A stretch of DNA of 45,422 bases from Flavobacteriales bacterium. Lineage in GTDB: Bacteria > Bacteroidota > Bacteroidia > NS11-12g > UBA955. The stretch covers positions 1 to 45,422 of the forward strand of contig CANHCW010000001.1 of the NCBI GenBank assembly GCA_947459165.1. Reading direction: 5' to 3'. The position numbers were made by a program, and so were the translations under genes. Position 1 is the first letter of the stretch. Each line of letters opens with the position of its first letter. Positions 1 through 45,422 of this stretch are shown here, one piece after another. The notes below the pieces were generated by a model that was not told the DNA's origin, ran no database searches, and saw nothing but the letters and a program-made list of their open reading frames with translations.

Positions 1-1
1 A

Positions 2-1624
2 TGGAAAATCAATGTGGCCCGTTCTGACTTCAAAAACAACGAAGTGAGTACCTGGGTGAAGATTCCCAGAATGTTCAATATCAGCGCACTCATTTTTACC
101 GGGGAACTCATTTGGACAGATCCACCCAAAAGAAAGGGTCCGAATATTGCCTTCATTCCCTATGTGAGTAGCTTAGCTCGAGGAGGGAAAGGAGAATTTT
201 TAAATAGCAATTCGCCACGCTTGGGAATGGATGCCAAGATTGCAGTGAGTACCTCACTGAATGCTGATCTTACGGTGAACCCTGATTTTGCTCAAGTGGA
301 TGTAGACGAACAACAGATAAACCTCACCCGATTTAACTTGTTTTTTCCTGAAAGACGCCAATTTTTTATAGAAAACAGCGATCTGTTTGCACAGTTTGGT
401 TTCAGGCAAATCAGGCCATTTTTCAGCAGGCGAATTGGTTTGTCTTCGGCAGGTAATATACCTATTGATGCCGGTGCAAGGATAACAGGCAAACTGGGGA
501 AAGACCTGAGGGTTGGGCTGATGAATGTACAAACGCGGGGAGTTGATTCCTCGAATCTACCTGGAAAGAACTACACCGTTGCAGCGTTTCAAAGAAGGGT
601 ATTTACCGCCAGTACGGTTGGCGGTATTTTTGTCAACCAGATGAATACGGGGCAAAAGGATGCTGCCTCTTCCTCAATTGCGGGACTTGAATACAATTTA
701 CTTACCTCCAACAATCGCTGGGTTGGCAAGGCATTCATACAAAAGGCGCTTTATTCAGGTCTGAAATCAAATCAGGGATATGCACATGCCAGTTTCTTGT
801 TTTACCGCACATTGAAATGGGAATTGATGTGGAACCACGAATATGTCAGTTCAACATTCAGGGCGCCAACAGGTTTTGTTCCCAGAATTGAAAATTATGA
901 TCCCTCAGTAAAGAAAACCTATTTCATGAGTTATGGTCGTTTGGAACCGCTTGTAACACGCGTTTTTTACCCTAAAAGCAAATTGATTAATAACTATTCG
1001 TTTACTGCTTATAACAGTTCTTATTTCGATAGTGCGGGAGAGTCAACCGAAAGACTAACCCAAGTTTACGGAAGGATTAACTTTCAGAATAGTGCACTGG
1101 TGAAACTGACCTTCTCAAATGAATTCTTTAATTTGTTTTTGCCTTTTTCACCTTTCGGAAAAAATACGAGTTTGATTACGGGCAAATACAACTTCAACAG
1201 CGTTTCGGGTGTATTCACCAGTAACAATCGCAAAAGGCTCAATGGCTCATTGGAAATGGGGTATGGACAATATTTCGGGGGAAGGAAATTTACAACGGTG
1301 ACTGCATTGCAGTATCGCATTCAGCCACGGTGGCTGTTTAATTTAAATTACCGCAGAATTGATATTGGCATTCCCTCACTCGACACCTCTGTGTTGCATT
1401 TGGTGGGTTTGAAAACAGAATACAGCCTTAGCACCATTATGTACCTAACCGCCTTTCTTCAGTACAATACACAGTCGGAAAATGTAAATATCAATGTGCG
1501 TTTCCAATGGAGATACAGGCCCATGAGTGATTTTTTCATTGTTTACTCCGAGAATTACGATCCGTTTTTTATGACCAAAGACAGAAGTTTGGCCTTTAAA
1601 TGGGTTTACTGGTTTAACAGTTGA
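2..1624 (+). CDS. DUF5916-like secreted/outer-membrane-associated protein, C-terminal part (5' end outside the window)
   Basis: The frame is open from nt 2, with no stop before the GTG at 14 used by the ORF track, so the gene is truncated by the window edge. The sequence is beta-strand-rich with an aromatic C-terminus (..FKWVYWFNS). It resembles Bacteroidota DUF5916/CBM9-associated proteins; the family call is from memory only. Confidence 0.45.
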   Translation, partial: WKINVARSDFKNNEVSTWVKIPRMFNISALIFTGELIWTDPPKRKGPNIAFIPYVSSLARGGKGEFLNSNSPRLGMDAKIAVSTSLNADLTVNPDFAQVDVDEQQINLTRFNLFFPERRQFFIENSDLFAQFGFRQIRPFFSRRIGLSSAGNIPIDAGARITGKLGKDLRVGLMNVQTRGVDSSNLPGKNYTVAAFQRRVFTASTVGGIFVNQMNTGQKDAASSSIAGLEYNLLTSNNRWVGKAFIQKALYSGLKSNQGYAHASFLFYRTLKWELMWNHEYVSSTFRAPTGFVPRIENYDPSVKKTYFMSYGRLEPLVTRVFYPKSKLINNYSFTAYNSSYFDSAGESTERLTQVYGRINFQNSALVKLTFSNEFFNLFLPFSPFGKNTSLITGKYNFNSVSGVFTSNNRKRLNGSLEMGYGQYFGGRKFTTVTALQYRIQPRWLFNLNYRRIDIGIPSLDTSVLHLVGLKTEYSLSTIMYLTAFLQYNTQSENVNINVRFQWRYRPMSDFFIVYSENYDPFFMTKDRSLAFKWVYWFNS

Positions 1625-1630
1625 TTCTGA

Positions 1631-3454
1631 TTACGCCAGTTGCTGTAAACGGATGAGGTTAGAATACAATCCGTTCTTAGCCATCAGTTCGTTGTGCGTT
1701 CCCACCTCGGTGATTCTGCCCTGATCCATGACCACAATTAAATCGGCGTGGGTAACGGTGCTTAGTCTGTGCGCAATGATAATGCTGGTGCGGTTTTGCA
1801 TGAGTTTTTCCAGGGCCGCTTGTACCATTTTTTCACTTTGACTATCCAGTGCGCTGGTAGCTTCATCCAGAATGAGAATTTCGGGGTCTTTTAACAACGC
1901 CCTTGCGATTCCCAGACGCTGTCGTTGACCTCCGCTTAACTTGCTGCCCCTTTCTCCAATGTTGGTCTCATAACCATCGGAAAGCTGTGTAATGAATTCG
2001 TGGGCATAAGCGGCTTCTGCTGCCTGAATAATGTCTTCAGTTGCCGCTTCGGGTTTACCCAGCGCTATGTTGTTGCGAACCGTATCGTTGAAAAGAATGC
2101 TTTCCTGACTGACCATTCCAAGAAGCTGGCGGAGATCTTCCTGTTTAAATTCTCTTAAATCGTGTCCGTCGAGCAAAATGGCACCTGAATTAACATCGTA
2201 AAAGCGGGCCAATAAATCTGTGAGAGTGGTTTTTCCGGCACCGCTGGGACCAACCAATGCTATGGTTTGACCTTTGCGAATGGTAAGGTTAATGTCGTGC
2301 AGAACCTGTTTTTGTTCGCTGTAACCGAAATGAACACCCCTAAGTTCAATGGTGCTTTTAAAAGTGGGCTGTTTGGCGAAAACCGGGTCGGCGACAGTAA
2401 TAGGTGCATCAATAAGTTCGTGAATGCGTTTTAGACTTGCCTGTCCGCGAACAGCTGCCGAGTAAGATGTGCTCAGGGCCTTGAACGGATTGATAAGTTG
2501 GCTGAAAATGGCAAAATAAGTCAGAAAAAACTCAGGGTTGAGGTTGCCTTTGAAAACCATGTTGCCTCCAATCCACAAAAGCAAGGCAGAAACAGCGATA
2601 CCAATGGTTTCACTTAGGGGTGAAGACAAATCGTAGCGGCGCTGTACACCGATGTTGTTATTGGTGTAGGCAAGATCTTCACTGCTGTATTTCTTTTTGA
2701 AGAATTCCGAGGCATTAAACGCTTTGATGATGCGCATGCCACCGATGGTTTCTTCGAATGCAGACATGATGCGGCCTGCGAGTTCCTGATTGCGGGTGCT
2801 TTTTCTTCTCAGGCTTTTGCTGAGCAAACCAATAACCAAGGCTGTGATGGGCAAGAATAAAATAATGTAAAGGGTTAATTGTGGTGAAAGAATGAGCAAG
2901 GTGCTCAGAAAAAGCAAAATGGTAAGGGGTTGCATGTACAGGGCCTCCAGCGATACCATGAGGGCGAACTCAATTTCTTTCATGTCGTTGCTCATGCGAG
3001 AAAGCAAATCTCCCTTTCTTTCTTCGTTGAAATAGGCCACAGGCAGTTCAAGGCAGCGGTTGTAAATGTTCATGCGCATATTTCGCACGGCCAGATTGCG
3101 CAGTTTGGCCATAACCGCCATGGCGGCAAAGCGGCTCAGGTTCTTGATGATGGTGATAAGAATAAGTGCCACGCACAACATGGCCAGTGCTTTTAATGGG
3201 TCGCCTTTGGCCATACTGCCAAACCACTGAATAAAATCGTTGTAAACTGCTGCAAACCAGTTGCCAACATCTAATCCTTTGGTATCGACCGAAGGCGGAG
3301 GATCTTTTGGTTTAAACAGAAACTTGAGCACCGGCATAATCATGAGCAGGGTGCAGAGGTTGAGTACAACGAATAAAAGGTTAAAACCGAAATTCAGCAG
3401 AATTAGACCTTTGAAAGGTTTTGCATAACGGAAAAACTGTAAAATGGCTTTCAC
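1631..3454 (-). CDS. ABC transporter, fused permease/ATP-binding protein (MsbA-like exporter)
   Basis: 607 aa with an N-terminal 6-TM region. Walker A GPSGAGKTT, ABC signature LSGGQRQRLGIARAL, Walker B ILILDEATSALD, H-loop IIAHRLST. Confidence 0.85.
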   Translation of the reverse strand: MKAILQFFRYAKPFKGLILLNFGFNLLFVVLNLCTLLMIMPVLKFLFKPKDPPPSVDTKGLDVGNWFAAVYNDFIQWFGSMAKGDPLKALAMLCVALILITIIKNLSRFAAMAVMAKLRNLAVRNMRMNIYNRCLELPVAYFNEERKGDLLSRMSNDMKEIEFALMVSLEALYMQPLTILLFLSTLLILSPQLTLYIILFLPITALVIGLLSKSLRRKSTRNQELAGRIMSAFEETIGGMRIIKAFNASEFFKKKYSSEDLAYTNNNIGVQRRYDLSSPLSETIGIAVSALLLWIGGNMVFKGNLNPEFFLTYFAIFSQLINPFKALSTSYSAAVRGQASLKRIHELIDAPITVADPVFAKQPTFKSTIELRGVHFGYSEQKQVLHDINLTIRKGQTIALVGPSGAGKTTLTDLLARFYDVNSGAILLDGHDLREFKQEDLRQLLGMVSQESILFNDTVRNNIALGKPEAATEDIIQAAEAAYAHEFITQLSDGYETNIGERGSKLSGGQRQRLGIARALLKDPEILILDEATSALDSQSEKMVQAALEKLMQNRTSIIIAHRLSTVTHADLIVVMDQGRITEVGTHNELMAKNGLYSNLIRLQQLA

Positions 3455-3487
3455 CTGAATGCGAAATTAGGGAAATTTGCAGGCAGC

Positions 3488-4102
3488 ATGAGAAAAACCC
3501 TCTATTTCGTGGTGATTGTATTCTTGTTTGCCTGTTCGGGCAATCAAAAGTCTCTTGAACAGAAGCCTTCGGGTGCAAACGATTCAGCATATATACAGAA
3601 CATTTTGGCCGGCAGAAAGGACAAGGACAAAGCCTTTGCCATGAATGCCTCCAGTCCGTTCCATGACCAGGGTCCTGATTTTACTGGGCTGAACTATTTT
3701 CCTGTTGATTTAAAATGGAGGGTGAAGGCAGAATGGGATAAAACAGTTACCGGCAATACAGCAACCATTTCCGATACCAAAGGAAAGACCCGAGACTACG
3801 AACCTGCGGGCACTTTAAAATTTGTGATGCAAGGAAAAGCCTTCAGTATTCCCGTTTATTTTGAGGATTTGGATAAAAAAATTCTGTTTGTGATGTTCCG
3901 GGATTTAAGCAACGGAAAAACCACTTACGGAGGGGGGCGCTACATCGAATTCAGGGTTGCGGAGGAATTATGGCTCGATTTCAATCAGGCGTACAATCCA
4001 TTTTGTCATTACAACCACAACTATGCTTGTCCTGTGGTGCCTGCAACACACAAACTGGAGCTGAATGTAGAAGCCGGGGAGAAATTGTATTCGGTAAATT
4101 GA
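3488..4102 (+). CDS. DUF1684 family lipoprotein
   Basis: Lipoprotein signal MRKTLYFVVIVFLFAC-SG. Carries YFPVDLKWRV, GGGRYIEF and NPFCHYNHNYACP motifs typical of DUF1684. Confidence 0.6.
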   Translation: MRKTLYFVVIVFLFACSGNQKSLEQKPSGANDSAYIQNILAGRKDKDKAFAMNASSPFHDQGPDFTGLNYFPVDLKWRVKAEWDKTVTGNTATISDTKGKTRDYEPAGTLKFVMQGKAFSIPVYFEDLDKKILFVMFRDLSNGKTTYGGGRYIEFRVAEELWLDFNQAYNPFCHYNHNYACPVVPATHKLELNVEAGEKLYSVN

Positions 4103-4137
4103 CCACCGAAATATTGTTTAACAAAACGCAAAAATAC

Positions 4138-4668
4138 TTACACAAAACGAGGGTCAGCCTCCATGGTATGACCGCAATTTTTACAGGTACGCAAATCTTC
4201 TGAACCAAAATAATGCTTAAAATGAGGCAGAAAATCTGTTTCGATGTTTTGCAGTTCGAAGTAAACCTCGTGCAATTTGTTATTGCATTTGTCGCAGAAC
4301 CACAAAAGGCCGTCTTTATACCCCTTTTTTTCGCGAACCCGTTCAATAACCAGTCCGATACCGCCAGCCATGCGTCCGGGGCTGTGCGGAACACCGGCCG
4401 GATGCAAGTACATATCGCCGGCCTTTAAAGGAACTTCAACACATTTTCCATCCACCTGAATTTTGATAAGGGCTTCACCTTCGAGTTGATAGAAAAGCTC
4501 TTCCGTTTCGTTGTAATGATAATCCTTTCGGGCATTTGGACCGCCCACAATCATGACGATGTAATCGGTGCCTTCGGGGTACAGGTTTTTGTTGGCAACC
4601 GGGGGTTTCAGCAGGTGTCGGTTTTCCTCAATCCACTTGTTGAGGTTAAAAGGCATGCGGATGTCCAT
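4138..4668 (-). CDS. 3-hydroxyanthranilate 3,4-dioxygenase (kynurenine pathway to quinolinate)
   Basis: 176 aa cupin. The N-terminus (FNLNKWIEENRHLLKPPV..NK) and HYNETEELFYQLEG are typical of this enzyme. The C-terminal CDKC...CKNC pair matches the rubredoxin-like site of bacterial 3-HAO. Confidence 0.8.
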   Translation of the reverse strand: MDIRMPFNLNKWIEENRHLLKPPVANKNLYPEGTDYIVMIVGGPNARKDYHYNETEELFYQLEGEALIKIQVDGKCVEVPLKAGDMYLHPAGVPHSPGRMAGGIGLVIERVREKKGYKDGLLWFCDKCNNKLHEVYFELQNIETDFLPHFKHYFGSEDLRTCKNCGHTMEADPRFV

Positions 4669-4722
4669 AGGGCAAACTTAACAAATTAGAATGACAAGCA
4701 AGTTGAATGTACCAAAAATGGC

Positions 4723-6372
4723 TTAAAATGCTGCCTTGTGGAGCTTAAAGGAAAGGCCATTGAATTCGAAAATCCAGATACCGGGCTGAAAATCATTGCC
4801 GTTTAGGGAGTTCCAGCCTTGACTTACCTTTAAATTATTTACCTTTTGGCCTGAAACGGTATATATATTGATTACACCCGGCTGATCTGCCCAGAAAAGG
4901 GCTTTTTCTCCCATAGAAAATCCGCGGCTGTTTAAAACCTGCATCTTTTTTTGATTAATAAGGTCATGCACAGCCAAACCGGGTAATAATCCGCGCGGAA
5001 AAAATGCTTTCACAATGGGCCAGTTGTATTTAGAGCCAAAAACCAGACTATCAGTTTTGATAAGAAGTTGTGCGGCCTGAGGCATGGTGATATTGGGTAA
5101 CAGCAGCGGCATGGCGGCGAGAAGCAGTTTTACCACGCTATCGCGACCGCATTCTTGCATGAGGTCGAAAAGGGCGGCACCGAAAATTTGTCCGTCGGTA
5201 TGGGGTTGGTTGGTGAGAGAGGCCGGAAAGGTTCTGCTGTTTTCCAGATTGCGACCTTCCCAGAAGATGTTGTGCCCGTCCCAGTTGTAAACCCTGCCAC
5301 CTTGATTGAGAGTCCACAAACGGCTGTATGCCACGGCCATAAAATCGCAAATACCTTCTTCAATCGATTGCCTTTGGGTTCCCTGATAACTGCGAGGAAG
5401 TGCGCCTTGTATAGCGGCGTGTGTGTATTCGTGAATGAGTGCATCGGCATCTTCGGCATCGTCAACTCCGCCCGTTCCCCACTCGATGGTTGGCGGATTG
5501 GGTGTGGGATTATACGCGCTTTCATCGGCGCCGCCGAGTGCATGTGCATCGACTAAAACGGTATCGGCTCGAAAACCGAACCCTAGCGAATCCCACCATT
5601 GGTAACAGCGGTGAAGGTGATAAACAGCCATGGCATCTTCGAATGAAGGTTGACTGCGGTTGTGGGCGAACGAAGTTTTGGTAAAGGTTTTTGGAGTGGC
5701 GGGTGCGCTGATTGCAGCCAACTGCACGCGGGTTGTACCCGGAATAAAACTATCGCCGGAAATGTGGCAGGGCAGTTTTATCCAGCGGTATTGCTGTTCG
5801 AAAAAATTGCTGTTGCTGTCGCCGGCATCGGTTTGGGGTTGTCCGTAAACAAAATTGCCGGGGCTAAGGGGGTCTGGATTGAAAATGCGGGCGGGAATGA
5901 GGGTGTCAGGACTGAAAAAAATGCGGCGGTTGATGGTTTGCGCAGTGTTGGTTTGAATATGCGTACGAATTTCGAAGCCGGACCGGGTGGAAACCCGGAA
6001 AAGTTGCCAAAGGCAGAGGCTGCTGTCGTAAAACCAGAAGAGTTTTTGTGGGTTTGCAATATTGTTGGTTTCGAAGTTGCAGGTGGACAATTCGTTGGCC
6101 ACAACCAAGCACATTTGGCCCTTGCATAAACGGGAAACCATGATGCCGTTGAGGGGCACACCGCGGTAAGTGAGAAAATAGGAGTGGTGGCTGGGGTTAT
6201 TTGTACTGACGGAAGCCGAAGCCAATCCATAAGATAATGAGTATTGTTTGCCCAGCCACCGTTTAAGTAAAAAATCGGGGCTACTCTCAGGGGTACAAGA
6301 GAACTGTGTAATTGACTGTCCTGTTGTTTGTAGAAACATACAGGCAAAGCCAACCAAAATCGTGCACCGCAT
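4723..6372 (-). CDS. Secreted HExxH zinc metalloprotease with T9SS C-terminal sorting domain
   Basis: Signal peptide, zinc motif DADALIHEYTHAAIQG, and a C-terminal ~70 aa beta-sandwich-like tail (VINIYTVSGQKV...GIWIFEFNGLSFKL) resembling a Por secretion tail. Confidence 0.55.
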   Translation of the reverse strand: MRCTILVGFACMFLQTTGQSITQFSCTPESSPDFLLKRWLGKQYSLSYGLASASVSTNNPSHHSYFLTYRGVPLNGIMVSRLCKGQMCLVVANELSTCNFETNNIANPQKLFWFYDSSLCLWQLFRVSTRSGFEIRTHIQTNTAQTINRRIFFSPDTLIPARIFNPDPLSPGNFVYGQPQTDAGDSNSNFFEQQYRWIKLPCHISGDSFIPGTTRVQLAAISAPATPKTFTKTSFAHNRSQPSFEDAMAVYHLHRCYQWWDSLGFGFRADTVLVDAHALGGADESAYNPTPNPPTIEWGTGGVDDAEDADALIHEYTHAAIQGALPRSYQGTQRQSIEEGICDFMAVAYSRLWTLNQGGRVYNWDGHNIFWEGRNLENSRTFPASLTNQPHTDGQIFGAALFDLMQECGRDSVVKLLLAAMPLLLPNITMPQAAQLLIKTDSLVFGSKYNWPIVKAFFPRGLLPGLAVHDLINQKKMQVLNSRGFSMGEKALFWADQPGVINIYTVSGQKVNNLKVSQGWNSLNGNDFQPGIWIFEFNGLSFKLHKAAF

Positions 6373-6418
6373 ACCACAAATTTAGTGAAGACGGGGGTTG
6401 AAACTGAAAAAAGCGCAT

Positions 6419-6426
6419 TAACTTTG
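6419..6426 (+). promoter_or_regulatory. Candidate Bacteroidota -7 promoter box (TAACTTTG) for purF
   Basis: Matches TAnnTTTG and ends 16 nt upstream of the purF ATG. The -33 element is only approximate (GTTG, 18-nt spacer). Confidence 0.3.
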
Positions 6427-6442
6427 CCATCCCTGAATAGGA

Positions 6443-8335
6443 ATGAGTGATTCCATTAAGCACGAATGCGGGGTGGCCTTCATTCGGTTGCGAAAACCCC
6501 TCAGCTTTTACCGAGAAAAATACGGAACACCCCTTTACGGACTGAGGCAATTGCAGTTTTTAATGACCAAACAGCTGAACCGCGGGCAGGATGGCGCGGG
6601 CATTGGCGTGGTGAAACTGGACCCTGATTTTGGGGCGCGTTATTTGGCCAGAAAGCGCAGCGCGTCGAAAACGGCGATTAGCGATATTTTTGATGAAGTG
6701 GCGGTTACCTATGCGCAGTTACCGGAAGAGAAGCGCGAGGATTTGGAGTATCTCAAACAGCATTATCCCTATGCCGGCGAGTTGTTGCTGGGGCATTTGC
6801 GGTACGGTACCTACGGGGGAAACAGCTTGGAGAACATCCATCCGTTTTTAAGGCAGAACAATTGGATGGCCCGAAACCTGATGCTGGCGGGCAATTATAA
6901 TGTAACGAATGTAGATGAGCTGTTTCAAACGCTGATAGACTTGGGGCAACAGCCCAAAGAGAAAAGCGACAATGTATTGATGCTGGAAAAGATCGGTCAT
7001 TTTATTGATGAAGAAAACCAGCGATTGTTCAAGATTTTTAAGAGTCAGGGTTTTGACAACCGCGAGATCACAGATAAGATTATAGAGGAAATGAACCTGG
7101 TGAATGTGTTGAAGCGGTCGTTTAAAAATGTGGATGGCGGTTACAACATGGTGGGTTTGCTAGGCCATGGCGATGCTTTCATTGTTAGGGATCCGGCGGG
7201 GATTAGGCCCAGTTTTTATTACCAGAATGAAGAGGTGGTGGTGGTTGCTTCGGAAAGAAGTGCGATTCAAACCGTTTTTAATACTGCAATTGAAGACATA
7301 CAGGAATTGGGTCCGGGCAATGCTTTGATTGTGAGAAAAGCCGGGCAGGTGGCAGAGGTGAACATTGTTGAGCCCACAAAGAAACTGAGCTGTTCGTTTG
7401 AGAGAATTTACTTTGCAAGGGGCAACGATGCCGATATTTATGCCGAACGCCGGGAACTGGGCCGGGTGTTGAGCAAGCAGGTGGCACAGCGCCTCGATAA
7501 TGATTTTGACAATGCTGTTTTTGCCTATGTGCCGAATACCGCGGCCACTGCATTTTACGGTTTGATTGACGGCGTGCACGACATTATTAGGGAGAAGCAG
7601 GCAGAGGCGATTGCAGGCATCGATCCGGTTAAGGATGCCCAAAAATTAAGGGAAATTTTAGACTGGAAACCCCGCAGGCAGAAAGTGCTGATAAAAGATG
7701 CCAAAATGCGCACCTTTATTACCAACGACAACGACCGTGAGGGTGTTGTGGGCGGGGCGTATGATGTGACTTACGGAACCATCAGGCCGGGGCAGGATAG
7801 TTTGGTTATTATTGACGATAGCATTGTGCGCGGAACCACCTTGCGCACAAGCATTTTAAGAATATTGGACAGGCTGGCCCCCAAAAAGATTTTGTTGTTG
7901 AGTTCGGCACCGCAAATCCGTTACCCCGATTGTTACGGCATTGACATGAGCCGGATGGGTGATTTTGCGGCATTTCAGGCAGCAGTGCAGATATTGAAAG
8001 AAGAAGGACGGACAAGTCTGTTGGATGAACTTTGCGAACTGGCTAAAATTGAACTGGATAAGCCGGCTGAAGAGCAGGTGAATGTGGTGCAAAAGCTTTA
8101 CGAAGGCATGACCGATGAGCAGATTAGCAAGAAGGTTGCAGAAATGGTAAAACCAGTAGACTTAAAAGCAGAATTAGAGATTATTTATCAGTCGGTTGAA
8201 GATTTGCACAGGGCTTGTCCGGGCCACGAAGGAGACTGGTATTTTACAGGCAATTATCCTACGCCCGGTGGGGTGAAAGTAGCGAACCGATCTTTTGTGT
8301 ATTACATGGAGGGGCGGAGAGAAAGAGCTTATTGA
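6443..8335 (+). CDS. purF: Amidophosphoribosyltransferase (long Bacteroidota form)
   Basis: N-terminal Ntn cysteine context KHECGVAF and PRPP-binding loop SLVIIDDSIVRGTT. The 630 aa length is typical of Bacteroidota PurF. Confidence 0.85.
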   Translation: MSDSIKHECGVAFIRLRKPLSFYREKYGTPLYGLRQLQFLMTKQLNRGQDGAGIGVVKLDPDFGARYLARKRSASKTAISDIFDEVAVTYAQLPEEKREDLEYLKQHYPYAGELLLGHLRYGTYGGNSLENIHPFLRQNNWMARNLMLAGNYNVTNVDELFQTLIDLGQQPKEKSDNVLMLEKIGHFIDEENQRLFKIFKSQGFDNREITDKIIEEMNLVNVLKRSFKNVDGGYNMVGLLGHGDAFIVRDPAGIRPSFYYQNEEVVVVASERSAIQTVFNTAIEDIQELGPGNALIVRKAGQVAEVNIVEPTKKLSCSFERIYFARGNDADIYAERRELGRVLSKQVAQRLDNDFDNAVFAYVPNTAATAFYGLIDGVHDIIREKQAEAIAGIDPVKDAQKLREILDWKPRRQKVLIKDAKMRTFITNDNDREGVVGGAYDVTYGTIRPGQDSLVIIDDSIVRGTTLRTSILRILDRLAPKKILLLSSAPQIRYPDCYGIDMSRMGDFAAFQAAVQILKEEGRTSLLDELCELAKIELDKPAEEQVNVVQKLYEGMTDEQISKKVAEMVKPVDLKAELEIIYQSVEDLHRACPGHEGDWYFTGNYPTPGGVKVANRSFVYYMEGRRERAY

Positions 8336-8480
8336 TTAGTTGATAGTTTACAGTTGACAGTGTATAGTTTTTAACTGTTTAACTTAAAGACTGATTTGGT
8401 GCAATAATATTTTGTTGAGGGTATGAAATTATTGAATTTTTGGTTGATACTGAATAGTTTATTCATTTCTCCATGCTTGC

Positions 8481-9008
8481 TTAAGGCTGTTTTTTAACAA
8501 AACCAAGGCTGATTCCATTGATGCAATATCGCAATCCGGTGGGTTGCCCGTAGCCATCGTTGAATACATGGCCCAAATGACCGCCGCATTTGGCACATAC
8601 CACTTCGGTGCGGATCATTCCGTGCGAATAATCGGTTATTTCGCGAATTCGGTCTTTTGAAATTCCCTGGTAAAAACTAGGCCAGCCACAGCCTGCATCG
8701 AATTTGGTACTGCTGTGAAAAAGTTCGCTTCCGCAGCCTTTGCAAACATAAGTTCCGCTGTCCCAAAGGGTTTCAAATTCACTGCTAAAAGGCCTTTCTG
8801 TTCCTTTTTGTCTGAGAACCCTGTATTCATCAGGCGTTAACCTGGCTTTCCAATCCTCGTCGTTTAGTTTGCTGAAATCTGTATTGCTGTCGTTCATGGG
8901 TGGTTTGCCGGTTTGTGTTGCGGTGGTTGATGAAACTTTGATTCCACTTCTGCATTGCCATAAAAGCAGTACAAGCAGGATGTAAAACCAAATAAACCGC
9001 AGTTTCAT
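8481..9008 (-). CDS. msrB: Peptide-methionine (R)-S-oxide reductase with signal peptide
   Basis: CKGCGSELF and [12 protein letters not shown] zinc CxxC pairs and catalytic RYCINGISL. Has an N-terminal hydrophobic signal sequence. Confidence 0.85.
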
Positions 9009-9126
9009 ACCAATTAAACACCGGTCGCGGGAGGATTGTTTTTACATGATTTGTGCAGCCGGGCATGGGTGCAGAGCAAAGGAAATGGGTCAATAAATTC
9101 AACTTTAACAAAGGTAGAATCAACCC

Positions 9127-9134
9127 TATCTTTG
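9127..9134 (+). promoter_or_regulatory. Candidate -7 promoter box (TATCTTTG)
   Basis: Matches TAnnTTTG and ends only 7 nt before the TTG start at 9142. There is a TTTA (near -33 TTTG) 19 nt upstream. Confidence 0.3.
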
Positions 9135-9141
9135 CATTTCC

Positions 9142-9804
9142 TTGAACTATTTTGCCCATTATTATTTTGATCATTTGAGGCAGTCTGAGTTGCATAACTT
9201 TGGGCTGGCTTTACCTGATTTTGTAAGAAATTTTGTGAAGGGTAGAAGGTTAAAACCCAATCCGAATTTGGTTTTTCAACACACTGAAATGCAATTACTG
9301 CATGAGGGAACCATGAAGCATATCAGCAGGGATGCCCGTTTTCACGGAAGTGGTTTTTTCAAGCAGGCATCGGACAGAACGGGTAAATTGTTGACTCCGG
9401 TTTTCAAGCAGGCCTGCATTCCCCGTTCCTGGTGGGGTGCGCATTTGCTTACCGAGATGATGCTGGACAGGATTTTAATGAAAGAGAATCCCGTACTTAT
9501 CCGTCAGTTTTATGAAGATTTGGAAAGAAGCAACGAGGTGGTGGTTGGAGATTACATACTGCAAAACGGGATTGCAGAAACCCATGATTTTTTCACCCGT
9601 CTGGATCGTTTCAGGCAATTGCAATATTTATTGAGGTACATTGAAGATGATGCGATGGTATATTCATTAAGCAGGGTGTACATGTATGTTGGAGTCAGTG
9701 CAGAGTGGTCCATGGATCAAGCTAAAATGGTAATACCCACCATTCAATTGATTGAGCAGGAAATTGCTCCATTGATAGCACAGTTAAAGGAGGAGATGCA
9801 ATGA
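9142..9804 (+). CDS. Acyl carrier protein phosphodiesterase (AcpH/DUF479)-like protein
   Basis: The N-terminus (M)NYFAHYYFDH...GLALPDFVRNF resembles the AcpH MNFLAH...DFVR signature. TTG is the only start available near the N-terminus. Confidence 0.4.
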   Translation: MNYFAHYYFDHLRQSELHNFGLALPDFVRNFVKGRRLKPNPNLVFQHTEMQLLHEGTMKHISRDARFHGSGFFKQASDRTGKLLTPVFKQACIPRSWWGAHLLTEMMLDRILMKENPVLIRQFYEDLERSNEVVVGDYILQNGIAETHDFFTRLDRFRQLQYLLRYIEDDAMVYSLSRVYMYVGVSAEWSMDQAKMVIPTIQLIEQEIAPLIAQLKEEMQ

Positions 9805-10901
9805 AAAGATTGATTCAGGTTCTGTTTTTATTGATTCCGGCATTTGTTCAAGGTCAAACCAGAAAATATGTAAATGAATTCAACTACATAGGTGTGGGTG
9901 GAAGGCAGTTTGGCATGGGCAAAGCGGGCGTGGCTTCTACTAATGATATTTACAGTGCTTATTGGAATCCGGCGGGTCTTGCCGATATGCAGGACAATAT
10001 GCAGGTTGGTTTTATGCACAATTACTATTTTCAGAACATTGCCAATTTTGATTATTTGGCCTTGGGTGCAAAATCGGGCAAGGACAAAGCATTTGCCTTA
10101 TCAGTATTAAGGTTTGGTGTAGACGGCATTTTAAACACATTGGATTTGATTCGCAACGGGGTGGTGGATTACAATCGTGTTACTGAATTTTCTGCAGTAG
10201 ATTATGCCATGAATGCCTCATATGCGCAGAAAAAAAGACTCATTGTTAATTACAATACCATCATGAGTTGGGGTGTGAATGCAAAGCTGGTGCACCGGCG
10301 GGTGGGCGAATTTGCCCGATCTTGGGGGTTTGGAGTTGATGCTGCTTTCAGGCTGACGGATTATAACAACCGCTGGGGATTTAGCGTAGTAGCAAGAGAT
10401 ATTACAACCACCTTCAACAACTGGAGCTTTGAATTTAGCAACAATCAGAAAGACATTTATGCACTCACCGGCAATACCATACCTAAAACCAGTCTTGAAT
10501 TGGCATTGCCCCGTTTTTGTACCGGCGGATTTTATCGGTTTAAGGAAGGAAAACTGGAACTTCTTGGGGAATTAAACCTGGATTTGACCACTGACGGAAA
10601 GCGAAATACCCTGATCAGTTCTGAATTTATTAGTGGCGATGTGAGAATGGGAATTGAGGCCGGATTGAACGATGAAGACAAAGGTTACAAACTGCTGCTA
10701 AGAACCGGATTGTATAATTTTCAGCGCGAAACGAGGCAGAATGGTAAATTCGGTATGACTGTTCAGCCTACTGTGGGTTTGGGAATAGTATACAACAGGT
10801 TAAGTCTTGACTATGCTCTTGCCGGTTTTGGGGCCGGAGGAACGGGTTTGTACAGCAATATTATCTCACTTGGTATTGGCATCAATAGAAGCGAGAAATA
10901 A
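9801..10901 (+). CDS. PorV/PorQ-family outer-membrane beta-barrel protein (T9SS-associated family)
   Basis: Signal peptide. The GVGGRQFGMGKAGVASTNDIYSAYWNPAGLA motif resembles the PorV/PorQ N-terminal signature. Alternating beta-strand pattern throughout. Its ATG overlaps the upstream stop (ATGA). Confidence 0.5.
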   Translation: MKRLIQVLFLLIPAFVQGQTRKYVNEFNYIGVGGRQFGMGKAGVASTNDIYSAYWNPAGLADMQDNMQVGFMHNYYFQNIANFDYLALGAKSGKDKAFALSVLRFGVDGILNTLDLIRNGVVDYNRVTEFSAVDYAMNASYAQKKRLIVNYNTIMSWGVNAKLVHRRVGEFARSWGFGVDAAFRLTDYNNRWGFSVVARDITTTFNNWSFEFSNNQKDIYALTGNTIPKTSLELALPRFCTGGFYRFKEGKLELLGELNLDLTTDGKRNTLISSEFISGDVRMGIEAGLNDEDKGYKLLLRTGLYNFQRETRQNGKFGMTVQPTVGLGIVYNRLSLDYALAGFGAGGTGLYSNIISLGIGINRSEK

Positions 10902-10917
10902 TCAGATTTTAGGTTTC

Positions 10918-11898
10918 TTACAATAATAGTTTGTTCAATGCCGGCGAGTAGAGTGAAATTACAATGGCGGCGAGAAGAATAAAATGAAGAAATTCCTTTG
11001 AATTTTTTCCCTTGTTTCCCAGTAAGAAGTAACCTGAAAATAGGGAAATGGCGGGCGCGGCAATGTGAAAACTATAATTAATAAGGTTAAATCGGACAGC
11101 GATAATAAGCAAGGTGAACACCAGGAATGAGATAAAAATCAACGATACCCTGCGCGTTTGTATGTTGTTTTTTAAGTAGTTTATGCTGGTTTTAGCAAGG
11201 CCGAGAAAAACCAGAAAAAGCAGGGCTATCACAGCGAGGAAATGCAGGATATCGCCCTGAAGATCCGGCAATGTGAGTTTGTAGCCGGATGACGGCAATT
11301 TGATTTTCTGATCAAACATCAATGCTGAGGCCCCAAGAAATATAAAGGGAATCATTGCCCCGCTGACGATGGCGAGCAAATCTCGGACTTTAACATTTTT
11401 AAATATAATCGTAAATATGATAAGCAGTATGGGAGCAGTAATATATTCAACGATAAAGAATGATGAAAGACTGAATAATGCGGCTGTGTAAAACAAGACC
11501 AGCGCACCATCCTGTGCCCTGTAAAAGCCAAGCACCCTGGACAAAGCGCCTAGCACGAGAAAATTTCCAACTAGCACAGGGTTGATGAACAGCATTTCAG
11601 GGAAAATACTGTTGCACAGCACGAACATCCATGCAGGAAGAAACGAGTGGGCATAGAGAACATCGTGTTCAATACAAATTCTGTTAAAAATGAGTGCCTG
11701 TCCGAAAAGAAAAACAAATGCCAGCAACATTGAAACGGCAGGTTGGCTATTGAGTCCATTAAAAAGACCACCAATAATGTCTGAGTCCGGTTGGCTTGAA
11801 CTTTCAAGAAACCAATATGCAGGAAGCCGCAGCAATGCCGTTCCGATCAACAAGGCGATGATGGCTGAGGGGCGGATATGCTGGAAATATTTAAGCAT
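10918..11898 (-). CDS. Polytopic integral membrane protein of unknown function
   Basis: 326 aa with about 9-10 hydrophobic helices and no catalytic motif recognised. Its start overlaps the upstream stop by 1 nt (TGATG). Confidence 0.55.
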   Translation of the reverse strand: MLKYFQHIRPSAIIALLIGTALLRLPAYWFLESSSQPDSDIIGGLFNGLNSQPAVSMLLAFVFLFGQALIFNRICIEHDVLYAHSFLPAWMFVLCNSIFPEMLFINPVLVGNFLVLGALSRVLGFYRAQDGALVLFYTAALFSLSSFFIVEYITAPILLIIFTIIFKNVKVRDLLAIVSGAMIPFIFLGASALMFDQKIKLPSSGYKLTLPDLQGDILHFLAVIALLFLVFLGLAKTSINYLKNNIQTRRVSLIFISFLVFTLLIIAVRFNLINYSFHIAAPAISLFSGYFLLGNKGKNSKEFLHFILLAAIVISLYSPALNKLLL

Positions 11899-13355
11899 CA
11901 GGGTGTATCGGATTCTCGTACTTTAAGAAAATAGGTTTGTTTATCGGTTACCAAAGGAACAACAAAACGGTTAAATCCCGTTTGTTTTCCTTCAGAAGGA
12001 ATGACAGCTGTGTAGGCATTTTCGCTGCTGAAGAGTACTTTTTGTAACATTTTGCCGGATCTGCCAAGACTTACATACATCACCCGATTGTTTTGTGAAA
12101 TGTTATCGTTGTAAAGCAAATGAACAAAGCTGTCGCAAACAAAAGTAGCAATGCTGTTATAGTGGTTCGAGCTGGCAAAGCTGCTTTGTCGTTTGTGCAG
12201 TAAATAATTCCATTCGTTGTTTCCGGCACTGTCCAGGGCCAGAAAAAGCACATCGTTGTAGTTGTAAACATTTTTACTGCTGGTTTGGGGAATACCATTG
12301 AGAAAAAATGTTTCGAGCTGCTGTGAAATTTGAAAATTCTCGGAGACCATGAGCAACCCACCATCACTTCGGGGAATGAGTTTGCGAACATAAAAATGTT
12401 CCGGTTCTTTTCCTGCTTCTTCGTTTGCATTACCAATAATATCAGCCACTGTTTTGCGGTTAATGGGTGTCATGATGGCTTCATCCTGTTGAAATAGATT
12501 GTAATTAACACGGAAAACGCCATGGGCAGCTTCAGAATTTTTAAAATCATAGAAGCCACAGGTAGTGAATTTGCCGCTGAATTCATCGCAAACGAGTTCA
12601 ATACCGGAAATAAAGAACTTTCCGGCACCAAGGGCAAATGGTTCGGAAGTGCTGTTGCTGCTGAATGTACAGGCAAAATACTGTTTGGAAGCAGGATCTG
12701 ACTTTCTTTTTGAATCGTCGTTAAATTCCACAATGCAAGATGATAACCCGGAATTGGAAACGGCGGTTTGTGCTATTCTCATATCGCGGTGGTTAAACTG
12801 CAGATTTTGCACCGTGCTGTAAGTTTTGTTTTCAGGAATATTAAATAGGATGTTTCGAATGCGCTGATTTCCGTTTTCGGCTTCCTCTTCAATCCACACC
12901 GAGCACCATTCTCTGTTTTGACTGTAATCCGCAGCAATTCCGTCTTCGCTTTCGGCACGAAAACCACTTCCGAGTTTAATGATTTCGGGATCTTTTTTTA
13001 GAGAAAAGCCAAAAAATACAGCTTGCACATCGATTGATTTTTCAGGTCCGGTGTGTTGAATGTAAACCAGACCGCTGTCGCGGGTAAAAATGCGGATGAG
13101 CTTTTGTTTGTTCTTGAAAGCAATATTTTGTTCCTCGAGCAAGTCAAGATTGTGCGAATAGCGATCGAGTGAGATGTGTCGTTTGATATCGATATCGCGG
13201 TACCGCAGAACATAGATACCGCCCTTGTTATCACCGATAACGCGGTTATTGCTCATTGCGCCGGAAGGTCGGGGCAAGTTGGAAATAATTACTTGTTGTG
13301 CTGAGCTCTGCATGGCAAAACAGCAAATCATCGCGAACAACAGTGATTTTTTCAT
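11898..13355 (-). CDS. Secreted protein of unknown function
   Basis: The ORF-track start at 13394 is TTG. The in-frame ATG at 13355 gives a canonical signal peptide, MKKSLLFAMICCFAMQSSAQQ. No domain recognised. Confidence 0.5.
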   Translation of the reverse strand: MKKSLLFAMICCFAMQSSAQQVIISNLPRPSGAMSNNRVIGDNKGGIYVLRYRDIDIKRHISLDRYSHNLDLLEEQNIAFKNKQKLIRIFTRDSGLVYIQHTGPEKSIDVQAVFFGFSLKKDPEIIKLGSGFRAESEDGIAADYSQNREWCSVWIEEEAENGNQRIRNILFNIPENKTYSTVQNLQFNHRDMRIAQTAVSNSGLSSCIVEFNDDSKRKSDPASKQYFACTFSSNSTSEPFALGAGKFFISGIELVCDEFSGKFTTCGFYDFKNSEAAHGVFRVNYNLFQQDEAIMTPINRKTVADIIGNANEEAGKEPEHFYVRKLIPRSDGGLLMVSENFQISQQLETFFLNGIPQTSSKNVYNYNDVLFLALDSAGNNEWNYLLHKRQSSFASSNHYNSIATFVCDSFVHLLYNDNISQNNRVMYVSLGRSGKMLQKVLFSSENAYTAVIPSEGKQTGFNRFVVPLVTDKQTYFLKVRESDTP

Positions 13356-13427
13356 CAACCCTTCAAAATTCGCATCAAGTGTCGGTATTCCCAAACGGAA
13401 TCGGGGTAATTTCGCAGCATATTGACA

Positions 13428-14618
13428 ATGAAGGAAAGTGGCAAAGGGCTGATTTCAACCGAGAAAAAACAGGAAATGGCTGTGATAGCAGGGGTCGATT
13501 ACCCCGCGCTGGAGGGAAGAATGGATGAATTTCTTGATGAGCTTGAACAGTTGATTACAACTGCCGGAGCTATTCCTGTAAAGCGATTTACCCAAAAGCT
13601 GCCCCATCCCAACCCCAAATACTATTTCGGCAGTGGCAAGCTGAATGATTTGACGGAATGGGTAAAATCGAACGGGGTGGACATGGTGGTTTTTGATGAT
13701 GATCTTAGCCCCTCGCAAGTACGGAACCTTGAAGCTGCGATGCCGGATGTAAAAATTTTAAGCCGAACCCACCTCATTTTGGACATTTTTGCGCGCAATG
13801 CAAGAACAGCCCAAGCCAAAATACAGGTTGAACTCGCACAAAGTGTTTTCTTACTTCCCCGGCTTACCCGCATGTGGACGCACCTTAGCAGGCAAAAGGG
13901 AGGAATTGGATTGAGAGGGCCGGGGGAAACGGAAATTGAGACGGATCGCCGTGCGCTAAGAAATAAAATAAGTGTGTTGAGGGAAAGGCTTGCTCACATT
14001 GAAAAAACAGCGAAAACCCAGAGATTGTCGAGGGAAGGAATGTACCGGGTTGCACTGGCGGGCTATACCAATGTAGGTAAAAGCACTATCATGAATTTGC
14101 TCAGCAAATCGGAGGTGTTGGTAGAGAACAAACTGTTTGCTACACTGGATGCAACGGTAAGGAAAATTGTGCTGCCGCACCCTGAAGACGATTTAAAAAA
14201 CATACCCTTGTTGCTGAGTGATACGGTGGGTTTTATCAGAAAACTGCCTACCCCGCTGGTGGAAAGTTTTAAAAGTACTTTGGCCGAGGCATTGGAGGCA
14301 GATTTGTTGTTGCATGTGGTTGATATCAGTAACCCACATTTTGAGGAGCAGATGCGTTCGGTAAAGGAAACTTTGCTGGCGATAGGAGCAGGAAACAAGC
14401 CCGAATTGGTGGTGTTTAACAAGATTGACGCTTTCAGGGGTGCGCCTGATGATTTTTATGTGGGACAAACCGGTCTTACCGCCACGCAGTTTGAAAAAAG
14501 CTGGATTGCAAAGGAAAATGCGCCTGCAGTGTTTGTGTCTGCCACGGCAAAGAGCAATGTTGAGAGCTTGAAAACAGCCCTTACTAATTTGCTGTTGAAA
14601 GTGAGAAAAGGCGTTTAG
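13428..14618 (+). CDS. hflX: GTPase HflX
   Basis: G1 GYTNVGKST, G3 DTVGF, G4 NKID, plus an HflX-type N-terminal domain. The ATG at 13428 is preferred over the TTG at 13422. Confidence 0.85.
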   Translation: MKESGKGLISTEKKQEMAVIAGVDYPALEGRMDEFLDELEQLITTAGAIPVKRFTQKLPHPNPKYYFGSGKLNDLTEWVKSNGVDMVVFDDDLSPSQVRNLEAAMPDVKILSRTHLILDIFARNARTAQAKIQVELAQSVFLLPRLTRMWTHLSRQKGGIGLRGPGETEIETDRRALRNKISVLRERLAHIEKTAKTQRLSREGMYRVALAGYTNVGKSTIMNLLSKSEVLVENKLFATLDATVRKIVLPHPEDDLKNIPLLLSDTVGFIRKLPTPLVESFKSTLAEALEADLLLHVVDISNPHFEEQMRSVKETLLAIGAGNKPELVVFNKIDAFRGAPDDFYVGQTGLTATQFEKSWIAKENAPAVFVSATAKSNVESLKTALTNLLLKVRKGV

Positions 14619-14655
14619 CCGCTATTTTACAGGGTTAAAATAAACAGTAATTTTT

Positions 14656-14739
14656 AAAAAGTGTAAAGTAAAAAGTTCAAAAAGTGTAAAATGAAATTAT
14701 TAAAAAGTGTAAAATGGCTTTATATTTGTGGATGTAAAG
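14656..14739 (+). repeat. Direct repeat array: AAAAAGTGTAAA(ATG) x3 at exact 23-bp spacing, plus a degenerate fourth copy (ATGTAAAG)
   Basis: Copies start at 14656, 14679 and 14702. The core GTGTAAA(G/A) is at 14661, 14684 and 14707, and ATGTAAAG at 14732. The array lies in the hflX/ATPase intergenic region. Confidence 0.7.
14721..14728 (+). promoter_or_regulatory. Candidate -7 promoter box (TATATTTG) for the AAA ATPase gene
   Basis: Matches TAnnTTTG and ends 12 nt upstream of the ATG at 14741. No clear -33 TTTG. Confidence 0.3.
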
Positions 14740-14740
14740 C

Positions 14741-15997
14741 ATGCTGCAATACAAGGCGAGAATAACAGACAAGGAGTTAATCGAGAAGCTTAATTCTTCC
14801 GGCGCAGTGTTGATTCGGGGGTCAAAGGCTTGCGGAAAAACAGAATCGGCGAAGCAGTTGGCGAAGAGTGTATTGAAGGTTGATAGAGACTTGCAGGTAC
14901 CCGAGTTGATGGCTGCGAATCCAGGCAGGCTGTTACTGGGTGAAACTCCGCGCCTTATTGATGAGTGGCAGCTTGAACCTAAATTGTGGGATTACATTCG
15001 CCACGAAATAGATGAGAGGCAAAAAAATGCGCAGTTTATACTCACGGGTTCTGCCAATCCGGAAGAGACTGCCAGAATGCATTCGGGGGCCGGAAGGTTT
15101 ACCATTGTTGATATGCGCACAATGACCTGGCAGGAGCTGGGATTTTCGACAGGAAAGGTTAGTCTGGCCGCTTTATTTGATGCAGGTAAAATTGATATTT
15201 ATGATGATCCCACGGATTTGGAATTTATTATTGAAAGAATCGTTACCGGAGGGTTTCCTGCGCTGATGGGTAAGAGTTTATCGCAAGCCGGATACTTAAA
15301 CAGGGCTTATGTTGATTTGTTGGCAGAGACGGATATGAGCAGGGTTTCAAATATGAAGCGGGATCCGGTTAAGGTAAAAAGTTTGTTGCGTTCGCTGGCG
15401 CGCAATACGGCAACGATGGCGGACATAACCTCATTGGAAAAGGATATTTACGGAGCAGAAAACATTGATATTAGCAGACCTACAGTTTACGATTATATGG
15501 ATGCATTGAATCGTTTGATGGTTATAGAAGATCAGCCGGCTTGGAGTCCCCACATGAGGTCGTCGGCTGTATTGAGAAAAGCGCCTAAGCGGCACTTTAC
15601 AGATCCTGCGCTGGCAGTAGCGGCTTTGGGCGCAGGTAAGGGTTCGCTTTTAAAAGATTTAAAATTTACGGGTTTTTTGTTTGAATCATTGGTTACACAC
15701 GAACTGCGGGTATACGCACAGGCGAATGATGCCAAAGTTTATCACTACAGAGATTCCAGTGCGTTGGAGGTGGACGCTATTGTTCAAAAACACAGTGGTG
15801 AATGGTGTGCGTTTGAGGTAAAACTTGGAGCCGGCAAAATAGAGGAGGCCGCCTTTGCACTGAAGAAATTTGAATCAAAACTGGATTTGCAAAGAACCAA
15901 ACCACCCCGTTCGTTAAACATCATTACGGGCACGGGAATCAGTTATACCCGAAAAGACGGGATCAATGTAATTGCTTTGGCATCGTTAGGTGTTTAG
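14741..15997 (+). CDS. AAA-type ATP-binding protein (AAA_14/DUF4143-like)
   Basis: Walker A GSKACGKTES, Walker B-like RLIDEWQ, and a C-terminal region resembling DUF4143 (restriction-endonuclease-like fold). Confidence 0.6.
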   Translation: MLQYKARITDKELIEKLNSSGAVLIRGSKACGKTESAKQLAKSVLKVDRDLQVPELMAANPGRLLLGETPRLIDEWQLEPKLWDYIRHEIDERQKNAQFILTGSANPEETARMHSGAGRFTIVDMRTMTWQELGFSTGKVSLAALFDAGKIDIYDDPTDLEFIIERIVTGGFPALMGKSLSQAGYLNRAYVDLLAETDMSRVSNMKRDPVKVKSLLRSLARNTATMADITSLEKDIYGAENIDISRPTVYDYMDALNRLMVIEDQPAWSPHMRSSAVLRKAPKRHFTDPALAVAALGAGKGSLLKDLKFTGFLFESLVTHELRVYAQANDAKVYHYRDSSALEVDAIVQKHSGEWCAFEVKLGAGKIEEAAFALKKFESKLDLQRTKPPRSLNIITGTGISYTRKDGINVIALASLGV

Positions 15998-16012
15998 CGA
16001 AATAATACAACT

Positions 16013-16663
16013 ATGCAAAAACGATTTACACCGGAAGAACAGGCCGCCCAGTTAAGAAAGCCCCACGGAGAAGACGCCCGGGTGATTGCGGAATACATGG
16101 CAGCACAGAATGTGAAATTGTACGGTGAAATTCTGAAGTCGTTGAATGTGGAAAGCGGGCAACACATTCTAGAGGTAGGTTGTGGAGAGGCGCTTTTAGC
16201 GGGCGACATTGTGGGGCGGGCTGCTGATGTGTTTTACACAGGAATTGATTATTCACCAGAAATGATAGCCATGGCAAAATGGCGATGGACCAACATTCAT
16301 GCAATAACCTTGCTGCAGGGAGAAATTGCCAATATGCCCTTTTCCGATTCTTCATTTGATGTTGTATTTGGTATCAATGTGGTCTATTTTTGGGATGAAC
16401 CGCGGATTGAGCTTGAAGAAATAAAAAGGGTTATGAAATCCGGTGGCCAATTGTTGCTGGGCTACAGACCCAAGGAAAAGATGAAGCAGATACCTTTTAC
16501 AGCCCTGCAGTTTAACCTCTATGACCCGCCTGAACTGGTTGCCATACTGGAAGAAGCCGGCTTTGAGAGAGAAGAAAGCTTTTTGTTTGATGAAGAACCC
16601 CGTTTGATTTCAGGTGAATGGAAACCCATGCAGGGGTGCGTAAGCGCATTCAAAAAAGCATAA
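16013..16663 (+). CDS. Class I SAM-dependent methyltransferase
   Basis: Motif I ILEVGCGEA, plus post-I and motif II patterns (FDVVFGINVVYF). Lies 15 nt downstream of the ATPase gene. Confidence 0.7.
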   Translation: MQKRFTPEEQAAQLRKPHGEDARVIAEYMAAQNVKLYGEILKSLNVESGQHILEVGCGEALLAGDIVGRAADVFYTGIDYSPEMIAMAKWRWTNIHAITLLQGEIANMPFSDSSFDVVFGINVVYFWDEPRIELEEIKRVMKSGGQLLLGYRPKEKMKQIPFTALQFNLYDPPELVAILEEAGFEREESFLFDEEPRLISGEWKPMQGCVSAFKKA

Positions 16664-16700
16664 AAAAAGGCCGCTTTTGGGGCGGCCATTCAAAATTTTT
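16662..16700. terminator. Bidirectional intrinsic terminator
   Basis: GC stem GGCCGC (16669-16674) / GCGGCC (16682-16687) with a 7-nt loop, flanked by an A-run upstream and T-runs downstream. Lies between convergent genes. Confidence 0.6.
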
Positions 16701-16706
16701 CAGAAA

Positions 16707-16928
16707 TTAGAGTTCATCCTCGTTGAAGAAATAATCTTCATCAGTGGGATAATCGCTCCAGATTTCCTCAATGCTTTCGTAAGGTTCACCGTCGTCTTCC
16801 AGTTCCTGGAGGTTTTCTATCACTTCCAGTGGGGCACCCGAACGGATGGCATAATCAATCAGTTCGTCTTTGGTGGCGGGCCATGGAGCATCGTCCAGGT
16901 AGCTTACAAGTTCAAGTGTCCAGTACAT
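16707..16928 (-). CDS. DUF2795 domain protein (small acidic protein)
   Basis: LVSYLDDAPWPATKDELIDYAIRSGAPLEVIENL matches the DUF2795 pattern. Has an acidic C-terminal tail. Confidence 0.65.
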   Translation of the reverse strand: MYWTLELVSYLDDAPWPATKDELIDYAIRSGAPLEVIENLQELEDDGEPYESIEEIWSDYPTDEDYFFNEDEL

Positions 16929-17101
16929 AATTTTTTACTTTGGTTCGTTCCGCGAAAATACATTTTTACATCTATGTTGCAAATGATGTTGAAGTCTTTT
17001 AGAAAATTTTATTTCGATTTTGAACAAAACAGCATAAAATGCAGCATATTAAATATTTAAAATGTTGTTAAACCGGCTTTGTTTATGCCGAAATTTGCCA
17101 A

Positions 17102-17749
17102 ATGCATCCTGACTGGCAAAACGAAATCACTGAATATTGTGAGAGGCATAGCAGCGAAGAGTCGGATTTATTGCGCGAACTGACGGCTTGGACATGGAAA
17201 AATACCGTAAATCCCAGAATGCTCAGTGGCAAAATGCAAGGCGCCATGCTTTCCATGTTCTCCAGAATGATGAAACCGGATTGCATACTGGAACTGGGAA
17301 CTTTTACCGGATATTCGGCCCTTTGTTTGCTCGAAGGCTTGTCGGAAGGTGGAACTTTACACAGTATTGAAGCCGATCCGGAAAATGCATGGAAAGCAGC
17401 GCAATTTATAGAGAAACACCCTCGCGGCAAACAGGTAAAGATACATGTAGGTGAAGCGATTAATGCTTTGCCTGAATTAAAATTAGAACCGAATATAATT
17501 TTTGTTGATGCCGATAAGGTAAATTATACCAGGTATTTAAAATTGTGTTTTTCAATACTTAAATCCGGGGGGCTGATGCTTTTTGACAATACGCTGTGGA
17601 GTGGCAGGGTATTGAATGTAAATGACAGGCAAAAAGATGCGGACACTGCGGCCATGCACCGGTTTAATGAAGAATTGAAGCAATTGCCCGGCGCAAGGGT
17701 GTTAATGTTGCCGGTAAGAGACGGCTTGACGCTTGTTTTTAAGAATTGA
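17102..17749 (+). CDS. Class I SAM-dependent O-methyltransferase (caffeoyl-CoA OMT-like, family 3)
   Basis: ILELGTFTGYSALCL motif I, IFVDADK, and LMLFDNTLW, typical of OMT family 3. Confidence 0.7.
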   Translation: MHPDWQNEITEYCERHSSEESDLLRELTAWTWKNTVNPRMLSGKMQGAMLSMFSRMMKPDCILELGTFTGYSALCLLEGLSEGGTLHSIEADPENAWKAAQFIEKHPRGKQVKIHVGEAINALPELKLEPNIIFVDADKVNYTRYLKLCFSILKSGGLMLFDNTLWSGRVLNVNDRQKDADTAAMHRFNEELKQLPGARVLMLPVRDGLTLVFKN

Positions 17750-17762
17750 AACCGATGAAAAT

Positions 17763-18212
17763 TTAGCCTCGCAACTTATCGAGCAGGTTGCTAAGCTCTT
17801 CAGATTCAGCATTGCTGAGAGCAACCAGCGAAGTGTCGATGACGGAAACATTTGGAGCCAGGGTTTCTAGCACTGCGATGCCTTTTTCGGTGATGCGAAT
17901 GTTCATTTTGCGGCGGTTGCTTCTGTCGATATTGCGGTGGATGAGCCCTGATTTGCTTAATCGGTCGCAAAGGCGGGTTAAATCGGGATTTTTATCAAGC
18001 ATAACTTCCTTTATTTCACCGGGGTTTGCAGTGTTGGGATGTCGTCCTTTCAATATGCGCAATACATTGTATTGTTGAGGTGTTAAGTCGTAGGGTTTGA
18101 GTAAATCGCGAAATCTTGCATTGATCCAGGCGGCCGTAAATATGATATTGAGTGTGGCCTTTTGCTTGCTTGAGGAAAAGCGAGCCTGTTTTATTTCTTC
18201 TTCCAGTTTCAC
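17763..18212 (-). CDS. MarR family transcriptional regulator
   Basis: 149 aa with a wHTH core, LTPQQYNVLRIL...GEIKEVM...LTRLCDRLSKSGLI. GTG start. Confidence 0.8.
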   Translation of the reverse strand: MKLEEEIKQARFSSSKQKATLNIIFTAAWINARFRDLLKPYDLTPQQYNVLRILKGRHPNTANPGEIKEVMLDKNPDLTRLCDRLSKSGLIHRNIDRSNRRKMNIRITEKGIAVLETLAPNVSVIDTSLVALSNAESEELSNLLDKLRG

Positions 18213-18278
18213 GATTTTAATTTATTCTGAGATGCGATTTTACGAAATTCATGTCATTAATCAAGAATGCCTTCGATG

Positions 18279-18286
18279 TAAATTTG
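18279..18286 (+). promoter_or_regulatory. Candidate -7 promoter box (TAAATTTG) immediately upstream of the kynureninase ATG at 18293
   Basis: Matches TAnnTTTG and ends 6 nt before the ATG at 18293. It would lie inside the CDS if the ORF-track start at 18251 were used. Confidence 0.25.
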
Positions 18287-18292
18287 CACCCG

Positions 18293-19597
18293 ATGAATTT
18301 TGAGAATAGCCGGACTTTTGCGGAAAAACTGGATGAAACCGATGATTTGTCCTCATTCAGGCAGGAATTTCTTTTTCCCAAAAACGATAAAGGAGAAGAA
18401 CAGGTTTATTTATGCGGCAATTCTCTTGGATTGCAGCCAAGGGCGGCGGCAGATTATCTTAAAACGGAGCTCGATGACTGGGGAAAATGGGGTGTTGAGG
18501 GTCATTTTCACGGTAAAAAACCCTGGTTTCATTACCATAAGTTTTTAACAGAGCATACTGCCGAATTAGTTGGAGGCAAATCTCACGAAGTGGTGGTGAT
18601 GAATCAGCTTACCGTGAATTTGCATTTGTTGCTTGTGAGTTTTTACCGTCCGGATGGAAATCGTTACAAAATCTTGATGGAGGCCGGAGCTTTTCCAAGC
18701 GATATGTACGCCATTCAGAGTCAGGTTGAATTTCACGGATTTGATTACGATGACGCTGTGATTGAATTGCAGCCCCGTGAAGGAGAGTATACACTGAGAA
18801 CGGAAGACATTGTTGCATCTATTAAGGAAAATGCCGAAGAGTTGGCACTGGTATTTTTTAGTGGCGTGCAATATTATACCGGCCAGTTTTTTAATATTGC
18901 TGCCATCACCCAAGCGGCCCATGCTGCCGGAGTGCCTGCCGGTTTTGATTTGGCTCATGCAGCCGGAAATGTTGAATTAAAACTTCACGATTGGAATGTT
19001 GATTTTGCCGCCTGGTGCAGTTACAAGTATCTGAATAGCGGACCAGGCAATGTGTCCGGGGTTTTTATACATGAAAGGCATTCTATGAATCCCGACACAC
19101 CAAGGTTTGCGGGCTGGTGGGGTCACAAGGAAGATGTTCGTTTTAAAATGCATCGCGGATATATTCCTGAACCCGGTGCAGCAGGCTGGCAATTGTCGAA
19201 TGCTCCGGTTTTTGGAATGGCGGTGCATAGTGCCAGTCTTGATATTTTTCACCGTGCCGGAATGGAAAGATTAGCCGAAAAAAGCCGTTTGCTTACAGGG
19301 TATTTGAATTATTTGATCAAACAAGCGAGAGAAATCAACCCGGATTTGCGTTTCAATATCATTACACCTGATGAGGAAAGGGGCTGTCAGCTTAGTTTGC
19401 TGACGGATGAAAACGGTAAACAACTGTTTGAATATTTAACGGCCAACAACATTGTGGCTGACTGGCGGGAGCCAAATGTAATCAGAATGGCGCCGGTACC
19501 TCTCTATAACAGTTTTGCTGATGTTTGGAAAGTGGGGCAGGCATTTGCAAATTTCAGACGGGCTGTTGTTCGAAGCGGCGTTTCCACAACTGCCTGA
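18293..19597 (+). CDS. kynU: Kynureninase
   Basis: PLP-lysine region WCSYKYLNSGPG and overall kynureninase pattern (LCGNSLGLQP..). The start at 18293 (MNFENS..) is preferred over 18251 because of typical kynureninase N-termini, but this is uncertain. Confidence 0.8.
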   Translation: MNFENSRTFAEKLDETDDLSSFRQEFLFPKNDKGEEQVYLCGNSLGLQPRAAADYLKTELDDWGKWGVEGHFHGKKPWFHYHKFLTEHTAELVGGKSHEVVVMNQLTVNLHLLLVSFYRPDGNRYKILMEAGAFPSDMYAIQSQVEFHGFDYDDAVIELQPREGEYTLRTEDIVASIKENAEELALVFFSGVQYYTGQFFNIAAITQAAHAAGVPAGFDLAHAAGNVELKLHDWNVDFAAWCSYKYLNSGPGNVSGVFIHERHSMNPDTPRFAGWWGHKEDVRFKMHRGYIPEPGAAGWQLSNAPVFGMAVHSASLDIFHRAGMERLAEKSRLLTGYLNYLIKQAREINPDLRFNIITPDEERGCQLSLLTDENGKQLFEYLTANNIVADWREPNVIRMAPVPLYNSFADVWKVGQAFANFRRAVVRSGVSTTA

Positions 19598-20447
19598 CGA
19601 TTCCATCTTTCAATCCCATATCGGGGGCAAAAATTTCGTGAATGTTGCATTTTTTCATAATCTCGAGAAATATATTGCCCGCATGGCAAATGACTTCTGC
19701 TCTGTCGGGGTTAAGTTTTAGATCGTAGATGCGGTCGTGCATGCTTAACGATTCTATGTAGGAGTGCGTTCTTTGAAGCAAGTGAAGGTTGGTAGCTTCG
19801 CCTGCCGCTGTTCCTGCAAGTTGATGCAGTTTAACGATATTGCCCCCGGTACCTACAGCTTTAACAGGTTCATCAATCGGCAGGGGAAGTGCATTGAGCC
19901 ATTCCATCATTCTTTGCATTTCGGATTCCTTTACTTTGCCTTCCTTCATGCGCACTGTTCCAATATTGAAGCTTTCAAATTGTTTTATGTGGCCGTTGCG
20001 AATCATGGCAATTTCGGTGCTGCCCCCACCCACATCGATGTGCAAAAACGAATGTTTGGCAGGTAGCCAGTCCATGATGGCTGTTTGTATGAGCTTTGAT
20101 TCTTCTTTGCCTGAAATGATATCTATTTTAAGACCCGTAATTTTTTTTATTTCCGCAGCCAGCTTTTTGCCATTGTCGGCATCGCGCATGGCACTTGTGG
20201 CACAAGCCCGATAGGCATCAACATTGTAAATTTCCATTAAAAGAGCAAAGGCCTGCATGGCTTTGGTTAGCAAATCCATTTTCTTTTTGCTGATTTCCTT
20301 GCTTTTGAATACATCATCGCCCAATCTCAATGGCAAACGGGTAAATTCTACCGACTTGAAATCGGTTTTTTCCATATCCTCATGCAAAGGCCGTGCAATG
20401 TAAAGACGAACAGCGTTGGAACCTATATCGATAGCCGCGAGTTTCAC
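19554..20447 (-). CDS. Ppx/GppA family phosphatase (exopolyphosphatase-like)
   Basis: LAAIDIGSNAVRL and HIDVGGGSTE ASKHA-fold phosphate-binding motifs. 297 aa. Confidence 0.75.
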   Translation of the reverse strand: MKLAAIDIGSNAVRLYIARPLHEDMEKTDFKSVEFTRLPLRLGDDVFKSKEISKKKMDLLTKAMQAFALLMEIYNVDAYRACATSAMRDADNGKKLAAEIKKITGLKIDIISGKEESKLIQTAIMDWLPAKHSFLHIDVGGGSTEIAMIRNGHIKQFESFNIGTVRMKEGKVKESEMQRMMEWLNALPLPIDEPVKAVGTGGNIVKLHQLAGTAAGEATNLHLLQRTHSYIESLSMHDRIYDLKLNPDRAEVICHAGNIFLEIMKKCNIHEIFAPDMGLKDGIVRQLWKRRFEQQPV

Positions 20448-20464
20448 GGATGCAAATTAATTGT

Positions 20465-20488
20465 GAAATGCTGTTTGTGTAGCATTTC
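20465..20488. promoter_or_regulatory. Perfect 8-bp inverted repeat GAAATGCT-N8-AGCATTTC in the ppx/susC divergent region
   Basis: Read directly: 20465-20472 is the reverse complement of 20481-20488. It is not in a terminator position because both flanking genes diverge. Confidence 0.35.
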
Positions 20489-20543
20489 GAATCAAGATTG
20501 ATGGACTATTCAATAAAATTAAATTCAACTTTATTAATTTCTG

Positions 20544-20574
20544 TTTGTATGTTTCGAGAGAAAGTGTACTTTTG
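20544..20574 (+). promoter_or_regulatory. Candidate susC promoter: -33 TTTG, 19-nt spacer, -7 TACTTTTG
   Basis: TTTG at 20544-20547 and TACTTTTG at 20567-20574 match the Bacteroides-type consensus TTTG-N19-21-TAnnTTTG. The ATG is at 20604. Confidence 0.45.
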
Positions 20575-20581
20575 ACGCAAA
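20561..20581. promoter_or_regulatory. Operator-like site, left half conserved (AAAGTGT-acttttg-ACGCAAA)
   Basis: Shares AAAGTGTAnnTTTGAC with the MFS-upstream palindrome. The right arm is degenerate (ACGC). Overlaps the -7 box. Confidence 0.3.
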
Positions 20582-20603
20582 CTAATTGGATGAAATCCGA
20601 AAA

Positions 20604-23600
20604 ATGAAAAAAACACTACAATACTCATTGCTGATTTTAGCATTTCTGACGGGCAGTGTGGCTTATGCACAAAAGGGCACATTCAGCGGTCAGGTAAAGG
20701 ACGATGAAGGCAAGGTCATTTCAGGGGCAACCATTAAAACGCAGAACGGAGGAGACAGCGCAACAACAGATGCCTCAGGAAAATTTATGCTCCAGCTCAC
20801 AGAGGGCAGGGTGGGCATTTTAATCAGTGCAGCAGGGTTTGAGGTTGATGAGTTTTTTGTAAACATCAAAAAGGATGTAAACACAACCAAAGATATTAAA
20901 CTCGTAAAGCAAACTAAAAGTGTGGGTGATGTGGTGATTATCGGTTACGGTACTTCGACCAAAAGAGATCTCACCGGTTCAGTTTCATCTTTGAAAGGTA
21001 CTGAAATCAGGGATATGCCTGCACAAAGTTTTGAGGCCGCTATACAAGGTAAGGCTGCAGGTGTCCAAATCACAACAGGCAGTGGTGTAGCCGGCTCAGG
21101 AACTTTGGTAAGAGTGAGAGGCGTGGCAAGTATCTCAGCCGCCGGTGATCCATTGTATGTGGTGGATGGAATTCCCATTTCTCAGAACTATTTTGTGAAT
21201 GGAAACAATGGTGGTTTCAATAATAACCCGCTTGCGACCTTGAACCCTGAAGACATTGAGTCTATTGATATTTTGAAAGATGCCGCGGCTACCTCAATTT
21301 ACGGTTCAAGGGGTGCAAACGGGGTGGTTTTGATTACAACCAAAAGGGCAAACAAGAACGGTTTAAAATTTGATTTCACCACTCGATTTGGAACTTCACA
21401 AGCGACCTTTACCCCTCAAATGTTGAATACCAGTCAATACTTGCAACTTTATCAGGAGGCATGGGAAAATGACGGTGGCACAGGCAGGGCGCCCCTACCC
21501 AACAACATTTCCTGGGAAGATGCGCAGAAAACCAATACCAACTGGGTTGATCAAACCATGGGAATGGGATTGAAGCAAATGTATTCACTGGGAACCACAT
21601 ACCGCAAAAACAAATTGGGTATGTACGCCGGCTTTACCCATGACGATAACGGAAGTTTTGTGATAGGCAGCCGCTACCGCAGAACATCGGGTAGAATCAA
21701 TTTGGACTATGAGCCAATTAAAAACCTCAACATCAGCATTAGTTCATCTTACGCCCAGGGTATAAACTTCAGAACAGACGGAGCCTGGAGTGGCGGGTTC
21801 GGTGCCGCAATGAGCACTGCGTTGCCCATTTATCCTATTTATGACACAAGCGGTTCCTACTGGAGACCCGGTGCGGGCAGTTTGAATCCTGTTGCAGGTC
21901 GCAAATTAAAAGATTGGAGAACTACCGAAAACCGCATGATCAACAATTTCAGGGCAACCTACAAAATTTCGGATAAATGGAATGTAACCGCTTTTGGTGC
22001 TATGGATAATATGGATTTTTATGAGGACATTTATGAACCCAAGGCTCTCATTAATTCCAATCATGCAGGCATTGCAAAAAGATCGCCAAGGACCACATTC
22101 AACTACAATTACAACCTCATCACCAACTACAATATTTTAAGCGATTCGAAGCATGTTCTTGACGCGATGTTGGGCACCGAATTTCAGAAAAGTGTAGTTC
22201 GTTCAAAGTATCTGGAAATTACGGATATGTCTCATGCCATCTATAAAGGTGAAAAAGGAGGTGACCTCTCAAGCCGCCTGGAAAGAAAGAATGCCACCGA
22301 GGCATTTGCATTCCTGAGCTATTTTATAAGATTGAACTATAAATTAAACAATAAGTACATATTTCAGTTTACCGCCCGTACAGATGGTTCATCGCGCTTC
22401 GGACCTGAAAATGCATTTGGTTTCTTCCCCGCTGTTTCAGCCGGATGGATTGTAAGCGATGAAAAATTCATGGCCGGATTCAGAAGAAATAATTATCTGA
22501 AGATTAGGACGGGTTTTGGTCGCACCGGTAATACTCCCAATGAGAATTACATTTGGCGCGGCACTTTCACTCCTCCTCAGAATTCATTCGGATATAGCGG
22601 AAACCCGAGTATTTTTCCTACCCGACTGGAAAATCCAAGTCTGAGCTGGGAAACTTCTGATGTGTTTGACTTTACTGTGGAAGGTGGATTTTTGAAAAAC
22701 CGCATTACCTGGGAGTTGTCTTATTACAACAAAAAATCAACCGGAGTTATTCTCGACTTGGCAGTTCCCCGTTCTATAGGCTTCGGATCATACTACGACA
22801 ATGTAGGTGCGGTTCGCAACACCGGTCTTGAATTTTCTTTTAACAGCAAGAACATCGTGAAGAAGTTCTTTACCTGGTCAACCCAGTTCAACATTGCCCG
22901 CAATTACAATAAAATTCTGAATATCGGGGTTTACAGTCAGGATGCGGTTTCAGGCGGAACAAATGACACCCGTGTAGTGGTAGGTCAGCCAATTGGAACC
23001 AATTATCTGGTTCGTTTCTCGCATGTTGACCCTGCTACCGGTCGCCCTGTTTATTTGGACAAAGACGGAAACGAGACCTTCACCTGGAGCAATAAAAACC
23101 GTGTTTCGGTGGGAAGCGTATTGCCCAAGGCAGTGGGTGGTTTAACTAACAGTTTCACTTATAAAAACTGGAACATGAGCTTCTTGTTTGCGTACAAAAT
23201 CGGCGGTAATATTTACAATTCAAGTGCCAAGAGACAAAACGGTGTTGTTACCGATTGGAACATGACCACCGACTATTTCGATCGCTGGCAGAAACCGGGG
23301 GACATCGCCAAATATCCTAAACTTTCAATGAAAACAGATGAGTATGGTTTGCCCCCCGATCCTTATCAATACAATACTACCCTGTTTTTAGAGGATGGTT
23401 CTTATCTGCGTCTTAGAAATGTGACGCTTGGCTACAGACTTCCTGCACAGTGGTTTGGCAAAAAAATCAGTTCCTGCCGTTTGATATTCACCGGTGTGAA
23501 TGTTCTCACTTTCACCCGTTACACAGGCGGGGATCCTGAAATTGCGCGCGACTTTGAAAATCCTGCCGACAGGAATATGAGTTCCAACATTACCTATTTG

Positions 23601-23651
23601 ACTGCCCCACAGGAAAAGTCATACAGTATCACCCTTAATCTTACATTCTGA
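20604..23651 (+). CDS. susC: SusC/RagA-family TonB-dependent outer-membrane transporter
   Basis: Signal peptide, carboxypeptidase-regulatory-like N-domain (GQVKDDEGKVISGATIK), TonB box/plug (DVVIIGYGT..), a large barrel, and a terminal aromatic (LNLTF). The ATG at 20604 is preferred over the TTG at 20586. Confidence 0.9.
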   Translation: MKKTLQYSLLILAFLTGSVAYAQKGTFSGQVKDDEGKVISGATIKTQNGGDSATTDASGKFMLQLTEGRVGILISAAGFEVDEFFVNIKKDVNTTKDIKLVKQTKSVGDVVIIGYGTSTKRDLTGSVSSLKGTEIRDMPAQSFEAAIQGKAAGVQITTGSGVAGSGTLVRVRGVASISAAGDPLYVVDGIPISQNYFVNGNNGGFNNNPLATLNPEDIESIDILKDAAATSIYGSRGANGVVLITTKRANKNGLKFDFTTRFGTSQATFTPQMLNTSQYLQLYQEAWENDGGTGRAPLPNNISWEDAQKTNTNWVDQTMGMGLKQMYSLGTTYRKNKLGMYAGFTHDDNGSFVIGSRYRRTSGRINLDYEPIKNLNISISSSYAQGINFRTDGAWSGGFGAAMSTALPIYPIYDTSGSYWRPGAGSLNPVAGRKLKDWRTTENRMINNFRATYKISDKWNVTAFGAMDNMDFYEDIYEPKALINSNHAGIAKRSPRTTFNYNYNLITNYNILSDSKHVLDAMLGTEFQKSVVRSKYLEITDMSHAIYKGEKGGDLSSRLERKNATEAFAFLSYFIRLNYKLNNKYIFQFTARTDGSSRFGPENAFGFFPAVSAGWIVSDEKFMAGFRRNNYLKIRTGFGRTGNTPNENYIWRGTFTPPQNSFGYSGNPSIFPTRLENPSLSWETSDVFDFTVEGGFLKNRITWELSYYNKKSTGVILDLAVPRSIGFGSYYDNVGAVRNTGLEFSFNSKNIVKKFFTWSTQFNIARNYNKILNIGVYSQDAVSGGTNDTRVVVGQPIGTNYLVRFSHVDPATGRPVYLDKDGNETFTWSNKNRVSVGSVLPKAVGGLTNSFTYKNWNMSFLFAYKIGGNIYNSSAKRQNGVVTDWNMTTDYFDRWQKPGDIAKYPKLSMKTDEYGLPPDPYQYNTTLFLEDGSYLRLRNVTLGYRLPAQWFGKKISSCRLIFTGVNVLTFTRYTGGDPEIARDFENPADRNMSSNITYLTAPQEKSYSITLNLTF

Positions 23652-23653
23652 TC

Positions 23654-25039
23654 ATGAAAAAGTTAATGATATACAAAGCGGCACTTTTGCTACTTTTTGG
23701 AGCAATGGCTTCAGGCGGATGTAAAAAGATGCTGGATTTAAAACCGGAAAACCTGACACTGGCTAAGGATGCTTTGAAAACCACTGCAGATGTTCAGGCG
23801 TTGTTAAATTCCTGTTACGATGAGTTCGCCAATCTGATGAACGGATCGGTTCAAAACTACCATGAATTATTGGGTGAAAACCTTGCCGTTCCGGTTAATT
23901 CCGCCGGCAGTCTTTACTATACAGTATGGAACAGGGGTACCTTTTCCTTCAGAACGGCCGACCGCGAATACCTTGATTTTTATAATTGCATTCTTCGCAT
24001 TAACACCATTTTTGATCGGATAGATGAAGTTGCAGACATGACTTCAGCCGACAAAGAGAGAATAATTGCCGAAGGGCATTTTCTCAGGGCCTGGTGCCAC
24101 TGGGAACTTGTGAAACTTTGGGCTCAGCCCTACGGTTTTACAGCCGACAACAGTCATCCAGGTGTTCCCATTCGTTTAAAGGCAGACAAGGAAATTCAAA
24201 TCAGGAGTACAGTTGGACAGGTTTATGTGCAGGTACTTTCCGATCTAGATAAAGCCATAGCGGCATTGCCCGCAGATAATGGCAACTACGCAGATAAAAA
24301 TTCAGCCAAAGCATTAAAATCGAAGGTGTTGTTTTTGATGAACGATTTTAGTGGAGCATTGACCCTTACAACCGACATCATTGGAAGTGGCAAATATCAG
24401 TTTTCCGACACACTGCTGCGTTTTGTAAAAGGCGCACCTGAAGAGGCCATTTTTGAGTTGATTAGCACGAGCAACAGCGATAACAGGGGTGGCGGTTTTA
24501 TAAACAATTACAGAGCCGACAATAACCCCAATCCAAATCTGAAACCCTCGGCGGACTTTATTGCCCAGGCCATGCAGGGTCATGATTTGCGAAGTGCCTT
24601 GTATGAGATAAAAAACAAAGGGAAAGCCAACGAGTACTTTGTTTGTCATAAATTTGACAAGGATGTATTCAATGTTCCCTTGCTGCATTACACAGAAATA
24701 TTGCTTACCCATGCGGAATGTTTGGTAGAAGCAGGTGGCAGCGCGACTGATGCTATTAATGCGGTGGACAAAATCCGCAAGAGGGCTTATGGAACAAACT
24801 GGACTGCGCTGAATCCTGCCATTTCAAACGCTTCGCTAAAGGATTCGATTCGCCTTCAGCGCAAACTGGAATTGGCTTACGAAGGTGACTGGACCCTGCA
24901 ACAGCGTCGAATGGGGGCAAAAGGCGAAACCATTAAAATTCGCAAAACAGTTTGGAATTGTCCGGGTATGCTGATGCAATTCCCACAAAGTGAAAACACA
25001 ACAGGTTTTATATTTAACGAAGAAGGAGGATGCAACTAA
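23654..25039 (+). CDS. susD: SusD/RagB-family glycan-binding outer-membrane lipoprotein
   Basis: Lipobox LFGAMASGGC. Lies 2 nt after the susC stop. TPR-like helical SusD pattern (RAWCHWELVKLW, ELAYEGDW). Confidence 0.85.
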   Translation: MKKLMIYKAALLLLFGAMASGGCKKMLDLKPENLTLAKDALKTTADVQALLNSCYDEFANLMNGSVQNYHELLGENLAVPVNSAGSLYYTVWNRGTFSFRTADREYLDFYNCILRINTIFDRIDEVADMTSADKERIIAEGHFLRAWCHWELVKLWAQPYGFTADNSHPGVPIRLKADKEIQIRSTVGQVYVQVLSDLDKAIAALPADNGNYADKNSAKALKSKVLFLMNDFSGALTLTTDIIGSGKYQFSDTLLRFVKGAPEEAIFELISTSNSDNRGGGFINNYRADNNPNPNLKPSADFIAQAMQGHDLRSALYEIKNKGKANEYFVCHKFDKDVFNVPLLHYTEILLTHAECLVEAGGSATDAINAVDKIRKRAYGTNWTALNPAISNASLKDSIRLQRKLELAYEGDWTLQQRRMGAKGETIKIRKTVWNCPGMLMQFPQSENTTGFIFNEEGGCN

Positions 25040-25512
25040 TGAAACTCAATAAACTGTGCCTGATTGTCGCTGCCATGTTTTTGGTGGTGAACACGGGCTG
25101 TAAAAAGAAAACACGGGAAATTGGCCCGGTTTCCAGCAAGCTGGAAGGCATTAATGATGTTTGGGTGCTGCAGCAGGTTAAGCAGTTCGACCCATTGAAC
25201 AAGGATATGGTTTTAGATGTAAGTGAAGCCATCATGGGAACCACGCCTATTGAAATGACGGTTGACTCTAAAAATCTGACCTACACTTTTAATCAGAACG
25301 ACCCAATTTACATGGGTACCGCCGGAAACTGGAAGTTTGATGATGAGAATTATCCCACTGCCATTGAATTTACCGAAGGAAGTAAGATTAACAATGTGAA
25401 GCTTATTCGCACAATCAGAACGGTAGATCAAACCCTGGAACTCCAGCTAACCCGTTTCTGTGGAGCAGGCAAACCCATTACAGTTTATCAATTTATATTC
25501 GGAAGAAAATGA
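25039..25512 (+). CDS. Small lipoprotein of unknown function in SusE-like position
   Basis: The ATG at 25039 overlaps the susD stop (TAATG) and gives the lipoprotein signal MKLNKLCLIVAAMFLVVNTGC. No domain recognised. Confidence 0.55.
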   Translation: MKLNKLCLIVAAMFLVVNTGCKKKTREIGPVSSKLEGINDVWVLQQVKQFDPLNKDMVLDVSEAIMGTTPIEMTVDSKNLTYTFNQNDPIYMGTAGNWKFDDENYPTAIEFTEGSKINNVKLIRTIRTVDQTLELQLTRFCGAGKPITVYQFIFGRK

Positions 25513-26396
25513 AAAATCTGATGAAATATACGCTTGCGGCTTTTTTGCTGATATTCTCAGCCAGGGCCAACTCTCAGGCTGCTTTCCTGGATAAACCGGA
25601 TGAATTTGACCCGGCCAAGCCCTGTAAAATTATGGTGAACCTGAAACTCACCACAAACCAATGGGATATTGTGAATATTGCTACCACGGAAGATATGTAT
25701 TTGTGGATTTGGAAGCCAAAGGAGCATCCTGCTGGACATCCGTTGGTAAATGGGTTGGGCTCGGCGGCCTGGAAGAGTAGCAACCCTGCTTTGAAAATGA
25801 CCAAAGAGGCAGAGGGAATTTACAGTTACACCTTTACACCCACATTGTTCTTCGAAACCGATGCGGCTACGATTTACAAAGAAAATTTTCATTTTTTGGT
25901 AAAACCGCAAGATGGAGGGGGGTATGGTGATCCTGACCGGAAAACAGAAGATCTGCTTATTGAAGTTGACCCGCCTGCCGGCCCTGTCGTGAAAATTCAG
26001 AGCTTACCTATAGGTTCAGGTTTAAAGAAGGACACCATAGGGACAACAACGAAAGATGTTTTCAGCATTGTGTACAACAATACTGCCGAAGAGAAAGCAA
26101 CCATGAGAAATGCTGCCGAACTTTATGTATATCCTGTAGCTACAGATTCATCAGGTGCCATATACAAAATAGCGTCCAATCCAAAACGGGTTGCTGATTT
26201 TCCACAGCTGAAAATGAAGCAGACTACAACCGGAATTTTCCAATACAGTTGTGTTCCTGAAAAACTGTTTACCCTGCCTGCAGGCAAAAAGATCTACAGC
26301 ATCGATTTTATGATTGTAAAACCGAATTTGGTTGATTCTAACGATGCCATTGATGACAAAATGCAGTATTTCTTTAATCAGGGCGGGTGCCGCTGA
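25509..26396 (+). CDS. Secreted two-module protein in SusF-like position (candidate glycan-binding protein)
   Basis: ATGA overlap with the upstream gene. Signal peptide. Internal duplication: ..LKMTKEAEGIYSYTFTPTLFF..IYKENFHFLVKP versus ..LKMKQTTTGIFQYSCVPEKLF..IYSIDFMIVKP. Confidence 0.55.
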   Translation: MKNLMKYTLAAFLLIFSARANSQAAFLDKPDEFDPAKPCKIMVNLKLTTNQWDIVNIATTEDMYLWIWKPKEHPAGHPLVNGLGSAAWKSSNPALKMTKEAEGIYSYTFTPTLFFETDAATIYKENFHFLVKPQDGGGYGDPDRKTEDLLIEVDPPAGPVVKIQSLPIGSGLKKDTIGTTTKDVFSIVYNNTAEEKATMRNAAELYVYPVATDSSGAIYKIASNPKRVADFPQLKMKQTTTGIFQYSCVPEKLFTLPAGKKIYSIDFMIVKPNLVDSNDAIDDKMQYFFNQGGCR

Positions 26397-26413
26397 TTGT
26401 TGAGTTAAAAACA

Positions 26414-26448
26414 AAATAAAAGGCTATCAGAAATGATAGCCTTTTTTT
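26414..26448. terminator. Bidirectional intrinsic terminator
   Basis: 9-bp stem AGGCTATCA (26421-26429) / TGATAGCCT (26434-26442), GAAA loop, downstream T-run and upstream A-run. Lies between the convergent sus operon and the GH13 operon. Confidence 0.8.
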
Positions 26449-26471
26449 ATTCATTTGGTCCCGAACTGAGG

Positions 26472-27845
26472 TCAGTTCTGCAGTTTAATTACTTTGTAAT
26501 CCCAGGCATCGAGGTTTCTTGTAGGGTTCCCCAATAAAATCTGTCCCTGAGGAACTTTAACTGCTTTTTTGAATGGTTTGGAAGACAGGTTGAGGCAAAC
26601 CCAGAATTGTTGGTCTGCAGTTCCGCGTTTAAAAATGAGTATGTTTTTGTTTTTGCTTTTCAGCGGTTGAAATCTGTTGAGTTCAGGGGAAGTTCCAAGT
26701 GCGGAATATTGAGTGCGCAATTGGCCCAGACTACGGTAGAACCCATAATAATCAAGATCTGTTTGCGGTTGTATGGTGTCTTTTTCAAAGAATTTCAAAC
26801 GGATGTTGTTTCCGTATTCTTGTCCTGTGTATAGCAGTGGAATACCCGGTGCTGTGAATACGAAAACGGCCATGGCTTTCCAGCAGTTTTTCATTCTTTC
26901 AAATTCGGTTCCATTCCAGCTGTTTTCATCGTGGTTGGTTATGAAATTCATTGAGTAGACATTTGAAGGGAAAGTTCTTAATTTTTTCTTTAGCAAAGTA
27001 TCAAGATATAAGGCTTTCTTTTTTCCCTTGGCAACCTCGTTCATGGCATGGTGGAGTTCCCAACCATAATAGGCATTGAATGCGCCTTTAAACTGACCCA
27101 TATCGTGTTCTTCCGACTCAGCGAGCATGAAGATTTTTCTTCCGTCGGTTTCCAGTTCTTTGCGGGCTTTGTTCCAGAATGCTGAAGGCACACTCATGGC
27201 CACATCGCAACGAAAACCATCTATGCCGGTGCTATCGAGCCAGAATTTCATGCACTTTACCATTTCATCGGTCATAGCGGTGTTGGAATAGTTTAAATCT
27301 GCCACATCTGTCCAGCCAATACTGTTGCCTTCTTCATTCAGGGGATCTGTAATGTTGCCATTTTTGTCTTTGGTATACCATTCGGGGTGTTCACTAATCC
27401 ACGGATGATCCCAGGCAGTGTGGTTTCCAACCCAGTCTAAAATAACCTTTATTCCGGACGCCTGGCAAGCCCGAACCACATTTTTAAAGTCGCTAAGGCT
27501 TCCGTAATCAGGGTTTACAGCGGTATAGTTGCTAATTGAATAAGGACTACCCAGGTATTTTTTTCTCACTTGCGGATCGGCAATATCTTCCACAAACAAA
27601 TCGCCTTTGGCTTTGCGTTTTTTCATGCCTATGGGTTGTACCGGCATAAACCAGATTACATTAACACCCAGCTCTTTCAATTTAGGGATTTCTCTTGCAA
27701 AGCTTTTTATCGTTCCCTCAGCGGTGTGCTGACGCAAATTCACCTCGTAAATCAAAGGATTTTTAGGCCAGTCTGAAGGTTGTGCCCTTGAAACTGGCAA
27801 TCCCATTGCCAGCATAAAGGCCAGAAGTATGAAATTCTTTTTCAT
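26472..27845 (-). CDS. GH13 alpha-amylase family enzyme (signal peptide, probably periplasmic)
   Basis: GH13 regions I VILDWVGNH, II GIDGFRCDVAMSVP, III FMLAESEEHD, IV NFITNHDEN. Confidence 0.85.
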   Translation of the reverse strand: MKKNFILLAFMLAMGLPVSRAQPSDWPKNPLIYEVNLRQHTAEGTIKSFAREIPKLKELGVNVIWFMPVQPIGMKKRKAKGDLFVEDIADPQVRKKYLGSPYSISNYTAVNPDYGSLSDFKNVVRACQASGIKVILDWVGNHTAWDHPWISEHPEWYTKDKNGNITDPLNEEGNSIGWTDVADLNYSNTAMTDEMVKCMKFWLDSTGIDGFRCDVAMSVPSAFWNKARKELETDGRKIFMLAESEEHDMGQFKGAFNAYYGWELHHAMNEVAKGKKKALYLDTLLKKKLRTFPSNVYSMNFITNHDENSWNGTEFERMKNCWKAMAVFVFTAPGIPLLYTGQEYGNNIRLKFFEKDTIQPQTDLDYYGFYRSLGQLRTQYSALGTSPELNRFQPLKSKNKNILIFKRGTADQQFWVCLNLSSKPFKKAVKVPQGQILLGNPTRNLDAWDYKVIKLQN

Positions 27846-27846
27846 T

Positions 27847-30300
27847 TTAATTTTTTGAATAGATATGAATCAGGGCTTGCGTAGGTTGAACGATGAATCC
27901 CCCTCTCAGTCGCACCAAATTGTCTTTATCAAAGCCGGAAGACCATGTGGACTTGAGCTCACCACCAAATTCCTTGAGAATTGGATACAATGCTCCCGGT
28001 TCCACAACATCATCCACGATGGTCTTACTTCCCCTGTTTATGGCCATCACAGCCATTTCATTGAGATATTGGCGCACAACCACAACCTGAGAATCATTGC
28101 AGGTTACTAATTTGTAATCGCCGTAGCAAAGGGCCATACTGCCGGTTCGCAGATTCGCCAGTTCAGAAATTTTGTTTTTGAATTCGGTTTGCTGCCGGGT
28201 TAAGCCTGAAAACTGCATCATATTGCGATTTCCCGGGTCGTTTCCCCCGGTCATTCCTATTTCATCTCCATAGTAAATTACCGGAATTCCTGGCGCTGTA
28301 AAAAGCCAACTGTAAAACTGAAGAAAGCGGGTGTAGGCAGTATCTGATTTCAAAGGCAAATCTCGGGTATGCCCTATTTTTTTTAGTTCATTCCAGCTCA
28401 TGTTGCTATGTAAAGAACCGTCTGCCCACGACATAAACCTGGGTTTATCCTGATTTCCGGTGATGTTTCCCATAAGGTGGTGATGCCCGTAACGATCGAG
28501 GCTTTTTAACTGCTCATTCACCAAAGATTGAAGTGAACCACCTTGCGCAAAAGTTCTTAGCATGGCATCATACAGGTTAAAGTCGAATTGGGCGTCAAGC
28601 AATCCGTGACCAAGGTAAGAACCGATGAGTGCGGAACCGCCATATGTTTCGCCAATCTGATAAATGCGTTGTTTTCGTTTGGGCTCAATTTCGGTGCGTA
28701 TTTTGGCCGTGAGCAGGCGGGTGAAATTTTCCGGAATGTGCTTGGTGGCATCGTGGCGAAAGCCGTCGAATTCAAACTCCTTGAGCCAATAAAGTGCGGA
28801 ATCAACCATGTAGTTCGCCACCTCAGTTCTTCCCAAATCCAGAGTAGGAAGAAAAGTGTCAAACCAGGTCGTGAGCCTTTGTTCATCCCATAATTCTGTA
28901 TTCATGCGCCCATCGGGCAAATACAAGGGTGTAACCCAGTCGGGGTGAAGCTTGTAAATGGGATGTTCTTTGTGAACATGGTGTGCCACATAATCGAGGT
29001 ACACATTGTTGTTTTTTCGGTGCGCCGAAGTGAGCATTTGCCTCAACTGTTCAGCATTGCCAAATCGTTCATCCAGCAGTGTATTGCTCACAGGCCAATA
29101 TCCATGGTAGGCGCTGAATTTTACCTGCGGATCAGGAAAATCACCCCATGCCCCTTTAGGGTTTTTTGAAATGGGGCTAATCCATAGTGCGTTGCTGCCA
29201 AGACTATCAAAATATCCCGCATCAATTTTTTGTTGAATACCCAAAATGTCGCCGCCCTGAAAATTAGTTCTTTCGGTCACTTTCGGATGTGAAAGCGGTT
29301 TGTCGTTGCTTTTGTCACCGTTGTGAAAACGATCAACAAAGGCAAAGTACATTACAGTTTTTTCCAAATCTTCCCGCGAAAGCAATTTGGCATCGGTTAC
29401 AGGGATTCCAAATTCCAGTGGAATCAGCAAATCATTTCCGTGGACGAACTCGGTGGCAGCGAACACGCGAATAAAACTGCGTTTTGTGTTTTTGGCCTCC
29501 TGAGGTATGCTAAGTGCTGTTTCACTTCCCGCAGATCGTGATCTAAAAATAACCTGATTGTTCCACAATGCAATCAGGTTCAATTTTGAATCATTGAGGT
29601 TTTCGGCTTGTCTGATCAGAAGACTGGATGGACTTGTAATTGCTTCGATATGTGGCGAAGGACGCGTTTCTTTCACCGTCAGCACTGAATTTTCCCCTCC
29701 CATTCCGTTGCTTCTTTTCAGCGCATTCTGAGGATCGAGTATGCTGTTGCCGTTTACAACAAGCTGATAGCTGTATTCACCGGGTTCGAGCATTAAGGTT
29801 GTACGGTAGATGTTATCACTGTTTTCAGTGAGTGGTGTTGATTTATCGTTCCAGCTGTTAAAATCGCCCTTTACAAAAACCCGGTCGGAAGGTTTGCCTT
29901 TGAAACTCAATTGAACAGGTATTTTCACCGGTTTTTTCAACACCAGATCACAACGGGTCTTGTCGGTAATATTTAACAATGGAATATCAAATAAAACTCC
30001 GTTGTCGGTTCTGCTGGGGCAAACAATTTTCAGTTCAGGTATATTATTATAAGATAAAACAGTAAGCAGGTTTTCAGATTCTTTTATTTGTTCGTGATTC
30101 GGGTTCACATACAAATTCACACATTTACCAGGAAAAATATCTCCATTGGCTATTGTTGTTGTATCTCCGGTGAGCCAGACGGGCATAACCGGTGCCGATA
30201 ATGAGGCATACGGAATGCTTCCTTTTTGTTTTTTAAACAGTCCGCATGAGCTTAAAGATAGAGAAAGCGATGAAAGCGCTATGCATTTAATGAAATTCAT
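27847..30300 (-). CDS. GH13 alpha-glucan hydrolase lipoprotein with CBM48/E-set-like module (amylase/pullulanase type)
   Basis: Lipobox LSLSLSSC-G. CBM48-like VFVKGDFNSWNDKS...GEYSYQLVVNG. GH13 regions VYLDYVAHH, FDGFRHDATKH, YQIGETYG, GNQDKPRF. Confidence 0.8.
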   Translation of the reverse strand: MNFIKCIALSSLSLSLSSCGLFKKQKGSIPYASLSAPVMPVWLTGDTTTIANGDIFPGKCVNLYVNPNHEQIKESENLLTVLSYNNIPELKIVCPSRTDNGVLFDIPLLNITDKTRCDLVLKKPVKIPVQLSFKGKPSDRVFVKGDFNSWNDKSTPLTENSDNIYRTTLMLEPGEYSYQLVVNGNSILDPQNALKRSNGMGGENSVLTVKETRPSPHIEAITSPSSLLIRQAENLNDSKLNLIALWNNQVIFRSRSAGSETALSIPQEAKNTKRSFIRVFAATEFVHGNDLLIPLEFGIPVTDAKLLSREDLEKTVMYFAFVDRFHNGDKSNDKPLSHPKVTERTNFQGGDILGIQQKIDAGYFDSLGSNALWISPISKNPKGAWGDFPDPQVKFSAYHGYWPVSNTLLDERFGNAEQLRQMLTSAHRKNNNVYLDYVAHHVHKEHPIYKLHPDWVTPLYLPDGRMNTELWDEQRLTTWFDTFLPTLDLGRTEVANYMVDSALYWLKEFEFDGFRHDATKHIPENFTRLLTAKIRTEIEPKRKQRIYQIGETYGGSALIGSYLGHGLLDAQFDFNLYDAMLRTFAQGGSLQSLVNEQLKSLDRYGHHHLMGNITGNQDKPRFMSWADGSLHSNMSWNELKKIGHTRDLPLKSDTAYTRFLQFYSWLFTAPGIPVIYYGDEIGMTGGNDPGNRNMMQFSGLTRQQTEFKNKISELANLRTGSMALCYGDYKLVTCNDSQVVVVRQYLNEMAVMAINRGSKTIVDDVVEPGALYPILKEFGGELKSTWSSGFDKDNLVRLRGGFIVQPTQALIHIYSKN

Positions 30301-32591
30301 TCAATGTGAATATGGTGATCTTTCAATACTTTGAATTCTTGTCCATAGCAAGCGATGGTAGAGTCCGGGCCTTCCAGATTTTGAACGGAAATGGATCGGT
30401 TTTTAATTTGAATGCCAAAAAGATTTTCTCTGAAACGAAGTTGAAACCGAATACTATGCCATTTCTCAGGTAAAGCGGGATTTAAATGTAATTTTTCATT
30501 GCGTACACGAATACCCGCAAATCCTTTGCTGATGGTCATCCAGGTTCCGGCCATACTGGTTATGTGACAACCATCGCAGGTATCGTTGTTAATGTCATTT
30601 AAATCGAGACGAGCCGTGCGCAGGTAAAACTCATAGGCCTTTTCCCTGTTTCCGATTTTATTGGCCAGAATGCTGTGAATGCACGGGGACAACGAGGATT
30701 CATGCACGGTGAACGGTTCGTAAAAGTCGAAATGACGGCGGTGGACTTCCATGTCAAAATCGTCTTCAAAAAAGTAAAATCCCTGCAATACATCGGCCTG
30801 TTTGATATAACAGCTTCTGAGTATTCGATCCCAGCTCCAGTGTTCTACAATGGGTCGCTGTGACGATGGTAGTTCAGATACGGGAATGAGTTCTTTGTCT
30901 AAAAAGCCATCGTGCTGAAGAAACACATTGCGTTCCGCATCAAACGGAAAATACATGTTTGACTGGATGTTCAACCATTGCTCAACTTCAGAAGAATCCA
31001 GTTCGGTTTTTGCTTTAATTTCAAGTAACCTTTTACTGGTGGCTTTGCTTAGCTTATTGTATTGTTCTGCTGCATAACGCATGCACCATGCTGCAATGTA
31101 ATTGGTGTACCAGTTATTGTTTACATTGTTTTCAAACTCGTTTGGACCGGTTACACCCAGCATCACGAATTTTTTTTTATCATTGGACCAATTTACCCGC
31201 TGTGCCCAGAATCGCGCGATTCCAATCAGTACTTCCAGTCCGTTTGAAGCCATGTAATCTTCATCGCCCGTGTAGCGGATGTAATCGTAAATGGCATAAG
31301 CTATGGCACCGTTGCGGTGAATTTCTTCAAAAGTAATTTCCCATTCGTTGTGGCATTCTTCCCCATTCATGGTAACCATGGGGTACAAGGCTGCCCCGTT
31401 TTTAAAACCGAGTTTTTCGGCATTTTCAATCGCTTTTGGCAGTTGCTGATAGCGGTATAGCAAAAGATTGCGTGCAACTTCGGGTGAAGCAGTTCCCAGG
31501 TAAAACGGAATGCAATAGGCTTCTGTATCCCAATAGGTACTGCCACCATATTTTTCGCCGGTAAATCCTTTGGGGCCAATGTTCAGGCGAGCATCGTCGC
31601 CGGTGTAGGTTTGAAAAAGCTGGAAGATATTGAAGCGAATCGCCTGCTGTGCTGATTCATCGCCCTCTATTTCAATATCGCAGTTTTTCCAGATGGCTTT
31701 CCAGGCGGAATATTGTTCATCTTTGAGTGTTTCAAATCCTGCCTGATAGGCCTCGTTAATTTCCCTAATTCCCTGATTCGCAAAATCTTCCCGTTTAACA
31801 TACAAATCACTCAGGATGATGCTGTATTTATCGAAATTCAGTGTTTCTCCTGCTTTCAGCCGGAATTCGTATTCCATGCCTGCATAAAGCTCATGGTTTG
31901 TGCCGTTGGATTTAACAGCCGCCATGCCGCTGTTCCATTTGTGTTGGCATAAGGCATATACACCGAAGTTTGTTTTGCGGGTTTCCTGCGACAGCCAGGC
32001 AATGGGCTGTTCATGAAAATCCGCCTTTGTGTTTTGCCAGAAGAATTCATCGTAATTGGCATCTTGATTTCGAACATCGCCGTTCAGCCCGCTTTTAATG
32101 TGGATTGTGCAATCCTCTTCGGCAGTTAAGCTGTAGCGAATAACCCCCAGGTTTTTGCGGTGCATACTGCAAAAACGCTGTGTTTTTGCGCGGATGGTTT
32201 TGTCTGCTAATTTAACTGTGAATTCCCTGTTCAACACCCCTGCCTGCATGTCCAGTTCTCTTCTGAAATGCAATGGTGTATGCTTGGCCAGATCTATTTC
32301 AGTTCCATCAATGGAAATTTCAATGCTGCTCCAGTTTACTGAATTGAGCACCTTGGCAAAGTATTCGGGGTAGCCGTTTTTCCACCATCCCACGCGGGTT
32401 TTATCGGGGTAATAAATGCCTGCAATGTAGGAACCTCTTAGACTTAAACCTGAATAGGTTTCTTCAAAGTTGCCTCTTTGGCCCATTCGACCATTTCCAA
32501 TGCTGAAAATACTTTCTGAAATTTTACTGTTTTCGGGATGAAAACCGTCTTCAACAATCTTCCAGGGTTTTATCGAGATGTAATCCTTCAT
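30297..32591 (-). CDS. GH65 glycoside phosphorylase, most likely maltose phosphorylase
   Basis: 764 aa. GH65 catalytic-region motif GVTGPNEFENNVNNNWYTNY. Sits immediately upstream of beta-phosphoglucomutase, with ATGA overlaps on both sides. Confidence 0.8.
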   Translation of the reverse strand: MKDYISIKPWKIVEDGFHPENSKISESIFSIGNGRMGQRGNFEETYSGLSLRGSYIAGIYYPDKTRVGWWKNGYPEYFAKVLNSVNWSSIEISIDGTEIDLAKHTPLHFRRELDMQAGVLNREFTVKLADKTIRAKTQRFCSMHRKNLGVIRYSLTAEEDCTIHIKSGLNGDVRNQDANYDEFFWQNTKADFHEQPIAWLSQETRKTNFGVYALCQHKWNSGMAAVKSNGTNHELYAGMEYEFRLKAGETLNFDKYSIILSDLYVKREDFANQGIREINEAYQAGFETLKDEQYSAWKAIWKNCDIEIEGDESAQQAIRFNIFQLFQTYTGDDARLNIGPKGFTGEKYGGSTYWDTEAYCIPFYLGTASPEVARNLLLYRYQQLPKAIENAEKLGFKNGAALYPMVTMNGEECHNEWEITFEEIHRNGAIAYAIYDYIRYTGDEDYMASNGLEVLIGIARFWAQRVNWSNDKKKFVMLGVTGPNEFENNVNNNWYTNYIAAWCMRYAAEQYNKLSKATSKRLLEIKAKTELDSSEVEQWLNIQSNMYFPFDAERNVFLQHDGFLDKELIPVSELPSSQRPIVEHWSWDRILRSCYIKQADVLQGFYFFEDDFDMEVHRRHFDFYEPFTVHESSLSPCIHSILANKIGNREKAYEFYLRTARLDLNDINNDTCDGCHITSMAGTWMTISKGFAGIRVRNEKLHLNPALPEKWHSIRFQLRFRENLFGIQIKNRSISVQNLEGPDSTIACYGQEFKVLKDHHIHIE

Positions 32592-33247
32592 GCTGAATGC
32601 ATCAGTTCTTTAATGCTATCAATGGTGAAGCCCTGCAATCCGGTTGTGCAGATGTCTGCCAAATTCAGTTCTGCAGGGTTTCCAAGTCCCCAAACCCACA
32701 TGCCTGCTTTTTTACCTGCTTGTACGCCGGCAGGAGCATCTTCAACAACAAGGCAGTTTTCAGCCGCTTTTCCCATAAATTCGGCTGCTTTAATAAAAAC
32801 CTCCGGATCGGGTTTGGTTTTGGCAACCATATTTCCGTCAACAATGGCGGTAAAGCGTCTTTCCAGCCCAATTTTGCGCAGAATGAAACGAGCATTTTTC
32901 GAACTGCTGCCCACAGCCAGGCTCAGTCCACGGGAATCCAGGTCATTCAAAAAATCTGTTACGCCGGGCAATATGTCTTTGGCAGAGAGATTTTCAATCG
33001 ATTCAAGATACCTGTTATTTTTTTCTTCAAGCAGTTTTAGTTTATCTGCCTTACTGATGTTTGAATTCGCCCAATTACATATTAATTCCAAACTTTCGCT
33101 GCGGCTTACCCCCTTTAATTTTTCGTTGTGTTCGTGGGTTAGATTCAGCCCCAACTTAAAAGCAATTTCTTTCCAGGCAAAATAGTGATGACCTGCCGTA
33201 TCTGTAAGTACGCCATCCAAGTCAAAAATTACAGCTTTGATATTCAT
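32588..33247 (-). CDS. pgmB: Beta-phosphoglucomutase (HAD superfamily)
   Basis: HAD motif I AVIFDLDGVLTDT, motif II VGSSSKNA, motif III/IV KTKPDPEVF...VVEDAPAGVQAGKKAGM. Confidence 0.85.
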   Translation of the reverse strand: MNIKAVIFDLDGVLTDTAGHHYFAWKEIAFKLGLNLTHEHNEKLKGVSRSESLELICNWANSNISKADKLKLLEEKNNRYLESIENLSAKDILPGVTDFLNDLDSRGLSLAVGSSSKNARFILRKIGLERRFTAIVDGNMVAKTKPDPEVFIKAAEFMGKAAENCLVVEDAPAGVQAGKKAGMWVWGLGNPAELNLADICTTGLQGFTIDSIKELMHSA

Positions 33248-34113
33248 TCTCTTGCGTCCGCCGTTTCGGTTCGCATATTCAAGTGGAACTTCAATAAAGA
33301 CCGGGCAGGATTTTTATCTATAACACCAATTCTAAATCCCCTTTCACCGGCTATGCGGTGCATGATATCACTGAAAAAGTGAGCTACAGAACCTACAAAA
33401 TGAACTGGCACATCGCGGTAATTTGGGTAACACGCAATGTGAATTTCCGCAAACCGATTCAAACCATTGTAAACCATGTTTTTAACATAAGAATGTTCCC
33501 TGTGTGGAACCAAAAACTTCATGAAGGAAGCGAGAAAAACATTGGCATGAGGATTACCATAAACCGAATTAAAAATATCTTCTTTGGTCAGTGAGTAGGT
33601 TTCTTTAAAGCTGCTATCGAGTTCCGGGGGAAGACGATGATAGAGAAAATCGGAGACAATCTGTTTTCCGAAATAAGAGCCGCTGCCTTCATCGCCAAGA
33701 ATGAAGCCCAAGGCGGGAACGATTTCACTCACCAGTTTTCCATCGTAATAGCAACTATTGCTTCCTGTTCCTATGATACAGGTTATGGCAGGCTCTCCTT
33801 TCCAGGTGGCAAATGCCGCCGCATATAAATCATGATTCACAGCGCATTCGGCATTTGGGAAAGCTCTTTTTAAAGCATCAAGAACAATGCTATTTCTTTC
33901 ATTGCTTGAACAACCCGCACCATAAAAGTAAACAGCCTCAATACAATTGGCGTGCTCAGTTAATATGCCATTATTCTGAATGTGCGTGTAAATTTCGTCG
34001 GTTGAAAAGAAGAATGGATTGAAACCAACAGTGTGTGTTTCAATGACATCGCCGTTTTCACGACTTAACAACCAATCACATTTGGTGGATCCGCTTTCTG
34101 CAACAACAATCAT
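33244..34113 (-). CDS. BadF/BadG/BcrA/BcrD-type ATPase; N-acetylglucosamine-kinase-like sugar kinase (predicted glucokinase role)
   Basis: ASKHA motifs VAESGSTKCDW, IIGTGSNSC, LGDEGSGSYFG. It is the first gene of the 5-gene operon. Confidence 0.65.
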   Translation of the reverse strand: MIVVAESGSTKCDWLLSRENGDVIETHTVGFNPFFFSTDEIYTHIQNNGILTEHANCIEAVYFYGAGCSSNERNSIVLDALKRAFPNAECAVNHDLYAAAFATWKGEPAITCIIGTGSNSCYYDGKLVSEIVPALGFILGDEGSGSYFGKQIVSDFLYHRLPPELDSSFKETYSLTKEDIFNSVYGNPHANVFLASFMKFLVPHREHSYVKNMVYNGLNRFAEIHIACYPNYRDVPVHFVGSVAHFFSDIMHRIAGERGFRIGVIDKNPARSLLKFHLNMRTETADARE

Positions 34114-34129
34114 AAATTCCTTAGATTGG

Positions 34130-34137
34130 CAAACTTA
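34130..34137 (-). promoter_or_regulatory. Candidate -7 box (TAAGTTTG on the minus strand) for the kinase-pgmB-GH65-GH13-GH13 operon
   Basis: The reverse complement of 34130-34137 is TAAGTTTG, identical to the MFS -7 box. It ends 16 nt upstream of the ATG at 34113. Confidence 0.4.
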
Positions 34138-34155
34138 GTGTATTTTGTACACAAA
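34135..34155. promoter_or_regulatory. Operator-like site TTAGTGT-attttgt-ACACAAA (GTGT-N7-ACAC core)
   Basis: Same core and spacing as the two strong palindromes. Abuts and overlaps the minus-strand -7 box. Also contains TGTACA and a TTAGT...ACTAA outer repeat. Confidence 0.35.
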
Positions 34156-34236
34156 CTAAAATCAATTTGTTTGGATAAACTATTCACACCTGAAAATGCG
34201 GTAAAAATAATGAACATTCAATGAGTGTTGAGTTTC

Positions 34237-34244
34237 TATATTTG
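34237..34244 (+). promoter_or_regulatory. Candidate -7 box (TATATTTG) for the Nudix-type regulator gene
   Basis: Matches TAnnTTTG and ends 19 nt before the ATG at 34264. It lies downstream of the GTG at 34225 used by the ORF track, which argues for the 34264 start. Confidence 0.35.
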
Positions 34245-34263
34245 CCTTCGCAAGATACCCCCG

Positions 34264-34974
34264 ATGACCGAACCCCGCATTAACCCCAATGTATCCGTTG
34301 ACTGTGTTATCTTTAGCTTTGAGGACGATGGACTGGAAGTTTTGCTGATTGAACGAAATGCCGGCCAAAATCGGATAGAAGATGATTTGCTGGCACTGCC
34401 CGGAAACCTTATATACGAAGATGAAACTCTGGATGCGGCCGCAAACCGCGTTTTGCGCGAATTGACCGGTTTGAAGAATATTTATTTGGAACAGGTTTAT
34501 ACATTTGGCGATCCGGCACGCATAAACAAACAAAAAGATCAGGACTGGCTGCACAGTATCCGGGCGCATCCCGAGGCAAGGGTGATTACCGTGGCCTATA
34601 CTTCTTTGGTTAAAAAATCAAACTTTAAGATTTCACCCAGTTCGTTCGCAAGGCAAGCCATGTGGGTGAAGGTTAAAGAAGTTCCCCAACTTGCTTTCGA
34701 CCACAATGCCTTGCTTGAAAAGGCGTTGGAGTACTTAAAACATAAAATTTATATTGAACCTCTGGGTTATGAATTGTTGCCCGAAAGATTCACACTGGCG
34801 CAGCTGCAAAAATTATACGAAGCCATTCTCGACGATCATTTTGATAAGCGAAATTTTCGCCGGAAGGTACTGAGAACATCCTTTATCATTCCATTGAACG
34901 AGAAACAAAAAGGTGTTGCACACAAACCGGCGGGGCTTTATCGTTTCGATAAATCGAAATTTCACAAAATCTAG
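34264..34974 (+). CDS. NrtR/AraR-like transcriptional regulator: degenerate Nudix domain + C-terminal winged helix
   Basis: Nudix-box remnant GNLIYEDETLDAAANRVLRELTGL lacks the REUXEE glutamates. The C-terminal LPERFTLAQLQKLYEAILDDHFDKRNFRRKVL is typical of the NrtR-family wHTH. Confidence 0.7.
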   Translation: MTEPRINPNVSVDCVIFSFEDDGLEVLLIERNAGQNRIEDDLLALPGNLIYEDETLDAAANRVLRELTGLKNIYLEQVYTFGDPARINKQKDQDWLHSIRAHPEARVITVAYTSLVKKSNFKISPSSFARQAMWVKVKEVPQLAFDHNALLEKALEYLKHKIYIEPLGYELLPERFTLAQLQKLYEAILDDHFDKRNFRRKVLRTSFIIPLNEKQKGVAHKPAGLYRFDKSKFHKI

Positions 34975-34995
34975 TGATTCTGCGACCTGTCTTAT

Positions 34996-35016
34996 AAAGT
35001 GTAAGTTTGACACTTT
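34996..35016. promoter_or_regulatory. Perfect 21-bp palindrome AAAGTGT-aagtttg-ACACTTT (candidate operator) enclosing a -7 box TAAGTTTG (35002-35009)
   Basis: 7/7 complementary arms read directly from the sequence. Ends 43 nt upstream of the MFS transporter ATG. Confidence 0.5.
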
Positions 35017-35059
35017 GCTGTTTATTGCATACTTTGCGAAACTTCTAATTTGAAAAACA

Positions 35060-36415
35060 ATGGAAAAGAAACCCCGTCTGTCGGTTGCTGAAATAGTTTG
35101 GATGAGCTTTGGATTTATGGGAATTCAATGCGGTTTTGGTCTGCAAAACGGCAATGCCAGCCGAATTTTGGAAGATTTTGGAGCCAAAGTGCATGAACTA
35201 AGCTGGTTTTGGCTGGTGGCTCCGCTGACCGGCATGCTGGTGCAACCATTGATTGGTTATTTCAGCGATAATACCTGGACAAGACTGGGACGAAGAAAAC
35301 CTTATTTTCTGGCCGGAACCTTGCTGTGCTGCATTGCAATAGTGGTTTTACCCAACAGTGCTGCCTGGTTCGCAGGAAAATCGGCGTTGCTGTTCGGCGC
35401 CCTATTTCTAGCCTTGATGGATGCCAGTATCAATGTGGCTATGGAGCCATTTCGAGCTTTGGTTGCCGATAATTTGGGCGACGAACAACGCACCCTTGGC
35501 TTTAGTATTCAAACTTTTCTGATTGGTATAGGTGCTGTTTTGGGAAGCTGGTTGCCCTGGATGATGACAAACCTGTTTCATGTGAGCAATGTAGCTCCAC
35601 GGGGCTATGTGGCCGACAATGTTGTGTATTCTTTTTACGCAGGTGCAGCCTTCTTTCTGGCCAGCATTCTGGTTACGATACTGTTTGCCCGCGAATACGA
35701 TCCCGAAACCTACGCCCGTTATCATGGAGAAAAGCAATCAGACGACAAAGCAGGTTTGTCAGAAATTTTTCGCGATTTCGGTAAAATGCCCAAGGCCATG
35801 CTACAATTGGGGCTTGTTCAGTTTTTCAGCTGGTTTGGACTGTTTTGCATGTGGGTTTATACCACCAAAGGAATTGCTGAAAATGCATACGGCTTGCCCG
35901 TTGGAATATCGGAGTATGATGGCGTCCAAAAGGCAGTGTTCGGCAAAGCCGGCGACTGGGTTGGCATATTGTTTGGCATTTACAATGGTGTGAGTGCCAT
36001 TTATGCTCTGGTATTACCGGCAATCGTGAGGTTGATTGGCAGAAAGCAAACCCATGCTTTATCGCTGGTTTGTGGTGGAATGGGTTTAATTTCCATGTTT
36101 TTCATTACCAATCCCAACAACCTCATTTTTAGCATGATTGGAGTGGGAATGGCCTGGGCAAGTATTCTGGCCATGCCTTATGCTATTCTGGCCGGAAGCA
36201 TACCTGCAGGTAAAATGGGAATTTACATGGGTATTTTCAATTTTTTCATCACCATTCCTCAAATTACCAGCGCTTTACTTGCGGGACCGATGGTTGCTTT
36301 CATATTTGGCAACCAAGCCATCTATGCTTTGTTGACCGGCGGCGCCATGATGCTGTTTGCCGCTGTTTCCATGATTTATGTGAATGACGGCAGGTTAATC
36401 CGAATGAAAGATTGA
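35060..36415 (+). CDS. MFS sugar:cation symporter (GPH/SLC45-like; predicted maltose/maltodextrin inner-membrane importer)
   Basis: 12 predicted TM helices. GYFSDNTWTRLGRRKPY loop motif typical of GPH/sucrose-type transporters. The locus context supports the role. Confidence 0.75.
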   Translation: MEKKPRLSVAEIVWMSFGFMGIQCGFGLQNGNASRILEDFGAKVHELSWFWLVAPLTGMLVQPLIGYFSDNTWTRLGRRKPYFLAGTLLCCIAIVVLPNSAAWFAGKSALLFGALFLALMDASINVAMEPFRALVADNLGDEQRTLGFSIQTFLIGIGAVLGSWLPWMMTNLFHVSNVAPRGYVADNVVYSFYAGAAFFLASILVTILFAREYDPETYARYHGEKQSDDKAGLSEIFRDFGKMPKAMLQLGLVQFFSWFGLFCMWVYTTKGIAENAYGLPVGISEYDGVQKAVFGKAGDWVGILFGIYNGVSAIYALVLPAIVRLIGRKQTHALSLVCGGMGLISMFFITNPNNLIFSMIGVGMAWASILAMPYAILAGSIPAGKMGIYMGIFNFFITIPQITSALLAGPMVAFIFGNQAIYALLTGGAMMLFAAVSMIYVNDGRLIRMKD

Positions 36416-36420
36416 AAAAT

Positions 36421-38259
36421 CTATTTTTTCCGAAAATGTAATACCATTATGCCGTTTGGTGTTAAACCCTTTTCCGGCTGTCCGGCATTTTCATTGGAAA
36501 CAATAACTTTACCTGAATCCCAATCTGCCTCTATATCGGGGTATAGTTTAAAGTTTGGAGTGAATTGGGGATTGGACTGATTCGCAAATATTCCCAGCAC
36601 ATCTTTTTCACCTTCTATAAAGAATGCGTACACCCCGTTTTTGGGAATGTAATGGGTTCTTTTTCCTCTTATAAAAAGTTGCGCATATTCTGCCCGAACT
36701 GATGACAGGGATTGAATAAATTCATACATGACTTGATAGGGGTTCATGGCATCGAAACCAGAAAAGGAATCACCGGGCCAGCCACCGGGAAAATCCTTGC
36801 GTATGGCACCATGCGCGCCGGTATCCCTCATCAGTACTTCGGTTCCGTAAAAAACACAGGGAATTCCCCTGCACATATAAGTCAGGGCCAAAGCCAGTTG
36901 TGTTTTTTTTACATTCTGCCCAAAAGTTGCATGCATACGGTTTAAATCGTGGTTATCGGCAAATGTTACCAGCAACTCCGGGTGTTTGTAAAGTCTGTCC
37001 GAAGCCAGAATATAATAAAGTCGGGTTAGGCCGGTATTCCAGCCAAAGGGTTCGTTCAATGCCTTTTCCAGCCCAAAGCAGAACTGAAAATCGGTTGCGG
37101 CATCGGGCACAATGCTATTTTTGTCGCCAATGTTGTTCGGGGCAAATCCCGCCTGAGCTGTGATGGTATGTTCCCAACTTTCACCAAAAACAAAAATTTC
37201 CGGATAAACTGCCTTCAGTCTGAGATTGAGTTTTTCAAGAAATGCAGGTTGTGAATAAGGATATGTGTCAATACGCACGCCTGAAGCATTGGTAACCGAA
37301 ATCCACCACAGCGTGTTTTGAATGAGGTAATGCGCCAGGTGCAGATTGTCCTGATTCAGATCGGGCATGTGCGTATCGAACCAGCCACGGGTCATACCTT
37401 CAACTTCACTTTTGGCGGCATACGGGTCTGAAAGGGCGGCAACCCTGTAATTTGTTCTTCTGAATGTATCTCCACTGCTGTTGAACCAGGAAGGTGACAC
37501 CATATCGCGGTAGAGAAAATGTCTGTTACCGATGTGGTTGTAAACGCAATCTAAAATGAATTTTACGCCTGAATCACGGCATTGTTGTGCCAGGTTTGCA
37601 TAGTCATTCAGTGTCCCGTAGCGGGGATCAATCCGATAATGGTCGGTGCATGCATAACCATGATAACTTTGCTCGGGCTGATTATTTTCGAGCAAGGGTG
37701 TCATCCACAAGGCGTTAAAGCCCAGCGATTTGATGTGTCCAAGGTGAGAAGCCACGCCGGCTATGTCTCCTCCGTGTCTTCCATGCAGGGCTTTTCGGTC
37801 GGCTTTTTCAACCATATCCTTTGCATTGTCATTGCCATTGTTCCCGTTGGCAAATCGATCAGGCATAATCAAATACATGCGGTCGGCGGCGGTTATCGGC
37901 TTTCCTGATTTCGGTTTCGCCTTTATTTCATAGGGTATTTTGCTTTTGAAATTTTTACCGTAAAGCAGGTTGAATGTTCCGATAAAGTTTTCCGGAATGG
38001 TGAGATAGAGTATTTTGTAATTACTGCTCAGTGAGTTGCAGGTATCAGTAATTTGAATCAAATCGGGCTGGTCAGTTTTGAATGAAATGTGAGTAATTTT
38101 TTCTCCATACAGGAGCAATTGAAGGTTTTTAGACCCCATTTGTGTGAACCAATAGGGTGGTTCAATGCGGAATTTTGTTTGTGACCGGGCTGTTTTAGGA
38201 AACAAAAAAACAACACAACACAAAGAAAAACAATTAATTAACAATTTTTTAGGGTGCAT
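36421..38259 (-). CDS. GH13 neopullulanase/cyclomaltodextrinase-like enzyme (SusA-like) with signal peptide
   Basis: GH13 regions FILDCVYNH, SGVRIDTYPY, VFGESWEH, FADNHDLNRM, plus an N-terminal extra domain. The ATG at 38259 (MHPKKLL..) is preferred over the TTG at 38283. Confidence 0.8.
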   Translation of the reverse strand: MHPKKLLINCFSLCCVVFLFPKTARSQTKFRIEPPYWFTQMGSKNLQLLLYGEKITHISFKTDQPDLIQITDTCNSLSSNYKILYLTIPENFIGTFNLLYGKNFKSKIPYEIKAKPKSGKPITAADRMYLIMPDRFANGNNGNDNAKDMVEKADRKALHGRHGGDIAGVASHLGHIKSLGFNALWMTPLLENNQPEQSYHGYACTDHYRIDPRYGTLNDYANLAQQCRDSGVKFILDCVYNHIGNRHFLYRDMVSPSWFNSSGDTFRRTNYRVAALSDPYAAKSEVEGMTRGWFDTHMPDLNQDNLHLAHYLIQNTLWWISVTNASGVRIDTYPYSQPAFLEKLNLRLKAVYPEIFVFGESWEHTITAQAGFAPNNIGDKNSIVPDAATDFQFCFGLEKALNEPFGWNTGLTRLYYILASDRLYKHPELLVTFADNHDLNRMHATFGQNVKKTQLALALTYMCRGIPCVFYGTEVLMRDTGAHGAIRKDFPGGWPGDSFSGFDAMNPYQVMYEFIQSLSSVRAEYAQLFIRGKRTHYIPKNGVYAFFIEGEKDVLGIFANQSNPQFTPNFKLYPDIEADWDSGKVIVSNENAGQPEKGLTPNGIMVLHFRKK

Positions 38260-38300
38260 CTTTCGGGTGAATTTCTTCAACAAAGTAAAAAAATTTTTTC

Positions 38301-38321
38301 AAAGTGTCTTTTTTACACTTA
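38301..38321. promoter_or_regulatory. 21-bp palindrome AAAGTGT-ctttttt-ACACTTa (candidate operator)
   Basis: 6-bp perfect arms AAGTGT/ACACTT with the same 7-nt spacer. Lies in the divergent GH13 / T9SS-CBM promoter region, 8 nt upstream of a -7 box. Confidence 0.45.
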
Positions 38322-38328
38322 TTGTTTT

Positions 38329-38336
38329 TAGTTTTG
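38329..38336 (+). promoter_or_regulatory. Candidate -7 box (TAGTTTTG) for the T9SS starch-binding-module protein
   Basis: Matches TAnnTTTG and ends 23 nt before the ATG at 38360. Confidence 0.35.
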
Positions 38337-38359
38337 CTACGAAACAAAAAACTTAAACC

Positions 38360-39664
38360 ATGATTAAGAATTACTTAACAATTTGTGCTCTGGCTGCAGC
38401 AACAGGTCTGAGTGCTCAAACTGATGTTACACTGATGGTGAATGATCAGAACAACAAAAACAAAACAGCTATTAAAGTAAAAGGTGCGTTCAACGGCTGG
38501 GCAGAAGTTTCTGCCTACGACGACGGAACCAATGGTGATGCTACTGCCAACGACAACATCTGGTCTGTAAAATTTACAGGCGTTGCCGACGGAACTTACG
38601 AGTGGGGAGCTGTTGATCAAACCGGTGGCTGGTTGCTTTCGGGCCGCGCTAATGCCAAATTTACAGTAGCGGGTGCCAGCGTAACCGGCGAAACTGAATT
38701 TGTTATTCCCAAAGCAAAACCCACTCACCCTGTAACCTTTACCATTTCCGATTTAGCCAAAAAAGAATCTCAGGTTTCTTTGAAAGGATCTATGTTCTCA
38801 TGGTCTGCCAAGCCCATGTTTGATGATGGAACCAACGGTGATGCAAAAGCAGGTGACAACATCTGGACTTTGAAAGAGAACATTGAAGAAGGCAACTGGG
38901 AATGGGGAATTGAAAACCAGTGTGGCTGGAAATTGGTAGGCCCCAACAAAAAATACACAGTAAACACCGATGGTACCACAACAGGTGATATCAGCTACAG
39001 CATTCCTGCCCAAACTACCCCAATTAATGTAACCTTCCGCGTTTGGATGGGTGATGTGATTGTGAATGCTGCCGGACTCTATGTGGCAGGTGATTTCATG
39101 GATGCCATTTCAGGTAAGTCTTTGTGCAACTGGACCAAAGATACCCTGCGCATGACCGATGCCAACAAAGACGATGTATATGAATTGCAGGCAGCTTTCT
39201 CTCCCGGATCTTACCAGTTTAAGTTTTTCAATGGACGCGGTGGTGATCAGGATGGTGAAAAAGGTGATTTCAAAACCGGTGGTTGCGGAAACGACAATGG
39301 TTTGGGCGGTTTCAACAGAACGATCAACCTGAGTGGCTTAACCAAAGACACTGTTTTGGTAATTTTCAAATACGACAGTTGCGCCACTTACAAAGCGGCT
39401 ATGTCTTCTGTAAAAAAGAACACCAAAGTGGTTAGCGCCATGTATCCCAACCCTGCAAGCAGCAACGCCAATATTTTGTTCGCTGACAAATCAGCTTCAC
39501 ACAGCGTTGAGGTGATGGATTTGGCCGGTAAAGTGGTTGCAGTGTACAACTTCGCTGAAGGAACAGCCACAGGCACCATCAGTAAGCCAACTTCCGGTAC
39601 TTTCCTGGTGCGTGTTAATTCTTCAAATGGTCAGTCTTCTTCCAGCTTGATCATTTTTGAGTAA
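38360..39664 (+). CDS. T9SS-sorted protein with three tandem CBM48/E-set-like carbohydrate-binding modules and no catalytic domain
   Basis: Signal peptide. Repeats: VKGAFNGWAEVSAYDDGTNGDATANDNIWSVKF..GTYEWG, LKGSMFSWSAKPMFDDGTNGDAKAGDNIWTLKE..GNWEWG, and a third VAGDF...GSYQFKFFNG. C-terminal Por tail MYPNPASSNANILF...GTFLVRVNSSNG. Confidence 0.65.
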   Translation: MIKNYLTICALAAATGLSAQTDVTLMVNDQNNKNKTAIKVKGAFNGWAEVSAYDDGTNGDATANDNIWSVKFTGVADGTYEWGAVDQTGGWLLSGRANAKFTVAGASVTGETEFVIPKAKPTHPVTFTISDLAKKESQVSLKGSMFSWSAKPMFDDGTNGDAKAGDNIWTLKENIEEGNWEWGIENQCGWKLVGPNKKYTVNTDGTTTGDISYSIPAQTTPINVTFRVWMGDVIVNAAGLYVAGDFMDAISGKSLCNWTKDTLRMTDANKDDVYELQAAFSPGSYQFKFFNGRGGDQDGEKGDFKTGGCGNDNGLGGFNRTINLSGLTKDTVLVIFKYDSCATYKAAMSSVKKNTKVVSAMYPNPASSNANILFADKSASHSVEVMDLAGKVVAVYNFAEGTATGTISKPTSGTFLVRVNSSNGQSSSSLIIFE

Positions 39665-39686
39665 AAACTAAAAAAGCAAAAACAAA

Positions 39687-39722
39687 AAGGCAACTTTCAA
39701 TAACTGAAGGTTGCCTTTTTTT
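39687..39722 (+). terminator. Strong intrinsic terminator
   Basis: 13-bp stem (39687-39699 / 39705-39717, one G-U pair), 5-nt loop, 7-T run to 39722. It contains the TTG at 39711 that the ORF track used as the start of the next gene. Confidence 0.8.
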
Positions 39723-39740
39723 CTGATATTTGAGTTGAAT

Positions 39741-42509
39741 ATGAATCGCCTTAAAATTTTACTTTTTTCAATCAGTTTTGGTCTTATCGGCCAGAGTTTC
39801 TCTCAGGTTACCCTTGACCCGGTTTTTGCGTTGCAAACAGATACTGTAATGGTTTATTATGACGCAACCAAAGGAAATGCTGTTTTGAAGGATCTGGGAC
39901 CACCCGATGTGTACATTCACAGCGGGGTTATTACCGAGTTGAGTAAAACACCGGTGGAGTGGCGTTATGTAAAGGGTGTTTGGGGTACTGACGATTTGCC
40001 CAGAAAAATGACTTATGTAGGCAACAATGTTTACAGATTCAAGCTTCATATTCCCACATTCTATGGAGTTCCGGCCAATGAGAAAGTGCTGAAACTCGCT
40101 TTTGTTTTTCGCGACAAATCAGGAAACAAAGTTGGACGCAACGCAGATGGTACTGATATATTCGCCACCATTTTTCAAGCCGGGCTAAAGGCCACCTTTA
40201 CTTCACCCGCAGAAATTCCGGGTATTTTTGAAACCGGCGATACCCTAAAAATAATCGCCACCATTTCTGAAAAGGCGCTTGTATCATTTTATGACAACGG
40301 AGTGTTGGTTGATACCCAGACGACTTCAGAGTACAAAAGAAATGTTACGGGTCTTGCAAGCGGTAATCATCGTTTCGTAGTGAAAGCATTAAAAGGGGGG
40401 ATAACTGCTTCAGATACGCTGAATGTAATGATCAATTCAACAGTGAAAACAGAGGCTCTTCCTGCAGGAATGCTCGATGGTGTAAACTACCTGAATGACA
40501 GCACCGTTTTGTTTTCGCTTTATGCCCCCAATAAAAAATTCGTGTATGTAAACGGCGATTTTTCAAATTGGCAATTAAGCATACCCCAGTTCATGAACAA
40601 AACCCCGGATGGCAAGCGCTGGTGGGCGAAGATTTCCGGCTTGAAACCGGGAACACAATATGGTTACCAGTTCATAGTTGATGGCATCTTAAAAATTGCC
40701 GACCCTCTAAGTGAACTGCTGCTTGATCCTTGGAATGATGGATTCATAAACAAGGCTGATTTTCAGGGTTTACCCAATTATCCCTCCGGCAAAACAACCG
40801 GATTGGTGAGTGTTATCAGACCAGGGTTGAAACCATTTGACTGGAAAAACAGGAATTTCAAAATTCAGGATCCGGCCAAACTGAATGTATATGAACTTCA
40901 CATTCGCGATTTCATTGCGACGCACAGTTATACTGTTTTAATTGATACCCTTGCATATTTAAAGAGATTGGGAATCAATGCCATTGAGTTGATGCCGGTG
41001 AATGAGTTTGAGGGCAATTCCAGTTGGGGCTACAATTCTTCGTACCACATGGCAACGGATAAATATTACGGCAGTCCTGAACAATTAAAAGCCTTTATCG
41101 ACGAGTGCCATAAGCAGGGCATGGCCGTATTTCTCGATGCGGTTCTGAATCATGCCTTTGGGCAAAGCAGTTTGTGTCAGTTGTATTGGAACAGCAGTTT
41201 GAATCAGCCGGCGGCAGACAACCCATGGTTAAACCCAGTTGCCCGGCACGACTTTAATGTGGGTTACGATTTCAATCATGAAAGTCCGGCCACTCAGACT
41301 TATGTTGACAGGGTAATAAAGTATTGGCTCACCGAATTTGATGTAGATGGATTCAGGTTTGATCTTTCCAAGGGATTCACCCAAAACAATACACTGGGCA
41401 ATACAACTGCATGGGGTTACTACGATGCAAGTCGCATTGCTCTGTGGAAGCGCATTCGTGATGTGGTTCGCAGTTATAACAGCGATGCATTGCTCATTTT
41501 GGAACACTTTGCAGATAACTCTGAAGAAAAAGAATTGGCTGGGGAAGGATTTTATTTTTGGGGGAATGCAAATGGTCCGTATACGGAAGCATCTATGGGT
41601 TATTCTTCCGATCTGAATTGGGGAAGCAATTACAAGGCCCGTGGATGGAATGCACCTCGATTGCTTTCGTATATGGAAAGCCATGATGAGGAAAGGATGA
41701 TGTATAAAAACATCACTTTTGGCAATTCCAATGGCGCCTATAATGTTAAAACATTGGCGACGGGCTTGAAAAGAACCGAAATGGCAGCAGTGATTTTTTT
41801 CAGTATTCCCGGCCCAAAAATGATTTGGCAGTTTGGAGAACTGGGTTACGATGTGGGCATCAACACAAATGGACGAACCGGAGAAAAACCCATTCGTTGG
41901 GAATACATGAAGGATCAGCGCAGATTGAATGTTTACAATGTTTTTGCTACCATGATGAATCTTCGCAATCAGTATCAGGTGTTTCACACAGGCAACAACA
42001 ATTTTGAGCTGAACAGCCCGGTGAAAAAAGCATGGTTGCAGGATAATGGACAATTCGTTCACATGATTGCCAACACTGATGTAAAAGCCGTTAATAGTAC
42101 TTTGTATTTTCAGGATACCGGAAAGTGGTATGAGGTTTTCAGTGGAGACAGCATGCGCATTGGCAATATTGCCGTGCCTGTGAATTTACAAGCCGGAGAA
42201 TACCGCCTGTACAGCAATGTAAAAATGCCTGCTGTTCGCCTGCAAATTCCGCTTTCCGGAACATCCAAAACCGATGAAAAACAATTGAGACTATTCCCCA
42301 ATCCTGCACAGAATCAGTTGTTTGTTTCCTGGAACGGACAAAAAGCCATTGCAGAATGCAGGGATTTATCAGGTAAACTAATTGCAAAACAAACGCTTAG
42401 CAATGGGTTTGGAAGCATTCAAACCGACTCTTGGGCACCGGGAATATATTTTGTTCGATTGAACGCAGACGGAATAATCCGGAACGAAAAAATCATTATT
42501 CAACGCTAG
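39741..42509 (+). CDS. T9SS-sorted multidomain GH13 alpha-amylase
   Basis: The ATG at 39741 gives the signal peptide MNRLKILLFSISFGLIGQSFSQ. CBM48-like VYVNGDFSNWQ...GTQYGYQFIVDG. GH13 regions VFLDAVLNH, VDGFRFDLSKGF, LILEHFAD, YMESHDEERM. Por tail LFPNPAQNQLFV...GIYFVRLNADG. Confidence 0.85.
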   Translation: MNRLKILLFSISFGLIGQSFSQVTLDPVFALQTDTVMVYYDATKGNAVLKDLGPPDVYIHSGVITELSKTPVEWRYVKGVWGTDDLPRKMTYVGNNVYRFKLHIPTFYGVPANEKVLKLAFVFRDKSGNKVGRNADGTDIFATIFQAGLKATFTSPAEIPGIFETGDTLKIIATISEKALVSFYDNGVLVDTQTTSEYKRNVTGLASGNHRFVVKALKGGITASDTLNVMINSTVKTEALPAGMLDGVNYLNDSTVLFSLYAPNKKFVYVNGDFSNWQLSIPQFMNKTPDGKRWWAKISGLKPGTQYGYQFIVDGILKIADPLSELLLDPWNDGFINKADFQGLPNYPSGKTTGLVSVIRPGLKPFDWKNRNFKIQDPAKLNVYELHIRDFIATHSYTVLIDTLAYLKRLGINAIELMPVNEFEGNSSWGYNSSYHMATDKYYGSPEQLKAFIDECHKQGMAVFLDAVLNHAFGQSSLCQLYWNSSLNQPAADNPWLNPVARHDFNVGYDFNHESPATQTYVDRVIKYWLTEFDVDGFRFDLSKGFTQNNTLGNTTAWGYYDASRIALWKRIRDVVRSYNSDALLILEHFADNSEEKELAGEGFYFWGNANGPYTEASMGYSSDLNWGSNYKARGWNAPRLLSYMESHDEERMMYKNITFGNSNGAYNVKTLATGLKRTEMAAVIFFSIPGPKMIWQFGELGYDVGINTNGRTGEKPIRWEYMKDQRRLNVYNVFATMMNLRNQYQVFHTGNNNFELNSPVKKAWLQDNGQFVHMIANTDVKAVNSTLYFQDTGKWYEVFSGDSMRIGNIAVPVNLQAGEYRLYSNVKMPAVRLQIPLSGTSKTDEKQLRLFPNPAQNQLFVSWNGQKAIAECRDLSGKLIAKQTLSNGFGSIQTDSWAPGIYFVRLNADGIIRNEKIIIQR

Positions 42510-42527
42510 TTGTTAATACTTTGTTCG

Positions 42528-42550
42528 ATGCCGAAAATCGGCATATTTGT
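42528..42550 (+). terminator. Weak hairpin after the amylase gene
   Basis: 7-bp stem ATGCCGA/TCGGCAT with a 3-nt loop, followed by ATTTGT, a poor T-tract. Confidence 0.3.
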
Positions 42551-42579
42551 CAGGTGGATTGGTTCCTTCTGTCAGGTTG

Positions 42580-42611
42580 TTTGAATTTGGGCGTTTTACA
42601 TAGTAGTTTTG
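42580..42611 (+). promoter_or_regulatory. Candidate ftsH promoter: -33 TTTG, 20-nt spacer, -7 TAGTTTTG
   Basis: TTTG at 42580-42583 and TAGTTTTG at 42604-42611 fit TTTG-N19-21-TAnnTTTG. The ATG is at 42668. Confidence 0.4.
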
Positions 42612-42667
42612 TCGAAGAAACATCGATACGGCGCATAATTTGAACTGACTTTACGAACCATTTGAAA

Positions 42668-44734
42668 ATGAACGACAACCAAAATTCAAATCCCAACGAC
42701 AACCGCAAGTCCGGCGGAGGCTTTCGCTTTAATCCCTACTGGATTTACGGCATACTCTTCCTGGTGATGATCGTTTTAACCTTCTACCCCAGAAATGCAG
42801 GACAGGCAACAAACTGGAACGATGTTAGGCAGATGATACTGCAGGAAGATGTAGAAAAGCTGGTGATGATTAACGAGCATGTGGTTGAGGTGTATCTCAC
42901 CCCCACTGCGGCTCAGAAAGACCAATACAAAAAGAAGGGAAACAAGCGCGAAGATTTGCTGGGCAGCAGGCCACCCGACTTTCAGTTTGAAGTTGAAAAA
43001 GGCTATTTTAACGATGAGCTGAAAACGCTGAAAGCCGAGTTGAAAGAGAAAAAAATGGATCCCAACAAGGTTGTGGTGAAGTTTGAAGTGACCAGCGATC
43101 TGATTGGGCAATTGTTCCAATGGATATTTTTTATTGGCATTTTCCTAATCATTTGGAGCATCCTATTCCGCAGGGTTGGAGGTGGCGGTGCCGGTGGCCC
43201 GAATATTTTCAGCATCGGCAGAGCCAGGGCCCAGCTTTTCGATAAAGATACCAAAGTCAACATTTCATTTAAGGATGTTGCCGGTCTTGAAGAAGCCAAA
43301 GTAGAGGTAATGGAGGTGGTTGACTTCCTTAAAAACCCGAAGAAATACACCAGTTTGGGCGGAAAAATCCCCAAAGGCGTTTTGTTGGTAGGCCCTCCGG
43401 GTACAGGTAAGACCCTGTTGGCTAAAGCTGTTGCCGGTGAAGCAGGTGTTCCATTTTTCTCGTTGTCGGGCTCCGATTTTGTAGAGATGTTCGTGGGTGT
43501 GGGCGCGAGCCGCGTTCGCGATCTGTTCAAGCAAGCCAAGGAAAAAGCACCTTGTATCATATTTATTGATGAAATTGATGCCGTGGGTCGTGCAAGGGGT
43601 AAAAACCTGGTGCAGGGCAGCAACGACGAAAGAGAAAACACACTGAACCAGTTGCTTGCCGAAATGGATGGTTTTGGAACAGACAGCGGTGTGATTATCA
43701 TGGCCGCAACCAACCGTCCCGATATTCTCGACAGCGCATTATTGCGCCCGGGAAGATTCGACAGGCAAATCAGTGTGGATCGCCCCGATCTGGCAGGCAG
43801 GGAGCAGATTTTCAAGGTACACCTGAAACCCCTCACCAAACTGGCTACAGATGTGGATGCCCATAAATTAGCGGCACAAACACCCGGTTTTGCCGGTGCT
43901 GAAATTGCCAATGTGTGCAACGAAGCCGCACTGATTGCTGCCAGAAACGGCAAAGAACAGGTGGATATGAAAGACTTTCAGGATGCCATCGACAGGGTAA
44001 TTGGGGGCTTGGAGAAGAAAAACAAAATCATTTCGCCCGAAGAAAAACGCATTGTGGCTTACCACGAAGCCGGCCACGCTGTTACAGGCTGGTTTTTGGA
44101 ACACGCCGATCCGTTGCTGAAAGTGAGTATTGTTCCTCGTGGCGTGGCTGCGTTGGGCTATGCGCAGTATTTGCCCAAGGAGCAATACCTGTATCGCACA
44201 GAGCAATTGCTCGACAGCATGTGCATGACACTTGGAGGCCGTGCTGCAGAAGATATCTTCTTCGGAAAAATCAGCACAGGTGCCCAAAATGATCTGGAAC
44301 GCATCACCAAACTATCATACAGCATGGTGACCATTTATGGTATGAGTGAAAAGGTGGGCAACCTGTCTTTTTACGATCCTCAGGGAGAATACGGTTATCA
44401 GAAACCCTACAGCGAAAAAACTTCAGAATTGATTGATGAGGAAGTACGCAGAATTGTGAGTGAAGCGTATGAAAGAACCCGCAACATGATTCTGGAGAAG
44501 AAAGAACAGGTGCAGGCTATTGCCGAAGAACTGCTGCAGAAGGAAATTCTGTTTCAGTCCGATTTGGAACGATTGATTGGCAAACGCCCCTTCGAGTCAA
44601 AAGCCTTTGAGGAAATTCGCGATGTAATTTCGGTGCAGGAGCCGGTTGCCGTTCCTGAATCAGAGGAAGAGCTGAAGGCCGACACCGATGTAGCCGACAA
44701 TTCTGAAAACAAGAACATTGAAGATAACGCGTAA
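42668..44734 (+). CDS. ftsH: ATP-dependent zinc metalloprotease FtsH
   Basis: Two N-terminal TM helices. Walker [14 protein letters not shown], Walker [32 protein letters not shown], zinc site HEAGHA. The ATG at 42668 is preferred over the TTG at 42662. Confidence 0.95.
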
Positions 44735-45422
44735 CCGCGTCATATCCTGGCTGGGAGTTCTGCTCCTCCTTGTTACCGCATGGTATCTGAGGTCTATTAT
44801 TGCTTACTTTATTGTTGCTGCATTGCTCAGTTTTTTGGCGGCACCTTTGATGGCGTTGATGGAGAACAAAATCAGGTGGAAAAAGAAACCCCTGCCCAGA
44901 TCGGTATATGCTTCTTTGTGCCTGATTCTTATCATTGCAATTATCTTTATTTTACTCAGGGCTATTCTGCCCCCTTTGCTCGATCAGGCTTCGGCATTGG
45001 GCCATATTACCCCCGATGAGTTCAAGCGCAGTTTTGGGCCGCCTATCGCGGATGTGAACCGTAAATTAAGCGAATGGGGTGTAGAGGGTGTGAACTTTTC
45101 ACCGGAAACGGTAAAACAGCAGTTTTTGGCTTGGATAAAACTGAACAATATTCAGGCATTGGTTGGCAATGTGCTGGGTGCTTTGAGCTCAGTAAGCGGC
45201 TGGATTTTTTCTGTGTTGTTTATCACATTCTTCTTTCTAAAGGAAAAGTTTCTGTTTTACCGATTGATACACATTTTCATTCCCGACAAACACGAGCCTG
45301 CCGCACAAAGAGTAATGAGGGATATGAATGAAATGCTGGGCCGGTATTTCAGAAGTATTTTACTGCAGATTCTTGTGTTTGGAACCTATATTTTTATTGG
45401 TTTGAGCATTTTTGGCGAAGAA
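44718..45422 (+). CDS. AI-2E family (PerM/YhhT-like) membrane transporter, N-terminal part (3' end outside the window)
   Basis: Not in the ORF track. The frame is open from 44694 to the window end. It translates to ..[37 protein letters not shown]...[72 protein letters not shown], a typical AI-2E pattern. The start is assumed to be the TTG at 44718, which would overlap the ftsH end by 17 nt; this is uncertain. Confidence 0.6.

Follow-up and report, generated by a model that had tools for sequence, protein, structure and literature searches.

What does a perfect palindrome do between a regulator gene and a sugar transporter gene? The question arose from 45,422 nucleotides of DNA of a Flavobacteriales bacterium (contig CANHCW010000001.1; hereafter the window, meaning the whole of the stretch that was analysed). 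Direct reading of positions 34996-35016 shows two arms, AAAGTGT (34996-35002) and ACACTTT (35010-35016), that are exact reverse complements of one another and enclose the spacer AAGTTTG. This site (AAAGTGT-AAGTTTG-ACACTTT, belonging to neither strand; hereafter O-mfs) begins after a gap of 21 nt from the stop codon of the regulator gene, which ends at 34974, and it lies 43 nt ahead of the ATG of the transporter gene, at 35060. TAAGTTTG is found at 35002-35009. Both the perfection of the palindrome and its placing had been put forward in an original prediction made on this DNA, and both hold.

Four sites in an alpha-glucan utilisation locus

Annotation with Pfam and NCBIfam delineates an alpha-glucan (starch/maltodextrin) utilisation locus between 20.6 and 42.5 kb. 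It begins with a susC-susD-susE/F-like outer-membrane operon on the plus strand (20604..26396; Plug, CarboxypepD_reg, SusD and DUF4961 domains), which holds SusC, with its ATG at 20604, SusD and two SusE/F-like proteins. On the minus strand, a maltose/maltodextrin catabolic operon of five genes (26472..34113) encodes a BadF-type sugar kinase (33244-34113), a beta-phosphoglucomutase (bPGM, 32588-33247), a GH65 maltose phosphorylase (30297-32591), a GH13+CBM48 protein (27847-30300) and a further GH13 protein (26472-27845). The regulator gene (34264..34974, plus strand) comes next, and the MFS sugar transporter gene (35060..36415, plus strand) stands directly downstream of the palindrome; its product matches Pfam MFS_1 and MFS_2 and is GPH/sucrose-symporter-like, with NCBIfam GPH_sucrose below cut-off. 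A SusA-like GH13 gene of the cyclomaltodextrinase/neopullulanase kind occupies the minus strand (36421..38259; Pfam Alpha-amylase and Cyc-maltodext_N). Its listed TTG start, at 38283, is part of a -7-like promoter box, and its likely start is the ATG at 38259. Finally, two T9SS-secreted proteins are encoded on the plus strand (38360..42509), namely a choice-of-anchor-X/X25-like protein (38360-39664) and a GH13+CBM48 amylase/pullulanase (39711-42509). Domain annotation of the locus found no second regulator gene in it, and no SusR or LacI gene.

Intergenic DNA often contains short A/T-rich inverted repeats, and the palindrome might have been one of these. Its 14 specified bases are found twice in the window with at most one mismatch (at 34996 with none, at 38301 with one), against 0.03 expected from dinucleotide-preserving shuffles, none of 100 of which reached two. 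With three mismatches allowed, the full 14-base pattern is uninformative: it gives six matches against 3.6 expected and misses the sites at 34135 and 20561, so that searches with a core and with a PWM were used instead. Three places (34137, 34998 and 38303) match the core AGTGT-N7-ACAC exactly, and a fourth, 20563, departs from it at one base. When the 45 kb window was scanned with the PWM, four sites only scored 10 or more, at 20561 (15.2), 34135 (19.7), 34996 (25.4) and 38301 (25.1), all of them intergenic and all within the alpha-glucan locus. The motif had been said to recur at 38301 and, in weaker form, at 34135 and 20561. These recurrences are real, and all are conserved in orthologous loci; the last two, which had been called weaker, fail the search with three mismatches, yet conservation confirms them.

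Like O-mfs, the three other sites belong to neither strand. The first, O-div (38301..38321; AAAGTGT-CTTTTTT-ACACTTA), occupies the gap from which the minus-strand GH13 cyclomaltodextrinase-like gene and the plus-strand T9SS starch-binding/amylase operon diverge. A second, O-kin (34135..34155; TTAGTGT-ATTTTGT-ACACAAA), lies in the divergent gap between the minus-strand kinase-bPGM-GH65-GH13 operon and the plus-strand regulator gene. The third, O-susC (20561..20581; AAAGTGT-ACTTTTG-ACGCAAA), is found 22 nt upstream of the SusC ATG, with a weakened right arm (ACGC). Together with O-mfs, these sites occupy the four promoter-bearing gaps of the locus; the other internal gaps separate convergent genes or fall inside operons.

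This distribution also bears on another reading of O-mfs, as the intrinsic terminator hairpin of the regulator gene. The stop codon 21 nt upstream and the moderately T-rich stretch after the palindrome would suit a terminator, but the stem would hold only two G-C pairs in seven, and the minimum-free-energy fold of the RNA of 34975-35045 leaves the arms unpaired with each other and has an ordinary energy (z = -0.57, matched by 59 of 200 shuffles). Moreover, the arms are invariant rather than covarying, and the motif recurs ahead of susC and in promoter regions between divergent genes, places at which no gene comes to an end. With no stable hairpin formed by the arms in the RNA fold, the terminator is effectively refuted, and we consider it highly improbable.

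Conservation in related genomes

Relatives of the regulator were surveyed with one genome per species, giving 80 loci (51-82% identity; 1.26 Mb) that belong mostly to metagenome-assembled genomes of freshwater and marine Flavobacteriales, Crocinitomicaceae and Cryomorphaceae. The core GTGT-N7-ACAC occurs 100 times in these loci, where block shuffles lead one to expect 16; because the core was derived from the window alone, the count is not circular. The position of the occurrences is highly structured. Seventy-one precede the regulator gene by 54-215 nt (the homologue of O-kin, in 71 of the 80 loci), nine are found 16-66 nt after the regulator stop (the homologue of O-mfs, in L001-L009) and eight some 3.4 kb downstream of the regulator gene, while the 12 found elsewhere match the background expectation of 16. 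A total of 88 occurrences in independent genomes thus stand at homologous positions, the same three places as are seen in the window. Taken with the shuffle statistics, these positions refute the chance palindrome, to which we attach a negligible probability.

Across the sites the arms are constant (the search itself having required GTGT and ACAC), the flanking bases are A/T-rich, and variation is found in the spacers and outside the 21 bp; 56 unique sites yield the symmetrised operator consensus TAAGTGTCAAATTGACACTTA. O-div is kept in L001-L004 and L006-L009. For the SusC site, metagenomes were scanned with the N-terminal part of SusC, which gave 70 loci. In SusC orthologues at 64-73% identity, AAAGTGTACTTTTGAC(A/G)C stands 31-43 nt before the ATG, and many of the more distant SusC homologues have one to three full palindromes 51-137 nt upstream, two loci having one also at -318. 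The footprint of orthologous loci, which had been proposed as a check of the original prediction, finds the motif kept upstream of orthologous genes, both at the 71 regulator loci and before the SusC orthologues.

Essentially all PWM matches in the related loci are intergenic once ORF starts are corrected, in sequence of which only about 5% is intergenic. Between 14 and 24 matches had at first been classed as coding, owing to ORFs over-extended to the first GTG or TTG; the truly intragenic ones are limited to L037 (16.1) and L072 (13.5), both weak. A match at 16982 of L042 (15.6), between a cation-efflux gene and lptD, was judged to be due to chance. An intergenic shuffle control gave 80 matches observed against 0.04 expected, a contrast that is partly circular, the PWM having been trained on the same sites, and the core count is the valid test.

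Might these sites be bound by another factor, either a true AraR or XylR paralogue encoded elsewhere or a protein of the CRP/FNR type, the adjacent Nudix regulator being a bystander? BtAraR, the arabinose regulator of Bacteroides thetaiotaomicron, has this very half-site, AAAGTGT, so that the sequence of the site alone cannot single out a family member, and GTG...CAC palindromes are superficially CRP-like. The CRP consensus TGTGA-N6-TCACA amounts, however, to GTG-N8-CAC, whereas the spacing is GTG-N9-CAC in all our sites, and this misfit led us to reject a CRP/FNR-type site. As to a paralogue, the site accompanies the regulator gene in the great majority of genomes (71/80), and the maltose genes travel with them: a kinase-(GH13-MFS)-bPGM-GH65 operon is divergent from the regulator in 66 of the 72 loci with enough upstream sequence, and three of the six loci that lack it (L026, L040 and L068) lack the site as well. 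Annotation of the window and of the related loci found no arabinose or xylose genes near any site. In addition, the DNA-reading residues of the regulator match the GTGT readers of BtAraR, as described below. Because site, regulator gene and maltose operon co-occur so tightly, the local regulator is favoured over a paralogue, and we think it unlikely that another factor is the one that binds.

The regulator and its relatives

The gene next to the palindrome had been taken to encode an NrtR-family Nudix regulator. This identification is borne out by Pfam, with NrtR_WHD (2.6e-26), AraR_C (1.9e-13) and NUDIX (5e-09) all above cut-offs, and by a fold match to BtAraR and to SoNrtR. The ORF list starts the gene at GTG 34225; because its orthologues have 236 aa, we place the start at ATG 34264, which gives a 236-aa product. 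The Nudix-like domain is N-terminal and the NrtR-type winged helix C-terminal. The closest solved relative by sequence is BtAraR (5bs6, E = 2e-41), followed by SoNrtR (3gz5, 1e-17). An AlphaFold model of the regulator (mean pLDDT 87.9, pTM 0.85) matches both along its full length: the top Foldseek matches are the BtAraR entries 5bs6/5dd4/5deq (36-37% identity, TM 0.73-0.81), and SoNrtR comes next.

The operators tell the same story. Most NrtR motifs have been described as palindromes of 21 bp built on a conserved GT-N7-AC core (Rodionov et al., 2008; PMC2330246), and this is the form of the sites in the window. The NrtR-type architecture, which the original prediction had named, agrees with this description, and the half-site is shared with the BtAraR-bound operators AAAGTGTAAAAAAGACACTTA and AAAGTGTTACTTTTACACCCA (PMC4666351). 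BtAraR binds cccccTACTCAAAGTGTAAAAAAGACACTTATATAAccccc in electrophoretic mobility shift assays (EMSA) and was crystallised on GCAAAAGTGTTACTTTTACACCCATGC, its binding being abolished by L-arabinose (Chang et al., 2015; PMC4666351). The reverse complement of O-div, TAAGTGTAAAAAAGACACTTT, differs from the EMSA-validated BtAraR operator of BT0365 in its outermost bases alone. On the protein side, Lys179, Arg180 and Asn181 of the BtAraR recognition helix, together with Lys184 and Lys204/Arg205 of the wing, define the GTGT motif (PMC4666351). HMMER aligns the D-K-R-N-F-R of BtAraR with D194-K195-R196-N197-F198-R199 of our regulator, a segment that is invariant in 55 homologues. K179, R180 and N181 correspond to K195, R196 and N197, Lys184 to R200, and the minor-groove wing contacts K204/R205 to H220/K221.

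The Nudix domain has departed from the catalytic pattern. Its Nudix box is degenerate and reads R62-V-L-R-E-L-T-G-L, the pattern of BtAraR (RVLxELTGL); in the signature GX5EX7REUXEEXGU, two of the three glutamates of REUXEE are replaced, and the glycine of GX5E is N48. The signature of AraR is impaired in a similar manner (PMC4666351). With such a box, the domain is predicted to bind a ligand and not to act as a catalyst. Several arabinose ligands of BtAraR are kept, Arg34, His131, Gly47, Val92 and Phe129 having become R31, H147, G47, V107 and F145. Other residues of the pocket are changed (F36 to A33, G48 to N48 and F49 to L49), and the arabinose pocket is not conserved as a whole. The equivalent of BtAraR R86 is ambiguous, with an insertion of some 15 residues intervening. 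This insertion, 84-99 in our numbering, is itself conserved, with invariant R86, D92 and W95, followed by an invariant R100, and it is modelled as a helix. The phosphate-binding Lys76 of SoNrtR is replaced by Leu67, as in AraR.

Two defining features thus separate the regulator from AraR. Besides the altered pocket residues, its genomic association is different: an AraR orthologue would be expected to cluster with arabinose utilisation genes and to have its sites upstream of ara genes, while alpha-glucan genes are the neighbours here, in the window and in 66 of the 72 loci. Judged by these two features, the regulator is not an AraR orthologue. It is, by all features tested, a member of the NrtR family.

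Comparison with characterised systems makes the point clearer. With BtAraR (BT0354; PDB 5bs6, 5dd4, 5ddg and 5deq) the regulator shares an architecture, a dead Nudix domain joined to a winged HTH, as well as an operator form, AAAGTGT-N7-ACACTT(A/T), and the K-R-N readers of GTGT. The BtAraR regulon, like the one that we predict in the window, combines SusC/D-type with cytoplasmic catabolic genes. The differences lie in the targets, arabinose genes for BtAraR and predicted alpha-glucan/maltose genes for our regulator (GH13, GH65, bPGM, kinase, MFS and susCDEF), in the sites, a tandem pair at araM versus single sites in the window, and in the hosts, gut Bacteroides versus freshwater Flavobacteriales-type bacteria. 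NrtR itself (Shewanella oneidensis and Synechocystis; PMC2330246; PDB 3gz5, 3gz6 and 3gz8) belongs to the same family and has the same kind of 21-bp GT-N7-AC operator; it is a repressor released by a small ligand in its Nudix domain, with sites in promoters clustered with the regulator. Unlike the regulator of the window, however, it senses ADP-ribose and controls NAD metabolism, and its identity to our protein, about 29-30%, is lower than that of BtAraR. Arabinose and xylose regulons had already been predicted for Bacteroidetes members of the NrtR family (PMC2330246). Among these, XylR (BT0791, the predicted Bacteroides xylose regulator), compared by description only, is another sugar-responsive branch of the family in Bacteroidetes, with xylose genes as its regulon. 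The task proposed for our regulator is, in other lineages, that of SusR (BT3705) or of MalR-type members of the LacI family: a product of starch breakdown induces the starch/maltose genes, susC/D among them. SusR spans the membrane, detects maltose in the periplasm and activates from direct-repeat sites, and LacI-type regulators have another fold and other operators. The protein encoded in the window, by contrast, is cytoplasmic and of the Nudix type, and its predicted operator is an AraR-type palindrome.

Promoters, proposed repression and the probable effector

Bacteroidota promoters differ from the sigma-70 consensus: they have a -33 element, TTTG or TTG, and a -7 element, TAnnTTTG, about 19 nt apart. 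The susC promoter reads TTTG-N19-TACTTTTG (20544..20574, plus strand), with the TTTG at 20544-47 and the -7 box, at 20567-20574, inside the spacer of O-susC; TTG-N19-TAnnTTTG is kept in the same register in all close SusC orthologues. For the kinase operon, the -7 box is a minus-strand TAAGTTTG (34130..34137) that overlaps the last 3 nt of O-kin, and nine loci of the window clade have the box at offset +8 from the palindrome centre, where it overlaps the distal arm. Of the 68 unique upstream regions of the survey, 37 have, on the strand of the kinase operon, a TAnnTTTG that stops 1-2 nt short of the operator, which would put the start of transcription of the operon within the operator. On the opposite strand, the -7 box of the regulator overlaps the left arm of the operator in 10 loci, implying that the regulator probably controls its own gene there. 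The regulator's own -7-like box in the window, TATATTTG (34237-34244), is about 90 nt away from the nearest operator, and such autoregulation is therefore not evident in the window.

The transporter promoter is where the original prediction has to be amended. It had taken TAAGTTTG (35002-35009) as the -7 box. A TAnnTTTG placed likewise 4 nt left of the palindrome centre is indeed conserved at the SusC operator, with TTG-N19, but the box is not conserved in the transporter orthologues: spacers of their sites are TTTTATTG, TTTATTTG, TTTGTTTG, TTGATTTG or TACACTG, without TAnnTTTG. No TTG is found 19 nt upstream of TAAGTTTG at the transporter site. Another candidate is the TTG at the end of TAAGTTTG (35007..35009, plus strand), within the spacer of O-mfs, which could be the -33 element. 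TTGACAC is kept in L001-L004, L006-L008 and the window, and 20 nt downstream of the spacer TTG lies a -7-like box, TACTTTG (35030..35036, plus strand), that becomes TAGTTTG or TAGATTG in L001-L008 while its flanks diverge. Because TTGACAC and a TAnnTTG 20 nt on are conserved, and TAAGTTTG is not, the spacer TTG is more likely to be the -33 element of the transporter promoter, and TAAGTTTG is kept as its -7 box only as an alternative. Under either reading of the boxes, the operator lies over the core promoter of the transporter gene.

The divergent gap of O-div shows a related arrangement. On the minus strand, the GH13 gene has a -7-like box, TTACTTTG (38281..38288), as far from the operator as the corresponding box of the transporter promoter, and TnCTTTGTTGAA is kept in L006-L008 and in the window. 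On the plus strand, the -7 box of the T9SS operon, TAGTTTTG (38329..38336), is found 7 nt after O-div, and a TAnnTTTG is kept there, 7-8 nt after the operator, in L001-L009. At both the transporter and the GH13 promoters, the operator covers the -33 region. Its centre is some 23 nt upstream of the -7-like box, and roughly 35-40 nt upstream of the presumed start.

Such a position is near that at which class II activators sit in other bacteria, and the regulator, once bound to its sites, might activate some promoters or have a dual role there. Activation fails, however, for susC, the -7 box of which is inside the operator, and for the kinase operon, where the operator is immediately downstream of the -7 box in more than half of the upstream regions (37/68). 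In addition, the characterised members of the family, NrtR and BtAraR, are described as repressors with negative effectors. An activating or dual role is, in our view, unlikely. By contrast, steric repression would explain all operator positions, which range from the -33 region to the start of transcription. The repressor logic of the original prediction is in keeping with the fact that every site overlaps or abuts a Bacteroidota promoter element, as well as with the behaviour of BtAraR, and repression by occlusion of the promoter is the best model that the sequence offers.

The following scheme, in which binding, the sign of regulation and the effector are all three what we infer, can be proposed. 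The 21-bp palindrome would be the operator of a homodimeric, AraR-like regulator of the NrtR family, the one encoded immediately upstream (34264-34974), each winged-helix domain reading one AAAGTGT half-site. Its four predicted operators would cover susCDEF (20561), kinase-bPGM-GH65-GH13 (34135), the MFS transporter (34996) and the divergent GH13/T9SS-amylase genes (38301). Without inducer, the dimer would sit on the -33, -7 or start-site region and block RNA polymerase. A sugar derived from the breakdown of alpha-glucans would then bind the catalytically dead Nudix domain, make the DNA-binding domains rotate and cause release from DNA, in the way L-arabinose acts on BtAraR. That the four sites of the alpha-glucan locus are operators of this local repressor is a conclusion that, on the comparative evidence, we regard as very probable.

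Which sugar would it be? The pocket differs from that of AraR, so that the effector cannot be read from homology. Taken together, the kept ligands, the changed pocket residues, the insertion at 84-99 and the leucine in place of Lys76 make a neutral sugar larger than arabinose plausible. The GH65/bPGM/kinase pathway makes maltose the simplest candidate, and maltose is the most likely effector, with glucose or a short malto-oligosaccharide as alternatives. One may go a step further and imagine a new branch of NrtR/AraR proteins that, in abundant freshwater and marine Flavobacteriales, fills the role of SusR or LacI, detects a hexose-based product of alpha-glucans (maltose or glucose) in a Nudix domain that a helical, clade-specific insertion has reshaped, and represses the entire starch locus and, in some lineages, the glycolytic genes pfkA and gapA. 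We put this forward tentatively, at slightly less than an even chance; if true, a one-component master switch would join polysaccharide uptake to central carbon flux.

How much of this is new? The kind of operator and repressor is known, while the starch regulon, together with pfkA/gapA in some genomes, is apparently undescribed: in a literature search of incomplete coverage, we found no report tying an NrtR/Nudix regulator to maltose, starch or alpha-glucan loci. Recruitment of the NrtR family to sugar catabolism was already on record for Bacteroidetes, which makes the finding unsurprising in principle. The regulon and the probable effector are new, the operator and the mechanism are familiar, and the system is widespread in uncultured Flavobacteriales. 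It matters because the regulation of polysaccharide utilisation loci is poorly understood outside gut Bacteroides; their regulatory pathways have been stated to be unknown for marine Bacteroidetes (PMC7641319). For the archetypal starch system of uncultured freshwater Flavobacteriales, the present locus provides a complete regulon model that can be tested, with one cytoplasmic repressor, a sharp 21-bp operator at each promoter and a clear promoter geometry. It would widen the range of effectors of Nudix transcription factors, which comprises ADP-ribose, NAD, L-arabinose and presumably xylose, to alpha-glucan sugars, and it suggests that the DNA half-site AAAGTGT can stay fixed, as in BtAraR, while effector and regulon change. 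The motif is directly usable for annotating alpha-glucan regulons in metagenome-assembled genomes.

A last observation concerns central carbon metabolism. In L011, L013, L020, L025, L032, L051 and L052, the operator stands before pfkA, the first gene of the divergent operon; it also precedes pfkA in L049 and L067, and in L043 and L079 it stands before gapA. These operators make glucose, or a metabolite that reports flux, a possible effector.

Proposed operators before glycolytic genes

The 21-bp palindrome which we propose as the operator of the regulator, an NrtR-family, AraR-like protein, is also present upstream of glycolytic genes in loci of other genomes (L-numbers). It precedes the gene of 6-phosphofructokinase (pfk) in L011, L013 (7901-7921), L020, L025, L032, L049, L051, L052 and L067. 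In all of these save L049 and L067, pfk opens the maltose operon that diverges from the regulator gene, and the operator lies 29-37 nt upstream of the pfk ATG in L011, L020, L025, L032, L051 and L052. Two further loci, L043 (18992-19012) and L079 (1030-1050), carry it upstream of a glyceraldehyde-3-phosphate dehydrogenase gene, itself adjoining a GH31 or T9SS-GH13 gene. This placement before the two kinds of glycolytic gene suggests that the predicted regulon would extend, in some lineages, to central glycolysis.

Operator variation and gene starts

In the window, ACGC (20575-20578) replaces ACAC in the SusC operator's right arm. The same ACGC is found at the SusC orthologues of the metagenome loci L086, L089, L090, L092-L094, L125 and L130, while ACAC is present in L082-L085, L087, L088 and L091. 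ACGC is thus a recurrent, weakened half-site, and it might give susC a lower repression threshold. Some distant SusC homologues, from metagenomes, have two or three full palindromes upstream (L115, 2216-2395; L119 and L141, 318 and about 137 nt upstream of the SusC ATG), an arrangement like that at Bacteroides araM, where AraR sites stand in tandem.

Mechanically called ORF starts at 34225, 20586 and 38283 of the window are probably wrong. The regulator begins at ATG 34264, a start chosen because its orthologues are 236 aa long, and SusC at ATG 20604. At 38283, the called TTG forms the end of a -7-like box, and the likely GH13 start is ATG 38259.

The regulator and its homologues

Compared with BtAraR, the L-arabinose repressor of Bacteroides thetaiotaomicron, the clade of the regulator has some 15 extra residues, PARINKQKDQDWLHSI, at positions 84-99 (window 34513-34560). 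R86, D92 and W95 within this insertion are invariant, as is R100 immediately C-terminal to it; residues 90-99 are modelled as a helix (pLDDT about 76-81). The insertion lies in the stretch that aligns beside Arg86 of BtAraR, one of the arabinose ligands of that protein.

The regulator homologues of L026, L040 and L068 (56-57% identity) do not adjoin the kinase/maltose operon, and the upstream palindrome is absent there, as it is in the short loci L038 and L044. These palindrome-less homologues may be paralogues that control another target or recognise a different site.

Neighbouring and secreted proteins

About 2.3 kb upstream of the starch locus lies a MarR-family regulator gene (17763-18212), next to kynureninase-like and Ppx/GppA genes; the motif was not found at it, and it has no apparent connection with the locus.

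In the surface and secreted part of the starch system (38360-42509), two proteins carry C-terminal sorting domains of the T9SS. The choice-of-anchor-X protein matches the Pfam pullulanase X25 domain weakly and below the cut-off; its partner, of 932 aa, is a GH13+CBM48 enzyme. The Bacteroides paradigm, by contrast, uses a SusG-type lipoprotein amylase, where this system has T9SS-sorted proteins.

Follow-up and report, generated by a model that had tools for sequence, protein, structure and literature searches.

How polysaccharide-utilisation genes are switched in aquatic Flavobacteriales is poorly known. In the window analysed here, i.e. the whole stretch of 45,422 nucleotides, a starch locus could be recognised whose gene content amounts to a complete alpha-glucan/maltose system, and domain searches revealed no SusR-like or LacI-type regulator gene within or beside this locus. 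A 21-bp palindrome is situated at positions 38301-38321, in the gap of exactly 100 bp between a SusA-like GH13 gene and the divergently oriented gene of a T9SS-sorted starch-binding protein. The question raised by this arrangement is which protein, if any, recognises the palindrome and what its binding would mean for the two promoters. Based on the results presented below, the palindrome is very probably the operator of an NrtR/AraR-family repressor encoded within the locus at 34264-34974, which would shut both divergent promoters and be released from the DNA by a sugar.

SusC-like and SusD-like genes, together with two downstream surface-protein genes, occupy positions 20586-26396 of the plus strand (Pfam Plug/CarbopepD_reg, SusD and DUF4961). 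A catabolic operon on the minus strand (26472-34113; Pfam and synteny) encodes a BadF-type kinase, a beta-phosphoglucomutase-like HAD protein, a GH65 maltose phosphorylase and two GH13 enzymes. The regulator gene on the plus strand, located 3.3 kb from the palindrome, encodes the sole transcription factor inside the locus. It is followed by a gene for an MFS sugar transporter of the GPH type (35060-36415, plus strand; Pfam MFS_1 and MFS_2), a probable maltose/maltodextrin importer that matches the NCBIfam GPH_sucrose subfamily below the cut-off. The genes flanking the locus include Ppx/GppA and kynureninase, with a MarR protein encoded two genes away.

The divergent promoter region

The palindrome reads AAAGTGT-CTTTTTT-ACACTTA, with a spacer of 7 nt, and six of the seven arm positions pair (AAGTGT/ACACTT). 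The sole unpaired last base, the A at 38321, is part of an ACACTTA arm that is also present in nearly all orthologous sites. On re-reading of the sequence, the coordinates given in the initial annotation for the palindrome, the two ATG codons and the -7 box all proved correct, and the 6-bp perfect arms could be confirmed, as could the 7-nt spacing, described there as identical to that of the other copy at 34996-35016. A CRP-type site, the consensus of which has the form TGTGA-N6-TCACA, is ruled out by the spacing and symmetry read in the sequence.

The SusA-like GH13 protein (36421-38259, minus strand; Pfam PF00128 and PF09087) combines an alpha-amylase catalytic domain with a cyclomaltodextrinase N-domain. 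Its ATG at 38259 opens MHPKKLLINCFSLCCVVFLF, a typical signal peptide, and the CAT matching this ATG is kept in relatives, so the TTG at 38283, the longer start given in the ORF list, is unlikely to be used. On the other side of the gap, the ATG at 38360 opens MIKNYLTICALAAATGLSAQ, the signal peptide of a T9SS-sorted, non-catalytic protein of starch-binding type (38360-39664, plus strand; Pfam Por_Secre_tail and a weak X25 match, NCBIfam TIGR04183). A terminator-like hairpin with a T-run, AAGGCAAC...GTTGCCTT TTTTT, could be read on the plus strand at 39687-39722, 3' of the binding-protein gene; the terminator scan had missed this hairpin after 39664 owing to its loop of more than 8 nt. The gene that follows encodes a T9SS-sorted GH13 protein with CBM48 (39711-42509, plus strand; Pfam), the start codon of which is uncertain: the listed TTG at 39711 is located inside the hairpin, which places the true start further downstream. 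The hairpin also suggests that the predicted operator at 38301-38321 would control this T9SS GH13 gene only via read-through.

A -7 box of the Bacteroidota TAnnTTTG type, TAGTTTTG, was assigned by sequence match to the promoter of the T9SS starch-binding-protein gene (38329-38336, plus strand), leaving 7 nt between the palindrome and the box (38322-38328). The association with a promoter that had been claimed for the palindrome extends to the orthologous regions compared, in which the TAnnTTTG box mostly lies 7-8 nt past the right edge of the operator; the distance is 6 nt in L038 and 3 nt in L133, and L044 has no TAnnTTTG box on that side of the operator. Towards the SusA-like gene, a weak -7-like box, TTACTTTG, was assigned with low confidence on the minus strand (38281-38288). 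Read from 38288 to 38281, this box is separated by 12 nt from the operator and by 21 nt from the downstream ATG at 38259, and the block CAACAAAG found there is kept in genus-level relatives only. Control of the SusA-like side is less certain, this box being non-canonical.

In the usual promoter layout of Bacteroidota, a -33 element precedes the -7 box by about 19-21 nt. By this layout, the -33/spacer region of the T9SS-gene promoter falls within the operator, as would the -33 region belonging to the TTACTTTG box. With both -33 regions inside the operator, one dimer could occlude both promoters. A sigma-70 promoter scan of the DNA gave no more hits than shuffled sequences, its model not being informative for Bacteroidota promoters.

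Occurrence in the genome and in relatives

The palindrome could in principle be a chance inverted repeat, as intergenic DNA is AT-rich and the statistics obtained within the window are modest: with no more than two mismatches allowed, two matches to the palindrome were found where 0.27 would be expected, and two matches were also obtained in 2 of 100 shuffles. Against chance stand the results obtained with the whole assembly, a MAG of 2.28 Mb in 242 contigs with 85% completeness. AAGTGT-N7-ACACTT occurs in it only at 38301-38321 and 34996-35016. There are 11 copies of the core GTGT-N7-ACAC by itself, and the three of them that lie within the starch locus are all intergenic. A symmetrised position weight matrix (PWM), built from the sites of relatives only with the own genome left out, was scanned over the whole assembly and ranked 38300-38322 first with a score of 27.5. 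Ranks 2 and 3 were taken by other sites of the locus, at 34995 (24.7) and 34134 (22.5).

The further PWM hits scoring above 12 were a weak site at susC (13.4), two intragenic sites and one weak intergenic site. The intragenic hits, C81:4711 and C166:1846, were rejected as extra members of the regulon for their position, and C19:18765 was rejected since, although intergenic, it has a poor right arm. The same stretch of this contig (C19:18765-18830), situated before an ORF of 1051 aa, carries TGTCATTTTGTC twice, about 55 nt apart, together with a weak half-match to the operator; these repeats may represent the site of another regulator.

The core of the PWM is circular, its training sites having been picked by GTGT-N7-ACAC. 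For 38301-38321 only, this circularity is removed by an unbiased search in seven species, in which all inverted repeats with arms of 4-5 nt and spacers of 0-15 nt were collected from the 220-260 nt that precede the SusA-like gene, the regions being set by the gene boundary only. GTGT-N7-ACAC was the only inverted repeat present in all seven SusA-upstream regions, while the best unrelated pattern reached three of the seven. The top PWM rank, the restriction to two copies genome-wide and the recurrence in seven of seven species are in agreement with the initial annotation, which had held these palindromes to be non-random.

Absence of the site from orthologous intergenic regions had been named beforehand as the observation that would speak against it; the site was found in every examined locus in which a SusA-like gene diverges from a T9SS gene (about 13 species of two families). 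Members of the second family keep this SusA/T9SS intergenic site even though their enzymes are only 34-45% identical. In relatives without the binding-protein gene, the operator is situated directly upstream of the T9SS GH13 gene. All orthologous sites share the GTGT/ACAC arms without exception and have W-rich flanks, and their spacers are free to change. Invariant arms around a free spacer point to a protein-binding site rather than to a base-paired structure. A DNA or RNA hairpin acting without a protein partner was rejected as the identity of the palindrome on account of this pattern, in which arm sequence is conserved without compensatory changes, and of its weak folding (-4 kcal/mol, z -1.25). 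The palindrome is, moreover, located upstream of both predicted -7 boxes and is thus probably not transcribed. Taking the genome-wide and comparative results together, a chance repeat or a protein-free hairpin is extremely unlikely.

The predicted regulator and its relation to known systems

The regulator gene (34264-34974, plus strand), the start of which was placed by orthologue alignment, encodes a dead Nudix domain joined to a winged HTH, as in the NrtR/AraR family (Pfam PF21906, PF19368 and PF00293). Among solved structures its best match is BtAraR, which represses in response to L-arabinose in Bacteroides thetaiotaomicron (5BS6, E 2.6e-41) and to which it is about 37-40% identical, with the NrtR of Shewanella next (E 1.5e-17). 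The same order was obtained in a fold search with an AF2 model calculated from a 37-orthologue alignment (pLDDT 84.3, pTM 0.82), BtAraR being first (TM 0.74-0.79), followed by SoNrtR (TM 0.62-0.71).

The DNA-contacting residues of BtAraR were mapped on the alignment (chain index = residue + 3). Asp178, Lys179, the intercalating Arg180, Asn181 and Arg183 are identical in the regulator and Lys184 is replaced by Arg; in the wing, Lys200 and Ala207 are unchanged, and Lys stands in place of Arg205. Throughout the sets of 14 and 37 orthologues, there is little or no variation in the helix DKRNFRR and the wing Q-x-G-V-x-H-K. The Nudix box, R-V-L-R-E-L-T-G-L, is degenerate, two glutamates of the REUXEE motif being replaced. 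In the arabinose pocket of BtAraR, Arg34, Val92, Phe129 and His131 are kept, Phe36 is changed to Ala and Phe49 to Leu, and a 15-residue insertion (P-x-R-x2-K-x2-D-x2-W-L-x3-R), invariant in the subfamily and modelled as a helix, is present at the position of Arg86. Given this insertion and the changed pocket residues, L-arabinose is probably not the effector of the regulator; our guess is a larger pocket that accommodates maltose or another glucose-type product.

Operators of the NrtR family are 21-bp palindromes with a conserved GT-N7-AC core (PMC2330246). For BtAraR, contacts in both the major and the minor groove define the GTGT motif, the motif being 21 bp long with 25 bp covered, and the tested operators are AGAGTGT-ATTTGAT-ACACCAA and AAAGTGT-TACTTTT-ACACCCA (PMC4666351). 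The palindrome at 38301-38321 has the sequence-level properties of an NrtR/AraR operator, namely the 21-bp symmetry, the GT-N7-AC core, GTGT half-sites, a clustered regulator gene and conservation.

The likeness to BtAraR (BT0354; Chang et al. 2015; 5BS6, 5DD4, 5DDG and 5DEQ) includes the 21-bp semi-palindrome with GTGT-N7-ACAC, and the second tested operator has the same left arm, AAAGTGT, as 38301-38321. The binder is in both cases a homodimer with dead Nudix and wHTH domains (predicted here) in which Lys179, Arg180 and Asn181 are identical, and the sites are found in promoters of sugar-utilisation operons or PULs, with the regulator gene clustered with its targets. In contrast to BtAraR, the targets are alpha-glucan/maltose genes instead of arabinose genes, the operators are single instead of tandem, and the system is known here from sequence. 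Searches with Pfam found no ara genes in the starch locus, and together with the altered pocket this indicates that the regulator is not an AraR orthologue.

SoNrtR of Shewanella oneidensis (3GZ5/3GZ6), an ADP-ribose-responsive repressor of NAD metabolism (Rodionov et al. 2008, PMC2330246), shares the architecture, the 21-bp palindrome and the GT-N7-AC core, but is the weaker match to the regulator. With NF050029, the NCBIfam equivalog model of NrtR, the regulator scored 127 bits against a cut-off of 400. No NAD genes were found in the predicted regulon, and both results indicate that the protein is not NrtR sensu stricto. XylR (BT0791) and the NrtR-like Ara/Xyl regulators of Flavobacteria are also sugar regulators of Bacteroidota with divergent regulator/operon sites, but are restricted to pentose pathways (PMC2330246). 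Only arabinose and xylose links of Bacteroidota NrtR-family members were found in the open-access literature (including PMC2330246), and no starch- or maltose-linked regulator of this family was found there. SusR of Bacteroides and the LacI-type maltose regulators resemble the predicted system in switching starch/maltose genes on their substrate; however, SusR is an unrelated membrane-spanning activator, while the LacI-type regulators are unrelated proteins that bind even-length palindromes. LacI is the usual maltose regulator in other Flavobacteriia.

The sites and the regulator gene occur together across relatives. GTGT-N7-ACAC adjoins the regulator gene in 28 of 30 orthologue loci, covering 79% to 49% identity and two families. 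Around 80 further orthologue loci, mostly from freshwater/marine Flavobacteriales MAGs labelled Crocinitomicaceae, Cryomorphaceae or Lishizhenia, 102 sites were counted in 1.05 Mb, the background density of the present genome being about 3.5 per Mb; in 69 of these 80 named loci a site is present no more than 300 nt upstream of the regulator. The orthologue search as a whole returned at least 594 matching stretches. Genomes without an orthologue of the regulator (e.g. G012, G038, G040, G042 and G043) showed motif counts at background only, and five regulator-less genomes are without GH65 too. Among 61 related genomes, which by their relatedness are non-independent samples, the regulator and GH65 were both present in 32 and both absent in 28, with an orthologue cut-off of E <= 1e-70 that was set post hoc where the E-values jump from 8.9e-71 to 2.3e-61. 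Several genera contain genomes of both kinds, with and without the two genes. The remaining genome, that of the genus-level relative G007, holds broken remnants of both genes on one contig (C21:13396-15320), where regulator pieces with an in-frame TGA lie beside a GH65 fragment. The starch locus of G007 appears to be decaying as a unit.

The core motif is the same as that of the arabinose-type AraR, so family members could cross-bind, and the sequence alone cannot name which NrtR-family protein binds. A paralogue encoded in the same genome, at C32:12165-12896 (L141:6166-6897), is 45% identical to the regulator, has the helix DKPNFRKK and is devoid of the 15-residue insertion. Its gene closes a cluster that includes a GH3 glycosidase and four Pfam-less ORFs, and the protein probably regulates a different glycan pathway through another type of operator. 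This paralogue, or an unrelated regulator recognising TGT/ACA repeats, might be the true binder of 38301-38321, and the sites that relatives have outside the starch locus, before T9SS PATR-repeat proteins and in one genome before pckA, could be taken in its favour. The paralogue, however, has Pro in place of Arg180, stands behind a GH3 gene and has no site on its contig, while the sites follow the in-locus regulator (in 69 of the 80 loci, as given above) and remain at background counts in genomes without its orthologue. A different binder is therefore considered very unlikely, and the protein encoded at 34264-34974 is retained as the predicted ligand of the palindrome.

Proposed control of the starch locus

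The GTGT core of 38301-38321 recurs at other intergenic positions of the locus. A perfect copy, AAAGTGT-N7-ACACTTT, was found by genome scan at 34996-35016 as the predicted operator before the MFS (GPH-type) transporter gene, and genus-level relatives retain it downstream of the regulator. A further predicted operator, TTAGTGT-N7-ACACAAA, was located with the PWM at 34135-34155, between the kinase-pgmB-GH65-GH13-GH13 operon and the regulator gene, and overlaps the minus-strand -7 box TAAGTTTG (34137-34130) of the catabolic operon. The weaker operator-like sequence AAAGTGT-ACTTTTG-ACGCAAA at 20561-20581, just before the SusC-like gene, holds a perfect -7 box, TACTTTTG, in its spacer; its orthologue in G008 has an intact GTGT-N7-ACAC. 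The geometry thus differs among the four sites, which are situated upstream of, overlap or contain a -7 box. The proposal of the initial annotation that the palindromes tie these genes into one regulon is supported by these additional sites, and the four operators are predicted to form a small regulon covering every transcription unit of the starch/maltose locus.

In the proposed mechanism, a repressor dimer would place one recognition helix in each GTGT/ACAC half-site of 38301-38321. The bound dimer would cover about 25 bp, including the -33/spacer region upstream of TAGTTTTG and the matching region of the SusA-like promoter, and a single dimer of the apo-repressor would block RNA polymerase at both promoters. 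A cytoplasmic sugar derived from alpha-glucan breakdown, most likely maltose or a glucose-type product, would bind to the Nudix domain; the DNA-binding domains would then swing out of register, as L-arabinose causes those of BtAraR to do, and this would open the promoters. Binding, its repressive sign, the transcription starts and the effector are all points that we infer. Divergons sharing one site are common in the NrtR family (Table 1 of PMC2330246).

Repression is the likely sign, because some operators of the locus overlap or contain -7 boxes and the characterised members of the family are ligand-released repressors. The same protein could alternatively activate one or both of the divergent promoters, or regulate them in a dual manner. 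The palindrome lies upstream of the -7 box with its centre about 30 nt before the inferred start, a position also occupied by some class II activators, and no clear TTTG was seen in the -33 region. Yet the characterised NrtR-family members, BtAraR included, are all repressors released by their ligand (PMC4666351, PMC2330246), and the overlap of 34135-34155 with one -7 box and the inclusion of another within 20561-20581 are incompatible with activation. Activation is accordingly regarded as unlikely, and ligand-released repression as the preferred reading of the site.

Similar sites were also observed in other parts of related genomes. Outside the starch locus, six genus-level relatives have strong GTGT-N7-ACAC sites (PWM 19-26) just upstream of large T9SS PATR-repeat proteins (L051:4042-4064 and L051:7606-7628 on contig C55 of G001, and likewise in L052-L056). 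No orthologue of the PATR-repeat T9SS protein was found in the present, 85%-complete assembly. The PATR-linked sites may be extra members of the regulon or targets of another family member. In one second-family genome, a near-perfect site, CTTAGTGTATTTTTGACACTAAG, with a PWM score of 30.4 (L058:3769-3791; contig C1 of G044, at about 878.8 kb) precedes the PEP carboxykinase gene by about 150 nt, a hint that in some lineages the regulon may extend to central carbon metabolism. In genus g16, a SusC-like gene diverges from a T9SS GH13 gene, and the intergenic region shared by both holds two sites about 180 bp apart (L057:4045-4247 and L059:3728-3930), one of them strong and the other with a GCGT/ACTC or GCGT/ACGC core.

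The switch described here is most likely of a known type, connected in this case to starch/maltose genes rather than to those for arabinose or NAD. We consider it likely that the regulator belongs to a clade of Nudix-derived NrtR/AraR-family repressors that senses alpha-glucan/maltose, is so far undescribed, and has members in at least about 590 species-level genomes, mostly of uncultured freshwater/marine Flavobacteriales (Crocinitomicaceae, Cryomorphaceae and Lishizhenia). In these bacteria such repressors would take the place of starch control of the SusR or LacI type, and one shared operator would also subject the starch-binding proteins and amylases secreted by the T9SS to the same cytoplasmic sugar signal. 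The NrtR/AraR family would thereby be extended past NAD and pentose pathways. The result is a testable wiring diagram, in which one sugar-sensing repressor and four operators would govern uptake by susCD and the MFS transporter, periplasmic and cytoplasmic breakdown, and the T9SS-secreted enzymes, and GTGT-N7-ACAC would serve as a simple motif for regulon prediction in metagenome-assembled genomes.
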